Source of the DNA: Candidatus Aenigmatarchaeota archaeon
GTDB taxonomy: Archaea > Aenigmatarchaeota > Aenigmatarchaeia > Aenigmatarchaeales > Aenigmatarchaeaceae
Length of the DNA: 64,000 bases
Reading direction: 5' to 3'
NCBI GenBank assembly: GCA_043802485.1
Contig: JAZDKZ010000004.1
Coordinates: 1 to 64,000, forward strand
Positions 1-64,000 of this stretch are shown one piece after another. A model generated the notes under the pieces. The model had not been told where the DNA came from. It did not search any database and worked only from the letters and a program-made list of their open reading frames with translations. How positions within the stretch are numbered: position 1 is the stretch's first letter; every line of letters begins with the position of its first letter. The position numbers were made by a program, and so were the translations under genes.

Positions 1-1
1 G

Positions 2-3000
2 GACGACCAGGCGACATGGACCTACAACGGCTCTTACATTGTCTCAGGCACGCCAGGCACTCCTACGTCAGGGACCTGCTACGTCGAGCTGCACAACTTC
101 AAATGCAGCGACATTGGTGAGGACAACTGGTTCAAGTGGCAGGTAGTCAACGGCAATCCTTTGCATGCGTGGAACTCGACACCGATACAGGGCCCGAACC
201 TGACAGAGTCAGATGTTACCGTCATACTGATAGAGGGCGACGGCTATGGCTACAACCGTTCATCAGGCACTAACCAGGTCAGGAGACTGGCGGTCAATGT
301 CTATGACGACGAGAACTCGTCCTATGTTTCCGGCGCGAACGTGAGCTTCTGGATAACCAACGACTCCTCCTCCTACAGGCTGGAGATGCTCAACCAGACC
401 AACTCGCTGGGCAATGCCAGCTACTGGTTCAACCCGGACTGCACGCATGAGGTAGGCCAGCAGGACTGGGTGGCAGGAACCATCGACTCATGCTATGAGG
501 ACCAGAACGCGACTGCGACCAATTATTCGTTGACTGTTACGGGTGATTTGATACCTGCTTTCAATTCTCCAAACGGAGCCAAGTACCTGAGAGGTGAATA
601 TACCGACGGCCAGAATATTCCAATGGTTGGTAATATAAATGACGAGTGCCAGGTCGACATAACAAATGCGTTTGTTAACTTCAGTTCAACCAGAAATGTC
701 ACGACAAACTACTGCAATCCGATAACAAATATTGGCAACGGGACATACAACTGCAGTTTGAACACAAGTGGTTTCGAGCCGCAGGGTTGGAATGTCAGGT
801 TCAATGTAAGCACTGACAGCTACAACTCTAACGACACAAATGAAACTTTCTCACTAAACCTTAGAGGTTTCTGGGTCGAGACAAAACCCGTGTTAGACAC
901 TGACTTTGTATACTATTCTTATAACTCAACTTCACAGCAAGACGACGGTGGCTGGGGAGAAAGATGGGTGTTCAGGGTAAATGCTACTGATGAAGACAAT
1001 GACACAATGGTTGTAAAGTTGTGGGTGAACATGTCAACTGGAGCTTGGGGACAACCCAACACGACTGCTATGACCAACAGCTCCGTACAGGGAGAAAACG
1101 TAACTGTAACGTTCACTGTATATGGTTGGCCATCATACTCTAACCCAGGTTTAGGGCATCATGCTTTCAAGTTCAATGTAAGTGAGTCAAGTGTTGACTT
1201 TGCACAAAACATAAACGAGACGTCTAACGGAACTTTGACAGTAGAGAAAGATGATGTCAGTTTCATACACATAGAAGGCGCTAACACTAGCGTCAACAGG
1301 TCAGGCTCTAACAAGCAGCATCTGAGCCTCAGGGTTTATGATACAGACAAAGGTAACTATCCGACATCATTGTTCTCAGCACAGTTATGGGCGACCAACG
1401 ACATGTCAGACAACTTTGTGACCGTAGGCACAACATTCGTAGGCGGCTACATAAACACAACATCAGCTCAGTTTGACCCAGGATGTACCTTTGCAATAGG
1501 ACCACAAATGTGGAAAGGGGGCACAATAACACCTTCACAAGCCTACAAGCTAACTAACAGCAGCAACTATAGCATAAACATTACAACAGACCCACTGCTG
1601 GTAAACTACTTTGAGCCGCAGGGTGGAAAGCTTTACCTGAAAGGCTTACAAAATGTGACAGTAAGGACCAACGTTACTGATGATTGTGGTGCTGTACCAG
1701 GAGCGACTTTGACATTTATATCACAACAACTTTCTGCCAGCCCGCAGAACAAAGAATGTGTTGCTGACCAAACACCAAACGGAGAAGTGGTATACGAGGG
1801 TAGCGGTAATTACAGCTGTATATTCAGGAACGACACTCATGACAGCGACACATGGAACTATGGTTACGTGAATGTGACTGTGCAGGCAGATAAGCAGTAC
1901 TATAACTCTTCTGCTATGAATCTAGACACAGGTTCTTACTATCTGAGCTCCGAGCCTATGATTACAATAGGCGCTCCTTACGGCGCTAGCTCCAACGCAT
2001 GGGGCGATGGCTGGACCTTCCCTGTATCTAACATAGTAGACCCTGACATGGCAGGAGAGATAGGAAGTACGATAAACGTTTCACTATGGCTGAACTTGAC
2101 AGGGGACTGGGAATCGTATGGATCAAAGATATGTGTGCCTTCCACTGGAAACTGCAGCGGCGGCCTGCTGTACTTTGACGGCATAAACTTTATGTGCAAC
2201 AGGACATACAGCGACGTTGGGACAAATTATTACAAGTTTAACATAACCGACAACTTTGATTATAACGACAGCGACTCGTCCAGCTTTGCTATAACAACTG
2301 ATCCAACGTTTGCTCTCGCAGCATCTATCGAAGGCGATGGAGATAACGTAGCTAGGGAAGGTACAAATAGCATCTATCTGGCGGCAAAGTTTTCTGACGA
2401 GCTGCAGACAGAAATAAACATAGAGGGTGTGAACGCTACCATATGGATTACCGAGAACGGCACGCACTTTATGAATTATACTGACATACAGTCGCAGGCT
2501 GACGGCTACTTTAATTACAGTTTCGAGCCTGACTGCCAGTTCACCTCAGAAAAGCAGTGGTGGTACATTGCTCTGAATGACAGCTGCTATGATGTGAGTT
2601 ACACTGCAGATCCGGACAACCAGTCTGCTAATGTTATAGGCCAGCTGAAGAACTTTGTGTTAGACCCGTTAGAAAGTTCACAATTCCAGATAGGAGAAAT
2701 GCTGAACGTAACATCAAACATAACATCCGACTGCTCAGAAAACATAAGCAGCGCCGTTGTAACTCATGAAGCAAGGCCTTATGGCGCATCAAACTGGGTA
2801 TGGGCCAACAGGACTGACGGCGTAGACAACTCAGAATTCGGCAATTACAACAGCACTTGGAATACAAGCTTCCTGGCAGGAGGAAACTGGAGCTTCAGGA
2901 TAAACGCAAGCAAAGCAGATTACTATTCTAACTCGACTGTCTTCACCAACTGGACTTATCTTAACAACACCCCATCAATAGCAGAGAACGCATCAGTGAC

Positions 3001-6000
3001 GCCTAATGTAGGCGGTTGGGGAGACAACTATACTTTCACAATTGACATAGAAGATGCACAGTATGACAATGTCACATGTAAACTATTCACTTACACCAAC
3101 GGCGCTTGGACTTACAGAGGCTCTGACATTGTTTACTGGGGTAGTGGAACCTGCGAGGTAAATGTCACCAACTTTACTTGCAGCGACATAAATTCCACAG
3201 CAAACTGGTTCACATGGGAGATAGACGACACAACACCTGAGAACATTGCCAACATAACAAACGTCTCTGCTCCTTATCTAACAAGGGATAATGTCACGAT
3301 AAACTATACGCACGGGGATGGTGAGACCGTCAATAGGTCAGGCAGCCAGACGCAACTCTTGACTGTGAGGATATACGACAATACGACAGAAAAGTATGTC
3401 GGCTCAGGAGTACCGAACGCGACAGGAAGAATTTTCGTAACAAAAGACGGCCTAGGTTTTGACTTGGGAACGGCTAACACGACAAACTCCTCTGGCTATT
3501 TGAACGTATACTTTGACCCTGCTAGCGAATATGATGTGGGCCTTCAGAATTGGACTGGCGGAACGTATGGCGACAGCTGCTACTATAACATGAACATGAC
3601 GCAGAATTACAGCTTGATAGTAAAGGGAGACCTGCAGAACTCCATAATAGATGTTTTGGAGAACGCTGTTCAAGTCGGTGTCAACGGAACTGTTACCAGA
3701 TATAACAATGTTACCATTATAATGAATTTATATGACGATCAGCCTTTCGCAGTGGTAAATGCAACATTAAATGTTACATTCAAAAGCCTGCTCTATGGAA
3801 ACAACTTCATCTGTCCAGAAGTAATCGAGTACGGAAGCGGACAGTACAGATGCACACTGAACAGTTCAGATATAAACGCTGGATGGTATAATGTCAGCAT
3901 AGGTTCTAACAAGACGTACTACAACGATGCCAACAGCAATGACTGGCACGTCCTATACATAGAGAGCATACCAGAGCTCATGGCGCCTTCAATACTGTCC
4001 CATAATGGAAGCACCATAGGCGGATGGGGAGAGACCTGGACAGCAAAAGTCAACGTCACGGAAGAAGACCAGAACAATGCAACATTATACGTGTTCGTAA
4101 AGAAGTTCACTGATCCCGACATACCAGCAAGCTGGTTACAGCAGAACCAGACCAACTATGTAGACAATCCTGACATGAGAGGCCCCGTGAACAAGACAAT
4201 AACGCTCAAATTCAGCGATCCGGGCAGCTTCCAGAACGAAAGAGTAGTATGGCAATACAAGTTCAGGGTCAATGACACCAACAACCACGGTTCAGAGACT
4301 GCTCCTCTCAACTTTACCGTGGACAAAGACGATATTTCAATAGAATACATCTCAGGAAATGGTGAAGAGGTTTGGAGAAATGGTTCGGCAACAGTATCTT
4401 TGATAATAAATGTAACGGATATTGACAGAGGAGTAACGGCATCAGGAGCTAATGTCACAATCTATGTAACTACCAACAGCAGCAATTCCAGCAGCTTTGA
4501 TAATGGTGTATGGACCAATGCATATACTAACGGAAGCGTCATATATCCTTTCCCACCAGACTGCGAATATTCCACAGGGGAACAGGACTGGTACGCAAAG
4601 GTGTCTGATCCCTATTACAAGACGAACTCAACAAACAACTACACTGTAAACATCAAAACATTCATTGCCATGAATATCAGTTATCCTGACGGTCATTCAT
4701 TCCTATCAGAAAGCCAAGTTCCATTCTCGGCAAGAGTCTTTGATGAATGTTTCAATATATCAGGGGCCACCGTAACATTCACGGGAAAGAAGGGCGCCAG
4801 CCAGTACAGCTGCGTCCCTGTGACTGACCAGAACAACGGGACATACAACTGCAGTTTCACCACATCAGGTAGGCCGTTCGAATGGTACGACATAATAATG
4901 ACTGCAAACAAGCAGTACTATGGAAGCTATCCTGTTGCCAACACCACTACAAAGTACAATGCGTTCTTCGTAGCAACAAATCCATCTGTTACAGGACTGA
5001 ATGTTAACCCGAGCTCAGACGGTTGGGGAAGCCTATACACGTTCAGCGTACAGCTGACTGACGCTGACCAGAACTGGAACAACGTGAGCCTGTGGAAGAG
5101 CTTTGACAACTCTTCTTGGACGTTGAAAAATTCGTCTAACATAACGCCAACGTATGGTGGTTATCTAGTAGAATTCAAGAACAGGTTCAGCTGTGAGGAC
5201 TACCTCAACGCGACTAACGGAACAAACTACTACAAGATAAACGTCTCAGACATGTACAACTACACAACAGAAAGTGTGGTAAAGAACTTTACGCTAGATG
5301 TGAACAACATTACAATAACAATAGACACAACGAACAGCAATTCCACGGTAAGGAGGATGGGCAGCAACTCAGCCTACCTGAACGTTATAATAGAAGACAC
5401 CGATTACAATGTTGGCTCTTGGAGGTATCCGACCGGGGTCAACACAACGATAATGATTACAAGGAACAGAACATACTATGATTACAACATGTCTTGCGAC
5501 TCTGTGTCAGGAAACTGCAGCGTCAATTATAATCCGAACTGCAGCTCAACTGCAGACATGCAGTACTGGAAAGCAGTATCCAACGACGTTTGCTACCAAG
5601 TCATAGCAAGCCAGAACAGAAGCCTATCAGTCTATGGCCAGCTTAATGTTTCTATTGTCAATCCACAGAACGCAACCATAGTGAACCGTGACAGGACAAC
5701 GACTTTCAACGCGACTGTCATAGACGACTGCATCTCAGATATAAACGATTCGTCAATATCTTGGTACAATTCTTCGCTAAACACGTTGGCCACAGGCTAC
5801 AACACAACATGGTATGTGCCATTGACTTATACTCTGGGCCAGGAAACAGTCTTCTCCAATTCGACTAAAGGATATTACGACCAAGACTCTAAAAACAAAA
5901 CAATCTTCGTATACGGATGGAGCGACCTGACATACATAGGACCGGCAAACGGGACAGAATACCCGTCTGGAGAGAACATAAACATAGAATGCCGCGTTAT

Positions 6001-9000
6001 AGACACAAACGCGTCTCAGCCAATACCCAACTACAATGTGAGGTTCTACAAGAACAACCAGTCACTAGGAAATGAAACAACCAATTCGACAGGCTATGCC
6101 ACAGCCATTTGGTACACCTCCGGAGAGTCAGCAGGCTGGTACAACATTAGTTGCTTCATAGATGACAACAATACATTGTTCTATAACGCATCCGCTTATT
6201 ACAAGCAGACTTGGCTAAAATTGACCAGACCTCTTTACATAACGCAGATACGCATGGATGGCAACATCTGCCAACAGGGAGTTTCCTGCCACTCCATATA
6301 TAGGAACGACACAGCCGGCAGCCCCTACATGACAAATGTGACAGTATATGTAAAAGACGCCAACATAGGCGCTGCAGAGAACGCTAGTGTCAGCTTCTAC
6401 AATTCCACCAGTCTTTTAGGCAACTGCGCAACCAACTCGACTGGATGGTGCTCGCTGGTAGACTATAATCCTCATGACAGTGTGACGCCCAACCAGTACG
6501 TGATATACATTAATGCGTCAAGGGGGGAGAACGAGGACTCTGCCACCAACAGCAGCATAGTGACAGTTAAGGGAATATTCAACGTCACTGTAGCATCTCC
6601 GCCAGATACGACCAACTGTGGAGGCGGCGGTTTGAGCTGTCCCAAATTCAATCCAATCAATCTAACAGCTATAGCCACAACAGAAAATGGAGAAAACATA
6701 ACAACGATAAATCCAACAGCTTCATGGTACAACGAGACCACATTGATAGCATCTGGTTTAAGCACGCTCTTGCCGCAAGGAAAGGTAGCCGAGCAGAACA
6801 CAGGCCCGCATGAATACATGATATTAGTTAGCAAGAGCTACTTTGACAGCTCTCAAGCGAATGTCTCCCTGAACATAACCGGTCTTTCAAATGTTTTCTG
6901 GATATCGCCAACTGTGGAAACGTCCTATCCAGACACCATATACCCGACATGTAGGGTGCTAGACGAGAACCTTGGAAGCGGCATAGCAGATTACGAAGTG
7001 AACTTCTCGTACAAGTGGGAGCCGTCCACGACCTTCATATACAACGGAACGCATGTCTCGAACTCGACTGGTTATGCAAGCTATGCTTTTGTGCCAGAGC
7101 AGAAAGGAAACATAACATTCAACTGCACAATAGGAGACAACCTGACTCAGTACTATTCCGCCAACTCGCCGTTTGATGTTGATGTGGGAACCTTCTGGGT
7201 CAAGGATGTAGACGCCCCGCAGATATACAGCATGACGATACTGCCTAACGACAGCATAGAAGCCAACCTAAACCAGACCAACATAACAGCAACAGTGTCA
7301 GACAATTACAATATCGTTTCTGTAAAGGCTATGATATCCATGCCTAACGGAACAAACATAAACCAAACCATGAATAACATAACCATTCCGAACGCATCAT
7401 TTGGAAACTACACAGCAGTATACAGCGTGTCATACATGCCTCCGATAGGAGGGAACTACAGCGTAACAATATACGCCAAGGACGATGTACCTGAGAGCAA
7501 CGTCAATACCACATACGCAGGAAACTTTAGTGTGTGGGGCTTCATAAACGGTTCTGTCAGCCAGTGCGTTAACAACACCAACGACGACAACCTGACAGAC
7601 TGCGACTACCAGATAACAGCTCCTTACATATCCCAGACGAACAACTTCACATTCGAGGTAAGGTCCAACTTCACCAACCTAGGACCCTCGGGTTCTTACG
7701 GTGTTAATCTGAGCCACGTTGAGAGCCCGTCAGGATCTTTGATATACAGCAGCCAAAACAAAACTTGCGGAATCATGCTAGTCAACGAAACTTGTGAATG
7801 GAACTTTAACGTGACGGTTCCTGCAGGAACGCCGCCTGGCCTGATTACAACATATGTTAATGCGACATGGAAGAACCCTGACAACACGATAGCATCAATA
7901 CAAAATTACACCGAAATAAACGTGGACTCGAACCCTATACTTGACATAATAGAAACAGAGCTTGTCAAAAACACACCACATGACAAGAACACCTATGTGG
8001 GCAACGTCACAGTAGCCTCCTTCGGTAACGACGAGGTCCAGAACATCATCCTGTCTTGGTACGGCCTGAGCGGCGTGCAGAACCATTACAACCTAGCGCT
8101 ATACTGCCCGTTATGCTCCGTGTCAATAGTGCCCAGCGAGGAGACCTTGTTGTCTGCTGGCTTCAACTTCACCTCTGACATAAACATAACTGTTCCTGCT
8201 GGCCAAGCCCCAGGTAACTACATAGCAAACCTCATAGCTTCGTCCAGCAATGCGGGGAACGACACAGCACTCCTGAACATAACGATACCCGAAAACAAGA
8301 CCTGGACTAGGACACCTTCAAGCTTCGGGACGGTTATTGCCCCCAAGAACACCAGTGCTGTCATAGGTAACATAACAGTTAGAAACATAGGAAACATAAA
8401 AATACCGTTCGAGGTTACAAAATCTGGAGACAATGGCTATGTCAGAATAGAGGGGGTTAGCTGGTATAGTTTCGATCTGGAGAAGCAAGTACAGAGAAAC
8501 CTAAGCATATCGTATTACGTGCCTGACTTTGTTCCGGATGGACTATATAATGTCACTCTGCTCATCAGGAACGTGACAGCATACCCTGCAAGCCAGAATG
8601 TAACGTTCACACTGAATGTAACAGACATACCGCCTATGATAGCAGACGTCCTGATAGATCCGGTTGCGTTCGAGCAGGGCTATGAGAACGTGACAATAGA
8701 AGCCAACATAACTGACAACTACGCGGTTAGCCAGGCATGGGTGAACATAACACCGCCAAACGGCACCAGCTTCACCATTCTGATGAACAACCCATACAAT
8801 GACAGCTACAACACGACTTATGTTTATCCCATAGCAGGCGTTCACCAGGTGATGATATGCGCCAACGACACGCAGACGCTAATGGCGTGCACTTCGCCGA
8901 TAAACATCACAAGCTCTGACACGACGCAGATAACCATAGTTCCAAACGTCACGATAATAAACGCCACAAACATAACACAGAACTGGGGCCAGAGCTTTGC

Positions 9001-12000
9001 TATCAACTTCTCCACAATCAATGTCGGCGGTTCAAGGGCCTTCAACATAAGCTCTAACATAACATATCCGAACAATACGAGCGCAGTGCCGTATCATTTC
9101 GTATTCGGGACGTTGTTCAGAGGCGAGGCAAGTTACAATGAGACCATAATAAGCGTTTTCAATGCGACAGAACCAGGCCTTTACTACGTCAACCTCACTA
9201 CGAACTGGACCAACCTGAACAACACGAACAATTCAAGCGTGTACATGTTACCTATAAATGTCACGTACAACCCGTACATAGACGTGCTCGAAGACGAGGT
9301 GTCGGAAGTGGTGCGGGCAGGAACTCCGAAAACAATCAACATCACGCTGCTCTCAATCGGTAATGACAACGCCACCAATATCACTCTAAGCTGCAGCTCG
9401 GGTGTTGTGTGCCAGAACTTTACTCTTGATTTCAGTCCGCAGAACATATCTTCGATGCCAATCGGAAACAGCACTCCAGTCAACCTGACCTTCACAGTTC
9501 CGCCAAATTATCCGAACGGAAACTATAACGGAACCATAAACATCAGCTGGTCAAGCAACTACTCTGAACCGGCGTTCTACAGGGAGCTCCCAGTATCTAT
9601 ACTTATCCCAGCCAACGTGTCCTGGATACATGACCCGATGCAGATAGTAAAGAGGGTTAAAGACGGGACCCAAGGCTTGTTCGGCCAAATAGAAGTGATA
9701 AACACAGGAAACGCCAACATGACCCTTAACGTCACAATAAACGGCACGATAGCCTCTTACATAACACTGGACAATTACAACATAACCTCAGATTACGGGA
9801 ACTCTACTTTCATCTACATCAACTACTCGTCACCCAACATAACATACGACGCCAACTACACGGGTTTCATAACCACAAACATAACAGGCACCATGAGGGA
9901 GAACGCAAGCATAAAGGAGGTCTCGACGGCAGTGACCATGTTCGTGACTCCTTACAGCGTCATATTGCTGTACCCGACACAGGCCAACCCAGTACTCGGA
10001 GTTAATCCGTATGACATTATACAAGCCCAGGTAAACATAACGCAGAACAGTACAATCATAAACTCGAATGCTACGTTCGAAGTGAAAATATTCAATGACA
10101 CCATGTCGACGACAGCCAACATAAGCTCATACAACTTCAGCGCCCCGCAGAACGTCTGGCTAATCAACTTCATAGCGCCCAACATAAGCTTGGAGAAAGT
10201 GTATAACCTGAACATAACAGCACATCACAACGACACCTATTACAACGTGAGGAGCGACATCGAATACGAGGCTGTTGTATATGAAGACATGGTAGCTCCT
10301 GTAATAGACGTTGACATTCCTGTAAGGGTTCCTGTCAACTCCACCGTGGCAATAGGCGCGAATATAACAGAACCTGGCGGCCTGAAGAACATGACAGCAA
10401 CGATGAAGCTGCCGAACAACGCCATGCAGAACATCAGCATGCTCTTGACAAGCCAAGCAACAGACTTGTACACTTACAGCGTCAACTTCAGCAACACCTC
10501 GCAGCTGGGCAACTACACTTTCAACATGACAGCATGCGACCTGTCAGGAAACTGCAACTCTACATCAAACGATTTTGAAATCTACCCGATAGTAATATTC
10601 AGCGGCTATACCAAAGATATTGAAAACATACTGGAGCCTGTAATAGTTGTCAATTTCACATTCTACGACTATAACACGACTGACGTCAGGTCGGCTTTCA
10701 GCTCCAACTCGTCGTCTGGATATTACAACGAGACCATAGACGCCAAGGTGTATGATATAGTGATAGGGACCAGCGGACCGGCCTTTACCAACTACATCAA
10801 ACTTTACAATTCCAACATATCTGTGAACTACAACAATTCAGTATCGTTCGGAAAAGTTCCGACAGTAAGAACATCGAATACAGTATTGAAAGGATTCTAC
10901 GTTAACAATACCCTGCCATCCGCAAACGCGACTCTAGTGATGGACTTTTCAGAGTGCCTGAACAGCGCATGCGGCTTCCCGATAATAGACCCCAACCATC
11001 TGGGAATATACCGCTACGCAGGGAACTGGACGACTAAAGTCAGCTCAACCGACAACTCATTGTTCAGCAGAATAAGCAATGTAGACCATGTTAACAGCGA
11101 CAAATCTGTCAACCTTACAACGCTAAAAGCCAGTGTAAACGTTTCAAACATCACCGGGGTATATGTGCTGGCAGAGTTCATATGCGGCGATGGGGAATGT
11201 GAATCCGGCTACGGCGAAACGACGAGCAACTGCCCCGCAGATTGTCTATATGTTCCTCCAACCCCAGTGCCACCTGTCTCGCCCAGTGGCGGTGGTGGAG
11301 GTGGAGGAGGCGGTGCAGGAGCAGGCGTTACTACGATTATTAAGGGCGTTGGAGTGGACATCGTACCATTGGAGATAAAGTCAACGCTGATAGAAACTAC
11401 CTTAACTCCTGGTGAGGAGAAGGTCTTCTCCACAGATATAACCAATAACATGGACGATGATGTGACAGTCTCGATAGTAGTAGAAGGTCCTGTATTCAAC
11501 CTGCTGACAGTGCAGAAGCCTTCGTTCAGACTCAGGGGCAAGACCACCGAAGCTGTTGCAATAAAGGCATTCGCGCCTTTGACAGCTGTACCAGGAGTCT
11601 ATACAGGCGACATAGTTGTCACAGCGGGCGACGTCGTCCACAGGACTCCTGTAACAATAACAGTAAGAACCGTACTTGAGCCGCTGATGGACGTACAAGT
11701 GAAAGTTCTTAACAAGATAGTCAACCCAGGAACGAATCTGAGCTTTGAAACAACTTTATTGAACATGGGAGAGACAGCAGAAATAGAGGACATAACCGTT
11801 ACTTACAATATAAGGCCGCTGAACAACCAGTCAATCATAATAACCACCAGTACGGAGACACTGGCAGTAGAAAACGTGCTGACCTTTAGGAGAACTATAG
11901 AAATACCAGAAGACACGCCAGAAGACAAGTATATCTTAGATACCAATGTGAGCTACTGGTATGGAAACAAGTATGCATCGTCTGCAGACGACTTTGAGGT

Positions 12001-13225
12001 AACGAAGCTGCCATGGATACTGATACTGCTCAGATCAGTATTCCTCAACTGGATAACTTATGTGGTGTTGCTGGGCGGAGTGCCGTCAATAATAATAGGT
12101 CTGAGGTGGTATGCTGCTTACAAGGCGTCCAAGACAGCCAAGGCAAGGTACATAGCGCCGCTGGACTTCAAGGCGCTGCCTCAGGCAGGAGTTGACTCGC
12201 TGCTGGTAGGAAAGATTGCAGAAACCGATGTCAAATCTTACATGCCAATACCGCAGCTGCTTATGCACTCCATAGCAGCAGGAGGAACCGGTTCTGGAAA
12301 GACTGTATCTGCCATGGTGTGCGCAGAGGAACTGCTGAAGAGGAAAGTTCCGATCATAGTATTCGACCCCACAGCACAGTGGACAGGCTTCATGAAGCCC
12401 AACACGCTGAAGCCGATGCTTTCACTCTATTCCAAGTTCGGTCTGAAGCCGACTGATGCGACCAGGTTCAAGACCAACGTCATACTGGTCGAGGACGCTG
12501 ACATGGAGATTGATATAAAGAAGTACATGAAGCCCGGAGAGATAACCGTCTTCGTCATGAACAGACTGTCTGCAACTGACAACGACAAGCTGGTCAGAAG
12601 GAGCATACAGGCCATATTCGACATGAGGCCTCCTGAGTCCAAGGAGATAAAGCTGCTACTTGTCTACGACGAGGTACACAGGCTGCTGCCAAAGTACGGC
12701 GGAAAGAAGGGCTACATTGCCATAGAAAGGGCATGCAGAGAGTTCAGAAAGTGGGGCATCGGCATATTCATGATATCACAGGTACTGCTGGACTTCAAGG
12801 GAGCTATCAGAGCCAACATAGCCAACGAGATACAGCTGAGAACAAAGTATGAGGGAGATATAGGAAGGGTAAAGTCAAAGTACGGCTCTGACTATGCGTC
12901 CAAGGTAACAAGGCTGACCATAGGTACTGGTCTGTTCCAGAACCCAGAGTTCAACCACGGTAGGCCATGGTTCGTCAACTTCAGGCCACTGCTGCACTCG
13001 CCCTTCGCGCTGACAGACGCTGAAGTGGACACCTACATGAAGCTTGACAAGAAGGTCAAGTCGATAGAGGAAAAAATAGCAAAATTAAAGGCCCAGAAAG
13101 TAGATACATATGATATAGAAATAGAGCTGAATATTACCAGGGACAAGGTAAAGACAGCAGCTTTCAAGATGGCCGAAACCTATCTGGACTCGCTAGAAAA
13201 AAGGCTTGAGAGGATGGTCAAATGA
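2..13225 (+). CDS. Giant surface glycoprotein (>4,400 aa, 5'-truncated by the window) with a C-terminal membrane anchor and cytoplasmic HerA/FtsK/VirB4-like (DUF87-type) P-loop ATPase
   Basis: The frame is open from nt 2 (DDQATWTYNGSY...), so the TTG at 161 is not the true start. Very dense N-x-S/T sequons and Ig-like repeats. Hydrophobic segment WILILLRSVFLNWITYVVLLGGVPSIIIGLRWY (~12010-12112), then Walker A GGTGSGKT (12281-12304), VFDP, Walker B LLLVYDEVHRL and REFRKWGIGIFMISQ. Confidence 0.9.
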   Translation, partial: DDQATWTYNGSYIVSGTPGTPTSGTCYVELHNFKCSDIGEDNWFKWQVVNGNPLHAWNSTPIQGPNLTESDVTVILIEGDGYGYNRSSGTNQVRRLAVNVYDDENSSYVSGANVSFWITNDSSSYRLEMLNQTNSLGNASYWFNPDCTHEVGQQDWVAGTIDSCYEDQNATATNYSLTVTGDLIPAFNSPNGAKYLRGEYTDGQNIPMVGNINDECQVDITNAFVNFSSTRNVTTNYCNPITNIGNGTYNCSLNTSGFEPQGWNVRFNVSTDSYNSNDTNETFSLNLRGFWVETKPVLDTDFVYYSYNSTSQQDDGGWGERWVFRVNATDEDNDTMVVKLWVNMSTGAWGQPNTTAMTNSSVQGENVTVTFTVYGWPSYSNPGLGHHAFKFNVSESSVDFAQNINETSNGTLTVEKDDVSFIHIEGANTSVNRSGSNKQHLSLRVYDTDKGNYPTSLFSAQLWATNDMSDNFVTVGTTFVGGYINTTSAQFDPGCTFAIGPQMWKGGTITPSQAYKLTNSSNYSINITTDPLLVNYFEPQGGKLYLKGLQNVTVRTNVTDDCGAVPGATLTFISQQLSASPQNKECVADQTPNGEVVYEGSGNYSCIFRNDTHDSDTWNYGYVNVTVQADKQYYNSSAMNLDTGSYYLSSEPMITIGAPYGASSNAWGDGWTFPVSNIVDPDMAGEIGSTINVSLWLNLTGDWESYGSKICVPSTGNCSGGLLYFDGINFMCNRTYSDVGTNYYKFNITDNFDYNDSDSSSFAITTDPTFALAASIEGDGDNVAREGTNSIYLAAKFSDELQTEINIEGVNATIWITENGTHFMNYTDIQSQADGYFNYSFEPDCQFTSEKQWWYIALNDSCYDVSYTADPDNQSANVIGQLKNFVLDPLESSQFQIGEMLNVTSNITSDCSENISSAVVTHEARPYGASNWVWANRTDGVDNSEFGNYNSTWNTSFLAGGNWSFRINASKADYYSNSTVFTNWTYLNNTPSIAENASVTPNVGGWGDNYTFTIDIEDAQYDNVTCKLFTYTNGAWTYRGSDIVYWGSGTCEVNVTNFTCSDINSTANWFTWEIDDTTPENIANITNVSAPYLTRDNVTINYTHGDGETVNRSGSQTQLLTVRIYDNTTEKYVGSGVPNATGRIFVTKDGLGFDLGTANTTNSSGYLNVYFDPASEYDVGLQNWTGGTYGDSCYYNMNMTQNYSLIVKGDLQNSIIDVLENAVQVGVNGTVTRYNNVTIIMNLYDDQPFAVVNATLNVTFKSLLYGNNFICPEVIEYGSGQYRCTLNSSDINAGWYNVSIGSNKTYYNDANSNDWHVLYIESIPELMAPSILSHNGSTIGGWGETWTAKVNVTEEDQNNATLYVFVKKFTDPDIPASWLQQNQTNYVDNPDMRGPVNKTITLKFSDPGSFQNERVVWQYKFRVNDTNNHGSETAPLNFTVDKDDISIEYISGNGEEVWRNGSATVSLIINVTDIDRGVTASGANVTIYVTTNSSNSSSFDNGVWTNAYTNGSVIYPFPPDCEYSTGEQDWYAKVSDPYYKTNSTNNYTVNIKTFIAMNISYPDGHSFLSESQVPFSARVFDECFNISGATVTFTGKKGASQYSCVPVTDQNNGTYNCSFTTSGRPFEWYDIIMTANKQYYGSYPVANTTTKYNAFFVATNPSVTGLNVNPSSDGWGSLYTFSVQLTDADQNWNNVSLWKSFDNSSWTLKNSSNITPTYGGYLVEFKNRFSCEDYLNATNGTNYYKINVSDMYNYTTESVVKNFTLDVNNITITIDTTNSNSTVRRMGSNSAYLNVIIEDTDYNVGSWRYPTGVNTTIMITRNRTYYDYNMSCDSVSGNCSVNYNPNCSSTADMQYWKAVSNDVCYQVIASQNRSLSVYGQLNVSIVNPQNATIVNRDRTTTFNATVIDDCISDINDSSISWYNSSLNTLATGYNTTWYVPLTYTLGQETVFSNSTKGYYDQDSKNKTIFVYGWSDLTYIGPANGTEYPSGENINIECRVIDTNASQPIPNYNVRFYKNNQSLGNETTNSTGYATAIWYTSGESAGWYNISCFIDDNNTLFYNASAYYKQTWLKLTRPLYITQIRMDGNICQQGVSCHSIYRNDTAGSPYMTNVTVYVKDANIGAAENASVSFYNSTSLLGNCATNSTGWCSLVDYNPHDSVTPNQYVIYINASRGENEDSATNSSIVTVKGIFNVTVASPPDTTNCGGGGLSCPKFNPINLTAIATTENGENITTINPTASWYNETTLIASGLSTLLPQGKVAEQNTGPHEYMILVSKSYFDSSQANVSLNITGLSNVFWISPTVETSYPDTIYPTCRVLDENLGSGIADYEVNFSYKWEPSTTFIYNGTHVSNSTGYASYAFVPEQKGNITFNCTIGDNLTQYYSANSPFDVDVGTFWVKDVDAPQIYSMTILPNDSIEANLNQTNITATVSDNYNIVSVKAMISMPNGTNINQTMNNITIPNASFGNYTAVYSVSYMPPIGGNYSVTIYAKDDVPESNVNTTYAGNFSVWGFINGSVSQCVNNTNDDNLTDCDYQITAPYISQTNNFTFEVRSNFTNLGPSGSYGVNLSHVESPSGSLIYSSQNKTCGIMLVNETCEWNFNVTVPAGTPPGLITTYVNATWKNPDNTIASIQNYTEINVDSNPILDIIETELVKNTPHDKNTYVGNVTVASFGNDEVQNIILSWYGLSGVQNHYNLALYCPLCSVSIVPSEETLLSAGFNFTSDINITVPAGQAPGNYIANLIASSSNAGNDTALLNITIPENKTWTRTPSSFGTVIAPKNTSAVIGNITVRNIGNIKIPFEVTKSGDNGYVRIEGVSWYSFDLEKQVQRNLSISYYVPDFVPDGLYNVTLLIRNVTAYPASQNVTFTLNVTDIPPMIADVLIDPVAFEQGYENVTIEANITDNYAVSQAWVNITPPNGTSFTILMNNPYNDSYNTTYVYPIAGVHQVMICANDTQTLMACTSPINITSSDTTQITIVPNVTIINATNITQNWGQSFAINFSTINVGGSRAFNISSNITYPNNTSAVPYHFVFGTLFRGEASYNETIISVFNATEPGLYYVNLTTNWTNLNNTNNSSVYMLPINVTYNPYIDVLEDEVSEVVRAGTPKTINITLLSIGNDNATNITLSCSSGVVCQNFTLDFSPQNISSMPIGNSTPVNLTFTVPPNYPNGNYNGTINISWSSNYSEPAFYRELPVSILIPANVSWIHDPMQIVKRVKDGTQGLFGQIEVINTGNANMTLNVTINGTIASYITLDNYNITSDYGNSTFIYINYSSPNITYDANYTGFITTNITGTMRENASIKEVSTAVTMFVTPYSVILLYPTQANPVLGVNPYDIIQAQVNITQNSTIINSNATFEVKIFNDTMSTTANISSYNFSAPQNVWLINFIAPNISLEKVYNLNITAHHNDTYYNVRSDIEYEAVVYEDMVAPVIDVDIPVRVPVNSTVAIGANITEPGGLKNMTATMKLPNNAMQNISMLLTSQATDLYTYSVNFSNTSQLGNYTFNMTACDLSGNCNSTSNDFEIYPIVIFSGYTKDIENILEPVIVVNFTFYDYNTTDVRSAFSSNSSSGYYNETIDAKVYDIVIGTSGPAFTNYIKLYNSNISVNYNNSVSFGKVPTVRTSNTVLKGFYVNNTLPSANATLVMDFSECLNSACGFPIIDPNHLGIYRYAGNWTTKVSSTDNSLFSRISNVDHVNSDKSVNLTTLKASVNVSNITGVYVLAEFICGDGECESGYGETTSNCPADCLYVPPTPVPPVSPSGGGGGGGGGAGAGVTTIIKGVGVDIVPLEIKSTLIETTLTPGEEKVFSTDITNNMDDDVTVSIVVEGPVFNLLTVQKPSFRLRGKTTEAVAIKAFAPLTAVPGVYTGDIVVTAGDVVHRTPVTITVRTVLEPLMDVQVKVLNKIVNPGTNLSFETTLLNMGETAEIEDITVTYNIRPLNNQSIIITTSTETLAVENVLTFRRTIEIPEDTPEDKYILDTNVSYWYGNKYASSADDFEVTKLPWILILLRSVFLNWITYVVLLGGVPSIIIGLRWYAAYKASKTAKARYIAPLDFKALPQAGVDSLLVGKIAETDVKSYMPIPQLLMHSIAAGGTGSGKTVSAMVCAEELLKRKVPIIVFDPTAQWTGFMKPNTLKPMLSLYSKFGLKPTDATRFKTNVILVEDADMEIDIKKYMKPGEITVFVMNRLSATDNDKLVRRSIQAIFDMRPPESKEIKLLLVYDEVHRLLPKYGGKKGYIAIERACREFRKWGIGIFMISQVLLDFKGAIRANIANEIQLRTKYEGDIGRVKSKYGSDYASKVTRLTIGTGLFQNPEFNHGRPWFVNFRPLLHSPFALTDAEVDTYMKLDKKVKSIEEKIAKLKAQKVDTYDIEIELNITRDKVKTAAFKMAETYLDSLEKRLERMVK

Positions 13226-15408
13226 TAGGTTTAGTGAACTTCAACAGGCCTCCGGCAAATTTCAAGGAAGCAAAGGACATGCTGCTGCGCCTGGAAGACA
13301 TGTACCGGCTGGCCTCAATATCCGAAAAGGATTACGCAGAGAAGAAGAAAAGGTGCACTGAAATGATCAAAAATACCAAGACGAACAAAGACGCTGACAG
13401 TATTGAGAACAAAAAAAGAGAGAGTGAGAAAAGGGACGTGAAAATGTTCATAGAATCTCTAGAGGAGCAGTTCAAGAATGGTGAGATTAATAAGGAAGAC
13501 TATGAAAATATAAAAAATGTCAATGAGGATAGATTGAAGGAACTTGAAAAAAGTCTTGAAGTGGATTCAAAGAAAAAAGACGAGACAGAGATAAAGCCGA
13601 AGAAGAAAAGAGGCCTCTTCCAAAGACTTTTCGGAGGAACGAAGAAGCCTAAAAAGAAGGAAGAATTAGCCCAAAATACTCCAGAAGAACCGACAGAAGA
13701 AATCAGGACAGAACCGTATGAAGAACTGGAAAGCCAGGATGTGGAAATAAGACTGGACGGAGACACACCGAGGCTGGTGATTGAAGAGCCTCCAAAGGAT
13801 GACGAACTAGTTGACATGAACGATAATGCTTACGAAAACAAAGAACAGGAAGTTGGTGAAGAAAATATGGCCGAAGAAATAAAAGAAGAACCAAAGAAAG
13901 AGGAGAAGCCGAAGAAAAAAGGTTTTCTAAAAAACATATTCGGAAAAAAGAAGAAAGTTCTCACAAAAGACGAAGAGCCTGAAAAATCTCAACAAAAGGA
14001 AGATGTTGCTATAGAAAAAACAGAAGAAAATGAGATAGATTCTAATTCTAGTAGAGTCGGACCAGATATCCCTAAGGAAGAGGAGAAAGCCAAGAAATCA
14101 GAGGAAGAGACAAAGGAAGTAAAGTCAGAAGAGGTGAAAAGGACAGAAGAGAAACCTGCTGAAAAAACTCCGAAAGTCGAGGAAAAGAAGGAAGAGGAGA
14201 AACTCGATATTGACAAGATAGAAGAGGTAACCCCGGAAGTCATCGAAAAGCTCGCAGCCCAGATGGCAGAAGACAGCGGCGGAGTTGTGGAAACCGAAAG
14301 CCCTGAGGATACTGAAGAAAGTATGGTTCTAACAGACAACAAGCTTTCGATAGAAATAGAAAAGCTAAAGGTTATGCTAGAAGCTGTCAAGGATTCAAAA
14401 AAGGCAACTGATGAGACTATACAGAACATATCAGAAAGCATAGGAGAGATAAGGTCAATGGTGATGCAGGCAGACGCCAACTTCAAGACCACTGCTGCAG
14501 ACATGGAAAAGCTGGAGGATGAGGTTTCGGGAATCAAGCCCAAGGAGATAACCAAAAAGTTCAACGAGATGAAGGAAGACAAGGACAAGCTGGAATTGGA
14601 AAAGACCACAAGGAAGGTCGAAGGAAGCTCCAACAAGGTCAACGAGATATATGACATGCTGAAGAGTATAGGGGGCATCGAGAACCTGATAGGTCTGAAC
14701 AGCGACATCCAGAAAAAGCTGAAAGACATAAACGAGGCGATAAAGTACATACAAAGGATAGGCACAAAGACTGAGAAAATATTCATAGACCTGAGCAAGG
14801 GTATGGAGGATTCGGTAATGATAAAGGCCAAGCAGGAGGACTTTGACGACAACATGAAGAACGTCCTGTCTTCGATAGACACGTTGAACATCAGGCTAAA
14901 GGAGTACGTTTCAAAGGAAGATCTGGATGACTTTAAGGAAGAGGTCATTCTGATCAAAAAGCAGATTGATGAGATCAAAAAGGTCCTGCCTGTGGCAGAC
15001 CTCAAGCTGCCAGAGGAGCTGATAAAGCTTAGGAAGGAGAAGGAGGACATAGAAATGTTCTTGGATTCGCTGGAAACACAAGCGATCCAGCATAAAATAA
15101 ACAAAGCAGAATACGAAGAGATGAAAAGGCTGAACGAGAAGAAGCTCGACGGCATAAGAGCAAAGCTGGAAGCGCAGTGGAAAGACATTGAAATTATGCT
15201 TCACCCAGAAGCCGCCAAAAAGGAGGCTGTTCCAATAGAGCCTGAACCAAGAGAGCAGCCAAAGTCGGAGAAAGCAAAGTCTGACGAAGCAAAGAAAAAG
15301 CCCAAGAAAGTAAAGAAGCGGGAGCGCAAAAAAACAAAGAAAAAAGCCAACGGTCTTGAAGACCAAAAGAAAAAAATACTAAAGGACCTTAAAGAATTAA
15401 AGGTATGA
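13222..15408 (+). CDS. Acidic/Lys-rich coiled-coil cytoplasmic protein (728 aa) with three SHOCT/CdvA-like helical motifs and two amphipathic GxFxxxFG motifs
   Basis: ATGA overlap with the giant gene; E/K-rich disordered middle; heptad-like C-terminal half; no TM segment. Confidence 0.8.
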   Translation: MIGLVNFNRPPANFKEAKDMLLRLEDMYRLASISEKDYAEKKKRCTEMIKNTKTNKDADSIENKKRESEKRDVKMFIESLEEQFKNGEINKEDYENIKNVNEDRLKELEKSLEVDSKKKDETEIKPKKKRGLFQRLFGGTKKPKKKEELAQNTPEEPTEEIRTEPYEELESQDVEIRLDGDTPRLVIEEPPKDDELVDMNDNAYENKEQEVGEENMAEEIKEEPKKEEKPKKKGFLKNIFGKKKKVLTKDEEPEKSQQKEDVAIEKTEENEIDSNSSRVGPDIPKEEEKAKKSEEETKEVKSEEVKRTEEKPAEKTPKVEEKKEEEKLDIDKIEEVTPEVIEKLAAQMAEDSGGVVETESPEDTEESMVLTDNKLSIEIEKLKVMLEAVKDSKKATDETIQNISESIGEIRSMVMQADANFKTTAADMEKLEDEVSGIKPKEITKKFNEMKEDKDKLELEKTTRKVEGSSNKVNEIYDMLKSIGGIENLIGLNSDIQKKLKDINEAIKYIQRIGTKTEKIFIDLSKGMEDSVMIKAKQEDFDDNMKNVLSSIDTLNIRLKEYVSKEDLDDFKEEVILIKKQIDEIKKVLPVADLKLPEELIKLRKEKEDIEMFLDSLETQAIQHKINKAEYEEMKRLNEKKLDGIRAKLEAQWKDIEIMLHPEAAKKEAVPIEPEPREQPKSEKAKSDEAKKKPKKVKKRERKKTKKKANGLEDQKKKILKDLKELKV

Positions 15409-15412
15409 TTGA

Positions 15413-15739
15413 ATGATTGACTTGAAGAATATAGATGAGATGGTGAGGAAGATATTTGAGAATTCCTTCGAGATCAGCCTGCTCCAGGACGAGCTGGAAA
15501 GCATGCTGAACGCTATTTACAGAAATAGCGCAGAGTTTGAAAGAGGCAAGCTCTCTAGAAACGCATTCAAGACCAACGAGACCAAGATGAAAAGAAGGAG
15601 CGTCGGAATCATAAAAAGCGTAAAGGGTCTTATAAAAACCAACATAGACCTGTTGGTAAACATGAAGAGCGACATTGAGAAGCAGGACTGTAAGACCAAT
15701 ATCATTACAAAGACGAAAAAGTCTAAAAGAGGCAAATGA
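15413..15739 (+). CDS. Small helical hypothetical protein (108 aa)
   Basis: Co-oriented, 4-nt gap from the upstream gene; motif EFERGKLSRNAF. Confidence 0.75.
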   Translation: MIDLKNIDEMVRKIFENSFEISLLQDELESMLNAIYRNSAEFERGKLSRNAFKTNETKMKRRSVGIIKSVKGLIKTNIDLLVNMKSDIEKQDCKTNIITKTKKSKRGK

Positions 15740-16036
15740 ATGGCTGTAGTCAAAAAATTAAAGCTGAACTCTATAGAGAAGGGTTTGGAGGACATAGTTT
15801 CACTATGCTCCAGGATAAAGATTTCTCAGGAGGAGCTAAGCTACATAGAGCAAAAAGTCAATGAAAACAGAAAGGATTTTTCTGGCGGAACGCTATCCGA
15901 AAGCAAGTATATGGACAAGGAAAAGGATCTGAAAAGAGAGAGCCTTAGGCTATCAAAGAACATAGATTCTGACATCAAAAAGTCAATCAAGAAGATAGAC
16001 TCGGTAAAGCAGACTCTAAACAAGATAGAAATATGA
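15740..16036 (+). CDS. Small helical hypothetical protein (98 aa), possible paralogue of the upstream gene
   Basis: Abuts the previous stop; ISQEEL...DFSGGTLSESKY parallels LLQDEL...EFERGKLSRNAF. Confidence 0.75.
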   Translation: MAVVKKLKLNSIEKGLEDIVSLCSRIKISQEELSYIEQKVNENRKDFSGGTLSESKYMDKEKDLKRESLRLSKNIDSDIKKSIKKIDSVKQTLNKIEI

Positions 16037-16091
16037 AACCTGTCTGATTTGGGTTTAAATAATTTTGCCTTTAACTAGTTCTTGTGTCCGT

Positions 16092-16547
16092 ATGAAAAGG
16101 AAGATTATAAACATAATACTGTTAAACGTGCTGGTTTTTTTCGCGCTCGTATCAATACATGAGATTGCACATCTTGGAGCAGGCTATCTGATGGGCTGCG
16201 AGCACGGGAAGGCCGTTCTCCTAGATTCTGTCTTCAACGGTCCTTACACGGAGATGATTTGCACCAGCAGCCTGAACCAGACCCTAATGCACATAAGCGG
16301 CTTGATAATGACTTCTTGCTTCGGCTTGCTGTTTCTTTCATTGAAATCGCCGGGAAAGAGCATGTTCTTGGTGGTTTTCGGGCTTTCTGTGATTTTCAGC
16401 GCCTTGGACATAGGAATGGCAACCATAGAATCTGCATTATACCCTGTAATGCTGTTCGGCTTTAGCTCGGTGACAGCAGGAGAGTATTTCATAGCTTCTT
16501 CCTACATAAAAAACGACGTGCCATTTGACTGGTTTGGGCTAGAATAG
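16092..16547 (+). CDS. Small multi-pass membrane protein with HExxH (M50-like metalloprotease motif)
   Basis: IHEIAH directly after TM1; about 4 hydrophobic segments; ATG at 16092 preferred over TTG at 16065. Confidence 0.65.
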   Translation: MKRKIINIILLNVLVFFALVSIHEIAHLGAGYLMGCEHGKAVLLDSVFNGPYTEMICTSSLNQTLMHISGLIMTSCFGLLFLSLKSPGKSMFLVVFGLSVIFSALDIGMATIESALYPVMLFGFSSVTAGEYFIASSYIKNDVPFDWFGLE

Positions 16548-16588
16548 CAGATATCTTGATTTTTTTATATAACATTCAATAATCTATT

Positions 16589-19500
16589 ATGGAAAAAGTA
16601 ACTATTTTTGCTTTTTTGGTAATTTTTGTTGCTTCTGCCGTGGGCATATACCTTCTGGGTTCAGGCATAACAGGCATGTTCATAGGCTTTGGGCAGCCTA
16701 CTGACGCCGAGTGGTGGAACGTGTCCTGGAATTACAGGGTAAGAATCGACGTGAACTCCACCCAGTATAGCAGAGACAACTGGCCTATAGAGCAGGAGAT
16801 AAACTTTACAGACATCCTGCCTTCCGGAACCTTTGATATAAACTCAACAAGGGTAATAGAGTATTCCCAGGGAGGCACGGCACTCTACGAAGTGCCCAGC
16901 CAATTCGACCAAGCCAATGATTACAGCGCATCCAACAACGCTTTGGGGACTTTGATATTCATAATGAACGGCACAACCGGTGTCAATACCAACAGAACAT
17001 TCTATTTATACTATGACACTGTAGAAAACGGGGTAAAGAAGGAGGTTTCATACTCTACAAATCTGACATACAGCTGGGACGGCCAGCTGATAACAGTAAA
17101 CAACAGCTTCATGAGACTCTTCATAGACACGAACAGGGAGGAAAACACTTCAGGTATCTACAGGTCACAGGACAAGTATGACAACATCATATTCAGCTCA
17201 GGCAATTCGGAAAAAACCACAGAATATATGGAATATTCCAACGGTACCTACAACATGTCTTTCGACCTTATAGGCAATGCTTCGTTTGTGAACGGCAGCG
17301 TCCGTATCACAGTTGAACAGAATGGGGATGAGATAATATTCGGAAGCCCGTCACAGCAAACAGGAGAAGCCAATGTTACTAAGAAATATTATGTTTACAA
17401 CAACGCAGGCCCGCAGTCAAGGGGTACCTTCATCAAGATTGTGCAGAGAGTGACGAACAGCGAAGCGTATCAAATACAAAGAAACTCAACAATGTCTGGG
17501 GCGCTGGCTTTTGATGTCAACAGGACATTCAATTCGGGTTCGATAAACAACAAGGACGGGAACACTAGCAACCCTTATTCTTGGGCTTGGGCTGTTGGAA
17601 TAGGAGGAGAGCTTGTTGGTGTGATCAATCTTCAGCAGAACGGAACTTCAAACTATTATACAAACGAGAGCAGCTCTTTAAACGGCAGGATAGGCATACA
17701 GCTTGATGACACCAGCATAGCATCTGGCTCTTACATAGAGCAATTTTCTCTGGTTTATTTCGCTGGAGCAGGAGGAGGAGATGCTGTTACAGAGTTCTTG
17801 GGCATAAAGGACAGATTCATCAATCCAGTGGAAATAACACAATCTTTGCCAGAAGTGTGGTATGTTGTCAACACTCCTTCCAGCAATGCCACAATTTTCA
17901 ACAGGAACGAGACCGCCCTTCTAATAGGCAGTGTTGTAAGCGACGACCCTTACAACCTGACAGAGTACATGAATGCAACGATAGACATGGGAACGCCTGA
18001 CACGGGAGACGACCAGACCGTGATCCTTTATGACGACGGCTCGCACGAAGATGGGTCAGCAGACAACAAGGTATTCGCAAACACCTTCGAGATACCAAAC
18101 GATGCGAACGTTACAACATGGTCAGTAAACCTTACAACATTCACAAACTATACAGAGTTCCTCAATTCGACCATGTATTATTTCAACGTGACCGATGTCT
18201 TTGACGTTGGTGTTACAATACTGAATAAAAACCCGATAGAGAACACAATGGTATTTGCTAACATAGATGTCATGAACTACAACCAAAGCCACTATATCGC
18301 AGGCGCCACGATAAACTGTTCCTTTAATTCTACAGATGTTGTTAACAAGACCGACCAGAACAACGGCACCTACTCAGTGAATTTCACTACCCCGAGCGTT
18401 GGCGACTATCTTTTGGTATGCAATGCAACAAAGAACGGCAACTTGGGCAGCAACAACGATACCTTCACTTCTGAAACCGCAGGGACGAATGTGAGCATAG
18501 TCAGCTACCCCTCTGAGATTTCTGTAACGAACGTGAGCCTTTACTGGAATGATAGCTTCTCCATAACAGCGAATGCTACAAACGTAGGCAACGGAACTGC
18601 TTATTCGTCAAACATAAGTCTCCAGCTTTTGGCAGGATGGGACGCAGACTATTTGGTGCAGGACTGTGGAGATGTTTACAAGAACGAGAACTGCACAAAG
18701 GCTTTCAATATTACGGTTCCGAACGGAACAACGCCAGGCAGCTACTACATAAACGTCAGCTCCAACTGGACCAATCCTGACAGCACGCTGGGAAGCAACC
18801 TGACCAGCCTTAATGTGACTGTGGAATCGAATCCTATAGTTGACTTGGAAGAGAACAACATAACAACAGAAGTAGCAGACGGGTATGAAAACTACATAGG
18901 GAATTTCACTGTGCTGTCAATAGGAAACGATGCCCTGCAGAACATCAGCTTTGATTGCTATCAAGGCGAGGTTTGTAATAATTTTACTTTGGAGTTCAAC
19001 CCCGTAAACATATCCGGTATTAGTGTAGGCGAGAACAATTCTGTTGCAGTCAACGTGACTGTTACTCAGGGCTACCCAGTAGGAACGTACAACGGAACTG
19101 TCAACGTGTCTGCCGGGAATGATGGTTACGACATCATAATGATGTACGTCACAGTACCGACTAAAACAAACCTCAGCATAACAGCATCACCTGAAAACTA
19201 CACTGTCTACAATATCACGCAAGCGGACAATCAGACATTTTCATTCGAAGGAATAGCTGAAAATATAGGGAACGGAAGCGCGAGGTATGCCAACATAAGT
19301 CTTCAGGTTCCTTCTGGATGGACTCCCAATTCTAGCTTAGAGAACTGTAATAACATAACAAAGAACGAGAATTGCACAAAGGCTTTCAATATTACGGTTC
19401 CGAACGGAACAACGCCAGGCAGCTACTACATAAACGTCAGCTCCAACTGGACCAATCCTGACAGCACGCTGGGAAGCAACCTGACCACGCTCAACGTGAC

Positions 19501-22444
19501 AGTCGCCTCTAATCCCAAGATTAATGTAAGCCAGAATTATGTTTCCGGGAACGCGACAGACGCCGTGAATTCTTACATAGGAAACTTCACTGTCCTGTCG
19601 ATAGGAAACGACGCCATACAGAACGTAACCTTCAACTGCATAACAGGTGATGTTTGCAACAACTTTACTGTAAACTTCAACCCAGCAAATGTTTCTAGCG
19701 TAAATGTGGGGAACAACTATTCTGTTGCAGTCAACGCGACTGTTCCTCAGGGATATCCTGCAGGAAACTATAACGGAACCGTGAACGTGTCTACCGAGAA
19801 TGATGGTTACGACACTTTCATTCTGAATGTGACAATACTTCCCAACAGGTCATGGACGCTTTATCCGACATTCTGCGAGAAGGCGGAAGAGCCTGAAGCA
19901 GGAACGGCTTGCGAAATAGAGGTAATCAACAACGGCAACGATGTGATAAACTTCACAGTAACTCCTGAGAACGGTAATTATACAACAGTCAACACAACCA
20001 ATTTCTCTGTGGCAAATGGCTTGAACTATACCTTGGTCGTGACTTACAATGTAACCAACGTCACGCCTGCCATATTCAACTCGACGTTTTTAGTCAATGC
20101 CACACAGGCAGACGCGAATCCGGACAACATGACCTTCCAGGTGAACCTTCTTCCGAACATACCCCCCATGATGGACATTAAAATAAGCCCGAACTTTACC
20201 GAGCAGAACGACTCTGTGGTGTTCTTCACGAACCTTACAGACAGGTCCAACAGCGGAATAAAATGGATGAATGTCAGCGTTACAAAGCCTGACAGCACGA
20301 CTAACAGCACCGTGATGACGCTGCTCAACCAAACAGGCAACTTTTCCCAGTGGTACCTCAACTATACACAAACCCTTGGCAACACCAGCCTAAGGGGAGT
20401 CTACAACGTTTCTTTCACCACATCCGATAATGTCGGGAATCTGGGAAACGTCAGCACGAACTTCACAATATACAAAAAGATGCTTGTGACATCAACGACC
20501 CTTTCAGGAACATATTACCAAGGAGACACTGGTTCCATATACTTTGTAATCAAGAACGCAAGCGGCATCGGCATAAACAATTCCAATATAACATTCACGA
20601 TATTAGATCCTAATGGCAACATTTCGCATTATTCGCAAGAGCAGACCAATTCCGACGGAACAATATCCCCGATGCCAACGTTCACTCTGTCTTCAGATGC
20701 TCCAATAGGAACTTACAGCTTGTTTGCGAATTACAGCTTCTACGACGAAGTCCTTAACCAAACTCTAGGTATGCAAAAAAACAGCACGTTCGGAGGCGAG
20801 TCAAGAACAATAACCGTGACAGGACTTTTCGCAGACGTCGAGACGTCCGTGGTCTGGTACCCGAACAACATAATGAAGTTCGGCATCCTTGTCTACAACG
20901 GCGAGGGAAGGCCGGTCGATCCAGATCAGATAAACCTCACTGTTTACGACCCTGCAGACAACATCTATTTTGACAGAAGCATCTCATTTCTGACAAAGGA
21001 AGCGACCGGCTACTACACCTACTCACATGCCATGGGAGTAGGGACTGCCACAGGCATGTACATGGCAGTGCTAAACGTTTCGCAGGGCTCTTTCAATTCC
21101 ATGAAAATAAAGGCATTCAGGGTTTCTCAGGGAGGTCCCTACGACGTTAGAATAAATCTTTTCGAGAACGAGGTCCCGCAAGGCGACTATCTTGATTTCG
21201 AGATAGTAATAGAGAACAAGGGCGAGGTAACCCAGGACGTTTTCGTTGAATACAACGTAACTAAACAGGGAGTGGGCTACTATTCCTTCTCCGAAGCAGT
21301 CCTGACGCCTGCCTACAGCAACCAGAGCTTTACCAGGACAGCTTTCATATACACAAACCAGCCGCTGGGAACATATGTTCTGAACGCCAAGGTGACATAC
21401 AGTATCATCCAGTCACCGATTGATGCGAACACGACATTCAGTGTCATATCAGCCGCAGAACCAAAGCCGCCGCCCACACAGTCACCAACCGGGGACAGAC
21501 CCACATTCTATGTTATAAAGCCCACGCAGGAAACTGACGCAAGCATCCTGATAACAGGCTATAACAACAACATAACTCTTGCAAGAGGTTTCACTAAAAT
21601 AGAAAGTGTCATTGTCAAAAACAGCGGTAGGGTGAACCTTAACAATATGAGTCTGTTCGTGCTCGGAGTGCCTACGAACTGGTTCAACATAACTCCTGTA
21701 AAGTATGACACACTTGTTCCAGGCAATTCATCGGTATTCCTCATAGAATTCAACATACCAGAAAACGCCAACACAGGAAACTACAAGGCAAGCCTTCTAG
21801 CCACGTCAGGAGTGGTCAGCGACCAGCAGTCTATCGAAATAAACATCTTCAGCTCTATCAAGGAGATGCTTGAAACTGAGATAGCGATGGTTGAGAAAAG
21901 CCTCATAGAGCTGAAGATAGACCTTAGGGTGGCTGAACGCGAGGGCAAGGACGTCTCAGACGTGCTCACGATTGTTGACACCATAGAGTCCTACATAGAG
22001 GATGCAAAGGATTATCTGAGAAAAAACGACCTGGACTCTGGAATGGAAAGTATAACAAGCGCCCTGAGCCTGATAAAGAGGGCAAGAGACCTGCTGGACA
22101 TGCTGGAGATGGAGGAGCCAGAACCATTCGCATCATTGATATTCGTATTCGGTATACTGATAGCAATAATACTGGTAGTGATATTGCTGGTCTACCTCTG
22201 GAGGAAGAAGAGACTGAAACAGATGTTAAGGCCTTACATGTCTCGCATAAAGGATGTCTTCCATAGGTCCAAGAATAACGAGGCAGAGCTAGAAAGCCTA
22301 AAGAAAGAGAAGGACAAGATATACAGAATGATAAAGGTACTGGACAAGGAAAGAAGCGAGGGCATGATAACAGAAGGCACGTACAACAGGATGAAGGACA
22401 GCCTTGAAAGTAGATTGAATAAAATTGAGAAAAAGCTAAAATAA
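16589..22444 (+). CDS. Large surface glycoprotein (1,951 aa): N-terminal signal/TM, DUF2341-like start, Ig-like repeats, C-terminal TM and cytoplasmic coiled coil
   Basis: N-terminal hydrophobic helix; WWNVSWNYRVRI motif; YDDGSHEDGSADNKVF Ca-binding-like loop; TM LIFVFGILIAIILVVILLVYLW followed by RKKR. Confidence 0.88.
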   Translation: MEKVTIFAFLVIFVASAVGIYLLGSGITGMFIGFGQPTDAEWWNVSWNYRVRIDVNSTQYSRDNWPIEQEINFTDILPSGTFDINSTRVIEYSQGGTALYEVPSQFDQANDYSASNNALGTLIFIMNGTTGVNTNRTFYLYYDTVENGVKKEVSYSTNLTYSWDGQLITVNNSFMRLFIDTNREENTSGIYRSQDKYDNIIFSSGNSEKTTEYMEYSNGTYNMSFDLIGNASFVNGSVRITVEQNGDEIIFGSPSQQTGEANVTKKYYVYNNAGPQSRGTFIKIVQRVTNSEAYQIQRNSTMSGALAFDVNRTFNSGSINNKDGNTSNPYSWAWAVGIGGELVGVINLQQNGTSNYYTNESSSLNGRIGIQLDDTSIASGSYIEQFSLVYFAGAGGGDAVTEFLGIKDRFINPVEITQSLPEVWYVVNTPSSNATIFNRNETALLIGSVVSDDPYNLTEYMNATIDMGTPDTGDDQTVILYDDGSHEDGSADNKVFANTFEIPNDANVTTWSVNLTTFTNYTEFLNSTMYYFNVTDVFDVGVTILNKNPIENTMVFANIDVMNYNQSHYIAGATINCSFNSTDVVNKTDQNNGTYSVNFTTPSVGDYLLVCNATKNGNLGSNNDTFTSETAGTNVSIVSYPSEISVTNVSLYWNDSFSITANATNVGNGTAYSSNISLQLLAGWDADYLVQDCGDVYKNENCTKAFNITVPNGTTPGSYYINVSSNWTNPDSTLGSNLTSLNVTVESNPIVDLEENNITTEVADGYENYIGNFTVLSIGNDALQNISFDCYQGEVCNNFTLEFNPVNISGISVGENNSVAVNVTVTQGYPVGTYNGTVNVSAGNDGYDIIMMYVTVPTKTNLSITASPENYTVYNITQADNQTFSFEGIAENIGNGSARYANISLQVPSGWTPNSSLENCNNITKNENCTKAFNITVPNGTTPGSYYINVSSNWTNPDSTLGSNLTTLNVTVASNPKINVSQNYVSGNATDAVNSYIGNFTVLSIGNDAIQNVTFNCITGDVCNNFTVNFNPANVSSVNVGNNYSVAVNATVPQGYPAGNYNGTVNVSTENDGYDTFILNVTILPNRSWTLYPTFCEKAEEPEAGTACEIEVINNGNDVINFTVTPENGNYTTVNTTNFSVANGLNYTLVVTYNVTNVTPAIFNSTFLVNATQADANPDNMTFQVNLLPNIPPMMDIKISPNFTEQNDSVVFFTNLTDRSNSGIKWMNVSVTKPDSTTNSTVMTLLNQTGNFSQWYLNYTQTLGNTSLRGVYNVSFTTSDNVGNLGNVSTNFTIYKKMLVTSTTLSGTYYQGDTGSIYFVIKNASGIGINNSNITFTILDPNGNISHYSQEQTNSDGTISPMPTFTLSSDAPIGTYSLFANYSFYDEVLNQTLGMQKNSTFGGESRTITVTGLFADVETSVVWYPNNIMKFGILVYNGEGRPVDPDQINLTVYDPADNIYFDRSISFLTKEATGYYTYSHAMGVGTATGMYMAVLNVSQGSFNSMKIKAFRVSQGGPYDVRINLFENEVPQGDYLDFEIVIENKGEVTQDVFVEYNVTKQGVGYYSFSEAVLTPAYSNQSFTRTAFIYTNQPLGTYVLNAKVTYSIIQSPIDANTTFSVISAAEPKPPPTQSPTGDRPTFYVIKPTQETDASILITGYNNNITLARGFTKIESVIVKNSGRVNLNNMSLFVLGVPTNWFNITPVKYDTLVPGNSSVFLIEFNIPENANTGNYKASLLATSGVVSDQQSIEINIFSSIKEMLETEIAMVEKSLIELKIDLRVAEREGKDVSDVLTIVDTIESYIEDAKDYLRKNDLDSGMESITSALSLIKRARDLLDMLEMEEPEPFASLIFVFGILIAIILVVILLVYLWRKKRLKQMLRPYMSRIKDVFHRSKNNEAELESLKKEKDKIYRMIKVLDKERSEGMITEGTYNRMKDSLESRLNKIEKKLK
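18680..19487 (+). repeat. Intragenic direct repeat: 127-bp copies at 18680-18806 and 19361-19487, one mismatch
   Basis: aagaacgagaa(c/t)tgcacaaaggct...ggaagcaacctgacca read at both positions; offset 681 nt = 227 codons. Confidence 0.95.
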
Positions 22445-22446
22445 AA

Positions 22447-23355
22447 TCAAGCCGAAGACGCGTAGACTGTCAGCGTGGATGTGTTCAAGTAACCCGACGG
22501 GTAACCGGCCGGAACCCAGGCGTCAACTTCTAAAATAATGGTGTAACCTGGCGTCAGGCTGCCTTCCTGCAGATAACTCGACCCAGAGCATGTAGCAAAG
22601 TCTGGGGACGTTCTCTGGTCATAGTGGTATATGTATATCTTTGTGCAGTCATAATATGCAGCCACACAGTAGCCATCAATCGGTGCGGCATTCACATAAA
22701 AATAGCCCCAACTGTCGCCTGCATCTCCCAATGATACTGCATAAGGTCCTACAGGCGTCCTAGTGGCTGTGGTACCCAAGTCTACCTGATCCTCAATAGC
22801 AAACTGCGCATTCGTGTTGTTACAATAACCGTCAGTACCGTTTCCTAATACCCAAACATAGTCACTACTTGTGTTCCTTAGATATCCCCATGCTATTGCA
22901 TCTGCAGTGTCTACTGCTGACCAATCATTGTTAGGTATGTCCTGCGTCCAGTTCCACTCCAGTCTTCCCGCAAAATAAAAGCCAGAGTCAGTCTCGTTCT
23001 TCAATGCTATGACGCCGCCGGCAGAATAGTTTGTCGGGTAGGCAAGTCCGTACGGCCTCACAGGCTCAGTATCTATCGTATCGACATACGCATATATTTC
23101 TGTCACGTTTATAGAACCGCTGTTCTTTATGTTCAAGTACTTTACTCCACCTGCCTGTGATGTTCCAATGCTGGACCAGTTCAAAGAGTTGGGAACAACT
23201 GTTATAGAAGCCGCTTCTGTGACATTCACATCCATAGTCACTGTATCGTTAGCGGCCGCAAAGACTGGAACTGAAGTGATTACTGAACCGATCGCAAAAA
23301 TCACAAAAAAAGCTGCCAAAATAGCGCCAAAAAACAATATTTTCTTTTTTATCAT
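22447..23355 (-). CDS. Secreted beta-rich protein without a membrane anchor; candidate fibre/pilus major subunit
   Basis: Signal peptide ending VFAAA; mature N-terminus DTVTMDVNVTEAASITVVPNSLNW; C-terminus VPAGYPSGYLNTSTLTVYASSA; GGGTG RBS upstream. Confidence 0.75.
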   Translation of the reverse strand: MIKKKILFFGAILAAFFVIFAIGSVITSVPVFAAANDTVTMDVNVTEAASITVVPNSLNWSSIGTSQAGGVKYLNIKNSGSINVTEIYAYVDTIDTEPVRPYGLAYPTNYSAGGVIALKNETDSGFYFAGRLEWNWTQDIPNNDWSAVDTADAIAWGYLRNTSSDYVWVLGNGTDGYCNNTNAQFAIEDQVDLGTTATRTPVGPYAVSLGDAGDSWGYFYVNAAPIDGYCVAAYYDCTKIYIYHYDQRTSPDFATCSGSSYLQEGSLTPGYTIILEVDAWVPAGYPSGYLNTSTLTVYASSA

Positions 23356-23440
23356 TGTTTACACCCTTATAAGGTTAATAATAATTTCAAAGGACCGCTA
23401 TATAAATATTATTATATTGTTATAGACACAATAAAATTCT
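23356..23440. promoter_or_regulatory. Divergent AT-rich promoter region between the candidate fibre subunit and the chaperone-like operon
   Basis: 85-bp AT-rich gap containing tatataaat and related TATA-like elements between divergent genes. Confidence 0.55.
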
Positions 23441-24373
23441 ATGAAACTTCGTTCTCTGGCAGTAACAGCACTCTTCTTTTCGCTTCTAATGCTGTCCAAC
23501 CGCGCTTTCTCGGCACCAAACTACAATGTGGGGGTGTCCCCAGGATCGATAGACCTTGGAGAGGTTGAGGCAGGCACGACAAAGGTAGTAGATTTCTACA
23601 TAGTCACAATGTCAGAAGAGACTATGTTAGTGCGGCTTGATCCAGAAACTGTGATTTTTGATACTGTTCCGTTTAAGAACAACTTTTCTGAAGAAAACAT
23701 GCTATCATGGATAAACATCATAGACAACCCAGTCGAACTTGAACCAAAATACGAGACTTTGCAGACGTTGGGGGGCAGCATAAACAGCCATAGACAAGTC
23801 AGTTTCTTAATCAATATACCTGATGACGCAGAGCCAGGATACCACATGATAAAGATGAAACCAGTGCCACTGGCAACGCGGGAAGAGATAGGCTCGGTAG
23901 GGAGCATGGTTGTGGCAGTGACGTCCGTAAAGGTCATGTTCAATGTTGCCGGCGACCCTGTCAGAAAGGGAACAATACTTGACGTGGAGACCGGCAGCTA
24001 CAGAGAAGGTTCTGTTGAAATGAAGACATATTTTCAGAACACCGGAACTGTCACAATATCTGCCAACGGCAACCAGAAAATATATGACAAGGAGGGCAAG
24101 CTGGTGGGCACAATAAACCTTGGCAAGACCTACATAGCACCCAAGGAAATAAAAACTTTCAGAGGGACGCTGAAAACAGCAGACCTTCCCCCTGAAGAAT
24201 ATAATGTATATACTGTCATCGACTACACGACTGGAAAGGCGGAAAAAAGCTCCTCAATAGAGCTATCGCCAGCCACGTCGCTGGCCATAGAGCAAGGAGG
24301 CGACATGACGCTGCTCTTTCTCATCCTAATAGTATTAATTGTTTCGATAATAATATACAGAAGAGTAAGATGA
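23441..24373 (+). CDS. Two-Ig-domain membrane-anchored protein resembling DUF916/DUF3324 (WxL-interacting) or PapD-like chaperones
   Basis: Signal peptide; VGVSPGSIDL...SWI...VSFLINIPDDAEPGYH; second domain FQNTGTV...IYDKEGKLV...YIAPKEIKTF; C-terminal TM followed by RRVR. Confidence 0.7.
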   Translation: MKLRSLAVTALFFSLLMLSNRAFSAPNYNVGVSPGSIDLGEVEAGTTKVVDFYIVTMSEETMLVRLDPETVIFDTVPFKNNFSEENMLSWINIIDNPVELEPKYETLQTLGGSINSHRQVSFLINIPDDAEPGYHMIKMKPVPLATREEIGSVGSMVVAVTSVKVMFNVAGDPVRKGTILDVETGSYREGSVEMKTYFQNTGTVTISANGNQKIYDKEGKLVGTINLGKTYIAPKEIKTFRGTLKTADLPPEEYNVYTVIDYTTGKAEKSSSIELSPATSLAIEQGGDMTLLFLILIVLIVSIIIYRRVR

Positions 24374-24870
24374 ACGCAAAATATCTGCTATTGGCCCTTG
24401 TTGTTGTTTTCGTGCTGCTTGCAAACATGTTGGAGCCTCCTGAACCAGCAGGAACAGTTGGGAACAAGACTGTTGGCAACTACTCCAACCTGTTCTTTAG
24501 CTACAACATAATAAGGTATCCGTCTTCTGTGGAGATAACGCCCGCAGAGAGCCTGAACAACTCGATAGTGCTGGGGTTCGCCACAGAGAGCTGGAGCATC
24601 AACTTTGGCTCGGTGCCGGCCAAGGGCAGCTATGCCACCAGGACTGTAGACATTTCGAACTCCAATGAATTCGACGTAGAGATAATCATGAAGGCCTACG
24701 GCAACATATCGGACATGGTCATCTTCAGAGAAAACAACATTGTCCTTGAGCCTGGTGAGAAGAAATCAGTGGGTATTGTTCTGGAGAGCAAAGAGGATAT
24801 CGGCAACTATTCGGGTGAAATTGACATCATGATCAAGAAACCTATTTATATTTTTCCCTCTATAGTTTGA
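24370..24870 (+). CDS. Secreted/anchored single Ig-like domain protein
   Basis: ATGA overlap; N-terminal hydrophobic helix; INFGSVP...GNYSGEIDI. Confidence 0.75.
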   Translation: MNAKYLLLALVVVFVLLANMLEPPEPAGTVGNKTVGNYSNLFFSYNIIRYPSSVEITPAESLNNSIVLGFATESWSINFGSVPAKGSYATRTVDISNSNEFDVEIIMKAYGNISDMVIFRENNIVLEPGEKKSVGIVLESKEDIGNYSGEIDIMIKKPIYIFPSIV

Positions 24871-24873
24871 TTG

Positions 24874-25620
24874 ATGAGGAATTCTTTATTCATTGTCGGT
24901 TGCTTCCTGCTGTTGATATGCACAGCATACGCTGCGTCTGTCGAGGTTGGTATATCCGAGGTTATGGAAGGAAAGTTGATATCACTGTCGCATGATAATG
25001 CCACAAATATTGTAAAATTTTCTGCAGAGTTCTACAATACAGGAAGCGTGCCGTACAAGACTAGGATGAAGACAGAGATAATCAAAGGCGATGAAACAGT
25101 CTTCAATGGTTGGAGCGACGAGAAAGACTTTATGCCAGGCGACAAGAGAATGTTCGAAACATATTGGCATGCCACAACCTCTGGAGCATATTCTGTAAAG
25201 CTGAAAGCCTACTTTGGGAACGAAATCAAAGAATACAAAAAGGTTGATTTTGTTGTGGGCAGTGTGGCAGACTCTGAAGACGTCTTTGCCATAGAAAACT
25301 TTAGAACATATGATGATTACGTTCTGTTTGATGTCGTGTCAAATGAAGACGTTGAGAATGTGATAATAATGCCTTCAGGCTATACTGCCGGTTGGATATT
25401 CGAACAGAAAACGATAGATAACCTGACAAAAAACAGCTCAAAGTACGTCATGATCAAATACAAACCAACTCTTTGGTCGCGTTCTGCTGTCAAAATGTCA
25501 ATAGTCTCTGATGACGGCAAGTACTATACAGAGGAATCGCTTGAAATGAAAAAGCTGGAAGGCCTGACAGGTCTCTATTTCTATATTACAGACAGCATCA
25601 AATATGCTCTTTTCAAGTAA
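24874..25620 (+). CDS. Secreted Ig-like protein (~248 aa)
   Basis: Signal peptide ending AYA; FYNTGSVP motif shared with the Ig domains of neighbours (FLNSGTEK, FQNTGTV). Confidence 0.78.
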   Translation: MRNSLFIVGCFLLLICTAYAASVEVGISEVMEGKLISLSHDNATNIVKFSAEFYNTGSVPYKTRMKTEIIKGDETVFNGWSDEKDFMPGDKRMFETYWHATTSGAYSVKLKAYFGNEIKEYKKVDFVVGSVADSEDVFAIENFRTYDDYVLFDVVSNEDVENVIIMPSGYTAGWIFEQKTIDNLTKNSSKYVMIKYKPTLWSRSAVKMSIVSDDGKYYTEESLEMKKLEGLTGLYFYITDSIKYALFK

Positions 25621-25725
25621 TTATATTTCAATATAGCTTCTATATAGTATCTATATCTATACAGAAAAGTATTTATATAAAATTTATATGTTATCTATAT
25701 AGTTGCAATATAGAAAGGGATTGAT

Positions 25726-25944
25726 TTGACGGAAAACGGGCTCACAGGCAATGATTTCGAGAAAAAGGTTCTTGACCTGCTAAGTCAGGAGCTGCTTTCT
25801 GTTTCTCAGATAGCCAAAAAACTCGGGATAAGAAGGGATGTTGCAGCAGGCTATCTCGAGGCATTGAAGAACCAGGGAAAGCTGGAGCTCCATAAGGTGG
25901 GCAGATCCAACATATACATGGTTCCAAGGAGGCCGAAGAAATGA
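25726..25944 (+). CDS. Small winged helix-turn-helix transcription regulator
   Basis: LSVSQIAKKLGIRRDVAAGYLEALKNQGKLELHKVGRSNIY is a typical wHTH; TTG start. Confidence 0.82.
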   Translation: MTENGLTGNDFEKKVLDLLSQELLSVSQIAKKLGIRRDVAAGYLEALKNQGKLELHKVGRSNIYMVPRRPKK

Positions 25945-28310
25945 AAAGAGCGCTTTTCCTGGCAGTTGTAATGCTCCTGCTTTCGATTCAAGTAGCTTCG
26001 GCAGCGCCAGTCATACAGAACGTCTCCATCAGCCCGTCAAGCCCGTGGTTGGGCGAGAACGTCAACATCTACCTGTCGTGCGCAGACAGTTTGAACAATT
26101 CGATAGAAAGCGTGTATGCAGACATAACAGGGCCCAGCATAACCCTTCCAAGGCTTCACTTTTCAGGTTATGAAAACTATCAGCTGACTGTCAGCAAGGA
26201 TTATCTTGACAGGACAGGGCTATACAATGCTATGATATACTGTAAGAACAACCTGAGCAATGTCTCAAGCAATGCAACCAGCTTTTACGTTTCAAGCCTC
26301 ATAGGATACATAAGCATTGTCAATCCTGAACCAGCGTACATAGGGGACACAATAACGATAGACTTTGTGCTAGAGAAGGATGGCGCAAGAATAACGACGG
26401 GGGCAGCTTTCAATGTCTCGCTTAACGGCGTGCTGAAAACCCTGAAGGTCGTTCCTGCCTATGACAGCATCAGGGGATGGATACTGAAGCTTGATGCACC
26501 CACAACTTCTGGCAACTACGACTTGGACGCTGTGGCGTTTTATGGTGGCACAAGCGTGTCAGACTCGGACACGATAGACGTCAGGAACAGCATAGAGTTT
26601 GAAATAGTTTCCATGGACAAAAACTGGATCAAGGGCAATGACAACATGACTGTAGTGCTTAGGGCTATGGAAAAGGGCAGCGTCATCGATCTTGACAAGA
26701 GCGATGTTGGGATAAAGATAGGGTCAGGCGATGCTGAAGTTACCGGATTTTCCAGACAAGGCGACACTTATGTTGCAAATATAATAGCACCCACATTGTC
26801 GCCAGGAAGATACCAGCTGGAGGCGTACCTCTATCATGCTGGCAAGACATATTCTGACAGTAGGTCGGTTGACTACATAGTCGCCGTGTCAGGAGACATA
26901 GTGGATGCCAACAACAAGGCTGTCAGCACGCAGATAAAGTTCATCCAGTATGGCGTTACCAAGCTTACGTTGTCAAGCGATTCTTACGGACATTATAGCG
27001 GTTCAATACCTCTGGGCACGTACGACATAACTGTCAGCTTTCCCAAATCGAAACTCGAGTTGACCAGCGTTCTTGTCAACAATTTCGACGACCCGATAAA
27101 CCATTTTTATGGGGACGACTTTGAAATAACCGGCCTGAGAAACGCGGGAGTTTACAACTATGACATTGACCTCACATATTCAATAGTCAGGATTGAGATG
27201 GACTATAATGAAAAGAACATAGTGGACGAGAACAATCTCAGAGTATACAGGTGCTCAGAATGGAACTCCGGGAAGAAGGTTTGCAATGATGAATGGGAAG
27301 AGATAGGCTATGAAATAGACATGATAAGAAACAAAGCAAAAGTCAACTCTTCGAGCCTGTCGGCTTTTGTGATAGGAGAGGTAAAGGACATTAATGTAAT
27401 TTTCAGCCTTGACAAAGAAGAGTACAACCTTGATGAAAAAATAAAGGTTTCTGGCATAGTCAAGGATGCTGACGGCAAAAGCGTGAGCAACGCTTCTCTT
27501 CGCGTCTATATCAAAAACACACTAGAAAGCCTTGACACTATTGCCGACAACAACGGCGTCTTCTCCTTAGAGCTCGATGTTCCGGAGAACGAGGGAGAGT
27601 ATCTGATAGTAGTGGAGGCTGAAAAGGAACCGTATAACGATTTCAAGGGAGAGAAGAGCTTTGATGTTGTGAAAAGCAGGTCTCTCTTTATAGATTTCCC
27701 AGAAACTGTAAGAATAGAGAGGGGCAAGAACTTTAGCCAGGAGTTCACTATTTTGAACAATGGTCAAATCAATATTGATAACATAATGTTAACCTTGGAG
27801 GGGCTTCCTTCAGAGTATTACAACATAAGGCCTGAAACAATAGGCTTGGACGTGGATGAAAGCAGGACCATCTACATAGACTTTTCAGTTCCTGTTTATG
27901 CAGAAACTGGGATATCAAGTGTCAGTTTGAAAGCAGAGAATGAGGAGCTTTCAGAAGAGATTGTTTTCGGTTTCAATGTCTTCGAGGAGGATGACCAGGT
28001 TTCAGTGCCGACAACAGGACTTGCCACAGGCTTTGCAATACCGCAGATAAGCTATATGGAATTGGTTTATGTGGGCGTTTTTGCAGTAGTTTGTTTTTCC
28101 GCGGCAATTCTTTTGAAGAAGAGGACAGCTGGGGACAAAAGAAGCAATATAAGGAGCTTCCTTTTCGGTGTCAGAAAATATATGAGCTTTGATGACAGAA
28201 CGTCTGTTGTGAAAAAAGATGGCTCGTATGACAAGCTGATAATAACAGAATTTCCTAATGTTTTAAAATTTTCCAATAATTTGACTCAAACAGAAAAAGG
28301 TGATAAATAA
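25941..28310 (+). CDS. Membrane-anchored multi-Ig surface protein (789 aa)
   Basis: Signal peptide ending ASA; carboxypeptidase-regulatory-like beta domains; TM LVYVGVFAVVCFSAAILL followed by KKR. Confidence 0.82.
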   Translation: MKRALFLAVVMLLLSIQVASAAPVIQNVSISPSSPWLGENVNIYLSCADSLNNSIESVYADITGPSITLPRLHFSGYENYQLTVSKDYLDRTGLYNAMIYCKNNLSNVSSNATSFYVSSLIGYISIVNPEPAYIGDTITIDFVLEKDGARITTGAAFNVSLNGVLKTLKVVPAYDSIRGWILKLDAPTTSGNYDLDAVAFYGGTSVSDSDTIDVRNSIEFEIVSMDKNWIKGNDNMTVVLRAMEKGSVIDLDKSDVGIKIGSGDAEVTGFSRQGDTYVANIIAPTLSPGRYQLEAYLYHAGKTYSDSRSVDYIVAVSGDIVDANNKAVSTQIKFIQYGVTKLTLSSDSYGHYSGSIPLGTYDITVSFPKSKLELTSVLVNNFDDPINHFYGDDFEITGLRNAGVYNYDIDLTYSIVRIEMDYNEKNIVDENNLRVYRCSEWNSGKKVCNDEWEEIGYEIDMIRNKAKVNSSSLSAFVIGEVKDINVIFSLDKEEYNLDEKIKVSGIVKDADGKSVSNASLRVYIKNTLESLDTIADNNGVFSLELDVPENEGEYLIVVEAEKEPYNDFKGEKSFDVVKSRSLFIDFPETVRIERGKNFSQEFTILNNGQINIDNIMLTLEGLPSEYYNIRPETIGLDVDESRTIYIDFSVPVYAETGISSVSLKAENEELSEEIVFGFNVFEEDDQVSVPTTGLATGFAIPQISYMELVYVGVFAVVCFSAAILLKKRTAGDKRSNIRSFLFGVRKYMSFDDRTSVVKKDGSYDKLIITEFPNVLKFSNNLTQTEKGDK

Positions 28311-29086
28311 TGGTAAGAATAATAAGCATTGTCTCTGGCAAGGGCGGCGTTGGCAAGACAACGCTCGCAGCCAACCTTGGAGTTGCTTTGCAAAAGTACA
28401 ACAAGAAAGTGGCAGTGATAGACTTCAACATAACGACGTCCCATCTCAGCCTCTACTTTGACATGTACAAGTGCCCGCTGACCCTGAACAACTTCCTTAG
28501 AAACGAGGTGAAGCTTGAGGACGCCATCTACTCTCATGAATCTGGCCTGAGTGTTGTGCCAGCTTCTCTTAAACTGAACGACGTTGTGAACCTTGATGTC
28601 AGCAACCTGAAAGAAAAGCTAAGGCAGGTGTTTAGCAGTTATGATATAGTTATTCTTGATTCAGCACCAGGACTGGGAAAGGAGGCGCTGATAGCACTGC
28701 AGGCAAGCGACGAGATTCTGTTCGTGGCAAACCCCTTCATACCGTCGCTGGTTGACATAGAAAAGTGCAAACATGTCATTAGCACTCTTCAGACAAGACC
28801 CATGCCGATAGGCGTTGTGGTGAACCGAGTCAGGAACAAGAAGTACGAGCTGACTATGGACGAGATACAACAGTTCCTAGAGCTTCCGATAATAGGCTAT
28901 ATCCCAGAGGATGAGGAAGTGCTGGCAAGCTTCAACAGGAAGACGCTCGTGGCATCGTCAAAAAAGGATTCCCCTTCCAAGAAAGCTTTCTTCAAGATAG
29001 CTGCCAAAATCGCTGGGCACAAGTACAACTATGGGTTTTGGGAAAAGCTGAAGATGTCCTTCAAAAAGAAAAAAGAGTTTGGTTGA
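28310..29086 (+). CDS. minD: MinD/ParA-family ATPase (MinD-like, copy 1)
   Basis: Deviant Walker A SGKGGVGKTT; DSAPGLG; C-terminal amphipathic GFWEKLKMSF. Confidence 0.9.
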   Translation: MVRIISIVSGKGGVGKTTLAANLGVALQKYNKKVAVIDFNITTSHLSLYFDMYKCPLTLNNFLRNEVKLEDAIYSHESGLSVVPASLKLNDVVNLDVSNLKEKLRQVFSSYDIVILDSAPGLGKEALIALQASDEILFVANPFIPSLVDIEKCKHVISTLQTRPMPIGVVVNRVRNKKYELTMDEIQQFLELPIIGYIPEDEEVLASFNRKTLVASSKKDSPSKKAFFKIAAKIAGHKYNYGFWEKLKMSFKKKKEFG

Positions 29087-29101
29087 GGTTTTTCTGTGAG
29101 C

Positions 29102-30427
29102 ATGCGTTTCAAAGGAATGCTTTTTTTAATTTTACTAGTCCTACTGATAAACTGCTCTATCGTTTTCGCCCAGGCAGTTGTTCAGTACAACCAGACAGGT
29201 GCTCCCTATTTAGACACGGGCGAGACCCCTTCAGGGGACTATAATGATTTGAATATTCTGGGAGAGGATTTGACTTATGATATCGTCGAAGAGTTTAGGT
29301 TCGGCAACAATTTCGTCGATGTCTGGCACAACTCAACCCAGATAGCTGACGGCAACATAGACTCCATCAACGCCACAATAAATTTTACCACCAATGTCTC
29401 TGACGACTATAGCCTGAACATATATGACTGGTTCAATTCTATTTGGGTTTCCGCAGGATGCGATTCTGGAAGCGTTTTGGCGGACACGCCGATGAAATGG
29501 TGGTGCAACATCACGACAGATGCCATGAATTACAACTCGTCTGACAGAAGGATAAGGTTCAAGATAAACTCCACAGGAGACTCTGATGTCGGCCTGCTGA
29601 AAGAGGACTATGTCCAATACTACGTGGGTTATCTGAGTTATCTGGAAGTCAACATGACCAACCCCGACCCAGTGGCAACAATGAACGTTATACAGAACCG
29701 GACTTTTTTCGCAAACACCTCTGTGATTTGCAGGGACGGACCGTGCGGAGAGGTTTTTGCAACAATATTGTATAACCTCTCATCCGTTTATCCAGACACG
29801 CCCGTCAATACCACGGAAGGTGACAAACCGCTTTACATACAGGAAAGCCCTGCCAATGCGCTAAAGTCGTGCGGAACATTGGACAAGGACGAACCGTGTC
29901 TCATCAACTGGTCAATGAACGCCACAGGAGTTATCGGCAGCGAATGGAAAATCGGTGCTGTGTTCAATTCGTCGTATACGCAAATAGAAGGCAACAGCAC
30001 CGACAACGTGACGATTTCCATAAACGACTGCACGGTGGACATAAGCATACAGTGGGAGTCTGTTGTCTTCGGGCTGTTGGATCCCAGCACATCGGAGAAC
30101 AGCGCCTCAGGCAATGACGGCAACGAATACAACATAACTGTCAATCCAGGGAGCTGCAATCTTGACATCTACATAAACGGGACAGACATAACCAATGCGA
30201 CTCTGGGATATACCATAGACGCCTCAAACGTCAGCTGGAGCAACACGACCAACCTTTTCTCAGAGTCTCACAACATGTCGACATCAGTCAGCCTATTAAA
30301 ATCAGATGTTCCGGAAGGTACCAATGTAACAACATGGTACTGGATGAACGTGCCTCCTGTTTACACAGGTTATTACAAGGGAACAATATCCATATGGGGT
30401 GTGAAAAATGGCCAAAGTTCTCCTTAG
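29102..30427 (+). CDS. Secreted glycoprotein whose C-terminal domain resembles the candidate fibre subunit (possible tip/minor subunit)
   Basis: Signal peptide; C-terminal domain TVDISIQWESVVFG...WMNVPPVYTGYYKGTISIWG; no C-terminal TM. Confidence 0.72.
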   Translation: MRFKGMLFLILLVLLINCSIVFAQAVVQYNQTGAPYLDTGETPSGDYNDLNILGEDLTYDIVEEFRFGNNFVDVWHNSTQIADGNIDSINATINFTTNVSDDYSLNIYDWFNSIWVSAGCDSGSVLADTPMKWWCNITTDAMNYNSSDRRIRFKINSTGDSDVGLLKEDYVQYYVGYLSYLEVNMTNPDPVATMNVIQNRTFFANTSVICRDGPCGEVFATILYNLSSVYPDTPVNTTEGDKPLYIQESPANALKSCGTLDKDEPCLINWSMNATGVIGSEWKIGAVFNSSYTQIEGNSTDNVTISINDCTVDISIQWESVVFGLLDPSTSENSASGNDGNEYNITVNPGSCNLDIYINGTDITNATLGYTIDASNVSWSNTTNLFSESHNMSTSVSLLKSDVPEGTNVTTWYWMNVPPVYTGYYKGTISIWGVKNGQSSP

Positions 30428-31031
30428 ACTTTCATCGGTTCTTCTGTCCTTGATCCTGCTATCGACCAGCGCATACTCGATAAACATAGGCAGTGTCATC
30501 AAAAACGACTTTGCAGAAACATCAATTAACGAGTCAGCCAGCTTCAAAATATTATTCTGGAACTCTGGAAACGAATCTTACGCATTGAAGCTTGCTGTAT
30601 CCGGCCAGCCTGAAGGGTGGGCAGTGATAATAGACCCTGAAGAATTCGTTTTGAACAAGTCTGTGGGCGAGGAATACATCAGCCTTCCTTACATGAACGA
30701 AAACATCAGGGCAAAGGTTGTAAACGTCTTTGTAAAGCCTGATTCGGAAAGCCTGAGCGGAAACTATTCTGTCACCATAGTCTCTGGCGCCGTATATGAC
30801 ACTCCATATTTGCTGACGGTCGTCCCTAAAACGTCTTTTGTTTTGAGAATAGGTTTGAAAGGCGGCAGAACGGAGAACAAGGAAGCCGAAGTACAAAACG
30901 CAAAAGAGAATATTGATAATGAAATCGCGGAGGTGATGATTGACGGTGAAGAAAGCAGCGACAGCGTTCTTCTTCTTGTTTTAGTTTTTCTTATCCTGGG
31001 CGCGGCGATAGCTGTATACAAAAAATCTTAA
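30408..31031 (+). CDS. Single Ig-like (NEW3-like) domain membrane-anchored protein
   Basis: Signal peptide; PEGWAVIIDP...SGNYSVTI; C-terminal TM. Confidence 0.75.
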   Translation: MAKVLLRLSSVLLSLILLSTSAYSINIGSVIKNDFAETSINESASFKILFWNSGNESYALKLAVSGQPEGWAVIIDPEEFVLNKSVGEEYISLPYMNENIRAKVVNVFVKPDSESLSGNYSVTIVSGAVYDTPYLLTVVPKTSFVLRIGLKGGRTENKEAEVQNAKENIDNEIAEVMIDGEESSDSVLLLVLVFLILGAAIAVYKKS

Positions 31032-31062
31032 GGGTTTTATATCTAAAATCCGAATTAGTTAT

Positions 31063-32286
31063 ATGAGAGAGTTTTGGCCGCATATTCTTCTTCTATTGCT
31101 AGTTCTAGTCGCATTGGCCTACTTGGTGCCTTATGGCATAACGGGCATGACAATGCACCAGATATCTTTGTCGATTAAGAGCAACATGAGCGGCCAGATA
31201 TCTGCCTTTAACTATGAGCCGATAGCCAACATTTCAGAAATACAAGACATATATGTAGAGTTCCTCAATTCAGGCACAGAGAAGTACACGCTAACGCTTG
31301 AGGTGTTCATCTACTACTATTCTGACAGATTGAAAGAGATGGCGCATTATCAGGATTCCAGCGTTGTCCTTTATCCTGGAATGAGAAGGCCGTTCGAGAC
31401 AAAGTTCCTTCCAAACGAGATGGGATACTATTACATAAAGGTAAGAGTAACCATGGGGACCAAGAGGATGGAAGCTTGGGGAAGCTTCTATGTAACTTAC
31501 CCGGACTACAGTCCTTTCATACCGGCCCAGTACCAGCCATACGGAACGTATGCTGAGGTAACGCCCTCCCTGAACATAAGCTATCCTGAATCAGTGGTGG
31601 TCTATCCTGGCAGGAGCGTTCTGACAAACATCAGGGTGCAGAACATAGGAAATGCCACCATACACGAAGTAAAGATGCATCTATCCGCTTCAAACCTTCT
31701 GGAAATAGACATGAACCCGAAGGAGTCGTATTATCTTGACCCGGGCAAGACGTTGACATTCCTGCTGGACATATACGCGCCGAGTGACATGCCCATAGGC
31801 GAATATCCGATAGACTTTGAGCTTGTCACAAGGGAGTTGAAGGACAGTGGAACAATAGTTGTGAACGTGACAGCATACAACGTATCACTCAAGGAGGAAG
31901 TTGGTAAAACAATTCTCAATTATGACTTGCTAATAGCCCAGTTGGAAAGGGAGATCCTGGACGCCCGGGCAAAGGACATAAACACAACCTTGGCTGAAAA
32001 CGATTTGGAACTTGCCAAAACTAGGATGCAGGAAGCCAAGGACTATTATGTACAGGAGGATTATGAATCGGCAAAAGACTCGTTGGACGATGTCAAGGAC
32101 ATTCTGAAGGACGCTGTTCTAAAGCTTGCCCAAGCGTCTTTCGTGGTTTTCGTTGCCCCAGCGTTCAGTCCGCTCTGGCTACTTTTGATAATAATCATGA
32201 TAGCGCTGGTGCTATTGTTCATACAGAGAAGAGAGAGGAAAGAGAAGAAACCGAAACTGCTTAGAACTTCAGATTCTGAAGCATAG
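31063..32286 (+). CDS. Membrane-anchored Ig-like plus helical-bundle surface protein (407 aa)
   Basis: N-terminal TM with GITGM; CARDB-like VQNIGNA; helical bundle; C-terminal TM with basic tail. Confidence 0.8.
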   Translation: MREFWPHILLLLLVLVALAYLVPYGITGMTMHQISLSIKSNMSGQISAFNYEPIANISEIQDIYVEFLNSGTEKYTLTLEVFIYYYSDRLKEMAHYQDSSVVLYPGMRRPFETKFLPNEMGYYYIKVRVTMGTKRMEAWGSFYVTYPDYSPFIPAQYQPYGTYAEVTPSLNISYPESVVVYPGRSVLTNIRVQNIGNATIHEVKMHLSASNLLEIDMNPKESYYLDPGKTLTFLLDIYAPSDMPIGEYPIDFELVTRELKDSGTIVVNVTAYNVSLKEEVGKTILNYDLLIAQLEREILDARAKDINTTLAENDLELAKTRMQEAKDYYVQEDYESAKDSLDDVKDILKDAVLKLAQASFVVFVAPAFSPLWLLLIIIMIALVLLFIQRRERKEKKPKLLRTSDSEA

Positions 32287-32319
32287 ACTTTAAAGTAAAG
32301 AAAAAAATATCTATAAAGC

Positions 32320-32589
32320 ATGGGTCTTTTCGGTCCTTTAGTCTACAAGAGCAAGAAAAGGAAGAAGAATTTCTGGCTTCATATGACAGTCAAGGGAAAG
32401 TCAAAGCTGTACTTTTTTTCAGAAGACCCGAAGGATGCCTTAGGCAGCGTTCCAAAAGGTTATGAGGTTTACGAGGAACCCAAAACAGGGCTCCCTTTCC
32501 TAAGAAAGGGCGGTGGTGGCTTTTTGGGCAAACTTTTTGGCAACAGAAAGGTTAAAAAAGATAAGAAACCACAAAAATTAAAAGAGTAG
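32320..32589 (+). CDS. Small basic hypothetical protein with C-terminal amphipathic GFLGKLFG
   Basis: LYFFS...PKGYEVYEEPKTGLPFLRK; TTAAAG about 30 nt upstream of the ATG. Confidence 0.75.
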   Translation: MGLFGPLVYKSKKRKKNFWLHMTVKGKSKLYFFSEDPKDALGSVPKGYEVYEEPKTGLPFLRKGGGGFLGKLFGNRKVKKDKKPQKLKE

Positions 32590-32599
32590 TGGTGGTGTA

Positions 32600-33367
32600 A
32601 TGGCTAGGATAATAAGCATTGTTTCAGGCAAGGGCGGCGTTGGCAAGACCACGCTAGGCCTTAACATAGGCGCGTCTCTTGCAAAGCACTTTAAGAAGAA
32701 CGTCACTCTTGTCGATTGTAATGTTACAACATCACACGTCGGCCTTTATCTGGGCATGTATTACTGCCCCATAACCTTGAACAAGGTCCTGAGAGGCGAG
32801 CACAAGATCGAGGACGCTGTGAACGAGCACTACAGCGGCATGAAGGTGGTTCCCGCTTCTTTGTCCCTGACTGACTTGGAGGGCGTGGACATAACCGAGC
32901 TCAGGAACAAGCTCAAGGGTTTGATGGACGACAACGACATTATTCTTCTTGACAGCAGCCCTGGCTTAGGCAGGGAGGGCGTGGCGTCGATGAGGGCTGC
33001 TGACGAGGTTCTGTATGTGACAAATCCGTACATACCTTTTGTTATGGACATTGTCAGGTGCCAGGAGATTGCCAACGAGATAGGTGTCAAGCCCCTTGGT
33101 GTTGTAGTAAACATGTCCAACAACAAGAACTATGAGATGTCGACAGACGAGATAGAGGAGATGACAAAGCTGCCTGTCATCGCGACAATACCACATGACA
33201 GGAATGTCCACAAGAGCCTTACATTGAAAATGCCGGTTGTGTTGTTCAAGCCCTACAGCGCTGCCAGCAAGGAGATGATAAAACTCTCATCAAAACTGGT
33301 TGGAGAGGTCTACAAGACAGAAGGCAAGCTTCTAAGGCTTTTGCGAAGACTAAGGCTCAAAAAATAA
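32600..33367 (+). CDS. minD: MinD/ParA-family ATPase (MinD-like, copy 2)
   Basis: SGKGGVGKTT; DSSPGLG; C-terminal amphipathic KLLRLLRRLRL; GGTGGTG RBS. Confidence 0.9.
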   Translation: MARIISIVSGKGGVGKTTLGLNIGASLAKHFKKNVTLVDCNVTTSHVGLYLGMYYCPITLNKVLRGEHKIEDAVNEHYSGMKVVPASLSLTDLEGVDITELRNKLKGLMDDNDIILLDSSPGLGREGVASMRAADEVLYVTNPYIPFVMDIVRCQEIANEIGVKPLGVVVNMSNNKNYEMSTDEIEEMTKLPVIATIPHDRNVHKSLTLKMPVVLFKPYSAASKEMIKLSSKLVGEVYKTEGKLLRLLRRLRLKK

Positions 33368-33398
33368 GCTTAAATCTCTTTGGAAAGCACTATTTCTC

Positions 33399-33848
33399 AT
33401 GTCTTACAAAACGGCGTTTTGGATACTGATATTCTTGACAGTCATATCCGCAGCGCTACAGCTTTTCGGCTACGACTTTCTGCAAGTCCTGATAGTCCTT
33501 CTTATCGCAGATTCCATAGGCTTCGGGGCCATAGTTGAGCTTGAAAAGAAGAGGTCCTTCAAGGAAGAGGAGGTCGGAAAGGCTATAAAGCAGAAGATAG
33601 AAAGCCTTGAGGAAGTGTGCAAGGACGTGGTCAAACGGGTGAATGTCGGCTTTGTGATGGAAGAAATTGAGACAAGGCTGAACAAGCAAAAGGAAGACCA
33701 GAAAAGCGCTTTGGACAAGATAGCTGAGAAGACGCTCAGTCTTGAGAGGAAGCTAAACAATTTCGGCGCGAGCCTGGCAGAGCACCTCCAGGTAAACAAG
33801 GAAGAGGACGTCTCAGACTATATCTTCATGGAAGACGATGAAAAGTAA
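33399..33848 (+). CDS. Two-TM protein with cytoplasmic coiled coil
   Basis: Two N-terminal hydrophobic helices, then an E/K-rich heptad region. Confidence 0.75.
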   Translation: MSYKTAFWILIFLTVISAALQLFGYDFLQVLIVLLIADSIGFGAIVELEKKRSFKEEEVGKAIKQKIESLEEVCKDVVKRVNVGFVMEEIETRLNKQKEDQKSALDKIAEKTLSLERKLNNFGASLAEHLQVNKEEDVSDYIFMEDDEK

Positions 33849-33882
33849 AGATTTAAATATATTTCAAAAGTAATTAATCATC

Positions 33883-33896
33883 ACTGCTTCGGCAGT
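33883..33896 (+). promoter_or_regulatory. C(UUCG)G tetraloop hairpin in the 5' leader of the uL1 operon
   Basis: actgc-ttcg-gcagt, a perfect 5-bp stem 23 nt before the rpl1 ATG. Confidence 0.55.
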
Positions 33897-33919
33897 AGCA
33901 TAGTGCGTGAGCTGATTGT

Positions 33920-34558
33920 ATGGTTGAAGGAAAGATATTAGCAGCAGTTAAAGAAGCTAGGAAAAGCGACAAGAGAAATTTCAAGCAAGGCTTTGACCTA
34001 GCCATCAATCTGAAAAACATAGACCTGAAAAAGCCGGAGAACAGAATAAAGACCGAGCTGAGCCTGCCCAATGACACTGGAAAGAAGATGAAAATCGGTG
34101 TCATAGTTGACAGCCTAGCGTCTCAGGCAATCGGTTTAGAAGATGTCATTGTTATAAAGAGGGACCAGTTGGAAAGTTTCGGAAAGGACAAGAAATCCGC
34201 CAAGAAGATCGCAAGGCAGTGCTCCTATTTCGTGGCAGAAGCACCGCTCATGCCTCTGGTGGGTAAGAACCTGGGCCCCATTCTCGCCCCAAGGAACCTG
34301 ATGCCTGTGCCATTGCCTCCGACAGCAGACCTGAAGGCCAATGTCAACAGCAGGAAGAACATACTAAAGATACAGCTGAAGAGCTCGCCCTCGATAAACC
34401 TGGGGGTCGGCAAGGAGGAGATGGAGGACGAGAAGGTGGCAGAGAACATCGAAGCTGTGATAAACGCAGTCATAAGCAAGCTGCCGAAAAACAAGGAGCA
34501 GGTAAAGAACTATGTTGTCAAACTAACAATGGGCAAGCCTGTAAAATTCAAGTTGTGA
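33920..34558 (+). CDS. rpl1: 50S ribosomal protein uL1
   Basis: KRNFKQGFDLAINLKNIDLKKPENRI; LGPILAPRNLMP; VKLTMGKP. Confidence 0.96.
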   Translation: MVEGKILAAVKEARKSDKRNFKQGFDLAINLKNIDLKKPENRIKTELSLPNDTGKKMKIGVIVDSLASQAIGLEDVIVIKRDQLESFGKDKKSAKKIARQCSYFVAEAPLMPLVGKNLGPILAPRNLMPVPLPPTADLKANVNSRKNILKIQLKSSPSINLGVGKEEMEDEKVAENIEAVINAVISKLPKNKEQVKNYVVKLTMGKPVKFKL

Positions 34559-34562
34559 TTTC

Positions 34563-35390
34563 ATGGAGAAAAAAGGAAGAAGCGGCGTAAACCCGAAGAA
34601 GATGAAGGTAGTCGAAGATCTGTCTGTCATGCTTAACGAGTATCCTGTAGTGGGCTTGGTAAATCTGCACAAGATGCCTGCGTCTGCCTTGCAGAAGATC
34701 AAGATGGACATGAAGGGCAAGATGAAGATAAGAATTGCCAAGAAGAAGATGATACTGTTCGCGCTGGAAAAGACCAAGAAGGACAACCTCAAGGAATTTG
34801 TAGTGGGTTATCCGGCACTGATATTCACAAAGGAGGACCCGTTCAAGCTTTTCTCGCTGATATCAAAGCATATCGTCAAAAGGCCTGCAAAGCCTGGCGA
34901 CATACCAGAAGCGGACATAGAGGTAAATGAAGGCCCGACAGATATACCGCCTGGGCCTGCGATATCAACCCTGTCAAAAGTCAAGATACCTGCAAAGGTT
35001 CAGGGTCCAACCATATCTATAATGAGGGACTGTGTGGTCTGCAAGGCAGGAACTCCTGTTTCAATAGACCTTTCGTCAGCGCTGCAGATGCTGAAGGTAA
35101 CACCGATGAAGGTTAGCCTTAATATGCTGGCATTCTCGGAAAAGGGAACAGTCTACAGCAAGGACCAGATGTTTGTCGACGAGGTCAAGCTGGTCAATGA
35201 TATTCATTTGGCAATACGGAACGCCTTCAACCTTTCAATGAACTCAGGCTATCCGACAAAGGAGACCATAGGCTTCATGCTTGCCAAGGCGCAGCTGGAG
35301 GCAAAGGCTTTGGAAGCTGAATTGGGAAAGGGCGCTCCCAAGGAAGAGCCAAAAGATGAAGAAGTGAAAGAAGCGGAGAAAGCGGAATAA
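34563..35390 (+). CDS. rpl10: 50S ribosomal protein uL10 (P0)
   Basis: PAKPGDI...GPTDIPPGPAISTL; position between L1 and L12. Confidence 0.95.
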   Translation: MEKKGRSGVNPKKMKVVEDLSVMLNEYPVVGLVNLHKMPASALQKIKMDMKGKMKIRIAKKKMILFALEKTKKDNLKEFVVGYPALIFTKEDPFKLFSLISKHIVKRPAKPGDIPEADIEVNEGPTDIPPGPAISTLSKVKIPAKVQGPTISIMRDCVVCKAGTPVSIDLSSALQMLKVTPMKVSLNMLAFSEKGTVYSKDQMFVDEVKLVNDIHLAIRNAFNLSMNSGYPTKETIGFMLAKAQLEAKALEAELGKGAPKEEPKDEEVKEAEKAE

Positions 35391-35418
35391 TAATTACAAA
35401 AAAAATGAGGTGTAAAAA

Positions 35419-35712
35419 ATGGAGATGATATACAGCGCGTTGTTATTGCACAGTGCAAAGCAAAATGTGGACGAAGCCAACATAACAAAGGTCTTGCAGG
35501 CTGCAGGCATATCGCCTGACGCAGCAAAGGTCAAGGCAGTCGTCGCATCGTTGGACGGAGTCAACATAGAAGAGGCGATAAGCAAGGCAGCAATGCCAGT
35601 CGCCGCAGCACCGGCAGAAGCAGGCGCAGCTAAGAAAGAAGCAAAAGACGAAGATGACACAGAAAAGAAAGCTGAGCAAGCAGTTGAAGGCTTGGCAGGT
35701 CTATTTGGTTAG
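35419..35712 (+). CDS. rpl12: 50S ribosomal stalk protein P1 (archaeal L12)
   Basis: [13 protein letters not shown]...; Ala-rich hinge; C-terminal GLAGLFG. Confidence 0.96.
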
Positions 35713-35858
35713 TTTTTTTAATTTAGCCAAGCTTTTGATCAGCTTTCTCTAACGGTTTTTCTAATTCTATTTATAATTTAATTTATAAACTGTAATGCTA
35801 GAACACTACGAAAAAACAGCAAAATCAAGCTTAAATCTTTTTGTATTGTTATAGTAGT

Positions 35859-37376
35859 ATGAAGTTAGCAAAATTGGTACCAATATTTGTGTTATTGATT
35901 TTTTCAGTGACAGCAGTTATGGCAACACATTCGACACAGATTTCTCTTCAGCCAAGCGAGTGGTCCATGGGCGCTGAGCAGGACGTTTTATTGAGCGTCG
36001 TGAACAGTGGCGGGGACAACATAGTCATGGTTGAGCTAAAGGTTCCGGAAAGCGACCTAGTACCTTTGTACAAGCTATTAGAGTTTACCACGCCGCAAGG
36101 CTGGACATACGCATATACAACAAAAGATGGTCAAACACCATACAAGGTAACTTGGACAACAGAAGGAAGCGGAATAGCAGTAGGAGAAACTGTGAAATTC
36201 GGAGTAAGGGCACAATCACCCAACGAGAAGGGCGAATTTGTCTGGTCTTGGATGACAAAGGATGTAGCAGGCTCTGCAAAGTCAGGAACCCTGACAACAA
36301 AGACAGGCTCAGCACCTTTGGCTTACCTGAAGATAACAGCACCTTCCAAAACAAAGGCAGGCAACTCGTTTGGAGTAACAGTTACAGCATACGACAGTTC
36401 CGATAGAATAAAGACCGATTATGCAGGAACATTAACTTTCAGTTCATCTGACCCCCTGGCAACACTAGCAGGTTCGTACACCTTCAAGACATCTGACAAC
36501 GGCGTCAAGTCCTTATCGACAAAGTTGAGGACGGCTGGGGAGCAGACGATAACTGTGAGTGATGTTAGTAGCAAGATGTTTGCAACAAAAACTCTGGAAG
36601 TTGAAGCAGGAAGTCTTGTATCATTGAAAATAGTCGCAGACGATTTGGATACAAACGTCGGCCAGACTGTTGTGTTCAATGCATTAGCAAGCGACCTTTT
36701 CGGTAACCAAGTCGATGTTACGGACGGAACCACCTGGAATGTTGACGACGAGGCAGACGGCAGCTGGAAGGACAACACATACAAGACAGCAATCAGCGGC
36801 CTGTGGGTCGTTACCGGAAAATACAGCACACTAGTTGACGGTGTGGTGTTGAAAGTCGGTGGACAGGTTGTGGAAGTAGAGGTGCCTGTTGAAATCCCAG
36901 TTGAGGACACAACGACACCAGAAGAAGAGGTTGTGGTACCGGAAATACCAACAGCAGAGATGACAATAAGCGGAGACGATGCTATAACAATTCCTGCAGG
37001 CTCGAACGATACAATGGTCCTTACTGTCAGCAACAAAGGCGACGTAGACCTAACAGGAGTCATGTTGAGCTTTACAGGCATACCGGCTGACTGGGTATTA
37101 ACATTCCCACTATCCAGCGACATAGCAGCAGGGAGCTCAAAGGACTATCTGGTGATAATCTATGTGCCGGACAACGCAACAGACGCCAGGGACATAACGT
37201 TCTCGGCAGTGGCTGACGAGGGAGCAAGCGCAGAAAAGCAGGTCTCACTAAGCCTTGTATCGCCTGCAACAGGTTTGTTGGAAGCGATTCCAAAGAACAT
37301 CTTGCAGCTGGGCGTGGTGATAATTGCAGTAGCAGCGGTCATCATAATCGGTTGGGAACTCTGGTTCAAGAAATAG
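35859..37376 (+). CDS. Membrane-anchored Ig-like surface (S-layer-like) protein
   Basis: ATG 35859 lies 28 nt after TTAAAT; signal peptide; Ig-like domains; C-terminal TM LGVVIIAVAAVIIIGW. Confidence 0.8.
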   Translation: MKLAKLVPIFVLLIFSVTAVMATHSTQISLQPSEWSMGAEQDVLLSVVNSGGDNIVMVELKVPESDLVPLYKLLEFTTPQGWTYAYTTKDGQTPYKVTWTTEGSGIAVGETVKFGVRAQSPNEKGEFVWSWMTKDVAGSAKSGTLTTKTGSAPLAYLKITAPSKTKAGNSFGVTVTAYDSSDRIKTDYAGTLTFSSSDPLATLAGSYTFKTSDNGVKSLSTKLRTAGEQTITVSDVSSKMFATKTLEVEAGSLVSLKIVADDLDTNVGQTVVFNALASDLFGNQVDVTDGTTWNVDDEADGSWKDNTYKTAISGLWVVTGKYSTLVDGVVLKVGGQVVEVEVPVEIPVEDTTTPEEEVVVPEIPTAEMTISGDDAITIPAGSNDTMVLTVSNKGDVDLTGVMLSFTGIPADWVLTFPLSSDIAAGSSKDYLVIIYVPDNATDARDITFSAVADEGASAEKQVSLSLVSPATGLLEAIPKNILQLGVVIIAVAAVIIIGWELWFKK

Positions 37377-37466
37377 TACTATCGACTTTTTTCACATTTT
37401 CTTTTTATTTTATCTTGTCAGATGTTATTTTATAAAATGTTTTGAGAATATTCTATAAGTGATAAT

Positions 37467-39218
37467 ATGAATTCCGACGAGCTGAAGAGGCTGTACATAG
37501 ATTTTTTCAAGAAGAAGAAACACGCAGTTATTCCTAATGTTTCCCTTATACCGGAAAATGATTCTACAGTGCTTTTTACTACAGCAGGCATGCATCCGCT
37601 AGTTCCATTTCTTTTGGGCCAACCGCATCCGCAGGGCAAAAGACTTGTTAATGTCCAAAAATGCTTTAGAACCAGTGATATAGACGAGGTTGGAGACGAC
37701 TTTCATCTAAGCTTCTTCGAGATGTTGGGCAACTGGTCGTTGGGTGACTATTTCAAAGAGCAATCTATCTCATGGAGCTTCGAGTTTCTGACCAACAAGG
37801 AATGGCTCGGAATAGACAAGGAAAAACTTTTCGTTACAGTATTCGAGGGCGATGAAAATGTCCCAAGGGACAATGAAAGCGCAAAGATATGGGAAGGTCT
37901 GGGCATATCAAAGGAAAGAATATACTACCTTCCTAAAAAGGACAATTGGTGGGGGCCGGCCGGTAACACAGGTCCTTGCGGGCCTGACACTGAAATTTTC
38001 TATGACACAGGCAAGGAGGTGTGTGGTAAAGATTGCAAACCGGGCTGCTCGTGCGGTAAGTACAACGAAATATGGAACAATGTTTTCATGCAGTACAACA
38101 AAAAGACTGACAGTGTGTATGAAGAGCTGGAGCAGAAAAACGTTGACACCGGAATGGGAGTCGAAAGGACTATAGCCGTCTTGCAAGGAAAAGATAATGT
38201 GTATGATACTAAATTGTTTGCTCCTCTGATTAAAAAAATCAAAGAACTGTCAAAAAACGCTAACGAAAGGAGCATAAGAATAATCACAGACCATATGCGC
38301 GCCACATCTTTCATTCTCGCAGAAAATATAGTTCCGAAGAATGTGGAGCAGGGATACGTTCTGAGAAGGCTGATAAGAAGGTCCATAAGGCACGGGAAAC
38401 TTTTGGGAATTGAAGAAGATTTTCTGACAGACCTGGCAAACATAGTTATCGAAAATTACAAGAAAGAATATCCTCACTTGGAAAAAAACAAGGAGTTCAT
38501 AATCGAGGAGCTGAAGAAAGAAGAGAAGAAGTTCAAGAAAACTCTTGAGAAGGGCCTAAGAAAGTTCAAGGAATTGACAAAAGACAAGAAAGAATTAGAC
38601 GGCAAGGAGGCATTCCTACTATTCCAAAGCTATGGCTTCCCCATAGAGATAACCAAGGAGCTCGGAGAGGAGAGTGGGATTGAAGTAGATGCGAAGGGCT
38701 TCTGCGAAGAGTTCGAAAAGCATCAGAATATATCAAGGTCCGGTGCTGAGAAGAAATTCGGCAGCGGACTCGCAGACACTTCAGAAAAGACGATAAGGCT
38801 TCACACGGCAACGCATCTGCTCAATCAGGCCTTGAGGAAAGTCCTGAAAAAGGATGACATCTACCAGAGGGGCTCGAACATAACCCCAGAAAGGCTCAGG
38901 TTTGACTTTAACTTTGACAGGAAGCTGACCGACGACGAGTTGAAGCAAGTGGAGGACTTGGTGAATCAGAAAATAAAAGAAGCAATCCCTGTGAAGAGAA
39001 TTGAGACGAGCTTTGATGAAGCGAAAAAAATGGGAGCACAGGGCGTGTTCGAGGAAAAGTACGGCGAAAAGGTCTTTGTCTATTCCATAGGCGATTTCTC
39101 ATGCGAGATATGCAGCGGCCCGCATGTCGAGAACACGAAAGGACTAGGTCATTTCAAGATTGTAAAGGAGAAGGGAATCGCTGCCGGCGTTAGAAGGATA
39201 AGAGCTGTTCTGGATTAA
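37467..39218 (+). CDS. alaS: Alanyl-tRNA synthetase (catalytic and editing domains, no C-Ala domain)
   Basis: VLFTTAGMHPL, FFEMLGNWS, NVDTGMGVER, GYVLRRLIRR, editing HTATH...CSGPH; ends at GVRRIRAVLD. Confidence 0.96.
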   Translation: MNSDELKRLYIDFFKKKKHAVIPNVSLIPENDSTVLFTTAGMHPLVPFLLGQPHPQGKRLVNVQKCFRTSDIDEVGDDFHLSFFEMLGNWSLGDYFKEQSISWSFEFLTNKEWLGIDKEKLFVTVFEGDENVPRDNESAKIWEGLGISKERIYYLPKKDNWWGPAGNTGPCGPDTEIFYDTGKEVCGKDCKPGCSCGKYNEIWNNVFMQYNKKTDSVYEELEQKNVDTGMGVERTIAVLQGKDNVYDTKLFAPLIKKIKELSKNANERSIRIITDHMRATSFILAENIVPKNVEQGYVLRRLIRRSIRHGKLLGIEEDFLTDLANIVIENYKKEYPHLEKNKEFIIEELKKEEKKFKKTLEKGLRKFKELTKDKKELDGKEAFLLFQSYGFPIEITKELGEESGIEVDAKGFCEEFEKHQNISRSGAEKKFGSGLADTSEKTIRLHTATHLLNQALRKVLKKDDIYQRGSNITPERLRFDFNFDRKLTDDELKQVEDLVNQKIKEAIPVKRIETSFDEAKKMGAQGVFEEKYGEKVFVYSIGDFSCEICSGPHVENTKGLGHFKIVKEKGIAAGVRRIRAVLD

Positions 39219-39248
39219 TACTAGCTCATCACTAACTAAACAATCACT

Positions 39249-39695
39249 CTATCCGATATTTATCTGAACCTTGTCCTTGATGTCCAACAAAGGCAAATCC
39301 AATCTTGCCGTCACAAACCATCTCACTTCCGTATCCTTTCCTGATAATATCTGACCAGCCTTTATCAACGTACCTAAGTTGTTATTTGGTAGTGATGGAT
39401 TATCTGATATCCTAGGAATCTTCATATTGAACTTGTATTCTCCCTTTGAGTATTCCTTTTCTCCGTCTAATTTCTGCTCGAAATCAAACACCTTCACCGT
39501 CTTTGTTTCCATATTCATATTTCCACTAATATTTGAAGTCGTCCTAGTTTTCTTTTCTCCATATATTCCGACTTTCAATGCTTTCGCCTTTGTAGGTTTC
39601 AAGTCAAGTATTACCTTGCCTTTTATGGTGTCTCCTTTGGAGAAATTGAACTTTTCAAGGACGACTGCTACCTTCTTTTTACCTAAACCAAACAT
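39249..39695 (-). CDS. Arrestin-N/SpoOM-like beta-sandwich protein
   Basis: GDTIKGKVIL...ALKVGIYGEKK...GEYKFNMKIP...VRWFVTARLDLP; GGGTGA RBS before ATG 39695. Confidence 0.6.
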   Translation of the reverse strand: MFGLGKKKVAVVLEKFNFSKGDTIKGKVILDLKPTKAKALKVGIYGEKKTRTTSNISGNMNMETKTVKVFDFEQKLDGEKEYSKGEYKFNMKIPRISDNPSLPNNNLGTLIKAGQILSGKDTEVRWFVTARLDLPLLDIKDKVQINIG

Positions 39696-39765
39696 TTTTT
39701 TCACCCTTTATAATTTACAAAACCATGTTTATTAATCTTGCATCATTTGTGTAAAGAATGCGTAA

Positions 39766-39788
39766 TGTGGAGGGCAGGATTTGAACCT
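39766..39788 (-). other. Isolated 3' tRNA fragment (T-loop plus acceptor 3' strand), att-like remnant
   Basis: The minus strand reads AGGTTCAAATCCTGCCCTCCACA; no 5' half upstream, where the sequence runs into the stop codon of 39794-40252. Confidence 0.6.
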
Positions 39789-39793
39789 ATGTA

Positions 39794-40252
39794 TTATCTG
39801 TAGTCTATTCTTACGACGTCCATGTTGTTTATTTTGTATAGCTCATAATCCTTGTTCTCCACAAAGCTTGTATAAGAAATTAGGCAGTTGCTACAGACGT
39901 ACATTTTCATGGAGTGGTTCCCGTTGTTGCAGTAATCAAATATGCATGTTGAATTGAAGGTCTCCCCCCATATACCAAAGAAGTCTTTCAGTCTGACATC
40001 ATCATCAGTATTTTTGTATATAATGCTGTCATAATCAGTTGTGAAAAGTATGTCTGTCGCATTGTTGACGATACCAACTCCCGCGGGTATTTGTTGCAAA
40101 TTATTATCAATATATATATTCAGTCCAAAGGCCCAAACGTCGCTCTGCTTCTGAGTTGGGAAAGCGAAAGACAGGGCATAGGCAAAGCTGCTGAACAGGA
40201 AAGCTGATATTATGAAAATGCTTATTATTTTCTTCTTAGTAGACTTTTTCAT
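39794..40252 (-). CDS. Membrane-anchored hypothetical protein
   Basis: N-terminal TM; IPAGVGI...LKDFFGIWG...CIFDYC; overlaps the trxB stop. Confidence 0.75.
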   Translation of the reverse strand: MKKSTKKKIISIFIISAFLFSSFAYALSFAFPTQKQSDVWAFGLNIYIDNNLQQIPAGVGIVNNATDILFTTDYDSIIYKNTDDDVRLKDFFGIWGETFNSTCIFDYCNNGNHSMKMYVCSNCLISYTSFVENKDYELYKINNMDVVRIDYR

Positions 40253-41196
40253 TTCTTTGCACCGTAATCCAGCGGGGTTTTCTCGCCGTAGAACCCGCCC
40301 TTGATGAAAAGGTAGGCGTTTGTGGCAGCGACAGCACCGCCTGCTGCGGCAGTGACTATCTGCGCCAGGGCACCTGTCACGTCACCGGCAGAGTAGACGC
40401 CGGGAATGTTGGTCTCCATCATGTCGTTGACCTTGATATAGTTCTTTTCCGATACTTCAACTCCAGCAGACCTGACAATCTGCGTTGTGGGAATTTCTCC
40501 AACATCGATGAAAACTCCGTCAACTTCCAGCTCTGTTATTTTCTCATCCTTGACGTTCTTGATAATGATCTTCTTGACAACGCTGTCGCCTTCTATCCTC
40601 TCGACAACAGAGTCCCAGATGATACTGACCTTGGTCTTCTTCAGATTCTCCTGATTCTTTTCCTCTGCCCTTAATTTATCTCTTCTGTGGATAAGGAAAA
40701 TTTCTGATGCCAATTCACTCAGGTAAATAGCCGACTTTACAGACGTGTCCGAACCACCTATAACAGCAATTTTCTTTCCTTTGAAAAGCGGGCCGTCGCA
40801 CGTGGCGCAGTAGGAGACACCCTTGCCTATGAACTTGTCCTCGCCCTCGGCGCCGAGCTTCCTGTGCTGCATGCCTGTTGCTATTATGACGACCTTTGAT
40901 TCATACTCCTTGTCAGAGGTTTTTACCTTTTTGACCTTGCCAGAAATATCAAACGATTTCACAGTATCCACAACTATTTCGCAGCCCGCTTTCTCGGCCT
41001 GGGCTTTCATCTTCTCGGCCAGCTCCATGCCACTGATGGGTTCTGAACCAGGATAGTTCTCCACAACATGAGCCCAAGCCATCTGGCCTCCCAATTTCTC
41101 GCCGATTATCAAAGTCTTCAGGTTTCTCCTGGCAGCGTATATGCCAGCAGCCAGGCCAGCAGGCCCTACGCCAACAATTATTATATCATATTCCAT
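40249..41196 (-). CDS. trxB: Thioredoxin reductase
   Basis: GVGPAGLAA, GVSYCATCDG, GGSDTS, IHRRD, ETNIPGVYSAGDV. Confidence 0.95.
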   Translation of the reverse strand: MEYDIIIVGVGPAGLAAGIYAARRNLKTLIIGEKLGGQMAWAHVVENYPGSEPISGMELAEKMKAQAEKAGCEIVVDTVKSFDISGKVKKVKTSDKEYESKVVIIATGMQHRKLGAEGEDKFIGKGVSYCATCDGPLFKGKKIAVIGGSDTSVKSAIYLSELASEIFLIHRRDKLRAEEKNQENLKKTKVSIIWDSVVERIEGDSVVKKIIIKNVKDEKITELEVDGVFIDVGEIPTTQIVRSAGVEVSEKNYIKVNDMMETNIPGVYSAGDVTGALAQIVTAAAGGAVAATNAYLFIKGGFYGEKTPLDYGAKK

Positions 41197-41264
41197 GACA
41201 TCACATAATTATATTAATAAGATAGCTATTAAATTTAATAACTATAATATTTGAAGGTTTTTAC

Positions 41265-42455
41265 ATGGATCAATGGGTACTTGATATAAAGCAAAGGGCA
41301 TTGACAGGAAAGCCCCCTGTTTCTGGAGGCAGGTCAGACAAGCTCAACAAGGTCAGCTTTGACGGTCTTGTCTTCGTTCCAGCCCAGTTGACGAAAAGGC
41401 CTGTCGACTATTTCAGGGACAAGGTCGATTCTGAAACCATTATAGGCAAGACTTCAAAGCATCCGTTGAAGCTAAAGATTCCGATTCTTGTGGGAGCCAT
41501 GAGCTTCGGTGCCCTGAGCAAGGAGGCCAAAACGGCAATTGCAAAGGCATCAGCCACGGTAGGCACAGCAACCAACACAGGGGAGGGCGGCATGCTGCCG
41601 GAAGAAAGGGACAACTGTTCTTTATTGATAGCACAATATTCTACCGGAAGATTCGGAGTAGATGATGATTACATCAAAAAGGCGGACGCCATCGAGGTGA
41701 AGATTGGCCAGGGCGCAAAGCCTGGGCAGGGCGGGCTGTTGCCTGCTCACAAGGTCACGGATGAGGTGGCAAAGGTGAGAAAAATTGAGAAAGGCAAGGA
41801 CGTCCACTCGCCGCCATACCACCCGGACATAAAATCTGTTGAAGATTTGAGGAAGAAGATTGAATGGCTGAGAGAAAAGAGCGGAGGCAAGACAATCATA
41901 CTGAAGCTTGGCGCAGGCAATGTCGAGAAGGATGTGGAGATAGCGCTGCAGGCAAACCCTGACGTGATAGCCATTGACGGCATGGAAGGGGGGACAGGCG
42001 CTGCACCCAAGATAATGCTTGACGATTTTGGAACGCCGGCACTTTCCGCGTTGGTAAAGGCAAGAAAGATAATGGACAAGCTGGGAGCAAAGCAGGAGCT
42101 TATCATAGGCGGCGGCATAAACAAAGGCGCTGACGTTGCCAAGGCATTGGCCTTGGGAGCCGACGCTGTCTTCATGGCATTCCCGCTGCTGATAGCCATG
42201 GGCTGCACCTATTGCAAGCAATGCTATACTGGCAAGTGCCCGCTAGGCGTCACGACCCAGGACCCAGAGCTTAGAAAGAACCTGAACGTGGAAGAAGCTT
42301 CGAAAAGGGTTGCCAACTTCTTGACTGCCTGCACAGAAGAGGCCAAGATGGCTGCCGCGGCGACGGGCAAGAACAATGTGCACGGACTTGACAGAAACGA
42401 TTTGCGTTCAATCGATTTATTGACAGAAAAGATAACCGGAATCCCGTTGGCTTAA
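41265..42455 (+). CDS. Stand-alone glutamate synthase FMN-binding domain protein (archaeal GltB2-type)
   Basis: AMSFGALS, NTGEGG, EVKIGQGAKPGQGGLLP, DGMEGGTGAAP, Cys motif CTYCKQCYTGKCPLG. Confidence 0.92.
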   Translation: MDQWVLDIKQRALTGKPPVSGGRSDKLNKVSFDGLVFVPAQLTKRPVDYFRDKVDSETIIGKTSKHPLKLKIPILVGAMSFGALSKEAKTAIAKASATVGTATNTGEGGMLPEERDNCSLLIAQYSTGRFGVDDDYIKKADAIEVKIGQGAKPGQGGLLPAHKVTDEVAKVRKIEKGKDVHSPPYHPDIKSVEDLRKKIEWLREKSGGKTIILKLGAGNVEKDVEIALQANPDVIAIDGMEGGTGAAPKIMLDDFGTPALSALVKARKIMDKLGAKQELIIGGGINKGADVAKALALGADAVFMAFPLLIAMGCTYCKQCYTGKCPLGVTTQDPELRKNLNVEEASKRVANFLTACTEEAKMAAAATGKNNVHGLDRNDLRSIDLLTEKITGIPLA

Positions 42456-42613
42456 GCAGGGATTTCATTGTATTCTTCTATCTCAGAAACTTGAGCATTG
42501 TATTTTATATTTTTGATTTCTTTTTTAACTTCTCTCTCTGATAGGTATGCGCACGCACCGCCGATTGCGCTGATAGCAACCATAGAGACTACATACCCTA
42601 AATAAACAGACAT
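42452..42613 (-). CDS. Possible 53-aa single-TM microprotein (not in the ORF track)
   Basis: My translation: MSVYLGYVVSMVAISAIGGACAYLSEREVKKEIKNIKYNAQVSEIEEYNEIPA*; fills the gap. Confidence 0.4.
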   Translation of the reverse strand: MSVYLGYVVSMVAISAIGGACAYLSEREVKKEIKNIKYNAQVSEIEEYNEIPA

Positions 42614-42644
42614 GCTAATAATACAAAGAAAACGGATTTAAGCC

Positions 42645-43289
42645 TTATTGGGTATCTTTGGCCTTTCTCTTTTCGTTGCCCCTTTTAATCAGATAAAGTA
42701 TTCTCAGCATCCATTCTAGAACTATCGAGAATATCAGGAACTGGAGTATGCTTGACCACAGCAGAGGAACTTCGGAAAGCCTGGCTATCGTCGTCTCTAT
42801 CGAGAAGAAATTGCTGCCTGTCAACGAAACTGCCATTAGACCAAACGGTATGAGTTTTGCGATGTCTGTTGAGAGGTCCTCGCTGTAATATGAAAGCAGC
42901 CTTGTCGCGGAAACGATTGATATTGAAAGCATAAGAACCGTGCCTACTGTAGCATCAACTGTCATCAACAGCATCAGCAGAGAGAGTATCACGAACCAGA
43001 TGATTATGTAAAAGGGGAAGATGACGCCGTATTTTAGTATGTAGGCAAATATGCTTCCGGCCTTTCTCAGGTTCTTGTGCTTGGTGTCTGGTAAGTTGTA
43101 CTTTTCCAGATTTATCTTGAAAATGTCCCTCTTGGACAACGTCCTGTAGAACTTCCATACGAACACAGCGTAAACCGACAAGGCCAGGACGGTCACAAAG
43201 AGCTGCAAGTATGTCTCCCCTATTATCGGGGCTATCAGACTGTAAAAGAAAGTGTATATCTGCTGAACAATGCTTACAACATCAACCAC
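42645..43289 (-). CDS. Multi-pass membrane protein, hypothetical
   Basis: About 5 TM segments; likely GTG start at 43289 after GGAGA, overlapping the upstream stop. Confidence 0.75.
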   Translation of the reverse strand: MVDVVSIVQQIYTFFYSLIAPIIGETYLQLFVTVLALSVYAVFVWKFYRTLSKRDIFKINLEKYNLPDTKHKNLRKAGSIFAYILKYGVIFPFYIIIWFVILSLLMLLMTVDATVGTVLMLSISIVSATRLLSYYSEDLSTDIAKLIPFGLMAVSLTGSNFFSIETTIARLSEVPLLWSSILQFLIFSIVLEWMLRILYLIKRGNEKRKAKDTQ

Positions 43290-44109
43290 GATATATCTCC
43301 TGGGCCTCTTTGGAAAGCGTCCTGAGCTTTCTAACACGTATGCCTGTTATCTTGTTTAGTTCCTTTGTTGATATATCTATAAGGTTCTTCATAAGAATCA
43401 TGCCAGATAATGCGAACTTCTCCTGCGAGTCCTGGTCAAGCTTCCTGAGCATTGTTATCGGGTAGAGGTTCCTTTTCTCTATCATGTCCCTCAGGTTGTT
43501 CTTTTTGGGATAGTTCCAGCCTATTAGCTTGATGCCAGCGCATTCGGAATATTTCACAGCGTCCTCAGAAAAGTGGGTGTTGCACACCAACCATGGCTGG
43601 TCAAGCTGCTGGCACTTGCCTGTCTTGCAGCCTTTGACAACATCCAAGAACCTAGCATAGGTGTACAGGGCCTCTTTCAGGCCTGTGTAGATGCCTGGAA
43701 GGTTGTGGTACTTGCACTCTATCATGTAGCTCTTGTTGTTCAGAGTTGCGATGACGTCAACTTCCTGGTCAACGCAGAACCCGTTGAGCATGCTTTGCAC
43801 CTTTGTCTTGTAGCCGTATTCTTTCAGAATCTCTGCTATCAGATGCTCGAAGGCAAAACCTGAAGGGCCGAGCCTGAACAAGGCCCCCTTCAGATCGTAG
43901 CGGGCTGCTATGAAGGGTTTCTGCTTCTCCAGCATCCTCAGAGTCATTCTCAGTATTTCCCTGGTAGAAATGCCGTCATAAGCCTTCTTCTCTACATCCC
44001 TTGCTATCCTATTTGCCAAAGCCTGTGTGGCACCTGCCTTTAGGCAGGTCCTCTTTATCTTGTTGATGTCCAATGGTTCTGTTTCTCCCGAGGCTTTGAC
44101 AACCCACAT
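43282..44109 (-). CDS. ATP-cone domain plus Mrr-like PD-(D/E)xK restriction-endonuclease-fold protein
   Basis: VVKASGETEPLDINKI (ATP cone); GPSGFAFEHLIAEIL; EVDVIA...IECKYH. Confidence 0.85.
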   Translation of the reverse strand: MWVVKASGETEPLDINKIKRTCLKAGATQALANRIARDVEKKAYDGISTREILRMTLRMLEKQKPFIAARYDLKGALFRLGPSGFAFEHLIAEILKEYGYKTKVQSMLNGFCVDQEVDVIATLNNKSYMIECKYHNLPGIYTGLKEALYTYARFLDVVKGCKTGKCQQLDQPWLVCNTHFSEDAVKYSECAGIKLIGWNYPKKNNLRDMIEKRNLYPITMLRKLDQDSQEKFALSGMILMKNLIDISTKELNKITGIRVRKLRTLSKEAQEIYRG

Positions 44110-44142
44110 GTATCAGAAATAGCTTTTTGAATTAATAAAAAG

Positions 44143-44246
44143 TAGCCCCCGCAAGATTCGAACTTGCGTTTACTGCTCCAGAGGCAGTTGTCTTATCAAA
44201 ACCCCTCGGTTAAGGGAGGTTTTCTTGACCACTAGACGAGGGGGCT
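44143..44246 (-). tRNA. trnQ: tRNA-Gln(CTG) with a ~32-nt intron in the D-arm
   Basis: Acceptor AGCCCCC/GGGGGCT, D-stem GTCT/AGAC, anticodon arm ACTGC-CTCTGGA-GCAGT, T-arm GCAAG-TTCGAAT-CTTGC. Removing ~44193-44224 gives a 72-nt cloverleaf; CCA not encoded. Confidence 0.92.
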
Positions 44247-44283
44247 GTATGATATAAATTTTATGTCTTCAGTGTTTAAGAAA

Positions 44284-44790
44284 TTATTGTTTCAACGCTT
44301 CCGCAATCTTCTTGCCGAACTCTGCAGCAGCCTGCGGGCCGTTGGCTGTTATCACGTTCTCATCCGCCTCCACAGGATTGCCAGTGTAAGTGCAGACGGC
44401 GTTGAGGTTGTCCCTTTCCGAAGGGAAGGCCGTCGCCTTCTTGCCGCTCAGGATGCCTGCATTGGCCAGTATCGACGGCGCGATGCAGATGGCAGCAACG
44501 ACCTTGCCGTCCTCGTTGAACTGCCTTACCAGCTCCAAAGCCCGCTTGTTGTCAAAGTACTGGGCGCAGCCCAGGCCGCCCACGAACACAAGCGCGTCGT
44601 ATTTGTTAGAATCAGCCTCGTAGAAGTTCATATCAGGTTGGACTATCTTACCGAACTTGCTCTTTGAAGGTTGACCGGTCGAGTTAGCCACCTTGACCTC
44701 GTTGCCAGCATCCTCTAGGACCTTTCTTGTCTCGAAATACTCCTCGTCCCTAAAGTCTGCAGGAGCGATTATCATGAGCACCTTCTTCAT
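44284..44790 (-). CDS. DJ-1/PfpI family protein
   Basis: DFRDEE, YDALVFVGG, VAAICIAP, VITANGP. Confidence 0.92.
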   Translation of the reverse strand: MKKVLMIIAPADFRDEEYFETRKVLEDAGNEVKVANSTGQPSKSKFGKIVQPDMNFYEADSNKYDALVFVGGLGCAQYFDNKRALELVRQFNEDGKVVAAICIAPSILANAGILSGKKATAFPSERDNLNAVCTYTGNPVEADENVITANGPQAAAEFGKKIAEALKQ

Positions 44791-44851
44791 AAGAATTATT
44801 TGGAGTTAGAACAAATAAATAGTTGTTCGCTTCATTATTTACAGTGATTAT

Positions 44852-45262
44852 ATGCCAGCAATCGGATTGAACATAAGCGGTATAGAAGCAAAGAAGTTCG
44901 AAGAAGCGGCTATTGGTGTAAAGGTAAACACAAACACCAACCTGAAGGAAGTCAAAGAGCACAGCCTTGATCCGTTGGACAAGAAATGCATGTCCGTGGA
45001 ATTTGAGTTCACGACAAACTACGTGTCCCAAGAAGGCGGCAAGGTGGCAGACATCGTTATAACAGGAGACGTGCTCTTCCTGGACGAGGACTATAAGAAG
45101 ATAATTGCCCAGTGGAAGAAGGAGAAGAAGCTTCCGGAGGACGTGAGCCTTCAGATAATAAACGTTGTCTTCAACAAGTGCCTGAAAAAGGCCATTTTGC
45201 TAAGCGACGACCTGCAGCTACCTTCGCCAATACCTATACCGGTTGCAAAAAAGAAAGAGTGA
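44852..45262 (+). CDS. Archaeal hypothetical protein, possibly SecB-like fold
   Basis: Four beta strands followed by helices ending LQLPSPIPIP; the fold is an inference. Confidence 0.6.
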   Translation: MPAIGLNISGIEAKKFEEAAIGVKVNTNTNLKEVKEHSLDPLDKKCMSVEFEFTTNYVSQEGGKVADIVITGDVLFLDEDYKKIIAQWKKEKKLPEDVSLQIINVVFNKCLKKAILLSDDLQLPSPIPIPVAKKKE

Positions 45263-45276
45263 AAATTAGAAGCATT

Positions 45277-46248
45277 CTATCTCTGATATGATATGTCTAG
45301 TTCTTCAAAATCTTTACACCTATTTCTAATGGTAACATCTGTTATACCAACAACATCTGCTATTATCCGCTGGCTTATTCTATTCCCATCAAGGCTTTTT
45401 TTAGTTTTGGTCAATTTCAAAGCTTTGTAGAAGGCGGTGGCAGCATTTCCCTTGGGGCTCTTGCCTTGCAACAATCCTTCTTTGTCCGCTTTTTCTAATA
45501 TTTCAAGCGACAGGTCTTCAACGCTCTTGGAAACAGGTACCTGTTCTCTTAGCTGGGAAACATACCTTCTGGGGTCCTGGATTGGCATTCTCTTCCACTG
45601 TTTTTTATCCTCATCGCTGTCAATATACTTGACTTGCTTTTCTCCATTCCTAAGGAAGAGGCGATAATAATTTTTTAGTAGTCCTTTGGAGGTTCCTGAA
45701 AGTTCTGAAATTTTCTCCAAGATATCAAACCTTTGTATATCTAACTCTCTGCATGCGGTAAAGACGGCTGCCGCTGCCATATCGGTTATTGTCCTGCCCT
45801 TACAGTAGCCCTCGTCCATAGCCCTTCTATATAACTTTGAAGCGTTGTGTGAAACTTGTCTTGGCAAACCGTCAATATTACCAACCACCCTCTCTATTTC
45901 TGGGATGGCGATTGACAGATTCCTTTTTTTATTACCATGGACCTTGGCCCTGCGGTTCCACTTTCTCATCCTGTAAATCTGGTTCAATTGGCCCTGGTCT
46001 ATTTTTTTCCCACTTGCATCCATATCCTCATTGCCCATCATCGTGCCTTCATCATAGATTACGGGCGTTGACGGCGGACCTACCCTGGAGCGTCTTCCTT
46101 TTTCCTCCAAAGTGAAGGCCCTCCATTCGGCATCCATGCTAGTTTCATAACCGAGAACTACGCCAGTAGAAATGTCGACAACTTCCTTTGTGTCTGGGTC
46201 TACCCAAATGTCGTTAGAATATGTTTTCTGTGCTTTTTGAGGGACCAT
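45277..46248 (-). CDS. tfb: Transcription initiation factor IIB (TFB)
   Basis: EWRAF B-reader, RSRVGPP, RMRKWNRR, RNLSIA, KGRT...AAAAVFTACR, GKSPKG, QRIIADVVGITDVTIRNR. Confidence 0.93.
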   Translation of the reverse strand: MVPQKAQKTYSNDIWVDPDTKEVVDISTGVVLGYETSMDAEWRAFTLEEKGRRSRVGPPSTPVIYDEGTMMGNEDMDASGKKIDQGQLNQIYRMRKWNRRAKVHGNKKRNLSIAIPEIERVVGNIDGLPRQVSHNASKLYRRAMDEGYCKGRTITDMAAAAVFTACRELDIQRFDILEKISELSGTSKGLLKNYYRLFLRNGEKQVKYIDSDEDKKQWKRMPIQDPRRYVSQLREQVPVSKSVEDLSLEILEKADKEGLLQGKSPKGNAATAFYKALKLTKTKKSLDGNRISQRIIADVVGITDVTIRNRCKDFEELDISYQR

Positions 46249-46351
46249 AACAACACCAGAATTAATTTATTATTTAACCTCAAACTTCTTATTTCTATTA
46301 AAAGGAAGAAAGCCGAAACAGAATTTTAAATGTTGGGCTGTAATATTCTAT

Positions 46352-47410
46352 ATGCTTGACAAGGCTGCGGCTTTCATAAGTGGTTGCAAGGGGAGAACTG
46401 TCGTAGTTTATGACACTGACGGTGACGGCGTCGGTGCCGCGGCGATTCTTGCAAGGACAATGAAAAATATTTTCGGAGACTACCCTGTTGCTCTTCCCAG
46501 AGAACATGGCCTTTCTCTTGTGACAAAAGGCATGGTGGAGAAGCTATACGGCAAGTTCGACAACGTGATATTTCTCGACATAGCTGTGGATGAGAACCCG
46601 GAGCATGTCATCAAGATATCTGAAAAGTCCAGGACCATGATAGTAGACCATCATCAAATAAGTGAAGACCTGAATGGAAAGGGTATATTACATGTCAACT
46701 CGTCTATGATGAAGATAAACATGAGCCCAACAAGATACTGTGTGAGCAAGATGGTCTACGACGTATGCTCACTGATTGCAGATGTCTCGGATTCTGATTG
46801 GCTGGCTGGGATAGGAATAGTCAATGACAGGGCGTGGAGGGTATGGAATGAATTCATGGAAAGCATATATGAAAAGTACGGAATATCGGCGGATGATTTT
46901 TCCCTTGTCAACAATATTGTAAACGCCCCGTTCATGTCGTCGAACGAGGACAGCAACGACCTGGGATACAAGGCGTGCCTGGTCTCAACCCCGAACGACA
47001 TACTTGATGCGAAGACGCCGGAAGCAGAGCGTCTGTGGGAATTTCACAACACGGTTGAGAAGCAGCTTGCTTCTTTCATTGATAACTGGAAAGACAAAGC
47101 CCAAGTCTTTGACGACAAGAAGCTGATAATGCTTGAGATAGAGACGGAATTCTCCATAAGCTCGGTGATTTCGACTAAAATCAGCCTCGAGAAACCAGAC
47201 TATACAGTCATGGTTGCCAGAAGGAATGGAGAGTATGTCTCAGTGAGTCTTAGAAGACAGGACAAAGGAGTAGACTGTGGGGAGTTGGCCAAGAAGCTTA
47301 CTGAAGGGGTTGAGAATTCGAGCGGAGGCGGCCACGTACCCGCAGCAGGAATGAAGATGCTGGCCAAGGACTGGAACTTGATTAAAGAAAGAGCGCAGGA
47401 AATATTATAG
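46352..47410 (+). CDS. DHH/DHHA1 phosphoesterase (RecJ/NrnA-like)
   Basis: YDTDGDG, FLDIA, IVDHH, SLRR, GGGHVPAAG. Confidence 0.9.
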   Translation: MLDKAAAFISGCKGRTVVVYDTDGDGVGAAAILARTMKNIFGDYPVALPREHGLSLVTKGMVEKLYGKFDNVIFLDIAVDENPEHVIKISEKSRTMIVDHHQISEDLNGKGILHVNSSMMKINMSPTRYCVSKMVYDVCSLIADVSDSDWLAGIGIVNDRAWRVWNEFMESIYEKYGISADDFSLVNNIVNAPFMSSNEDSNDLGYKACLVSTPNDILDAKTPEAERLWEFHNTVEKQLASFIDNWKDKAQVFDDKKLIMLEIETEFSISSVISTKISLEKPDYTVMVARRNGEYVSVSLRRQDKGVDCGELAKKLTEGVENSSGGGHVPAAGMKMLAKDWNLIKERAQEIL

Positions 47411-47498
47411 TAAATTAGAAATTTAAACATTTTTGTTCCGGAAAGCTGATGAATTTTCTTGCGAAGAGAATTTAAAGCTTATTTTCATATTTAATGAA

Positions 47499-48074
47499 AT
47501 GGCAATAGGTTTGATTTTGGAAGACCCTGTTTTTAAGGAAAATTACAAACTGGAAGATTGCTATTTGGCCATATGTGATGCCAACAGAGATGCTGCTGGT
47601 TTTCTTATAAGATATAGAGGCGCCACAAAGGCAGAACAAACGCGCAAAATAAGGCTAAGGTCCAACAATTCCTTTGTTTTCGAGTCCGTCTCTATTTCAT
47701 CAGCATTAAGAGAGATCCCTAGGATATATAACGGCAGCAGAGATGCGGTTGTTGTGGCAAACGACAATTTCGATACAATCGATTATGCCAAATTCTTTTT
47801 TGACTGCGGGACGCCGGGGAACAGAAGGTTAAGAAAAATAAAGTCTAATTATGCCGAGTGCATACCCGTCGTTAACAGGATTCTGGAGCCTGCCAGAAAC
47901 GTTGTGAGCTGCTATCCGGTGTTCTTTGCAAAGATAGAAAACAGTAAGAAGAAGAACGACAACGCAGCTCATGTCTTATGCACAAACGAAGCAAGAAACC
48001 TGAAAAAGTCAAGAATAAAAAAAGACTTGAAACACCTTTGTAAGAATGGTTATTATGACAATATTCAAATATAA
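47499..48074 (+). CDS. Divergent RNase H-like fold protein (putative)
   Basis: ICDA...SNNSFVFE...VANDN...NAAHVLC spaced like the RNase HI D/E/D/D sites; ATG 47499 lies 27 nt after TTAAAG. Confidence 0.45.
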   Translation: MAIGLILEDPVFKENYKLEDCYLAICDANRDAAGFLIRYRGATKAEQTRKIRLRSNNSFVFESVSISSALREIPRIYNGSRDAVVVANDNFDTIDYAKFFFDCGTPGNRRLRKIKSNYAECIPVVNRILEPARNVVSCYPVFFAKIENSKKKNDNAAHVLCTNEARNLKKSRIKKDLKHLCKNGYYDNIQI

Positions 48075-48147
48075 AAATTTTTATTCTGTAGAGTGTAATT
48101 GATTTTCTACAATCATAATTTAAAATTTATTCCACTAATTGGAAGCA

Positions 48148-48639
48148 ATGGCAAGAAGACATTATGATACCAAGATTCTAACCGATGGAAACTATGACAC
48201 CAAAAAGGGATTCGGAGTGCCAGGTGTCGTGGTGATAAGGGACGGTGAATATTTGGAAGGCGTTTTCTTCGGCTTTGGAAACTTTCGCTATCCATCATCC
48301 ATGGTATCAGAATGCGCCGCCACCTCACTGGGAATATACGTTGCGACAAACTTCTGCGATACTAGGAACGCGCCCCATGAAAACGGAAGGGCTGTCGTTA
48401 AAAACGACAATTCTGAAATTGTGCGTTTCTTTAATGGAGGGAAAATAGAAAACAACGATAGAGAAAGCCAAGAAATGAAAAATCTTTTAGAAGTTTCTTT
48501 GATGCTGAAAAAGCGATACAAAATAGACGTCAAACATACTAAAGGCGAAGACGTACTTCCAGACCATCTGAGTAGGGAAATAAGGACGCTATTTTTGAAA
48601 AAAGCCGAGGAGTACAAACAGACTGTAACTCTCATTTGA
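48148..48639 (+). CDS. RNase HI-like protein (putative)
   Basis: ILTDGN...GVPGVVV...SECAA...KNDN...VKHTKG...PDHLSRE matches the RNase HI DEDD pattern. Confidence 0.6.
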   Translation: MARRHYDTKILTDGNYDTKKGFGVPGVVVIRDGEYLEGVFFGFGNFRYPSSMVSECAATSLGIYVATNFCDTRNAPHENGRAVVKNDNSEIVRFFNGGKIENNDRESQEMKNLLEVSLMLKKRYKIDVKHTKGEDVLPDHLSREIRTLFLKKAEEYKQTVTLI

Positions 48640-48694
48640 AAACCTTTTAAACGGGCGTTCTGAATTATATTCTATAGTAAAAGGAGGTAATATA

Positions 48695-49420
48695 ATGGTT
48701 AATTACGAAAGTGCTATAAAGAAGCCGTTTACAGACGTGGCAAAGCTGATAATAGGCGCAATAGTGAGCATCATACCGATAGTGAACTGGATAGCCACAG
48801 GCTACGCCCTGGAAAGCTCTGGTCTGGGAAAGACAAAAACATCGAAAAAAATGCCAGAGTGGAAGAACATCGGAAACCTTTTCATCAAAGGCTTTGCTTC
48901 ATACGTGATAGGCTTTGTCTACGCGCTGCCGGCCTTGATAGTCTTCGTGGCAGGGGCAGGATTCGCAGCAACATCGCTGATGAACTCTTATGTTGGAACA
49001 GTGATACCCCAGGACATGATATCGTCGTTGATAGCAGGAGAGACGTCGCCCGAAGTTGTCGCCCAGCTGGTTTCTCAGAACTGGTATCTTGCAATACCGA
49101 CGCTGGTAACCTTGGCGCCAATACTGCTTGCAGGAGCAATACTGATGATAATAGCCAGGTTTGTAACGCCCATGGCTGTTCTGAACTACTTGAAGAACAA
49201 GAGCTTCACCAAGGCGTTCGACATAGGAACAGTTTCAAAGAAGGCTTTCACGATGAGATATTTCACAGTGTGGATAGTGGCGGCCATAGTGACCTTTGTC
49301 GCAACATTGCTGCTGAGCCTGATACCGTGGGTAGGCGCTCCGATAGCAGTGTTTGTAAGCGGCGTGATAACTTACAGCATGTACGGCGATGTGTACAGAG
49401 AAACAAAGGCCAGACGCTAG
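48695..49420 (+). CDS. DUF4013-like membrane protein
   Basis: AIKKPF...IIPIVNWIATGY...MPEW; multiple TMs; AGGAGG RBS. Confidence 0.85.
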   Translation: MVNYESAIKKPFTDVAKLIIGAIVSIIPIVNWIATGYALESSGLGKTKTSKKMPEWKNIGNLFIKGFASYVIGFVYALPALIVFVAGAGFAATSLMNSYVGTVIPQDMISSLIAGETSPEVVAQLVSQNWYLAIPTLVTLAPILLAGAILMIIARFVTPMAVLNYLKNKSFTKAFDIGTVSKKAFTMRYFTVWIVAAIVTFVATLLLSLIPWVGAPIAVFVSGVITYSMYGDVYRETKARR

Positions 49421-49489
49421 TCTGCCTTTCTCTTTTTTATTTTTCTATTTGCTAAAAGAAGATAGCAGAAATGTGCTATCACAACAAAA

Positions 49490-49852
49490 TTAGATGCTCT
49501 TCAGGTCAATCAGCGGCTTTGAGTCCACTTCTATGTCCTTGCTGCCAAGTATCTTTGACACTGCTCTTGACAGGGCGTCCTCGCTCAGCTCCATCTTTGT
49601 GATTCTATGAAGCTCCTCTACCTTCTCCTTCAAGGAGACCTCGATAGAGTCTATCTTCTCCTTGAGATCGTCAAGCTTATCCTCGTTCTTCTCGAACCTT
49701 ACTATCAGCGCCTCGACCAGCTCGTTGGCTATGATGTACTTTAGCCTGACATTGCTCTCCTCTGTGTTCTCGATATAATCCCTGAGTATGTCTATCTGGG
49801 CCTTTAGCGTGTTCAGCTGCGCCTTTATTATCGGTTCAATATTTTCTTTCAT
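49490..49852 (-). CDS. Coiled-coil hypothetical protein
   Basis: Heptad-rich 120 aa; overlaps the upstream gene. Confidence 0.7.
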   Translation of the reverse strand: MKENIEPIIKAQLNTLKAQIDILRDYIENTEESNVRLKYIIANELVEALIVRFEKNEDKLDDLKEKIDSIEVSLKEKVEELHRITKMELSEDALSRAVSKILGSKDIEVDSKPLIDLKSI

Positions 49853-50102
49853 TCTTTTCGCTCTCCAATACCTTTAGCAAAGATGTGTCAACCTGGGTCC
49901 TGGCCTTCATTGAATCTATCATGTTCTCCAGAATTCTGACCTTGTTCTTCAGCTCGCTTATTGACGCGTCGTCCTTGGAGGAAGATATGCTTTTGATATC
50001 CTCCCGCATGGACTTTATGTTGCCGTCATAGACTTCGAACTTTTTCTTGAGAATAGATATGAGCTCGTTCAAGAAGCCGTTTAGTTCGACTTTTTCTGTC
50101 AT
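49836..50102 (-). CDS. Coiled-coil hypothetical protein
   Basis: ATG 50102 lies 27 nt after TTAAAA on the minus strand; heptad-rich. Confidence 0.7.
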   Translation of the reverse strand: MTEKVELNGFLNELISILKKKFEVYDGNIKSMREDIKSISSSKDDASISELKNKVRILENMIDSMKARTQVDTSLLKVLESEKNERKY

Positions 50103-50214
50103 AAATAGAAAATGTAGACTAAATTTTAAATACTTGACATTTGGCACACTACAATCACAGGATTGTTAACTGTTTTTGTAAAGTAAATATCAAAATCTTC
50201 CAATTAGGAGACAT

Positions 50215-50664
50215 TCAGTTCTTTGCAATCCCTTTGGCCACAAGCCTTCCTATGATTTGTTTATTTTTTCTCAAGTCCTCCTCTCCGATTGCGTCCTTTT
50301 TGATGAGCTCGTATTTGTCTTCAGACGTTATGTCGCCTGTAACTATTCCATAGCCTCCTGGTTCTGTAAAGACCCCCCTAAAAATAAAATCATTTGTTGT
50401 GACCATGCCTCCGTTGCTTTCGTTCGGGTATGTAAAAGTCACTTTGCCCCAATAATCTTCGATTGTAGTTTCTATTCCTATTTTTCTCTTGAGATATTCT
50501 AACGTTCTGGAAGAAACGCGATTCGGTTCTTCGCCGTCCAATGGACGACGAAGATAATACTCGTTAATCCTTTCAAGCCTTTTTTCACGTTCCTCTTTTC
50601 CTAGCTTGTAGATTTTGCGGTTTTTTCTTGTCAGACCATCAACAAGCCGTTCATACCTATCCAT
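50215..50664 (-). CDS. Hypothetical protein
   Basis: 149-aa ORF with ATG start filling the gap. Confidence 0.65.
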   Translation of the reverse strand: MDRYERLVDGLTRKNRKIYKLGKEEREKRLERINEYYLRRPLDGEEPNRVSSRTLEYLKRKIGIETTIEDYWGKVTFTYPNESNGGMVTTNDFIFRGVFTEPGGYGIVTGDITSEDKYELIKKDAIGEEDLRKNKQIIGRLVAKGIAKN

Positions 50665-50748
50665 AATATCACGTTCCTTTTTAGTAGAGAGAGAAAAAGC
50701 CTTCCATAAGTAGGGTTTGAAAATTATTAAGCTTTTGTATCTTAAACT

Positions 50749-50943
50749 TCAGCCCTTCTTCTCGTTTATCTTGAAGGTTCTGACTGCCTTGTACCAGACG
50801 ATTATCCCGAAGGCGGAGCTTATGATGGAGACAACGTCTATCACTCCCGGCTTGTTGACAAAGTCCTCGATATCCTTCAGGGTCTTCCTAAAGTCTACTG
50901 TCCTTGCCGGCCATGGGAAAGGCCTGTGCTCTATTCTCTTCAT
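50749..50943 (-). CDS. Small hypothetical protein
   Basis: 64-aa ORF, ATG start, TATA-like element upstream. Confidence 0.55.
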   Translation of the reverse strand: MKRIEHRPFPWPARTVDFRKTLKDIEDFVNKPGVIDVVSIISSAFGIIVWYKAVRTFKINEKKG

Positions 50944-51004
50944 AATAGAAATATAGATGTTTTGAGATTTATTTAGGCGTTCCTATCTAAAGGAGATTAG
51001 TTTT

Positions 51005-51199
51005 TCATCTTTTGTCCAAAAAATGTTCTACAATATAGTAGAAAACAACTAGAACTATTGTGGAGACTATTATCACTGCCTCGCCAATGTATACGTTGCC
51101 TTTGAATAACTGTATTATTGCTAGCGTTCCTGAAAACGCCCACATCAGTATAAATGAGGCTGTGACAGCCCAGAACCATGAAGGCCTTTTTCCTAACAT
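51005..51199 (-). CDS. Small two-TM membrane protein
   Basis: Two hydrophobic helices in 64 aa. Confidence 0.6.
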   Translation of the reverse strand: MLGKRPSWFWAVTASFILMWAFSGTLAIIQLFKGNVYIGEAVIIVSTIVLVVFYYIVEHFLDKR

Positions 51200-51531
51200 G
51201 TTAAAGATTATGTAAAGCTACAATTTAAAATGGTCGCATAAATTCTATAGTTTTTGCTATAGGTTTTATAGAAGTGCATAACTATTAAGCAAAAACCTGA
51301 AATTATTCTGACCGTGTTGATCAAAGAATGTTTGCAAGGGCCGTTTTCTATAGATTATGGAAACCCTGAAAATCGGGAATAATTTAAAAAGTTAGACAAT
51401 CGTCTAATTCGGGCCTTTTCAGCCTTTTCCTGATTTTTTCTTAAAGTACTTGAAGTATTCTGATGGTTTCCTAAGCAAATAGAGTTTTTTTATAAAGTAT
51501 TTTCTTAAAGTATTATTATGTATGTGATTTC

Positions 51532-52512
51532 ATGATTTGGTATGAAAGATATGGGTGGGGTTCGAATCCGTTCGAGCTAAAGCCAATGCCAGACCTTATA
51601 TCAGGGTTTGACGAGATAAGGAGCGAACTGCTCGAGTTCGTCAAATCAGGAGACTGCTGCCTTCTAACAGGCATGGAGGGCATGGGTAAGACAACGCTTC
51701 TGAAATGGCTGGAAAAGTACGCTCTGCAGGAATACGAGCCAATATACATCAACACAATCGGCATGTCGAAGGATGAGCTGAAGCTGATCAACATCGACAA
51801 GATAATCAGGGACAAGGTGAACCTTCTCGACAAGTTCAGAAAAAAGGAAAGGAACATCGTCATGCTAATTGACGAGGCGCAGGCTCTGCCGCCGACAGTA
51901 GGCGACGCGATAACAAGGAACCTCGACAACAATCTTATCAAGTCGGTGGTGCTTGCCGCGCCTGCCGACAGTTCGAAATTGATTTTGTCGGAAAAAATAG
52001 GCAAGAAGAAAATTGCAGTGAGGCTGATGAAGGCTGACGAGGCGATGGGCATGATACTCAAGCGCATCGGCTACAACAACCCCTTCGATCATGAAAGCCT
52101 GGAGATAATTTTCTCGAAAGCAACGTTCATACCGAAAAGAATACTTGAGCTCTGCGAAAGGATTGCAAGGGCCAACATGGAAAAGCATGTGTCGAAAGAT
52201 TTTGTCGAGGCGTACTTTGGCCTTGAGGGTTCGATGGACGACTCAACCTCTTTTCTGAACAGCCTGTCGCCGCTGCAGAGGAAGATAGTCATAGTCCTGA
52301 AGACCGGTAACCACAGGCCCAAGGACATAGCCAAAAGGCTCAAAAAGCCTGCCAAAACGATAACATCCCAGCTGGCATACCTAAGCCTAAAGGCAGGCAT
52401 CAAGACCATGAAGAGGAAGGGGATAGAGAATCCTGTTGTGGAGAAGATACCTGGAACACATGCTGTCTATAGGCTCACTGACAGCGCAAGGAAGACGCTG
52501 ATAAAAGAATAA
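51532..52512 (+). CDS. ExeA/AAA_22-like AAA+ ATPase with C-terminal winged HTH
   Basis: WYERYGWGSNPF, Walker A GMEGMGKT, Walker B MLIDEAQ, C-terminal LSPLQRKIV...RPKDIAKRLKKPAKTITSQL. Confidence 0.82.
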   Translation: MIWYERYGWGSNPFELKPMPDLISGFDEIRSELLEFVKSGDCCLLTGMEGMGKTTLLKWLEKYALQEYEPIYINTIGMSKDELKLINIDKIIRDKVNLLDKFRKKERNIVMLIDEAQALPPTVGDAITRNLDNNLIKSVVLAAPADSSKLILSEKIGKKKIAVRLMKADEAMGMILKRIGYNNPFDHESLEIIFSKATFIPKRILELCERIARANMEKHVSKDFVEAYFGLEGSMDDSTSFLNSLSPLQRKIVIVLKTGNHRPKDIAKRLKKPAKTITSQLAYLSLKAGIKTMKRKGIENPVVEKIPGTHAVYRLTDSARKTLIKE

Positions 52513-52530
52513 ATAAGGGGAAGCTAATCT

Positions 52531-52923
52531 ATGGTCATGGAAGAGGAAAAAAAGAAGGCTTCTGACAGCGGCGAATCCATATGGAAGAGCTTGATGAAAG
52601 AGGTCAAGGAAGAGGCCCCGAAAGAGGAATCTATAGACGAAACCCCAGCCGCTAAGCAGGGACCTGTTTTCCAGAATTCTATAGAAAAGAAACCTATAGA
52701 AGATTCTATAGAAAAACCCTTAGAGAACACTGAGGAAAAGACGGACAAGCCCAAGGAAGAGACAAAAGCAGAAGAAAAGTCTGCTGAGAAAAAGGAGGCT
52801 CCTAAGAAGAGCAAGTTCACGACAATAATGCTCACCAAGGAGCTGAAGGAAAAGTTGACAAAGGCAAAGGATCCGCACGAGTCCTACGGCGACTATATAC
52901 AAAGGCTGCTGGAAAGGGCATAA
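52531..52923 (+). CDS. Protein with disordered acidic N-terminus and C-terminal ribbon-helix-helix-like DNA-binding domain
   Basis: FTTIMLTKELKEKLTKAKDPHESYGDYIQRLL is RHH-like. Confidence 0.7.
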   Translation: MVMEEEKKKASDSGESIWKSLMKEVKEEAPKEESIDETPAAKQGPVFQNSIEKKPIEDSIEKPLENTEEKTDKPKEETKAEEKSAEKKEAPKKSKFTTIMLTKELKEKLTKAKDPHESYGDYIQRLLERA

Positions 52924-52962
52924 AATTTATTAACCAGCCACCAATTATTATAAAGTGAAAAA

Positions 52963-53553
52963 ATGGCTAAAAAACGAAAAATCTCCAGAGAGGAGAGATT
53001 CGAAAGTATGCTAGAGAAGAACGCCAAGGACTTTGCCGAAGAGATAGTCGCCCTGGCCAAAAAGGCAGGCATAAAGCCAGAGAAGCGCCACAAGGAAAAT
53101 GATGACTGGAACTTTAGGGTTTTCGGTTTTGTAGGACCCCTGATAGGGAGCGTCTTTGGCGCCCTGTTTCTGGTGCTGTTCTCGTGGCTGGTCGGCATTG
53201 TGAGCGCCGTGCTGGGCATTAGTTTCTTCATAAGTGTGTCCTATTTCATAACAAACAATGTGCATTGGTTCTTTGTGCTTTTCCTTTTCTTCGGCTACAG
53301 CGAGTACTTTTCAAAAAGGTTCAAGAAGAGATACTGGTTGGTGTCACCCTTTGTGAGCGGGACTGGCCTGGTCTTTGTTCTTTGGCTGGCTATCTGGGCT
53401 CTTAACATGGTCAACGTTTACGGGAACAGCGTCTTTGTGGCGAATCTTTCCAACTTCCTCTACGCCAACATGTTAAGCATAATGTTTGTTTTTATAGTCT
53501 TGGATTACGTATTAATAGTACTTGAAAAAATTATAATAACTGAGGGAATGTAA
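52963..53553 (+). CDS. Multi-pass membrane protein
   Basis: About 4-5 TMs; TAATG coupling to the PspC gene. Confidence 0.75.
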   Translation: MAKKRKISREERFESMLEKNAKDFAEEIVALAKKAGIKPEKRHKENDDWNFRVFGFVGPLIGSVFGALFLVLFSWLVGIVSAVLGISFFISVSYFITNNVHWFFVLFLFFGYSEYFSKRFKKRYWLVSPFVSGTGLVFVLWLAIWALNMVNVYGNSVFVANLSNFLYANMLSIMFVFIVLDYVLIVLEKIIITEGM

Positions 53554-53807
53554 TGGCAGCAAAAAGAAAAGCTAAAACATCAAGAACAGCACCAAGAAGA
53601 ACAAGCAGCTCGGCAAAGAGGCTGTACAGATCCAGCAAGAACAAGATACTTGGCGGCGTCTGCGGAGGCATAGGCGAATACCTCAACGTTGACCCGACAA
53701 TAGTAAGGTTGTTGTGGGCGCTTTCAGCGTTTGTATGGGGAGCAGGCATACTGCTCTACTTGCTTGCATGGCTGATTATACCCAGGAACCCTAACCAGAG
53801 ATGGTAA
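53553..53807 (+). CDS. pspC: PspC domain protein
   Basis: KRLYRSSKNKILGGVCGGIGEYLNVDPTIVRL...YLLAWLIIP. Confidence 0.92.
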   Translation: MAAKRKAKTSRTAPRRTSSSAKRLYRSSKNKILGGVCGGIGEYLNVDPTIVRLLWALSAFVWGAGILLYLLAWLIIPRNPNQRW

Positions 53808-53885
53808 AACCTGTCTAGTTTTCTTGGAAACAAAGACATTTCTATATTTTTTTATTTTTAAATTCTGCCAGCTATATAGTTCTGC

Positions 53886-54453
53886 ATGAGGCTTGGCAGA
53901 AAATTCTATTCAAGAGACACAGAGACCATTGCAAAGGACCTTCTAGGAAAGATATTGGTCCACAAGACAAAGGAAGGAATTCTCAAGGGAAGAATAGTCG
54001 AGACCGAAGCCTACCTAGGAAAGAACGACCCTGGGGCAAAAGGCAACAGGAACATCAAGAATGCGCCAAAGTCCCTGCTGAAAGAGCCTGGCCATGCCTT
54101 TGTCTACTTCACCTATGGCAACCACTGGATGCTCAACGTAGTTGCCAAGAATCCTGGCATTCTTGGTGCTGTTCTGCTGAGGGGTATCGAGCCCTTGAAA
54201 GGGATTGAACTGATGAAGAGGAACAGAAAGAAGGATGATATTGCAAACCTTTCCAACGGCCCTGGTAAATTGACGCAGGCTTTTGGAATAAGCAAAAAAC
54301 ACGACGGCATTGACCTGACAAAAAGCAGCCTTTTCGTCGAAGACTCGAAAGACAAGCCGAAGATACATACAACCACAAGGATAGGGCTGTCGAAAGGCGG
54401 CGGCCTGCCTAAGGTTCTACATAAAGGGCAGTGACTTTGTCTCAAGGAAATAA
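53886..54453 (+). CDS. mpg: 3-methyladenine DNA glycosylase (MPG/AAG family) with an apparent frameshift near the 3' end
   Basis: GRIVETEAY, PGHAFVYFTYGNHWMLNVV, AVLLRGIEP, NGPGKLTQAFGI, RIGLS. The in-frame stop is at 54434, but the family-type ending RFYIKGSDFVSRK* lies in another frame ending at 54453. Confidence 0.85.
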
Positions 54454-54484
54454 AGGACTTAAAGTTTAGAAACAAACTATAAGC

Positions 54485-54682
54485 ATGAGGCTTGAAAATA
54501 TTATCGTCGCATTCTTCATTGCAGTGTTTCTTCTAACTCTGGTTAGCATAGAGCCTTACAGCACAGGAAACTTCATAATGCCAACACCGCTTAGCCTGGA
54601 GGTCGGGCTTTTCATAATAGCTGTTTCTTTTTTCATAGTGCTGATACTGCTGTTACCGAAAAGAAAATACAACGCCTTCTAG
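54485..54682 (+). CDS. Small two-TM protein
   Basis: Two hydrophobic helices separated by STGNFI. Confidence 0.6.
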   Translation: MRLENIIVAFFIAVFLLTLVSIEPYSTGNFIMPTPLSLEVGLFIIAVSFFIVLILLLPKRKYNAF

Positions 54683-55446
54683 ACCTCGCTTCTGCTGAAA
54701 AGGTAGCTGCCTATCATTATAAACACTATCGATATAACAGAAAGCGCTAAGAGGTCGACATAAATCGGAAAATAGGAAAAGCCAACCAAGGAGGCCCTCA
54801 AACCGTCAACGCCGTAGGTTATTGGGTCCATGAAAGCTAGAAGCTTCAGCCAGCTCGGAAGAGGGTCTAAAGGCGAGAAGGGCGATGAAAGGAATAGCAA
54901 TGGAAATATCAGTATTGACATTATGAACTGGAAGCCCTCTATGCTCTGCAATTTCGAAGCTATTATCAGGCCTATGCCTATTGCAACAAAGGACGTCAGG
55001 AGCATGAAAGGAAGCGCAAAAATCAGGAGCGGTGAGATGCTGAATGAGACTCCCATTATTATCGAGATTGTCAAAACGATAGTGGCTTGTACCATTGCGA
55101 TTGTGGCGCCGCCAAGTATGGTGCCTATCACTATGGAAGTCCTGCTGACAGGAGCTACCAGAACTTCCTGCAGGAAGCCGAACTGCCTGTCCCAAAGGAT
55201 GGACAGGCCTGTGAACAATGATGGGAAGAGGATTGACCAGGCAATTATGCCTGGTGCAAGTATTTCCATATAGCCTATGCCGGCTGGTAGATCAGTAAAG
55301 GTTGCCGAACCAAGGCCGAACCCCAGAATAGCAAGGAACATGAAAGGCTGCACAATGTTTGAGATCAGCCTTCCCTTGTCCCTGGAAAATCTTTTCAGCT
55401 GCCTCAGCCATATGACATATATTGCTTGGTAGTTTAGTGATAACAT
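54679..55446 (-). CDS. ABC-2 type transporter permease
   Basis: LAPGII, DRQFGFLQEVLVAPVSR, DPITYGVDGLR. Confidence 0.92.
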   Translation of the reverse strand: MLSLNYQAIYVIWLRQLKRFSRDKGRLISNIVQPFMFLAILGFGLGSATFTDLPAGIGYMEILAPGIIAWSILFPSLFTGLSILWDRQFGFLQEVLVAPVSRTSIVIGTILGGATIAMVQATIVLTISIIMGVSFSISPLLIFALPFMLLTSFVAIGIGLIIASKLQSIEGFQFIMSILIFPLLFLSSPFSPLDPLPSWLKLLAFMDPITYGVDGLRASLVGFSYFPIYVDLLALSVISIVFIMIGSYLFSRSEV

Positions 55447-55451
55447 AAAAA

Positions 55452-56438
55452 TCAGTGCCTGAACCTTCTTTTGAATTGCTCGACATTGTTGCCCTCTTGT
55501 TCCCTTATCTTTCTCCCTGTATAGTAAAGGAAGACGTCCTCCAGGGTGGGCTTCCTTATGTCTATCGACTTTATCTTCACCTTGTTCTTCTCTGCAAGCT
55601 TTATTATGAAAGGCAGCCTCTTCTCGATTTCCTTGGCGCCTATGGTCACGCTGGAATCATGGACCTTGATGCTTTCAACCCACCTCTGCTTCTTAAGCAA
55701 TGCTGAGCAGACGCCCGTGTTGGAGCATCCTATTGTCAGGATGCTCTTGCCTATCTTTGCCTTTAGCTTTGAGGGCCTGTCAATGACAAGTATCTTGCCT
55801 TTGTCAATTATGGCGACCCTGTCGCAGAGATAGTCTGCCTCTTCCATGTAGTGGGTTGTCAGAAATATTGTGATGTTCTCCTTCTCGTTAAGAAGCTTGA
55901 TATATTCCCATATTGTCCTTCTTGTCTGAGGGTCAAGCCCCAATGTAGGCTCGTCCAGGAACAAAACTTTTGGAAAGTGCATAAGGCCCCTGGCTATCTC
56001 CAATCTTCTTTTCATGCCACCAGAATATTTCTTCACCAGAACATTGGCCTTTTCCTCAAGGTCAACCAGCTTTATGACTTCCTTTATTCTCTTTTCTCGC
56101 TGGTCTTTTTTCAGACCGTACATCCTTGCATGAAAGTCCAGATTTTCCTTGCCTGTCAGGCTGTCGTCCAAAGCAGGCTCCTGGAAAACTATGCCTATGT
56201 CGCCTCTTACCTTGTCAGGATCCTTTATTATGTCACGACTGACAACCTTTGAGGTTCCTGAAGTGGGCCTCAGAAGCGTGACAAGCATCTTTATTGTCGT
56301 GGTTTTGCCTGCGCCGTTAGGTCCCAAGAATCCGAATATTTCTCCTTTCTTGACGTCAAAAGAAACGCCGTCAACAGCCTTTGTATCCTTGTAATGTTTC
56401 TTGAGGTTCTCAACCTTTATTATCGACCTTTCAGCCAT
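55452..56438 (-). CDS. ABC transporter ATP-binding protein (DrrA-like)
   Basis: GPNGAGKTT, YSGGMKRR, LFLDEPTLGLD, TTHYMEEAD, PTLEDVF. Confidence 0.95.
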   Translation of the reverse strand: MAERSIIKVENLKKHYKDTKAVDGVSFDVKKGEIFGFLGPNGAGKTTTIKMLVTLLRPTSGTSKVVSRDIIKDPDKVRGDIGIVFQEPALDDSLTGKENLDFHARMYGLKKDQREKRIKEVIKLVDLEEKANVLVKKYSGGMKRRLEIARGLMHFPKVLFLDEPTLGLDPQTRRTIWEYIKLLNEKENITIFLTTHYMEEADYLCDRVAIIDKGKILVIDRPSKLKAKIGKSILTIGCSNTGVCSALLKKQRWVESIKVHDSSVTIGAKEIEKRLPFIIKLAEKNKVKIKSIDIRKPTLEDVFLYYTGRKIREQEGNNVEQFKRRFRH

Positions 56439-56498
56439 TTGAAATAAATTGGATTGACCCTAATTAAAGCTTTTTTACCTGCAATACAATATTATTTT

Positions 56499-56969
56499 AT
56501 GAACAAATGGCTCAAACTGATAATTTCAATTGTTGCTTGCCAGCTGGCAGGAATAATAGGCTCGGTGTTTACAACATCATCTATAACAACGTGGTACGTC
56601 GGTCTGGAGAAGCCATGGTTCACCCCACCCAACTGGCTGTTCGGTCCGGTGTGGATTACACTGTATACGCTGATGGGCATCTCGCTCTTTTGGATATGGC
56701 AGAAAGGACCGTCCAAAGCAAATGTGAGAAGCGCGCTGCTGGCGTTCTTCGGTCAGCTTGCAATCAACGCAGTATGGTCGATAGTGTTCTTCGGCCTGCA
56801 GGCCCCCCTGTATGCGCTGGTGCTGATAGTAATGATGTGGGCATTGATTCTACTTACGATAACAATGTTCTACAAGATAGACAAGAAGGCTGCTCTGATA
56901 CTGATTCCCTACATAGCATGGGTGACAGTAGCAACGTTCCTAAATTATTATGTTTGGATTCTCAACTGA
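56499..56969 (+). CDS. tspO: TspO/MBR tryptophan-rich sensory protein
   Basis: WYVGLEKPWFTPPNWLFGPVWITLY, NAVWSIVFFG, PYIAWV; ATG at 56499. Confidence 0.93.
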   Translation: MNKWLKLIISIVACQLAGIIGSVFTTSSITTWYVGLEKPWFTPPNWLFGPVWITLYTLMGISLFWIWQKGPSKANVRSALLAFFGQLAINAVWSIVFFGLQAPLYALVLIVMMWALILLTITMFYKIDKKAALILIPYIAWVTVATFLNYYVWILN

Positions 56970-56971
56970 TC

Positions 56972-57508
56972 TCACATGAACATGTAGATCTTAGTCTCGC
57001 CCATCTTTCTCTTGACCTGGTCGATAATCTTATACGGCTCAAAGCAGAAAAGGTAGTTGGGCTTTGATTCAACAATCCCCAAGGAGCTTCTGGAAATTAT
57101 ATTGAAGGAATTATCGTACAGTGTGTGCTTCTTGTTTTCGAGTTCATCAAGGTCTTTGTGGTGCGCAAAGATGAATACCTTCTCACCAAAGTTTTCCTTG
57201 TAGGGATCCGGCTTTAGAATGGTTCTTACAGTATAGTCTTGTGACGTCATGTTTCTTGAACGTAGCTTCTCATCAAGGTACCTTGCTCCGCTGATGCTCT
57301 TGGGCGGATGGCTCAGCCTCTCCTCAGCAGGCATTGACCTTCCAAGGGGGGTGTACTTGAAGATCTCATTTTTTTTCATGTAGAAGGGAAATGTTACAGA
57401 ATCTTTCATCAAGCCGAAATTGTCAACCATAGCTATGCTAATGATATTACTGAAACTTTTGGCATCCAAGCCTTTAGAGAGCCTTTTCTCTATACTGTTT
57501 ATGTCCAT
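56972..57508 (-). CDS. Hypothetical protein
   Basis: 178-aa ORF with ATG start; no recognised motif. Confidence 0.65.
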   Translation of the reverse strand: MDINSIEKRLSKGLDAKSFSNIISIAMVDNFGLMKDSVTFPFYMKKNEIFKYTPLGRSMPAEERLSHPPKSISGARYLDEKLRSRNMTSQDYTVRTILKPDPYKENFGEKVFIFAHHKDLDELENKKHTLYDNSFNIISRSSLGIVESKPNYLFCFEPYKIIDQVKRKMGETKIYMFM

Positions 57509-57566
57509 ATCCAGAGTTTGCTAGAAAATTATTTAAGCTTAAATTGTTTTTCACCTAATGATAATC

Positions 57567-57797
57567 ATGTTTGATAAAAAGCCCAGTGATGAGTTTAAAA
57601 AAGTTGCCGGAGAAATCGACAAAGCTATCGGAGAGAATAGGAGAAAAGGGATAAATTACGTTGAGGTCACCTCTTATCAGTGGAATGTTCTGCTTAAGAA
57701 CGATGATTTTGAAAAACAGGTAAATAAAAGAAACGCCAATATGGGCGGATATGAGATAAGAAAAGGTATTGAATTCAAAGTACACCTTTCTTATTGA
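57567..57797 (+). CDS. Small hypothetical protein
   Basis: ATG 57567 lies 28 nt after TTAAATTGTTTT (alternative start 57558). Confidence 0.6.
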   Translation: MFDKKPSDEFKKVAGEIDKAIGENRRKGINYVEVTSYQWNVLLKNDDFEKQVNKRNANMGGYEIRKGIEFKVHLSY

Positions 57798-58432
57798 TTT
57801 TCTTTGATTCTTTTGTCACAGATGTCCTTGTAGGAACAGGTTGCGCATTTCTTTGGGTTCTTCGTAGGCTCGAACTCGCGCTTGCCCATTGCCAGCTCGT
57901 GCAGACGGTTCACCTTCTCCTCGAGGAACTCTACCCACTCCTGGGAAAGAACGTCCTCCCATGTTATGTCGCCGCTGTCCCTGTTCTGTATTCTCATGTA
58001 AATGTCCAGAGGCGGCCTGTACTGGTCCTTGAAGGCCATGGCATAGGCTATTATCTGGGACTTGTCAGAAAGATAGGTATATTCCCCAGGCTTGTCGTCA
58101 GCAACTATGATGCCTCCGGGGCTTATCTCGACAAAGTCTATGACTCCGAAAATCCTGAACGTCGGGGAGATTATGAAGACCTCCCTTCCTGAAAAGCTTT
58201 CGTCGTTCTCAATGGCTCTCTTTATTGCGTTCTTTATCCCGACCTGCTCCAGTTCTTTTGTCTTGTCCTCAAAGTCCTTGAACTTCTGCTGGTGCACCTC
58301 CGTCCCCTTCTTCATGGCAGGCGTCTCCTTCTTTATCCCCTGCCACTTGTACTTCAACTGCACCTCGCAGTAGGACTGCTGGTGGAACTCGGAGATGGCG
58401 ATCCAGGAGTTGCCGTTAGAATCAATTCGCAT
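57791..58432 (-). CDS. Solo Cas4-like PD-(D/E)xK nuclease with 4-Cys Fe-S motif
   Basis: SYCEVQ, KGTEVH, GVIDFV, DDKPG, QIIAYA, KCATCSYKDIC; no CRISPR array or other cas genes in the window. Confidence 0.85.
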   Translation of the reverse strand: MRIDSNGNSWIAISEFHQQSYCEVQLKYKWQGIKKETPAMKKGTEVHQQKFKDFEDKTKELEQVGIKNAIKRAIENDESFSGREVFIISPTFRIFGVIDFVEISPGGIIVADDKPGEYTYLSDKSQIIAYAMAFKDQYRPPLDIYMRIQNRDSGDITWEDVLSQEWVEFLEEKVNRLHELAMGKREFEPTKNPKKCATCSYKDICDKRIKENQ

Positions 58433-58447
58433 GTTTATATTATGTTT

Positions 58448-59089
58448 TCAAATTTTTTTAAGCATGTCCTCGTTTTCTTTCAGGTCTATGAGATAACGAA
58501 ACATGTCCTTCATAATAACCTCCCCCCTTCTCCTTTCATGTAGAGTAAGCCTGAGAACAGGGGCTTTGTATTGCTTAAAGGAAGGATATTGATAATGGCC
58601 GTTCGTGGCCTCATAAATGATATGTCCTATATAAGGACATTCTTCATCGCTGTCGATTTCTCCTATGGGTATGAAGTATTCTCGCGTTTCTATTTTCCTT
58701 TTTCCCTTTCTTCTAACATTTTTTACACTACCTCTTATAGCTTTGCCGAAAAACAATTCTAAATCTTTATCCAAAAAAATATTCTCCAATGATTGGTTAA
58801 CTATTTCGACATCTACACCACTCAAATTAATTTTTGGCATGGCGTCTACACACGTATAGTCTATAAGAAACGAACTTTGTTCTTTCAACAGCACTCGGTT
58901 TACAGAGAAATCCACATCCCTTATAACAGAACACTCGTCCTCGATAGGATACCTTTTCAATTGTCTCTTCATTTGACTTTCCAAACGATTTATGCCAGGA
59001 AAGGTTGACGCAGGAACAAAGCGACATATTCTGTATATTTCTTCAAATATGCTATCGCATTTTGTAGACATTATATTATTTTTCTTCAA
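58448..59089 (-). CDS. Hypothetical protein (AT-rich)
   Basis: 213-aa ORF; start uncertain; no recognised motif. Confidence 0.6.
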   Translation of the reverse strand: MKKNNIMSTKCDSIFEEIYRICRFVPASTFPGINRLESQMKRQLKRYPIEDECSVIRDVDFSVNRVLLKEQSSFLIDYTCVDAMPKINLSGVDVEIVNQSLENIFLDKDLELFFGKAIRGSVKNVRRKGKRKIETREYFIPIGEIDSDEECPYIGHIIYEATNGHYQYPSFKQYKAPVLRLTLHERRRGEVIMKDMFRYLIDLKENEDMLKKI

Positions 59090-59169
59090 TTAAAGATTTA
59101 AACATTAAAAGTTCCTAATCAGAATAGATTTTATATAAAAGCGTCAAATATGATATATCTGTGATTTGT

Positions 59170-60909
59170 ATGAAGTCCCTAAGCCACAGCGGCATAATAA
59201 TACCAGAGTACGAGCCCGAGGGCTTTAGCATAAAATTCAAAGGCAATTCTATCAAACTCGACCCTCACCAAGAGGAGATGGCTATTGCCTGGGTAAGAAA
59301 GCTGGGAACACCTTATACAGAGGACAAGATTTTCATAAAGAATTTCTTCAAGGATTTCTGCAGAGCTCTCAAAGTGAAAGGCAGCGTAGATGATTTTGAT
59401 TTCTCGGAGATAATTAGATTTGTGGAAGCTGAAAGAGAAAGAAAACAGAACATGCCCAAAGAAGAGAAGAAGAAGCTGACAGAGGAGAGGAAGGCTGTGC
59501 GAGAGGCCAACAAGGAAGACTATGGCTTTGCCGTGATTGATGGGGATAGGGTCGCTTTAGGGAATTATATGGCAGAGCCTAGCGGCATATTCATGGGAAG
59601 GGGCAAGCATCCTCTGCGCGGCAGCTGGAAGCAGGGGGCAAAGCACAGCGATATCATTCTCAACATGTCGCCGGATTCCAAAAGGCCGCCAGGCAGCTGG
59701 AAGGAGATTGTATGGATGCCTGAATGTATTTGGATTGCAAAATGGACCGACAAGTTGACAGGAAAGGAGAAATACATCTGGCTAGCAGAAAATTCCCCTA
59801 TAAAGCAGGAGAGGGAGATGAAAAAGTTCGACAAGGCGACTGAATTGGAAAAGAACCGGGACAATATACGCGAATACATAAAGAAAGGCCTTGTATCTGA
59901 TGATGAAAGAACGAGAAAGGTCGCAACCGTTTGCTATCTGATCGAAACAGTGTGCATGCGTGTGGGCGACGAGAAGGACGAAGACGAGGCTAACACTGTC
60001 GGCGCCTCAACGCTTGCAAAGAACCACATAACCATAGAAGGCAACACCGTAAAGTTCGACTTTCTTGGAAAAGACTCTGTGAGATGGATAAAGGAGATGG
60101 ACGCTCCTGATGAGGTTGTCAGCAACCTGAAGGAATTCATGAGCGGCTCCGACGATCTGATTTTCGACGGCATAAGGTCTGAGAATGTCAACGAGTTCCT
60201 GGGGCAGGCTATGGAAGGCCTGACGTCAAAGGTGTTCAGGACCTGCAGCGCGACAAAGGCTGTGAAGGATTTCCTGGAAAATAACAAGGTAAGCAAGGAC
60301 GCTTCAGAGTACTACAAGAAGCACGTCGCCAAAATGGCCAACCTTGAGGCTGCCAGAATCTGCAACCACAAGAGAACCATACCCAAGAGCTGGCAGCAGT
60401 CTCTGGAAAATAAAAAGGTCCGGCTGAAAGCCAATAAGAAAAAGGCAAAACAGAACATAGAAAACTATATGAAAAGGATAGACGACCTCAAGAAAAGGCA
60501 CGAGCAGCAGAGCAAAAATTACGATACTAAGCTGGAAGAAGAAACCAGGAAAATGGAGCAGTACCAGAAGGAAGGCAGGGAGAAGATGGCTTCCTCTAAG
60601 AAGAAGGCGATAGAAAACATCAGGAAGCGCGTCAGGGTTCTCAATAAAAATTACAGCAGCAGGCTTGACAAGCTGAAGAGCATGCTGGAGAAAAGGAAGA
60701 TGGCGGACAAGGAGAACATCAAAAGGGCCGAGCTGCAGCTAGAGGAGCAGGAGAAGACAAAGGACTACAACCTGAACACGTCGCTGAAGAGCTACGTAGA
60801 TCCGAGGGCGTACTACAGATGGTTCAGGAAATACGGCTATGACTGGAAGAAATACTATTCGTCGACCCTTCAGAAAAAGTTCTCTTGGGTAGAGAAAGAA
60901 GAATGTTAA
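59170..60909 (+). CDS. topIB: DNA topoisomerase IB, eukaryote-like large type
   Basis: EPSGIFMGRGKHP, RVGDEK, FDFLGKDS, KVFRT, ICNH, long coiled-coil linker, TSLKSYVDPR (catalytic Tyr). Confidence 0.93.
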   Translation: MKSLSHSGIIIPEYEPEGFSIKFKGNSIKLDPHQEEMAIAWVRKLGTPYTEDKIFIKNFFKDFCRALKVKGSVDDFDFSEIIRFVEAERERKQNMPKEEKKKLTEERKAVREANKEDYGFAVIDGDRVALGNYMAEPSGIFMGRGKHPLRGSWKQGAKHSDIILNMSPDSKRPPGSWKEIVWMPECIWIAKWTDKLTGKEKYIWLAENSPIKQEREMKKFDKATELEKNRDNIREYIKKGLVSDDERTRKVATVCYLIETVCMRVGDEKDEDEANTVGASTLAKNHITIEGNTVKFDFLGKDSVRWIKEMDAPDEVVSNLKEFMSGSDDLIFDGIRSENVNEFLGQAMEGLTSKVFRTCSATKAVKDFLENNKVSKDASEYYKKHVAKMANLEAARICNHKRTIPKSWQQSLENKKVRLKANKKKAKQNIENYMKRIDDLKKRHEQQSKNYDTKLEEETRKMEQYQKEGREKMASSKKKAIENIRKRVRVLNKNYSSRLDKLKSMLEKRKMADKENIKRAELQLEEQEKTKDYNLNTSLKSYVDPRAYYRWFRKYGYDWKKYYSSTLQKKFSWVEKEEC

Positions 60910-60943
60910 GAAATATTAATCAGGTATTATCTATAATTCTAGT

Positions 60944-61849
60944 ATGAAATTTGTCGTATTGTTGCTGTTAATTCTACTGGTGGCAGGGTGCGTTGAGCAG
61001 CAGGTGGAGTACCTGTACGTCTGCCCAGACGGCTCGACTGTAACACAAAGGCTGGACTGCGTGAAACCTGTGGTAGAGGAAGAGATAGTTCCGATAGATT
61101 ACCCGGCCGAAAGCGATTACAACGCGAGCGACATCGAGAAGGCCATATTCAATCTTGTCAATGACAGGAGGGCGCAGTACGGCATAAAGAGCCTCAAGTG
61201 GAACAATGACATAGCAAGTATCGCAAAGAACAAGAGCAAGGAAATGGCTGACAGCAATTATTTCAACCATGTCAATCCGGACGGAGTGGGTTTCTCCGAC
61301 ACGCTCAGGGAGAACGAGATATTCTATCTGGCCGCAAGCGAGAACATAGCCATGGTGGGCAACGCAGCCAAGGACCTTGCGGAGACAGCAGTAGAGGGTT
61401 GGCTTGACAGCCCGTCGCACCGAGTTCCCATACTCGACCACGACGAGATATACACAGACACCGGCGTTGGCGTCTACTGCGAGAAAAGCATATGCTACTT
61501 TACCATGCAGTTCGTGAACCTGGAAAAGAACATTGACGTATCGTTGAAAACAAGGTACGGAACGTTCATCTACATCTACGACCCTGCCCTGGACTTTGAG
61601 TACGACACCTTCGTTATGCTGGAGGTCAACTCCACAAGGAACACGGACACCTATGTTGTGGATGATTCTGACATATTCGACCTGTTCATGCAGGGCTATC
61701 CCGTGTACTCGGAAAGGGTGTTCAAGCACATGAGCTATGTCAACACGTCCCTGATTGCAAAGAAGGGCTACGGCATCATACTCTATTCTGATCCAGAGTG
61801 GGTGTTCAGCGACGCGCAGGTGAGTGTGAGGCTGCGCTACGTCGTATGA
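60944..61849 (+). CDS. CAP/SCP-domain secreted (lipo)protein
   Basis: LVAGC lipobox-like; FNLVNDRR, YFNHVNPDG, ASENIA, GWLDSPSHR, TGVGV. Confidence 0.9.
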   Translation: MKFVVLLLLILLVAGCVEQQVEYLYVCPDGSTVTQRLDCVKPVVEEEIVPIDYPAESDYNASDIEKAIFNLVNDRRAQYGIKSLKWNNDIASIAKNKSKEMADSNYFNHVNPDGVGFSDTLRENEIFYLAASENIAMVGNAAKDLAETAVEGWLDSPSHRVPILDHDEIYTDTGVGVYCEKSICYFTMQFVNLEKNIDVSLKTRYGTFIYIYDPALDFEYDTFVMLEVNSTRNTDTYVVDDSDIFDLFMQGYPVYSERVFKHMSYVNTSLIAKKGYGIILYSDPEWVFSDAQVSVRLRYVV

Positions 61850-61945
61850 AGCCTTAATATTGTTCATGAACGATGCGGACAAGTTTGACGTCTCCAAGGC
61901 AGAGGCTTCTCTATTCTTTAAATTTTTTAGATTAGAACGTTTTTT

Positions 61946-62152
61946 ATGAACAAAAAAGACAAGAGTATTTTTAAGCAAGCTAAACGTGTTGTAAAGAATC
62001 TGGAAGATAACATATACAAAGGCCGCGTGCTGATTGAAACTTTAAAGGAAAACGGAATATACGCACAGAACTATCCGTCACTTATTCAGGCAATTGCCGA
62101 TAACTGCCCATGGCTGACAAGACTTGGTGACGATGAATACAAAAAGTCTTAA
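61946..62152 (+). CDS. Small hypothetical protein
   Basis: 68-aa ORF with a TTTAAA element upstream. Confidence 0.55.
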   Translation: MNKKDKSIFKQAKRVVKNLEDNIYKGRVLIETLKENGIYAQNYPSLIQAIADNCPWLTRLGDDEYKKS

Positions 62153-62191
62153 AATAATCCGTCTTAAATTGTTTTCTAATCAATTCTTTTC

Positions 62192-62602
62192 ATGGTCAAC
62201 GAATTTCTTGTCTGCGAGGCAGAGCTAAATTGGCCCAGACTTTACAGACCTGTGGGTGAAAGGTTTTACTATATCATGGATGGGGACAGGGATTTATGTT
62301 CAAGGGCAAAATGCACTACCATGGAGGATATAGCAGACCATCTGGTAGAGGGAGTTCTCCTGTCAAAAACCTTGTCTTCGGGCGATATGATACTCTACAA
62401 TCCAACTTTTTTATCAGACTGCAGGTCTGCGGAATGCTTTCTCTACAAGGGGCCTGCTCTGGTGGATGCTTATTACTACAAACCACTTGATGTGGAGAAA
62501 AGGGCTGTTCTTGAGAACAGCCTGGAAAGAATGGGAATGAAATGCCGGAAGCTGAAAGACCCTGACAAGGTAGTTGTAAAAAAGCTCAAAAGAATCAGAT
62601 AA
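62192..62602 (+). CDS. Hypothetical protein
   Basis: ATG lies 28 nt after TTAAATTGTTTT. Confidence 0.65.
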   Translation: MVNEFLVCEAELNWPRLYRPVGERFYYIMDGDRDLCSRAKCTTMEDIADHLVEGVLLSKTLSSGDMILYNPTFLSDCRSAECFLYKGPALVDAYYYKPLDVEKRAVLENSLERMGMKCRKLKDPDKVVVKKLKRIR

Positions 62603-62651
62603 CCCTACGTCTTTCTATCGTTTTAAATAATTTTGTTATCAATGACCTTTC

Positions 62652-63032
62652 ATGGCGTTTGCGGTTAGAGCTAAAAGAGAAAACGGAAAGGTGAGACAGG
62701 AAGATATCGACTGGCTAGAATCCTTAAGAACCGAAGCCCTTGAAAGAGGCCTTACCACTTATCATTCAAACGACCCTGAAGCATGCGTAACTATCAATAG
62801 AAAAATAAACTATCCCGACATTGCAAAATTTTTGGATTTGCCAGATTATCTGAGAAAAACCGTCAAGCCGCTCCTAATGCTGGGCAGAGCCACGGCAGAC
62901 GAGGTGGCTGAATACACTGGAAGGGCAAGGGGTACGGAAAGCAGGTGCCTAAACCAGCTGACGGTAATGGATTACTTGAAAAGTGAAAGGGAAAGGAAGC
63001 TTAAAGGAAAGACATGTTTTTCTATAAAGTAA
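62652..63032 (+). CDS. Winged HTH domain protein
   Basis: LPDYLRKTVKPLLMLGRATADEVAEYTGRARGTESRCLNQLTVMDYL. Confidence 0.75.
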   Translation: MAFAVRAKRENGKVRQEDIDWLESLRTEALERGLTTYHSNDPEACVTINRKINYPDIAKFLDLPDYLRKTVKPLLMLGRATADEVAEYTGRARGTESRCLNQLTVMDYLKSERERKLKGKTCFSIK

Positions 63033-63035
63033 TTT

Positions 63036-63323
63036 TTACTCTTGCGGAACCTTGTAGGCGGTTCCATTGAATTTGTAACCATCTATACCATCCACATCTG
63101 ATGTGGAAATCACACTTATGATTCTTGCGCCATGAGCAAGCTCTAACTCGCTGAGATAGTTGTCCTGCATAAAGGAAACCATTTTCTTGATATAACCCTT
63201 TTTGACATGTTCGACGACTCTGGTTCCTGGCAATATCAATATATTTTCTACATGTTTACTTATTTTTTCCAGGTCTTCTGTTATGCAAGAGGTGTTTCTT
63301 CGTGCCTTGAAAAGTGTTTCCAT
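63036..63323 (-). CDS. Small hypothetical protein
   Basis: 95-aa ORF with ATG start. Confidence 0.55.
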   Translation of the reverse strand: METLFKARRNTSCITEDLEKISKHVENILILPGTRVVEHVKKGYIKKMVSFMQDNYLSELELAHGARIISVISTSDVDGIDGYKFNGTAYKVPQE

Positions 63324-63381
63324 ACCTATAAAAGTCCAGAAAGGCTTAAATGTCTTTTCCTCTATTAATTTAATTGATTGA

Positions 63382-63597
63382 ATGTGTAATGAATGCTATG
63401 TGGATATCCGTCTTTCTCCTGGAACGAATCTAAAGGAATGCGGGGATAAATTGATAAAACTTGGTCTGGCATCTTATTATCAACCTTATAAACCGACGTC
63501 GGAAAAAAATTATATCTTGGATGCCAAGATAGATGTAGAATCATTGGTAGCTATCAGGAACCTTCCGGAAGTGGAAAGGGCAAGCGTTAAATTCTGA
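63382..63597 (+). CDS. Small hypothetical protein
   Basis: 71-aa ORF with ATG start. Confidence 0.5.
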   Translation: MCNECYVDIRLSPGTNLKECGDKLIKLGLASYYQPYKPTSEKNYILDAKIDVESLVAIRNLPEVERASVKF

Positions 63598-63641
63598 TTT
63601 TCTGAAATTCTATTTAAATTGTTTTGGAGCTTAGAAGTCTT

Positions 63642-64000
63642 ATGAACCACCTTGGAATAGATTGGAAGGACCAGAAAAGGCACATAGCGACATGGCAGAA
63701 AATGCTGTGCATGGCTACAGAGAAGCTTTTAACGTCCTCCAGCAATTTCGAGCTGTCCAGCCAAAACGAGGCAGGCTATTTCTATCGCGTCAGGAATAGC
63801 GATGGCTATGAACAGATGAAAACTGTGTGGAAAAACCAGGGCAAGGTCCCAGAAGAGTGGATGACCAGGGACAACTATCCCGGAATGCAGACAGCCATGT
63901 TCGATCCGGTGAACACCTTTGCCTCATCAATCATGCCTGTTATGGTGTTAAGACTTTATTTCAAGGACGGCTACATGATATTCGACAGGCTCAATAAGGA
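63642..64000 (+). CDS. Hypothetical protein, 3'-truncated by the window (not in the ORF track)
   Basis: MNHLGIDWKDQKRH... open to the window end; ATG lies 28 nt after TTAAATTGTTTT. Confidence 0.65.
   Translation, partial: MNHLGIDWKDQKRHIATWQKMLCMATEKLLTSSSNFELSSQNEAGYFYRVRNSDGYEQMKTVWKNQGKVPEEWMTRDNYPGMQTAMFDPVNTFASSIMPVMVLRLYFKDGYMIFDRLNK

Follow-up and report, generated by a model that had tools for sequence, protein, structure and literature searches.

Chaperone-guided pili that are assembled without an usher were first reported in 2026, either as restricted to Bacillota (Elr) or as found exclusively in CPR bacteria (Pam; PMC13278184). In Enterococcus and other Bacillota, the Elr/WxL pilus has ElrD as its pilin and ElrE as a WxLIP chaperone with DUF916 and DUF3324 domains (PDB IDs 9i25 and 9i1y); a survey of 4,698 RefSeq genera found the system in Bacillota only (10.64898/2026.10.17.759780). 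Two-gene co-expression of ElrD and ElrE has already been carried out. The Pam pili of CPR bacteria (Ca. Mycosynbacter amalyticus) have predicted membrane-anchored PapD-like chaperones and several pilin paralogues (PMC13278184). Filaments held together by strand donation are also described in Archaea (cannulae and tafi), as chaperone-free. More generally, fibres of the TasA, AbpA, CanA, tafi and TLP-1 type are described as chaperone-free or as accompanied by a dedicated signal peptidase (TafD) and DUF5305/DUF1102 genes. SipW is the dedicated signal peptidase of TasA-type fibres. Our literature searches found no chaperone-guided donor-strand system described from Archaea.

We analysed a window of 64,000 nucleotides from an Aenigmatarchaeota archaeon, whose genome is 89% complete. 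A preliminary description had proposed a fibre-forming unit at positions 22447-25620. The real unit is larger: beyond these positions it also takes in a winged-HTH gene and genes for an Ig/TM protein, for two MinD ATPases, for a putative tip protein and for anchors. Both the modelled structures and comparative genomics support the proposal of a non-type-IV fibre with a membrane-bound assembly factor and no usher, and suggest that two of its proteins, A and B, probably represent an archaeal version of the chaperone-guided, usher-free donor-strand pili, which would be new for Archaea. In Pfam and NCBIfam, none of the proteins A, B, C, D, H and I had a significant family match.

Protein A, the predicted major fibre subunit, is encoded at 22447-23355 on the minus strand by a reading frame that is open throughout. 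Its 302 residues contain only one hydrophobic segment (residues 8-26), in agreement with the secreted, unanchored protein described before, and a C-terminal membrane helix is missing from all 54 A-family ORFs of the related loci. The predicted Sec/SPase I signal peptide covers residues 1-33 (23257-23355, minus strand), with a putative cleavage motif V31-x-A33 whose Ala33 is kept in 90 of 104 rows. The three motifs noted earlier were all located: TVTMDVNV at residues 38-45, SITVxPxSLxW as SITVVPNSLNW at residues 50-60, and VPAGYPSG...TLTVYA at residues 281-299. The first lies in the predicted donor strand (residues 36-47; 23215-23250, minus strand). Among 115 close and 126 diverse homologues, positions 41, 43 and 45 are hydrophobic in 98-100% of the rows and positions 40, 42, 44 and 46 in at most 6%, so the alternating pattern of this strand is selected rather than due to chance. 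The alignment of homologues also defines a VPxGxPxG loop followed by the last strand (22456-22515, minus strand). Wherever the column of A299 is filled (114 of 115 close and all 126 diverse rows), the protein ends 0-7 residues past it. Between the two ends, a large insertion into the Ig core spans roughly residues 95-265. The protein carries 11 N-glycosylation sequons, and its four cysteines likely form two disulfides. A quick tree of 114 representatives, used only for this purpose, divides the family into two subfamilies.

PDB sequence searches with A, two A profiles, the B profile and the profile of the H C-terminal domain returned nothing meaningful, and A has no profile similarity to H (HH 0.2%). 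A profile of strand residues 36-46 scored inter-domain strands of P, U and H at 12-17 bits; we gave it little weight because other alternating strands reach 20.9 and D and J score poorly. When codon bias is used as a proxy for expression, A comes only 441st of 547, a position not accounted for by strand bias, but the proxy is weak since rpl10 itself ranks 238.

The monomer model of A has a pLDDT of 92.3. Residues 26-50 form no beta-bridge in it, although the pLDDT at 41-50 is 98. A self-complete monomer, which would speak against strand donation, is therefore not what the model shows, and the N-terminal strand is unpaired. Fold alignments suggest that the Ig core of A ends one strand short of complete PapD and ASH domains: alignments to complete PapD, MSP and ASH domains reach the C-terminus of A but break off early in the target (FimC 1-92, WxLIP 3-128, MSP 4-96 of 124, SCS2 1-92 of 126). 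Alignments to pilins run from the N-terminal extension through the C-terminus (A34-302 on FimF 1-154, A33-302 on FimA 5-159, A32-302 on Caf1 1-149). The longest alignments are those with the TasA fibre (137 residues, Z 6.2, rmsd 3.8) and TLP-1b (133 residues, Z 6.1, rmsd 3.8), followed by FimA (131), AbpA (118) and CanA (113), while the top Z scores belong to non-pilin ASH domains (7.1); every one of these matches lies below Z 8, a range that unrelated models reach too. A WxL chain is absent among the matches listed, all below this value, which shows neither likeness nor difference. Foldseek gave no match to A at E<=1e-3, with the highest probability (0.57) for the TasA fibre, and an Atlas structure search listed camelysin/TasA clusters (TM 0.38 by query). 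Mean-field coevolution analysis of A (276 rows, Neff about 207) recovered intradomain contacts, but for residues 38-46 against the C-terminal strand no register stood out clearly. The best register is antiparallel to residues 46-54, and could also be an intrachain hairpin.

Protein B faces A at 23441-24373 on the plus strand. As described earlier, it is a two-Ig anchored protein; it has 310 residues and a C-terminal membrane helix, a feature found in 32 of 33 B ORFs. Its model is L-shaped (pLDDT 88.6), and over the full length it is matched best by the structure of WxLIP in complex with WxL (9i25_C; Z 13.4, rmsd 6.2, 220 of 251 residues aligned). A beta-galactosidase domain ties WxLIP at Z 13.4, over one domain only. 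The chaperones FimC, Caf1M, CfaA and CsuC reach Z 9-10. When both domains were superposed, B fitted CfaA, Caf1M and FimC with an rmsd of 6-7, against 12-16 for linear tandem-Ig proteins. In Foldseek, WxLIP gave the best TM (E 4e-10); the lowest E (2.8e-10) belongs to RbmA, a non-chaperone scaffold, but with a TM of only 0.26 and an rmsd of about 16 upon superposition. The Atlas search related B to a PF06030+PF11797 cluster (0.94, 218 shared features) and to Minisyncoccota clusters (0.95). PF06030 and PF11797 themselves matched none of 119 B rows and nothing in the genome, and no PapD Pfam match was found in B. B is predicted to be a WxLIP-like (DUF916/DUF3324-like) chaperone. Residues 155-169 (23903-23947, plus strand), preceded by a low-confidence loop, are the predicted G1-like donor strand of this chaperone. 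Arg175 at the elbow (23963-23965, plus strand), which is invariant in all 119 rows and in 8 of 8 distant homologues, is a candidate anchor for the C-terminus of the subunit.

A and B are separated by a divergent spacer of 85 bp (23356-23440). The good ribosome-binding site reported for A is recognizable as an RBS-like AAGGGTG at 23368-23362, 6 nt ahead of the ATG; three of nine aligned relatives have GGAGG at this position. A was also said to have its own promoter. A TATA-like element is indeed present at 23399-23406 and kept in nine of ten aligned spacers, but it is the only one in the spacer, and a TATA box can be read from either of its strands. Therefore, the putative promoter may be shared with B rather than exclusive to A.

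The pairing of the two genes is widely conserved. Of 45 related loci, 32 have B no farther than 0.7 kb from A, 27 of them divergent and five co-oriented in the order A>B>C>D, and the pairing survives this inversion and sequence identities of about 25-35% across classes. In six of the 13 B-less loci, the stretch upstream of A is 870 bp or longer and contains no B. At a threshold of E<=1e-15, both genes were found in 85 of 301 Aenigmatarchaeota genomes, only A in 11, only B in 8 and neither in 197. The cassette also occurs in a second class and in relatives labelled Altiarchaeales, a label that for L046 rests on NCBI names within the same 90% cluster. Micrarchaeota were not counted in this range because the record so labelled looks isolated, with matches in 3 of 251 genomes of that phylum, strong only in G301 itself. 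Up to four tandem A genes can stand next to a single B (L049, L064, L065).

The genes following B, all on the plus strand, encode further candidate components. C (24370-24870, 166 residues) is a single ASH/PapD-like Ig domain that was listed earlier as secreted. It has an N-terminal hydrophobic segment in which no AxA site is evident, which makes anchoring by the N-terminus more likely than free secretion, and may be a minor subunit or base adaptor. D (24871-25620, 249 residues) opens with an alternating strand, and the domain behind this strand is related to the second domain of B (HH 61%). It has no C-terminal membrane helix in any of 31 orthologues from the 45 genome loci and is a candidate terminator. 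By eye, D of L046-type loci shows a hydrophobic C-terminal stretch. The 72-residue winged-HTH protein (25726-25944), with weak ArsR/Csa3 HTH matches, is possibly a regulator. F (25941-28310, 789 residues) is a multi-Ig protein with a C-terminal membrane helix that is conserved next to the cassette. Two archaeal MinD-type ATPases (28310-29086 and 32600-33367) match TIGR01969 over the cut-off. H (29096-30427, 443 residues) is secreted; its pilin-like domain at the C-terminus is constant, while the N-terminal part varies. Its orthologous ORFs span 278-1206 residues around the constant domain, none of 15 H C-terminal rows matches PF13731, and its architecture makes it a candidate tip adhesin. I (30408-31031, 207 residues) is a single Ig domain with a C-terminal membrane helix and weak similarity to the first domain of B (HH probability 9.5%), possibly a second chaperone or an anchor. 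J (31063-32286, 407 residues) is membrane-anchored with an N-terminal alternating strand and shares a homologous domain with D (HH 98%) and with the second domain of B (HH 95%), which makes it a candidate base anchor or terminator. On the other side, P (16589-22444, plus strand) is convergent with A and encodes a tandem-Ig membrane glycoprotein of 1951 residues with 123 sequons; counted by eye, it is present within 25 of the 45 related loci. The cluster adjoins glycoproteins of 1951 and at least 4407 residues, and contains many membrane-anchored Ig proteins.

Gene conservation, the signal and membrane segments, the folds of the monomers, synteny and co-occurrence were established directly. From these we infer that A is likely the main subunit of a glycosylated surface fibre that would grow by donor-strand exchange, with B as primer and no usher. 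A would be exported by Sec and cut after residue 33. Its Ig core, lacking the last strand, would have its groove filled by strand 155-169 of B, while Arg175 would grip the free C-terminus of A. The N-terminal strand 36-47 of the next A would then displace the B strand and insert into its neighbour, producing a head-to-tail polymer at the membrane. H could sit at the tip through an acceptor-type C-terminal domain and present its variable N-terminal payload. J or D, in which a strand like the donor strand of B comes first without B's first domain, may cap and anchor the base. The fibre likely serves in adhesion of a symbiotic cell to its host or to a surface.

The same chaperone-subunit chemistry could be real and yet produce only a short stalk or static platform made of a few subunits that displays the adhesin H or links the giant Ig glycoproteins, with no long fimbria. 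A lacks a codon signature of high expression, the surroundings are rich in membrane-anchored Ig proteins and giant glycoproteins, and a static-platform model was once put forward for WxL clusters. However, A combines a donor strand with an acceptor groove and is unanchored, so that its growth can be open-ended, the tandem A paralogues recall PamA/PamB/PamE, and for Elr the pilus superseded the platform model. We consider a short structure improbable. About as improbable is the alternative that A polymerises by itself like TasA, AbpA or cannula proteins, with no fold-completing chaperone and with B only as a TapA- or RbmA-like membrane nucleator or anchor. This would agree with the TasA fibre giving A its longest alignment and highest Foldseek probability, with the camelysin/TasA clusters of the Atlas search, with RbmA as the lowest-E match of B, and with archaeal strand-donation filaments being described as chaperone-independent (PMC12337348). 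The shape of B argues against it, since both domains of the L fit WxLIP and the chaperone-usher chaperones at an rmsd of 6-7 and RbmA fits at about 16, as do the invariant elbow Arg and the cluster itself, which has no signal-peptidase gene (TIGR02228 is matched on contig C6 only) and lacks matches to DUF5305 and DUF1102. Finally, a monomeric secreted A (an S-layer accessory or lectin-like adhesin) completed by its own strand, with B, C and D as an unrelated surface Ig island, would suit the ASH-domain Z scores, a hairpin register and the lack of a Pfam link to pilins, but is highly improbable given the strand unpaired at high confidence, the A-B pairing kept through inversion and across divergent classes, and a pilus chaperone as the best full-length match of B.

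If the chaperone-guided donor-strand pilus is correct, the pairing of a WxLIP-like chaperone and a donor-strand subunit, which about one in three of the searched Aenigmatarchaeota genomes have, as do further archaeal groups, would extend this assembly route to Archaea. It would also offer a candidate attachment fibre for symbionts whose contact with their hosts is poorly grasped. An unlikely but conceivable extension is a host-attachment organelle of DPANN symbionts, encoded in roughly 33 kb, with the fibre as its extracellular part. A glycosylated donor-strand pilus, built by a chaperone and equipped with exchangeable tips and subunit paralogues, would be placed on the cell by the two MinD ATPases and would work with the protein of at least 4407 residues, in which one membrane helix would connect a huge extracellular Ig stalk to a cytoplasmic HerA/VirB4-type ATPase. 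Such a powered attachment or uptake device, if true, would have no described counterpart, and the WxLIP-type route would then be present in both prokaryotic domains.

Several described systems were considered as a home for the cassette. Type IV pili and archaella were rejected: a loose class III signal pattern picks out 25 of 899 ORFs but not A, and the T2SSF genes are on contigs C1, C6 and C7, with none in the A/B cluster. A chaperone-usher pilus (Fim, Caf, Cfa, Csu) was rejected as well, since the usher family PF00577 has no match in the 89%-complete genome and the E. coli control matches. FimA, FimF, FimI and Caf1, N-terminal extensions included, can indeed be aligned with A from end to end (Z 4.5-5.8), but B is membrane-tethered whereas PapD-family chaperones are soluble, and the similarity is one of fold, not of sequence. 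TasA/CalY, AbpA, CanA, the haloarchaeal tafi (TafA/TafE) and TLP-1 have an N-terminal donor strand and an incomplete Ig-like core, as is predicted for A, and count among the longest fold alignments of A, though again at Z below 8 (6.2, 5.5 and 4.5 for TasA, AbpA and Tafi). PF12389 was matched by two of 126 A rows, with a best E of only 0.01. In contrast to these fibres, the archaeal cassette carries a WxLIP-like protein instead of a dedicated signal peptidase and DUF5305/DUF1102 genes; tafi membership was rejected on the TIGR02228 result above and the lack of DUF5305/DUF1102 among the 15 cluster proteins.

Pam pili resemble the cassette in coming from a small-genome symbiont and in having a tip pilin, a membrane terminator with an N-terminal strand and no usher (PMC13278184). 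However, Pam pilins consist of an N-terminal beta-sandwich domain and an internal linker donor strand (PMC13278184), whereas the free strand of A is the mature N-terminus, with no domain ahead of it. Strict WxL membership was rejected, as neither A nor B has a WxL, DUF916 or DUF3324 Pfam match: PF13731 (WxL) matched none of 126 A rows and nothing in the genome, with the L. lactis control matching, and PF06030 and PF11797 matched none of the cassette proteins. LPxTG/sortase anchoring is optional in WxL pili; LPxTG-anchor families have no match in the cluster proteins, which have C-terminal membrane helices instead. A also differs from the Elr/WxL pilin in being larger, in its predicted disulfide-bonded insertion and in its 11 sequons, and MinD ATPases and giant Ig proteins stand alongside the archaeal cassette. 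The likenesses to Elr/WxL include a two-domain chaperone with a C-terminal membrane helix, an unanchored subunit with a free N-terminal strand, candidate strand-donating anchors, the absence of an usher, and the constant C-terminal domain with variable payload of H, as in WxL tip adhesins (10.64898/2026.10.17.759780). Elr/WxL clusters are recognised by chaperone and pilin genes no more than 10 kb apart, and the distance here is at most 0.7 kb in 32 of the 45 loci. Among the analogies first named, WxL/DUF916 is thus the closest, while TasA/Abp and Csu resemble the subunit fold only. Because A and B fail the WxL and DUF916 Pfam profiles, the system would work like the Elr and Pam pili and yet not belong to them.

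The preliminary description proposed that A, a secreted 302-aa protein encoded at 22447-23355 (-), is a fibre subunit, and the motifs it named are present in this ORF. A has a sole hydrophobic segment (residues 8-26), 11 N-glycosylation sequons and four cysteines. Ala33, found in 90 of 104 rows just N-terminal of an alternating strand, is consistent with a signal-peptidase site; the sole archaeal signal peptidase of the genome is encoded outside the cluster. Facing A are the genes of the 310-aa anchored two-Ig protein B (23441-24373), the 166-aa Ig protein C (24370-24870) and the 249-aa protein D (24871-25620). Because these three overlap or abut, they are likely to share a single transcript. 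The 85-bp A/B spacer (23356-23440) contains an RBS-like AAGGGTG 6 nt 5' of the A start and a single TATA-like element (23399-23406), readable on both strands and conserved across 9 of 10 aligned spacers, a putative archaeal TATA box. A ATATAATAAT motif is conserved immediately upstream of this shared element in most aligned spacers and is a possible binding site of the neighbouring wHTH protein. By codon bias, a weak proxy, A ranked 441 of 547, which did not indicate high expression.

The structure of A was predicted with AlphaFold2 from an alignment of 115 rows (pLDDT 92.3, pTM 0.82). The model pairs residues 26-50 with no other secondary-structure element, with pLDDT 98 at 41-50. In both close and diverse alignments, 98-100% of rows carry a hydrophobic residue at positions 41, 43 and 45, against at most 6% at the intervening positions, and the aligned chains end 0-7 residues past the last strand. 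The TasA fibre had the highest Foldseek probability (0.57), but no match reached E<=1e-3. VIA-align likewise returned no Z>=8, with ASH/PapD-like domains on top (Z up to 7.1), so no individual match is trusted. Against complete PapD/MSP/ASH domains, A was used to residue 301-302 and the target was cut early (FimC 1-92, WxLIP 3-128, MSP 4-96 of 124, SCS2 1-92 of 126); the G1 strand of FimC lies beyond residue 92. Against pilins, coverage ran to the C-terminus, often with an N-terminal extension (34-302 on FimF 1-154, 33-302 on FimA 5-159, 32-302 on Caf1 1-149). The donor strand of the chaperone ElrE is placed at 139-153 (10.64898/2026.10.17.759780). The longest alignments of A were to TasA (137 residues), TLP-1b (133), and FimA and FimI (131). 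Because the alignment ranges differ in this way, we read the model as an incomplete Ig core that lacks the last strand and leaves the N-terminal strand free, i.e., a pilin topology. Coevolution analysis of 276 rows picked up contacts within domains, C230-C256 among them, and showed no clear register in which residues 38-46 pair with a partner. Their best register, antiparallel to 46-54 (mean z 1.32 vs -0.03 +/- 0.36), could also reflect a hairpin within one chain; the register parallel to 53-61 came fifth.

B was modelled (pLDDT 88.6) with two beta-sandwich domains and a C-terminal helix (289-309); residues from about 145 to 157 form a loop of low confidence, after which comes strand 158-169. 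In Foldseek, the best TM score was obtained with the WxLIP chaperone (DUF916/DUF3324) of E. faecium (9i25_C; E 4e-10, TM 0.44/0.52); RbmA had a slightly lower E and a TM of 0.26. WxLIP also came first in VIA-align (Z 13.4, rmsd 6.2, 220/251 aligned), its Z tied by beta-galactosidase, a one-domain match. When both domains were superposed, CfaA, Caf1M, FimC and DraB gave rmsd 6-7, and linear tandem-Ig proteins 12-16. B 19-171 aligned to Caf1M 4-146, which takes in the G1 donor strand of Caf1M (122-139; 10.64898/2026.10.17.759780), so that B 155-169 is its positional equivalent. An atlas search matched B to a PF06030+PF11797 cluster (0.94, 218 shared features), and Arg175 is invariant in 119/119 rows and 8/8 distant homologues. 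None of the 119 rows reached the Pfam PF06030/PF11797 profiles, which had no match in the genome. The supposed lack of an usher agrees with a genome search, which gave no usher match.

D and the 407-aa protein J, which has a membrane helix, share a domain (HH 98%) that is related to the second domain of B (HH 61% for D, 95% for J). Each begins with a conserved alternating strand where B has its donor strand, and each lacks the first domain of B. This fits a candidate role as donor-only terminators, like ElrB of Elr pili or PamR of Pam pili. The 443-aa candidate tip protein H has a constant C-terminal domain with a pilin-like end and a variable N-terminal part (15 orthologue ORFs, 278-1206 aa), the layout of WxL tip adhesins; profile comparison gave no link of H to A or WxL. 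C consists of an ASH-like domain and an N-terminal hydrophobic segment. Genes for a wHTH protein and for two MinD ATPases of archaeal type also belong to the cluster. A short GITG or TTG-type motif adjoins the N-terminal membrane segments of the 1951-aa tandem-Ig protein P (16589-16700) and J (31063-31200) and the C-terminal one of the 789-aa multi-Ig protein F (about 28000-28050); it may be a signal for processing or sorting that is specific to the lineage. Directly after rpl1-rpl10-rpl12 lies a 511-aa Ig/NPCBM-associated membrane protein (35841-37376, +), whose N-terminal domain is weakly like D.

A reading frame that is already open where the contig begins (2-13225, +; at least 4407 aa) encodes a protein with many Ig-like repeats; counted from the first start codon, its 4354 aa contain 274 N-glycosylation sequons. 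The protein has a single membrane helix around residue 3960 and, on the cytoplasmic side, an ATPase of the HerA/DUF87 type that carries Walker A and B motifs (weak matches to CedD, HerA and TraB). Its conserved C-terminus lies near the cassette at 7 of 45 loci, as most stretches end short of its position; it was not seen in the Altiarchaeales-type and second-class loci examined. On a bolder and improbable reading, the cassette would belong to a powered, positioned attachment organelle with this giant protein. Between it and P, four genes (13222-16547, +) encode a 728-aa charged coiled-coil protein with SHOCT-like repeats, proteins of 108 and 98 aa, and a 160-aa membrane protein; their order is conserved in several relatives, and none was assigned to a family.

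Nearly all named homologues are from Aenigmatarchaeota. For A we found 145 homologues among 3248 candidates, 185 representatives at 50% identity, and no Pfam/NCBIfam family. Among 301 phylum genomes, A was matched in 111 and B in 120 at E<=1e-3; at E<=1e-15 the counts were 96 and 93, with both in 85 and neither in 197, figures that are descriptive only, given the incompleteness and relatedness of these genomes. Of 45 genome loci, 32 have B within 0.7 kb of an A gene (27 divergent, 5 co-oriented A>B>C>D); the 13 that lack B include 7 that stop within ~310 bases upstream of A and 6 that extend further. C and D occur 31 times each. Paralogues of A often stand in tandem (three in L022; four each in L049, L064 and L065), with a single B beside each set. 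In a second class (42 genomes), A was matched in 33, B in 31 and both in 27; three of six stretches show A | B-C-D-(MinD)-F, two have A adjoining J, the 207-aa protein I, H and F with B more distant, and one has A alone. Beside the cassette in this class are what we take, by eye, to be MoxR-like AAA ATPase genes (L065:2988-3992, L066:11123-14288) and, in L066, a BatA/vWA-like gene. A second A subfamily in a quick tree includes an NCBI-labelled Altiarchaeales protein, and four of seven metagenome loci retrieved with its cluster-mate have the A | B-C-D order and MinD, the other three being short contigs. In Altiarchaeales-type loci, the gene inserted between D and MinD translates to what looks by eye like an ATPase of the RecA/KaiC kind (L046:6722-7507, L047:6671-7414, L049:894-1637, L051:6661-7404). 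Among 251 genomes of another phylum, the sole strong match was the Micrarchaeota-labelled G301; locus L055 (G417:C16:1-2848) of that phylum matched the N-terminal part of A weakly (E 8e-7) within a 5606-aa open frame.

The several type IV pilus-type loci of the genome, which combine T2SSF genes with numerous short proteins bearing class III signal peptides, lie on contigs other than the cassette's (C1 ~9-13 kb; C6 ~16-25 and 199-219 kb; C7 ~75-80 kb). Given these separate loci, the cell probably also produces type IV filaments.

We consider the following assembly route probable as a whole, with every binding step inferred. A would be exported by Sec and cleaved, its open groove would be primed by B at the membrane, and the N-terminal strand of the next A would displace the strand of B; H would form the fibre tip, and either J or D its base. 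The same chemistry could build a short stalk or platform, which we regard as unlikely. Slightly less likely is a TasA-like assembly without a chaperone, in which B would be an anchor; assembly of archaeal strand-donation filaments is described as likely chaperone-independent (PMC12337348). That A, with its partnerless N-terminal residues, is a self-complete monomer within a surface-gene island is improbable.

The cassette is real and conserved. The Elr/WxL pilus is reported to use a membrane-anchored DUF916/DUF3324 chaperone and donor-strand exchange and to be confined to Bacillota in a survey of one RefSeq proteome per genus (10.64898/2026.10.17.759780), and Pam pili are reported to be CPR-specific with chaperones predicted to be membrane-anchored (PMC13278184). 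Tafi (PMC11821415), TLP-1 (PMC11494351), cannulae, thread, AbpA, TasA and TapA are further comparison systems. A literature search that covered few subscription journals found no WxLIP-like or chaperone-guided pilus for Aenigmatarchaeota or other archaea; the supplementary genome screens of two 2026 preprints (Elr, Pam) could bear on this novelty. The cassette would resemble Elr and Pam pili in its mode of working, but the sequence-profile and architecture tests for those pili came out negative. We regard it as a putative archaeal counterpart, new to archaea, that would work like the Elr and Pam pili.
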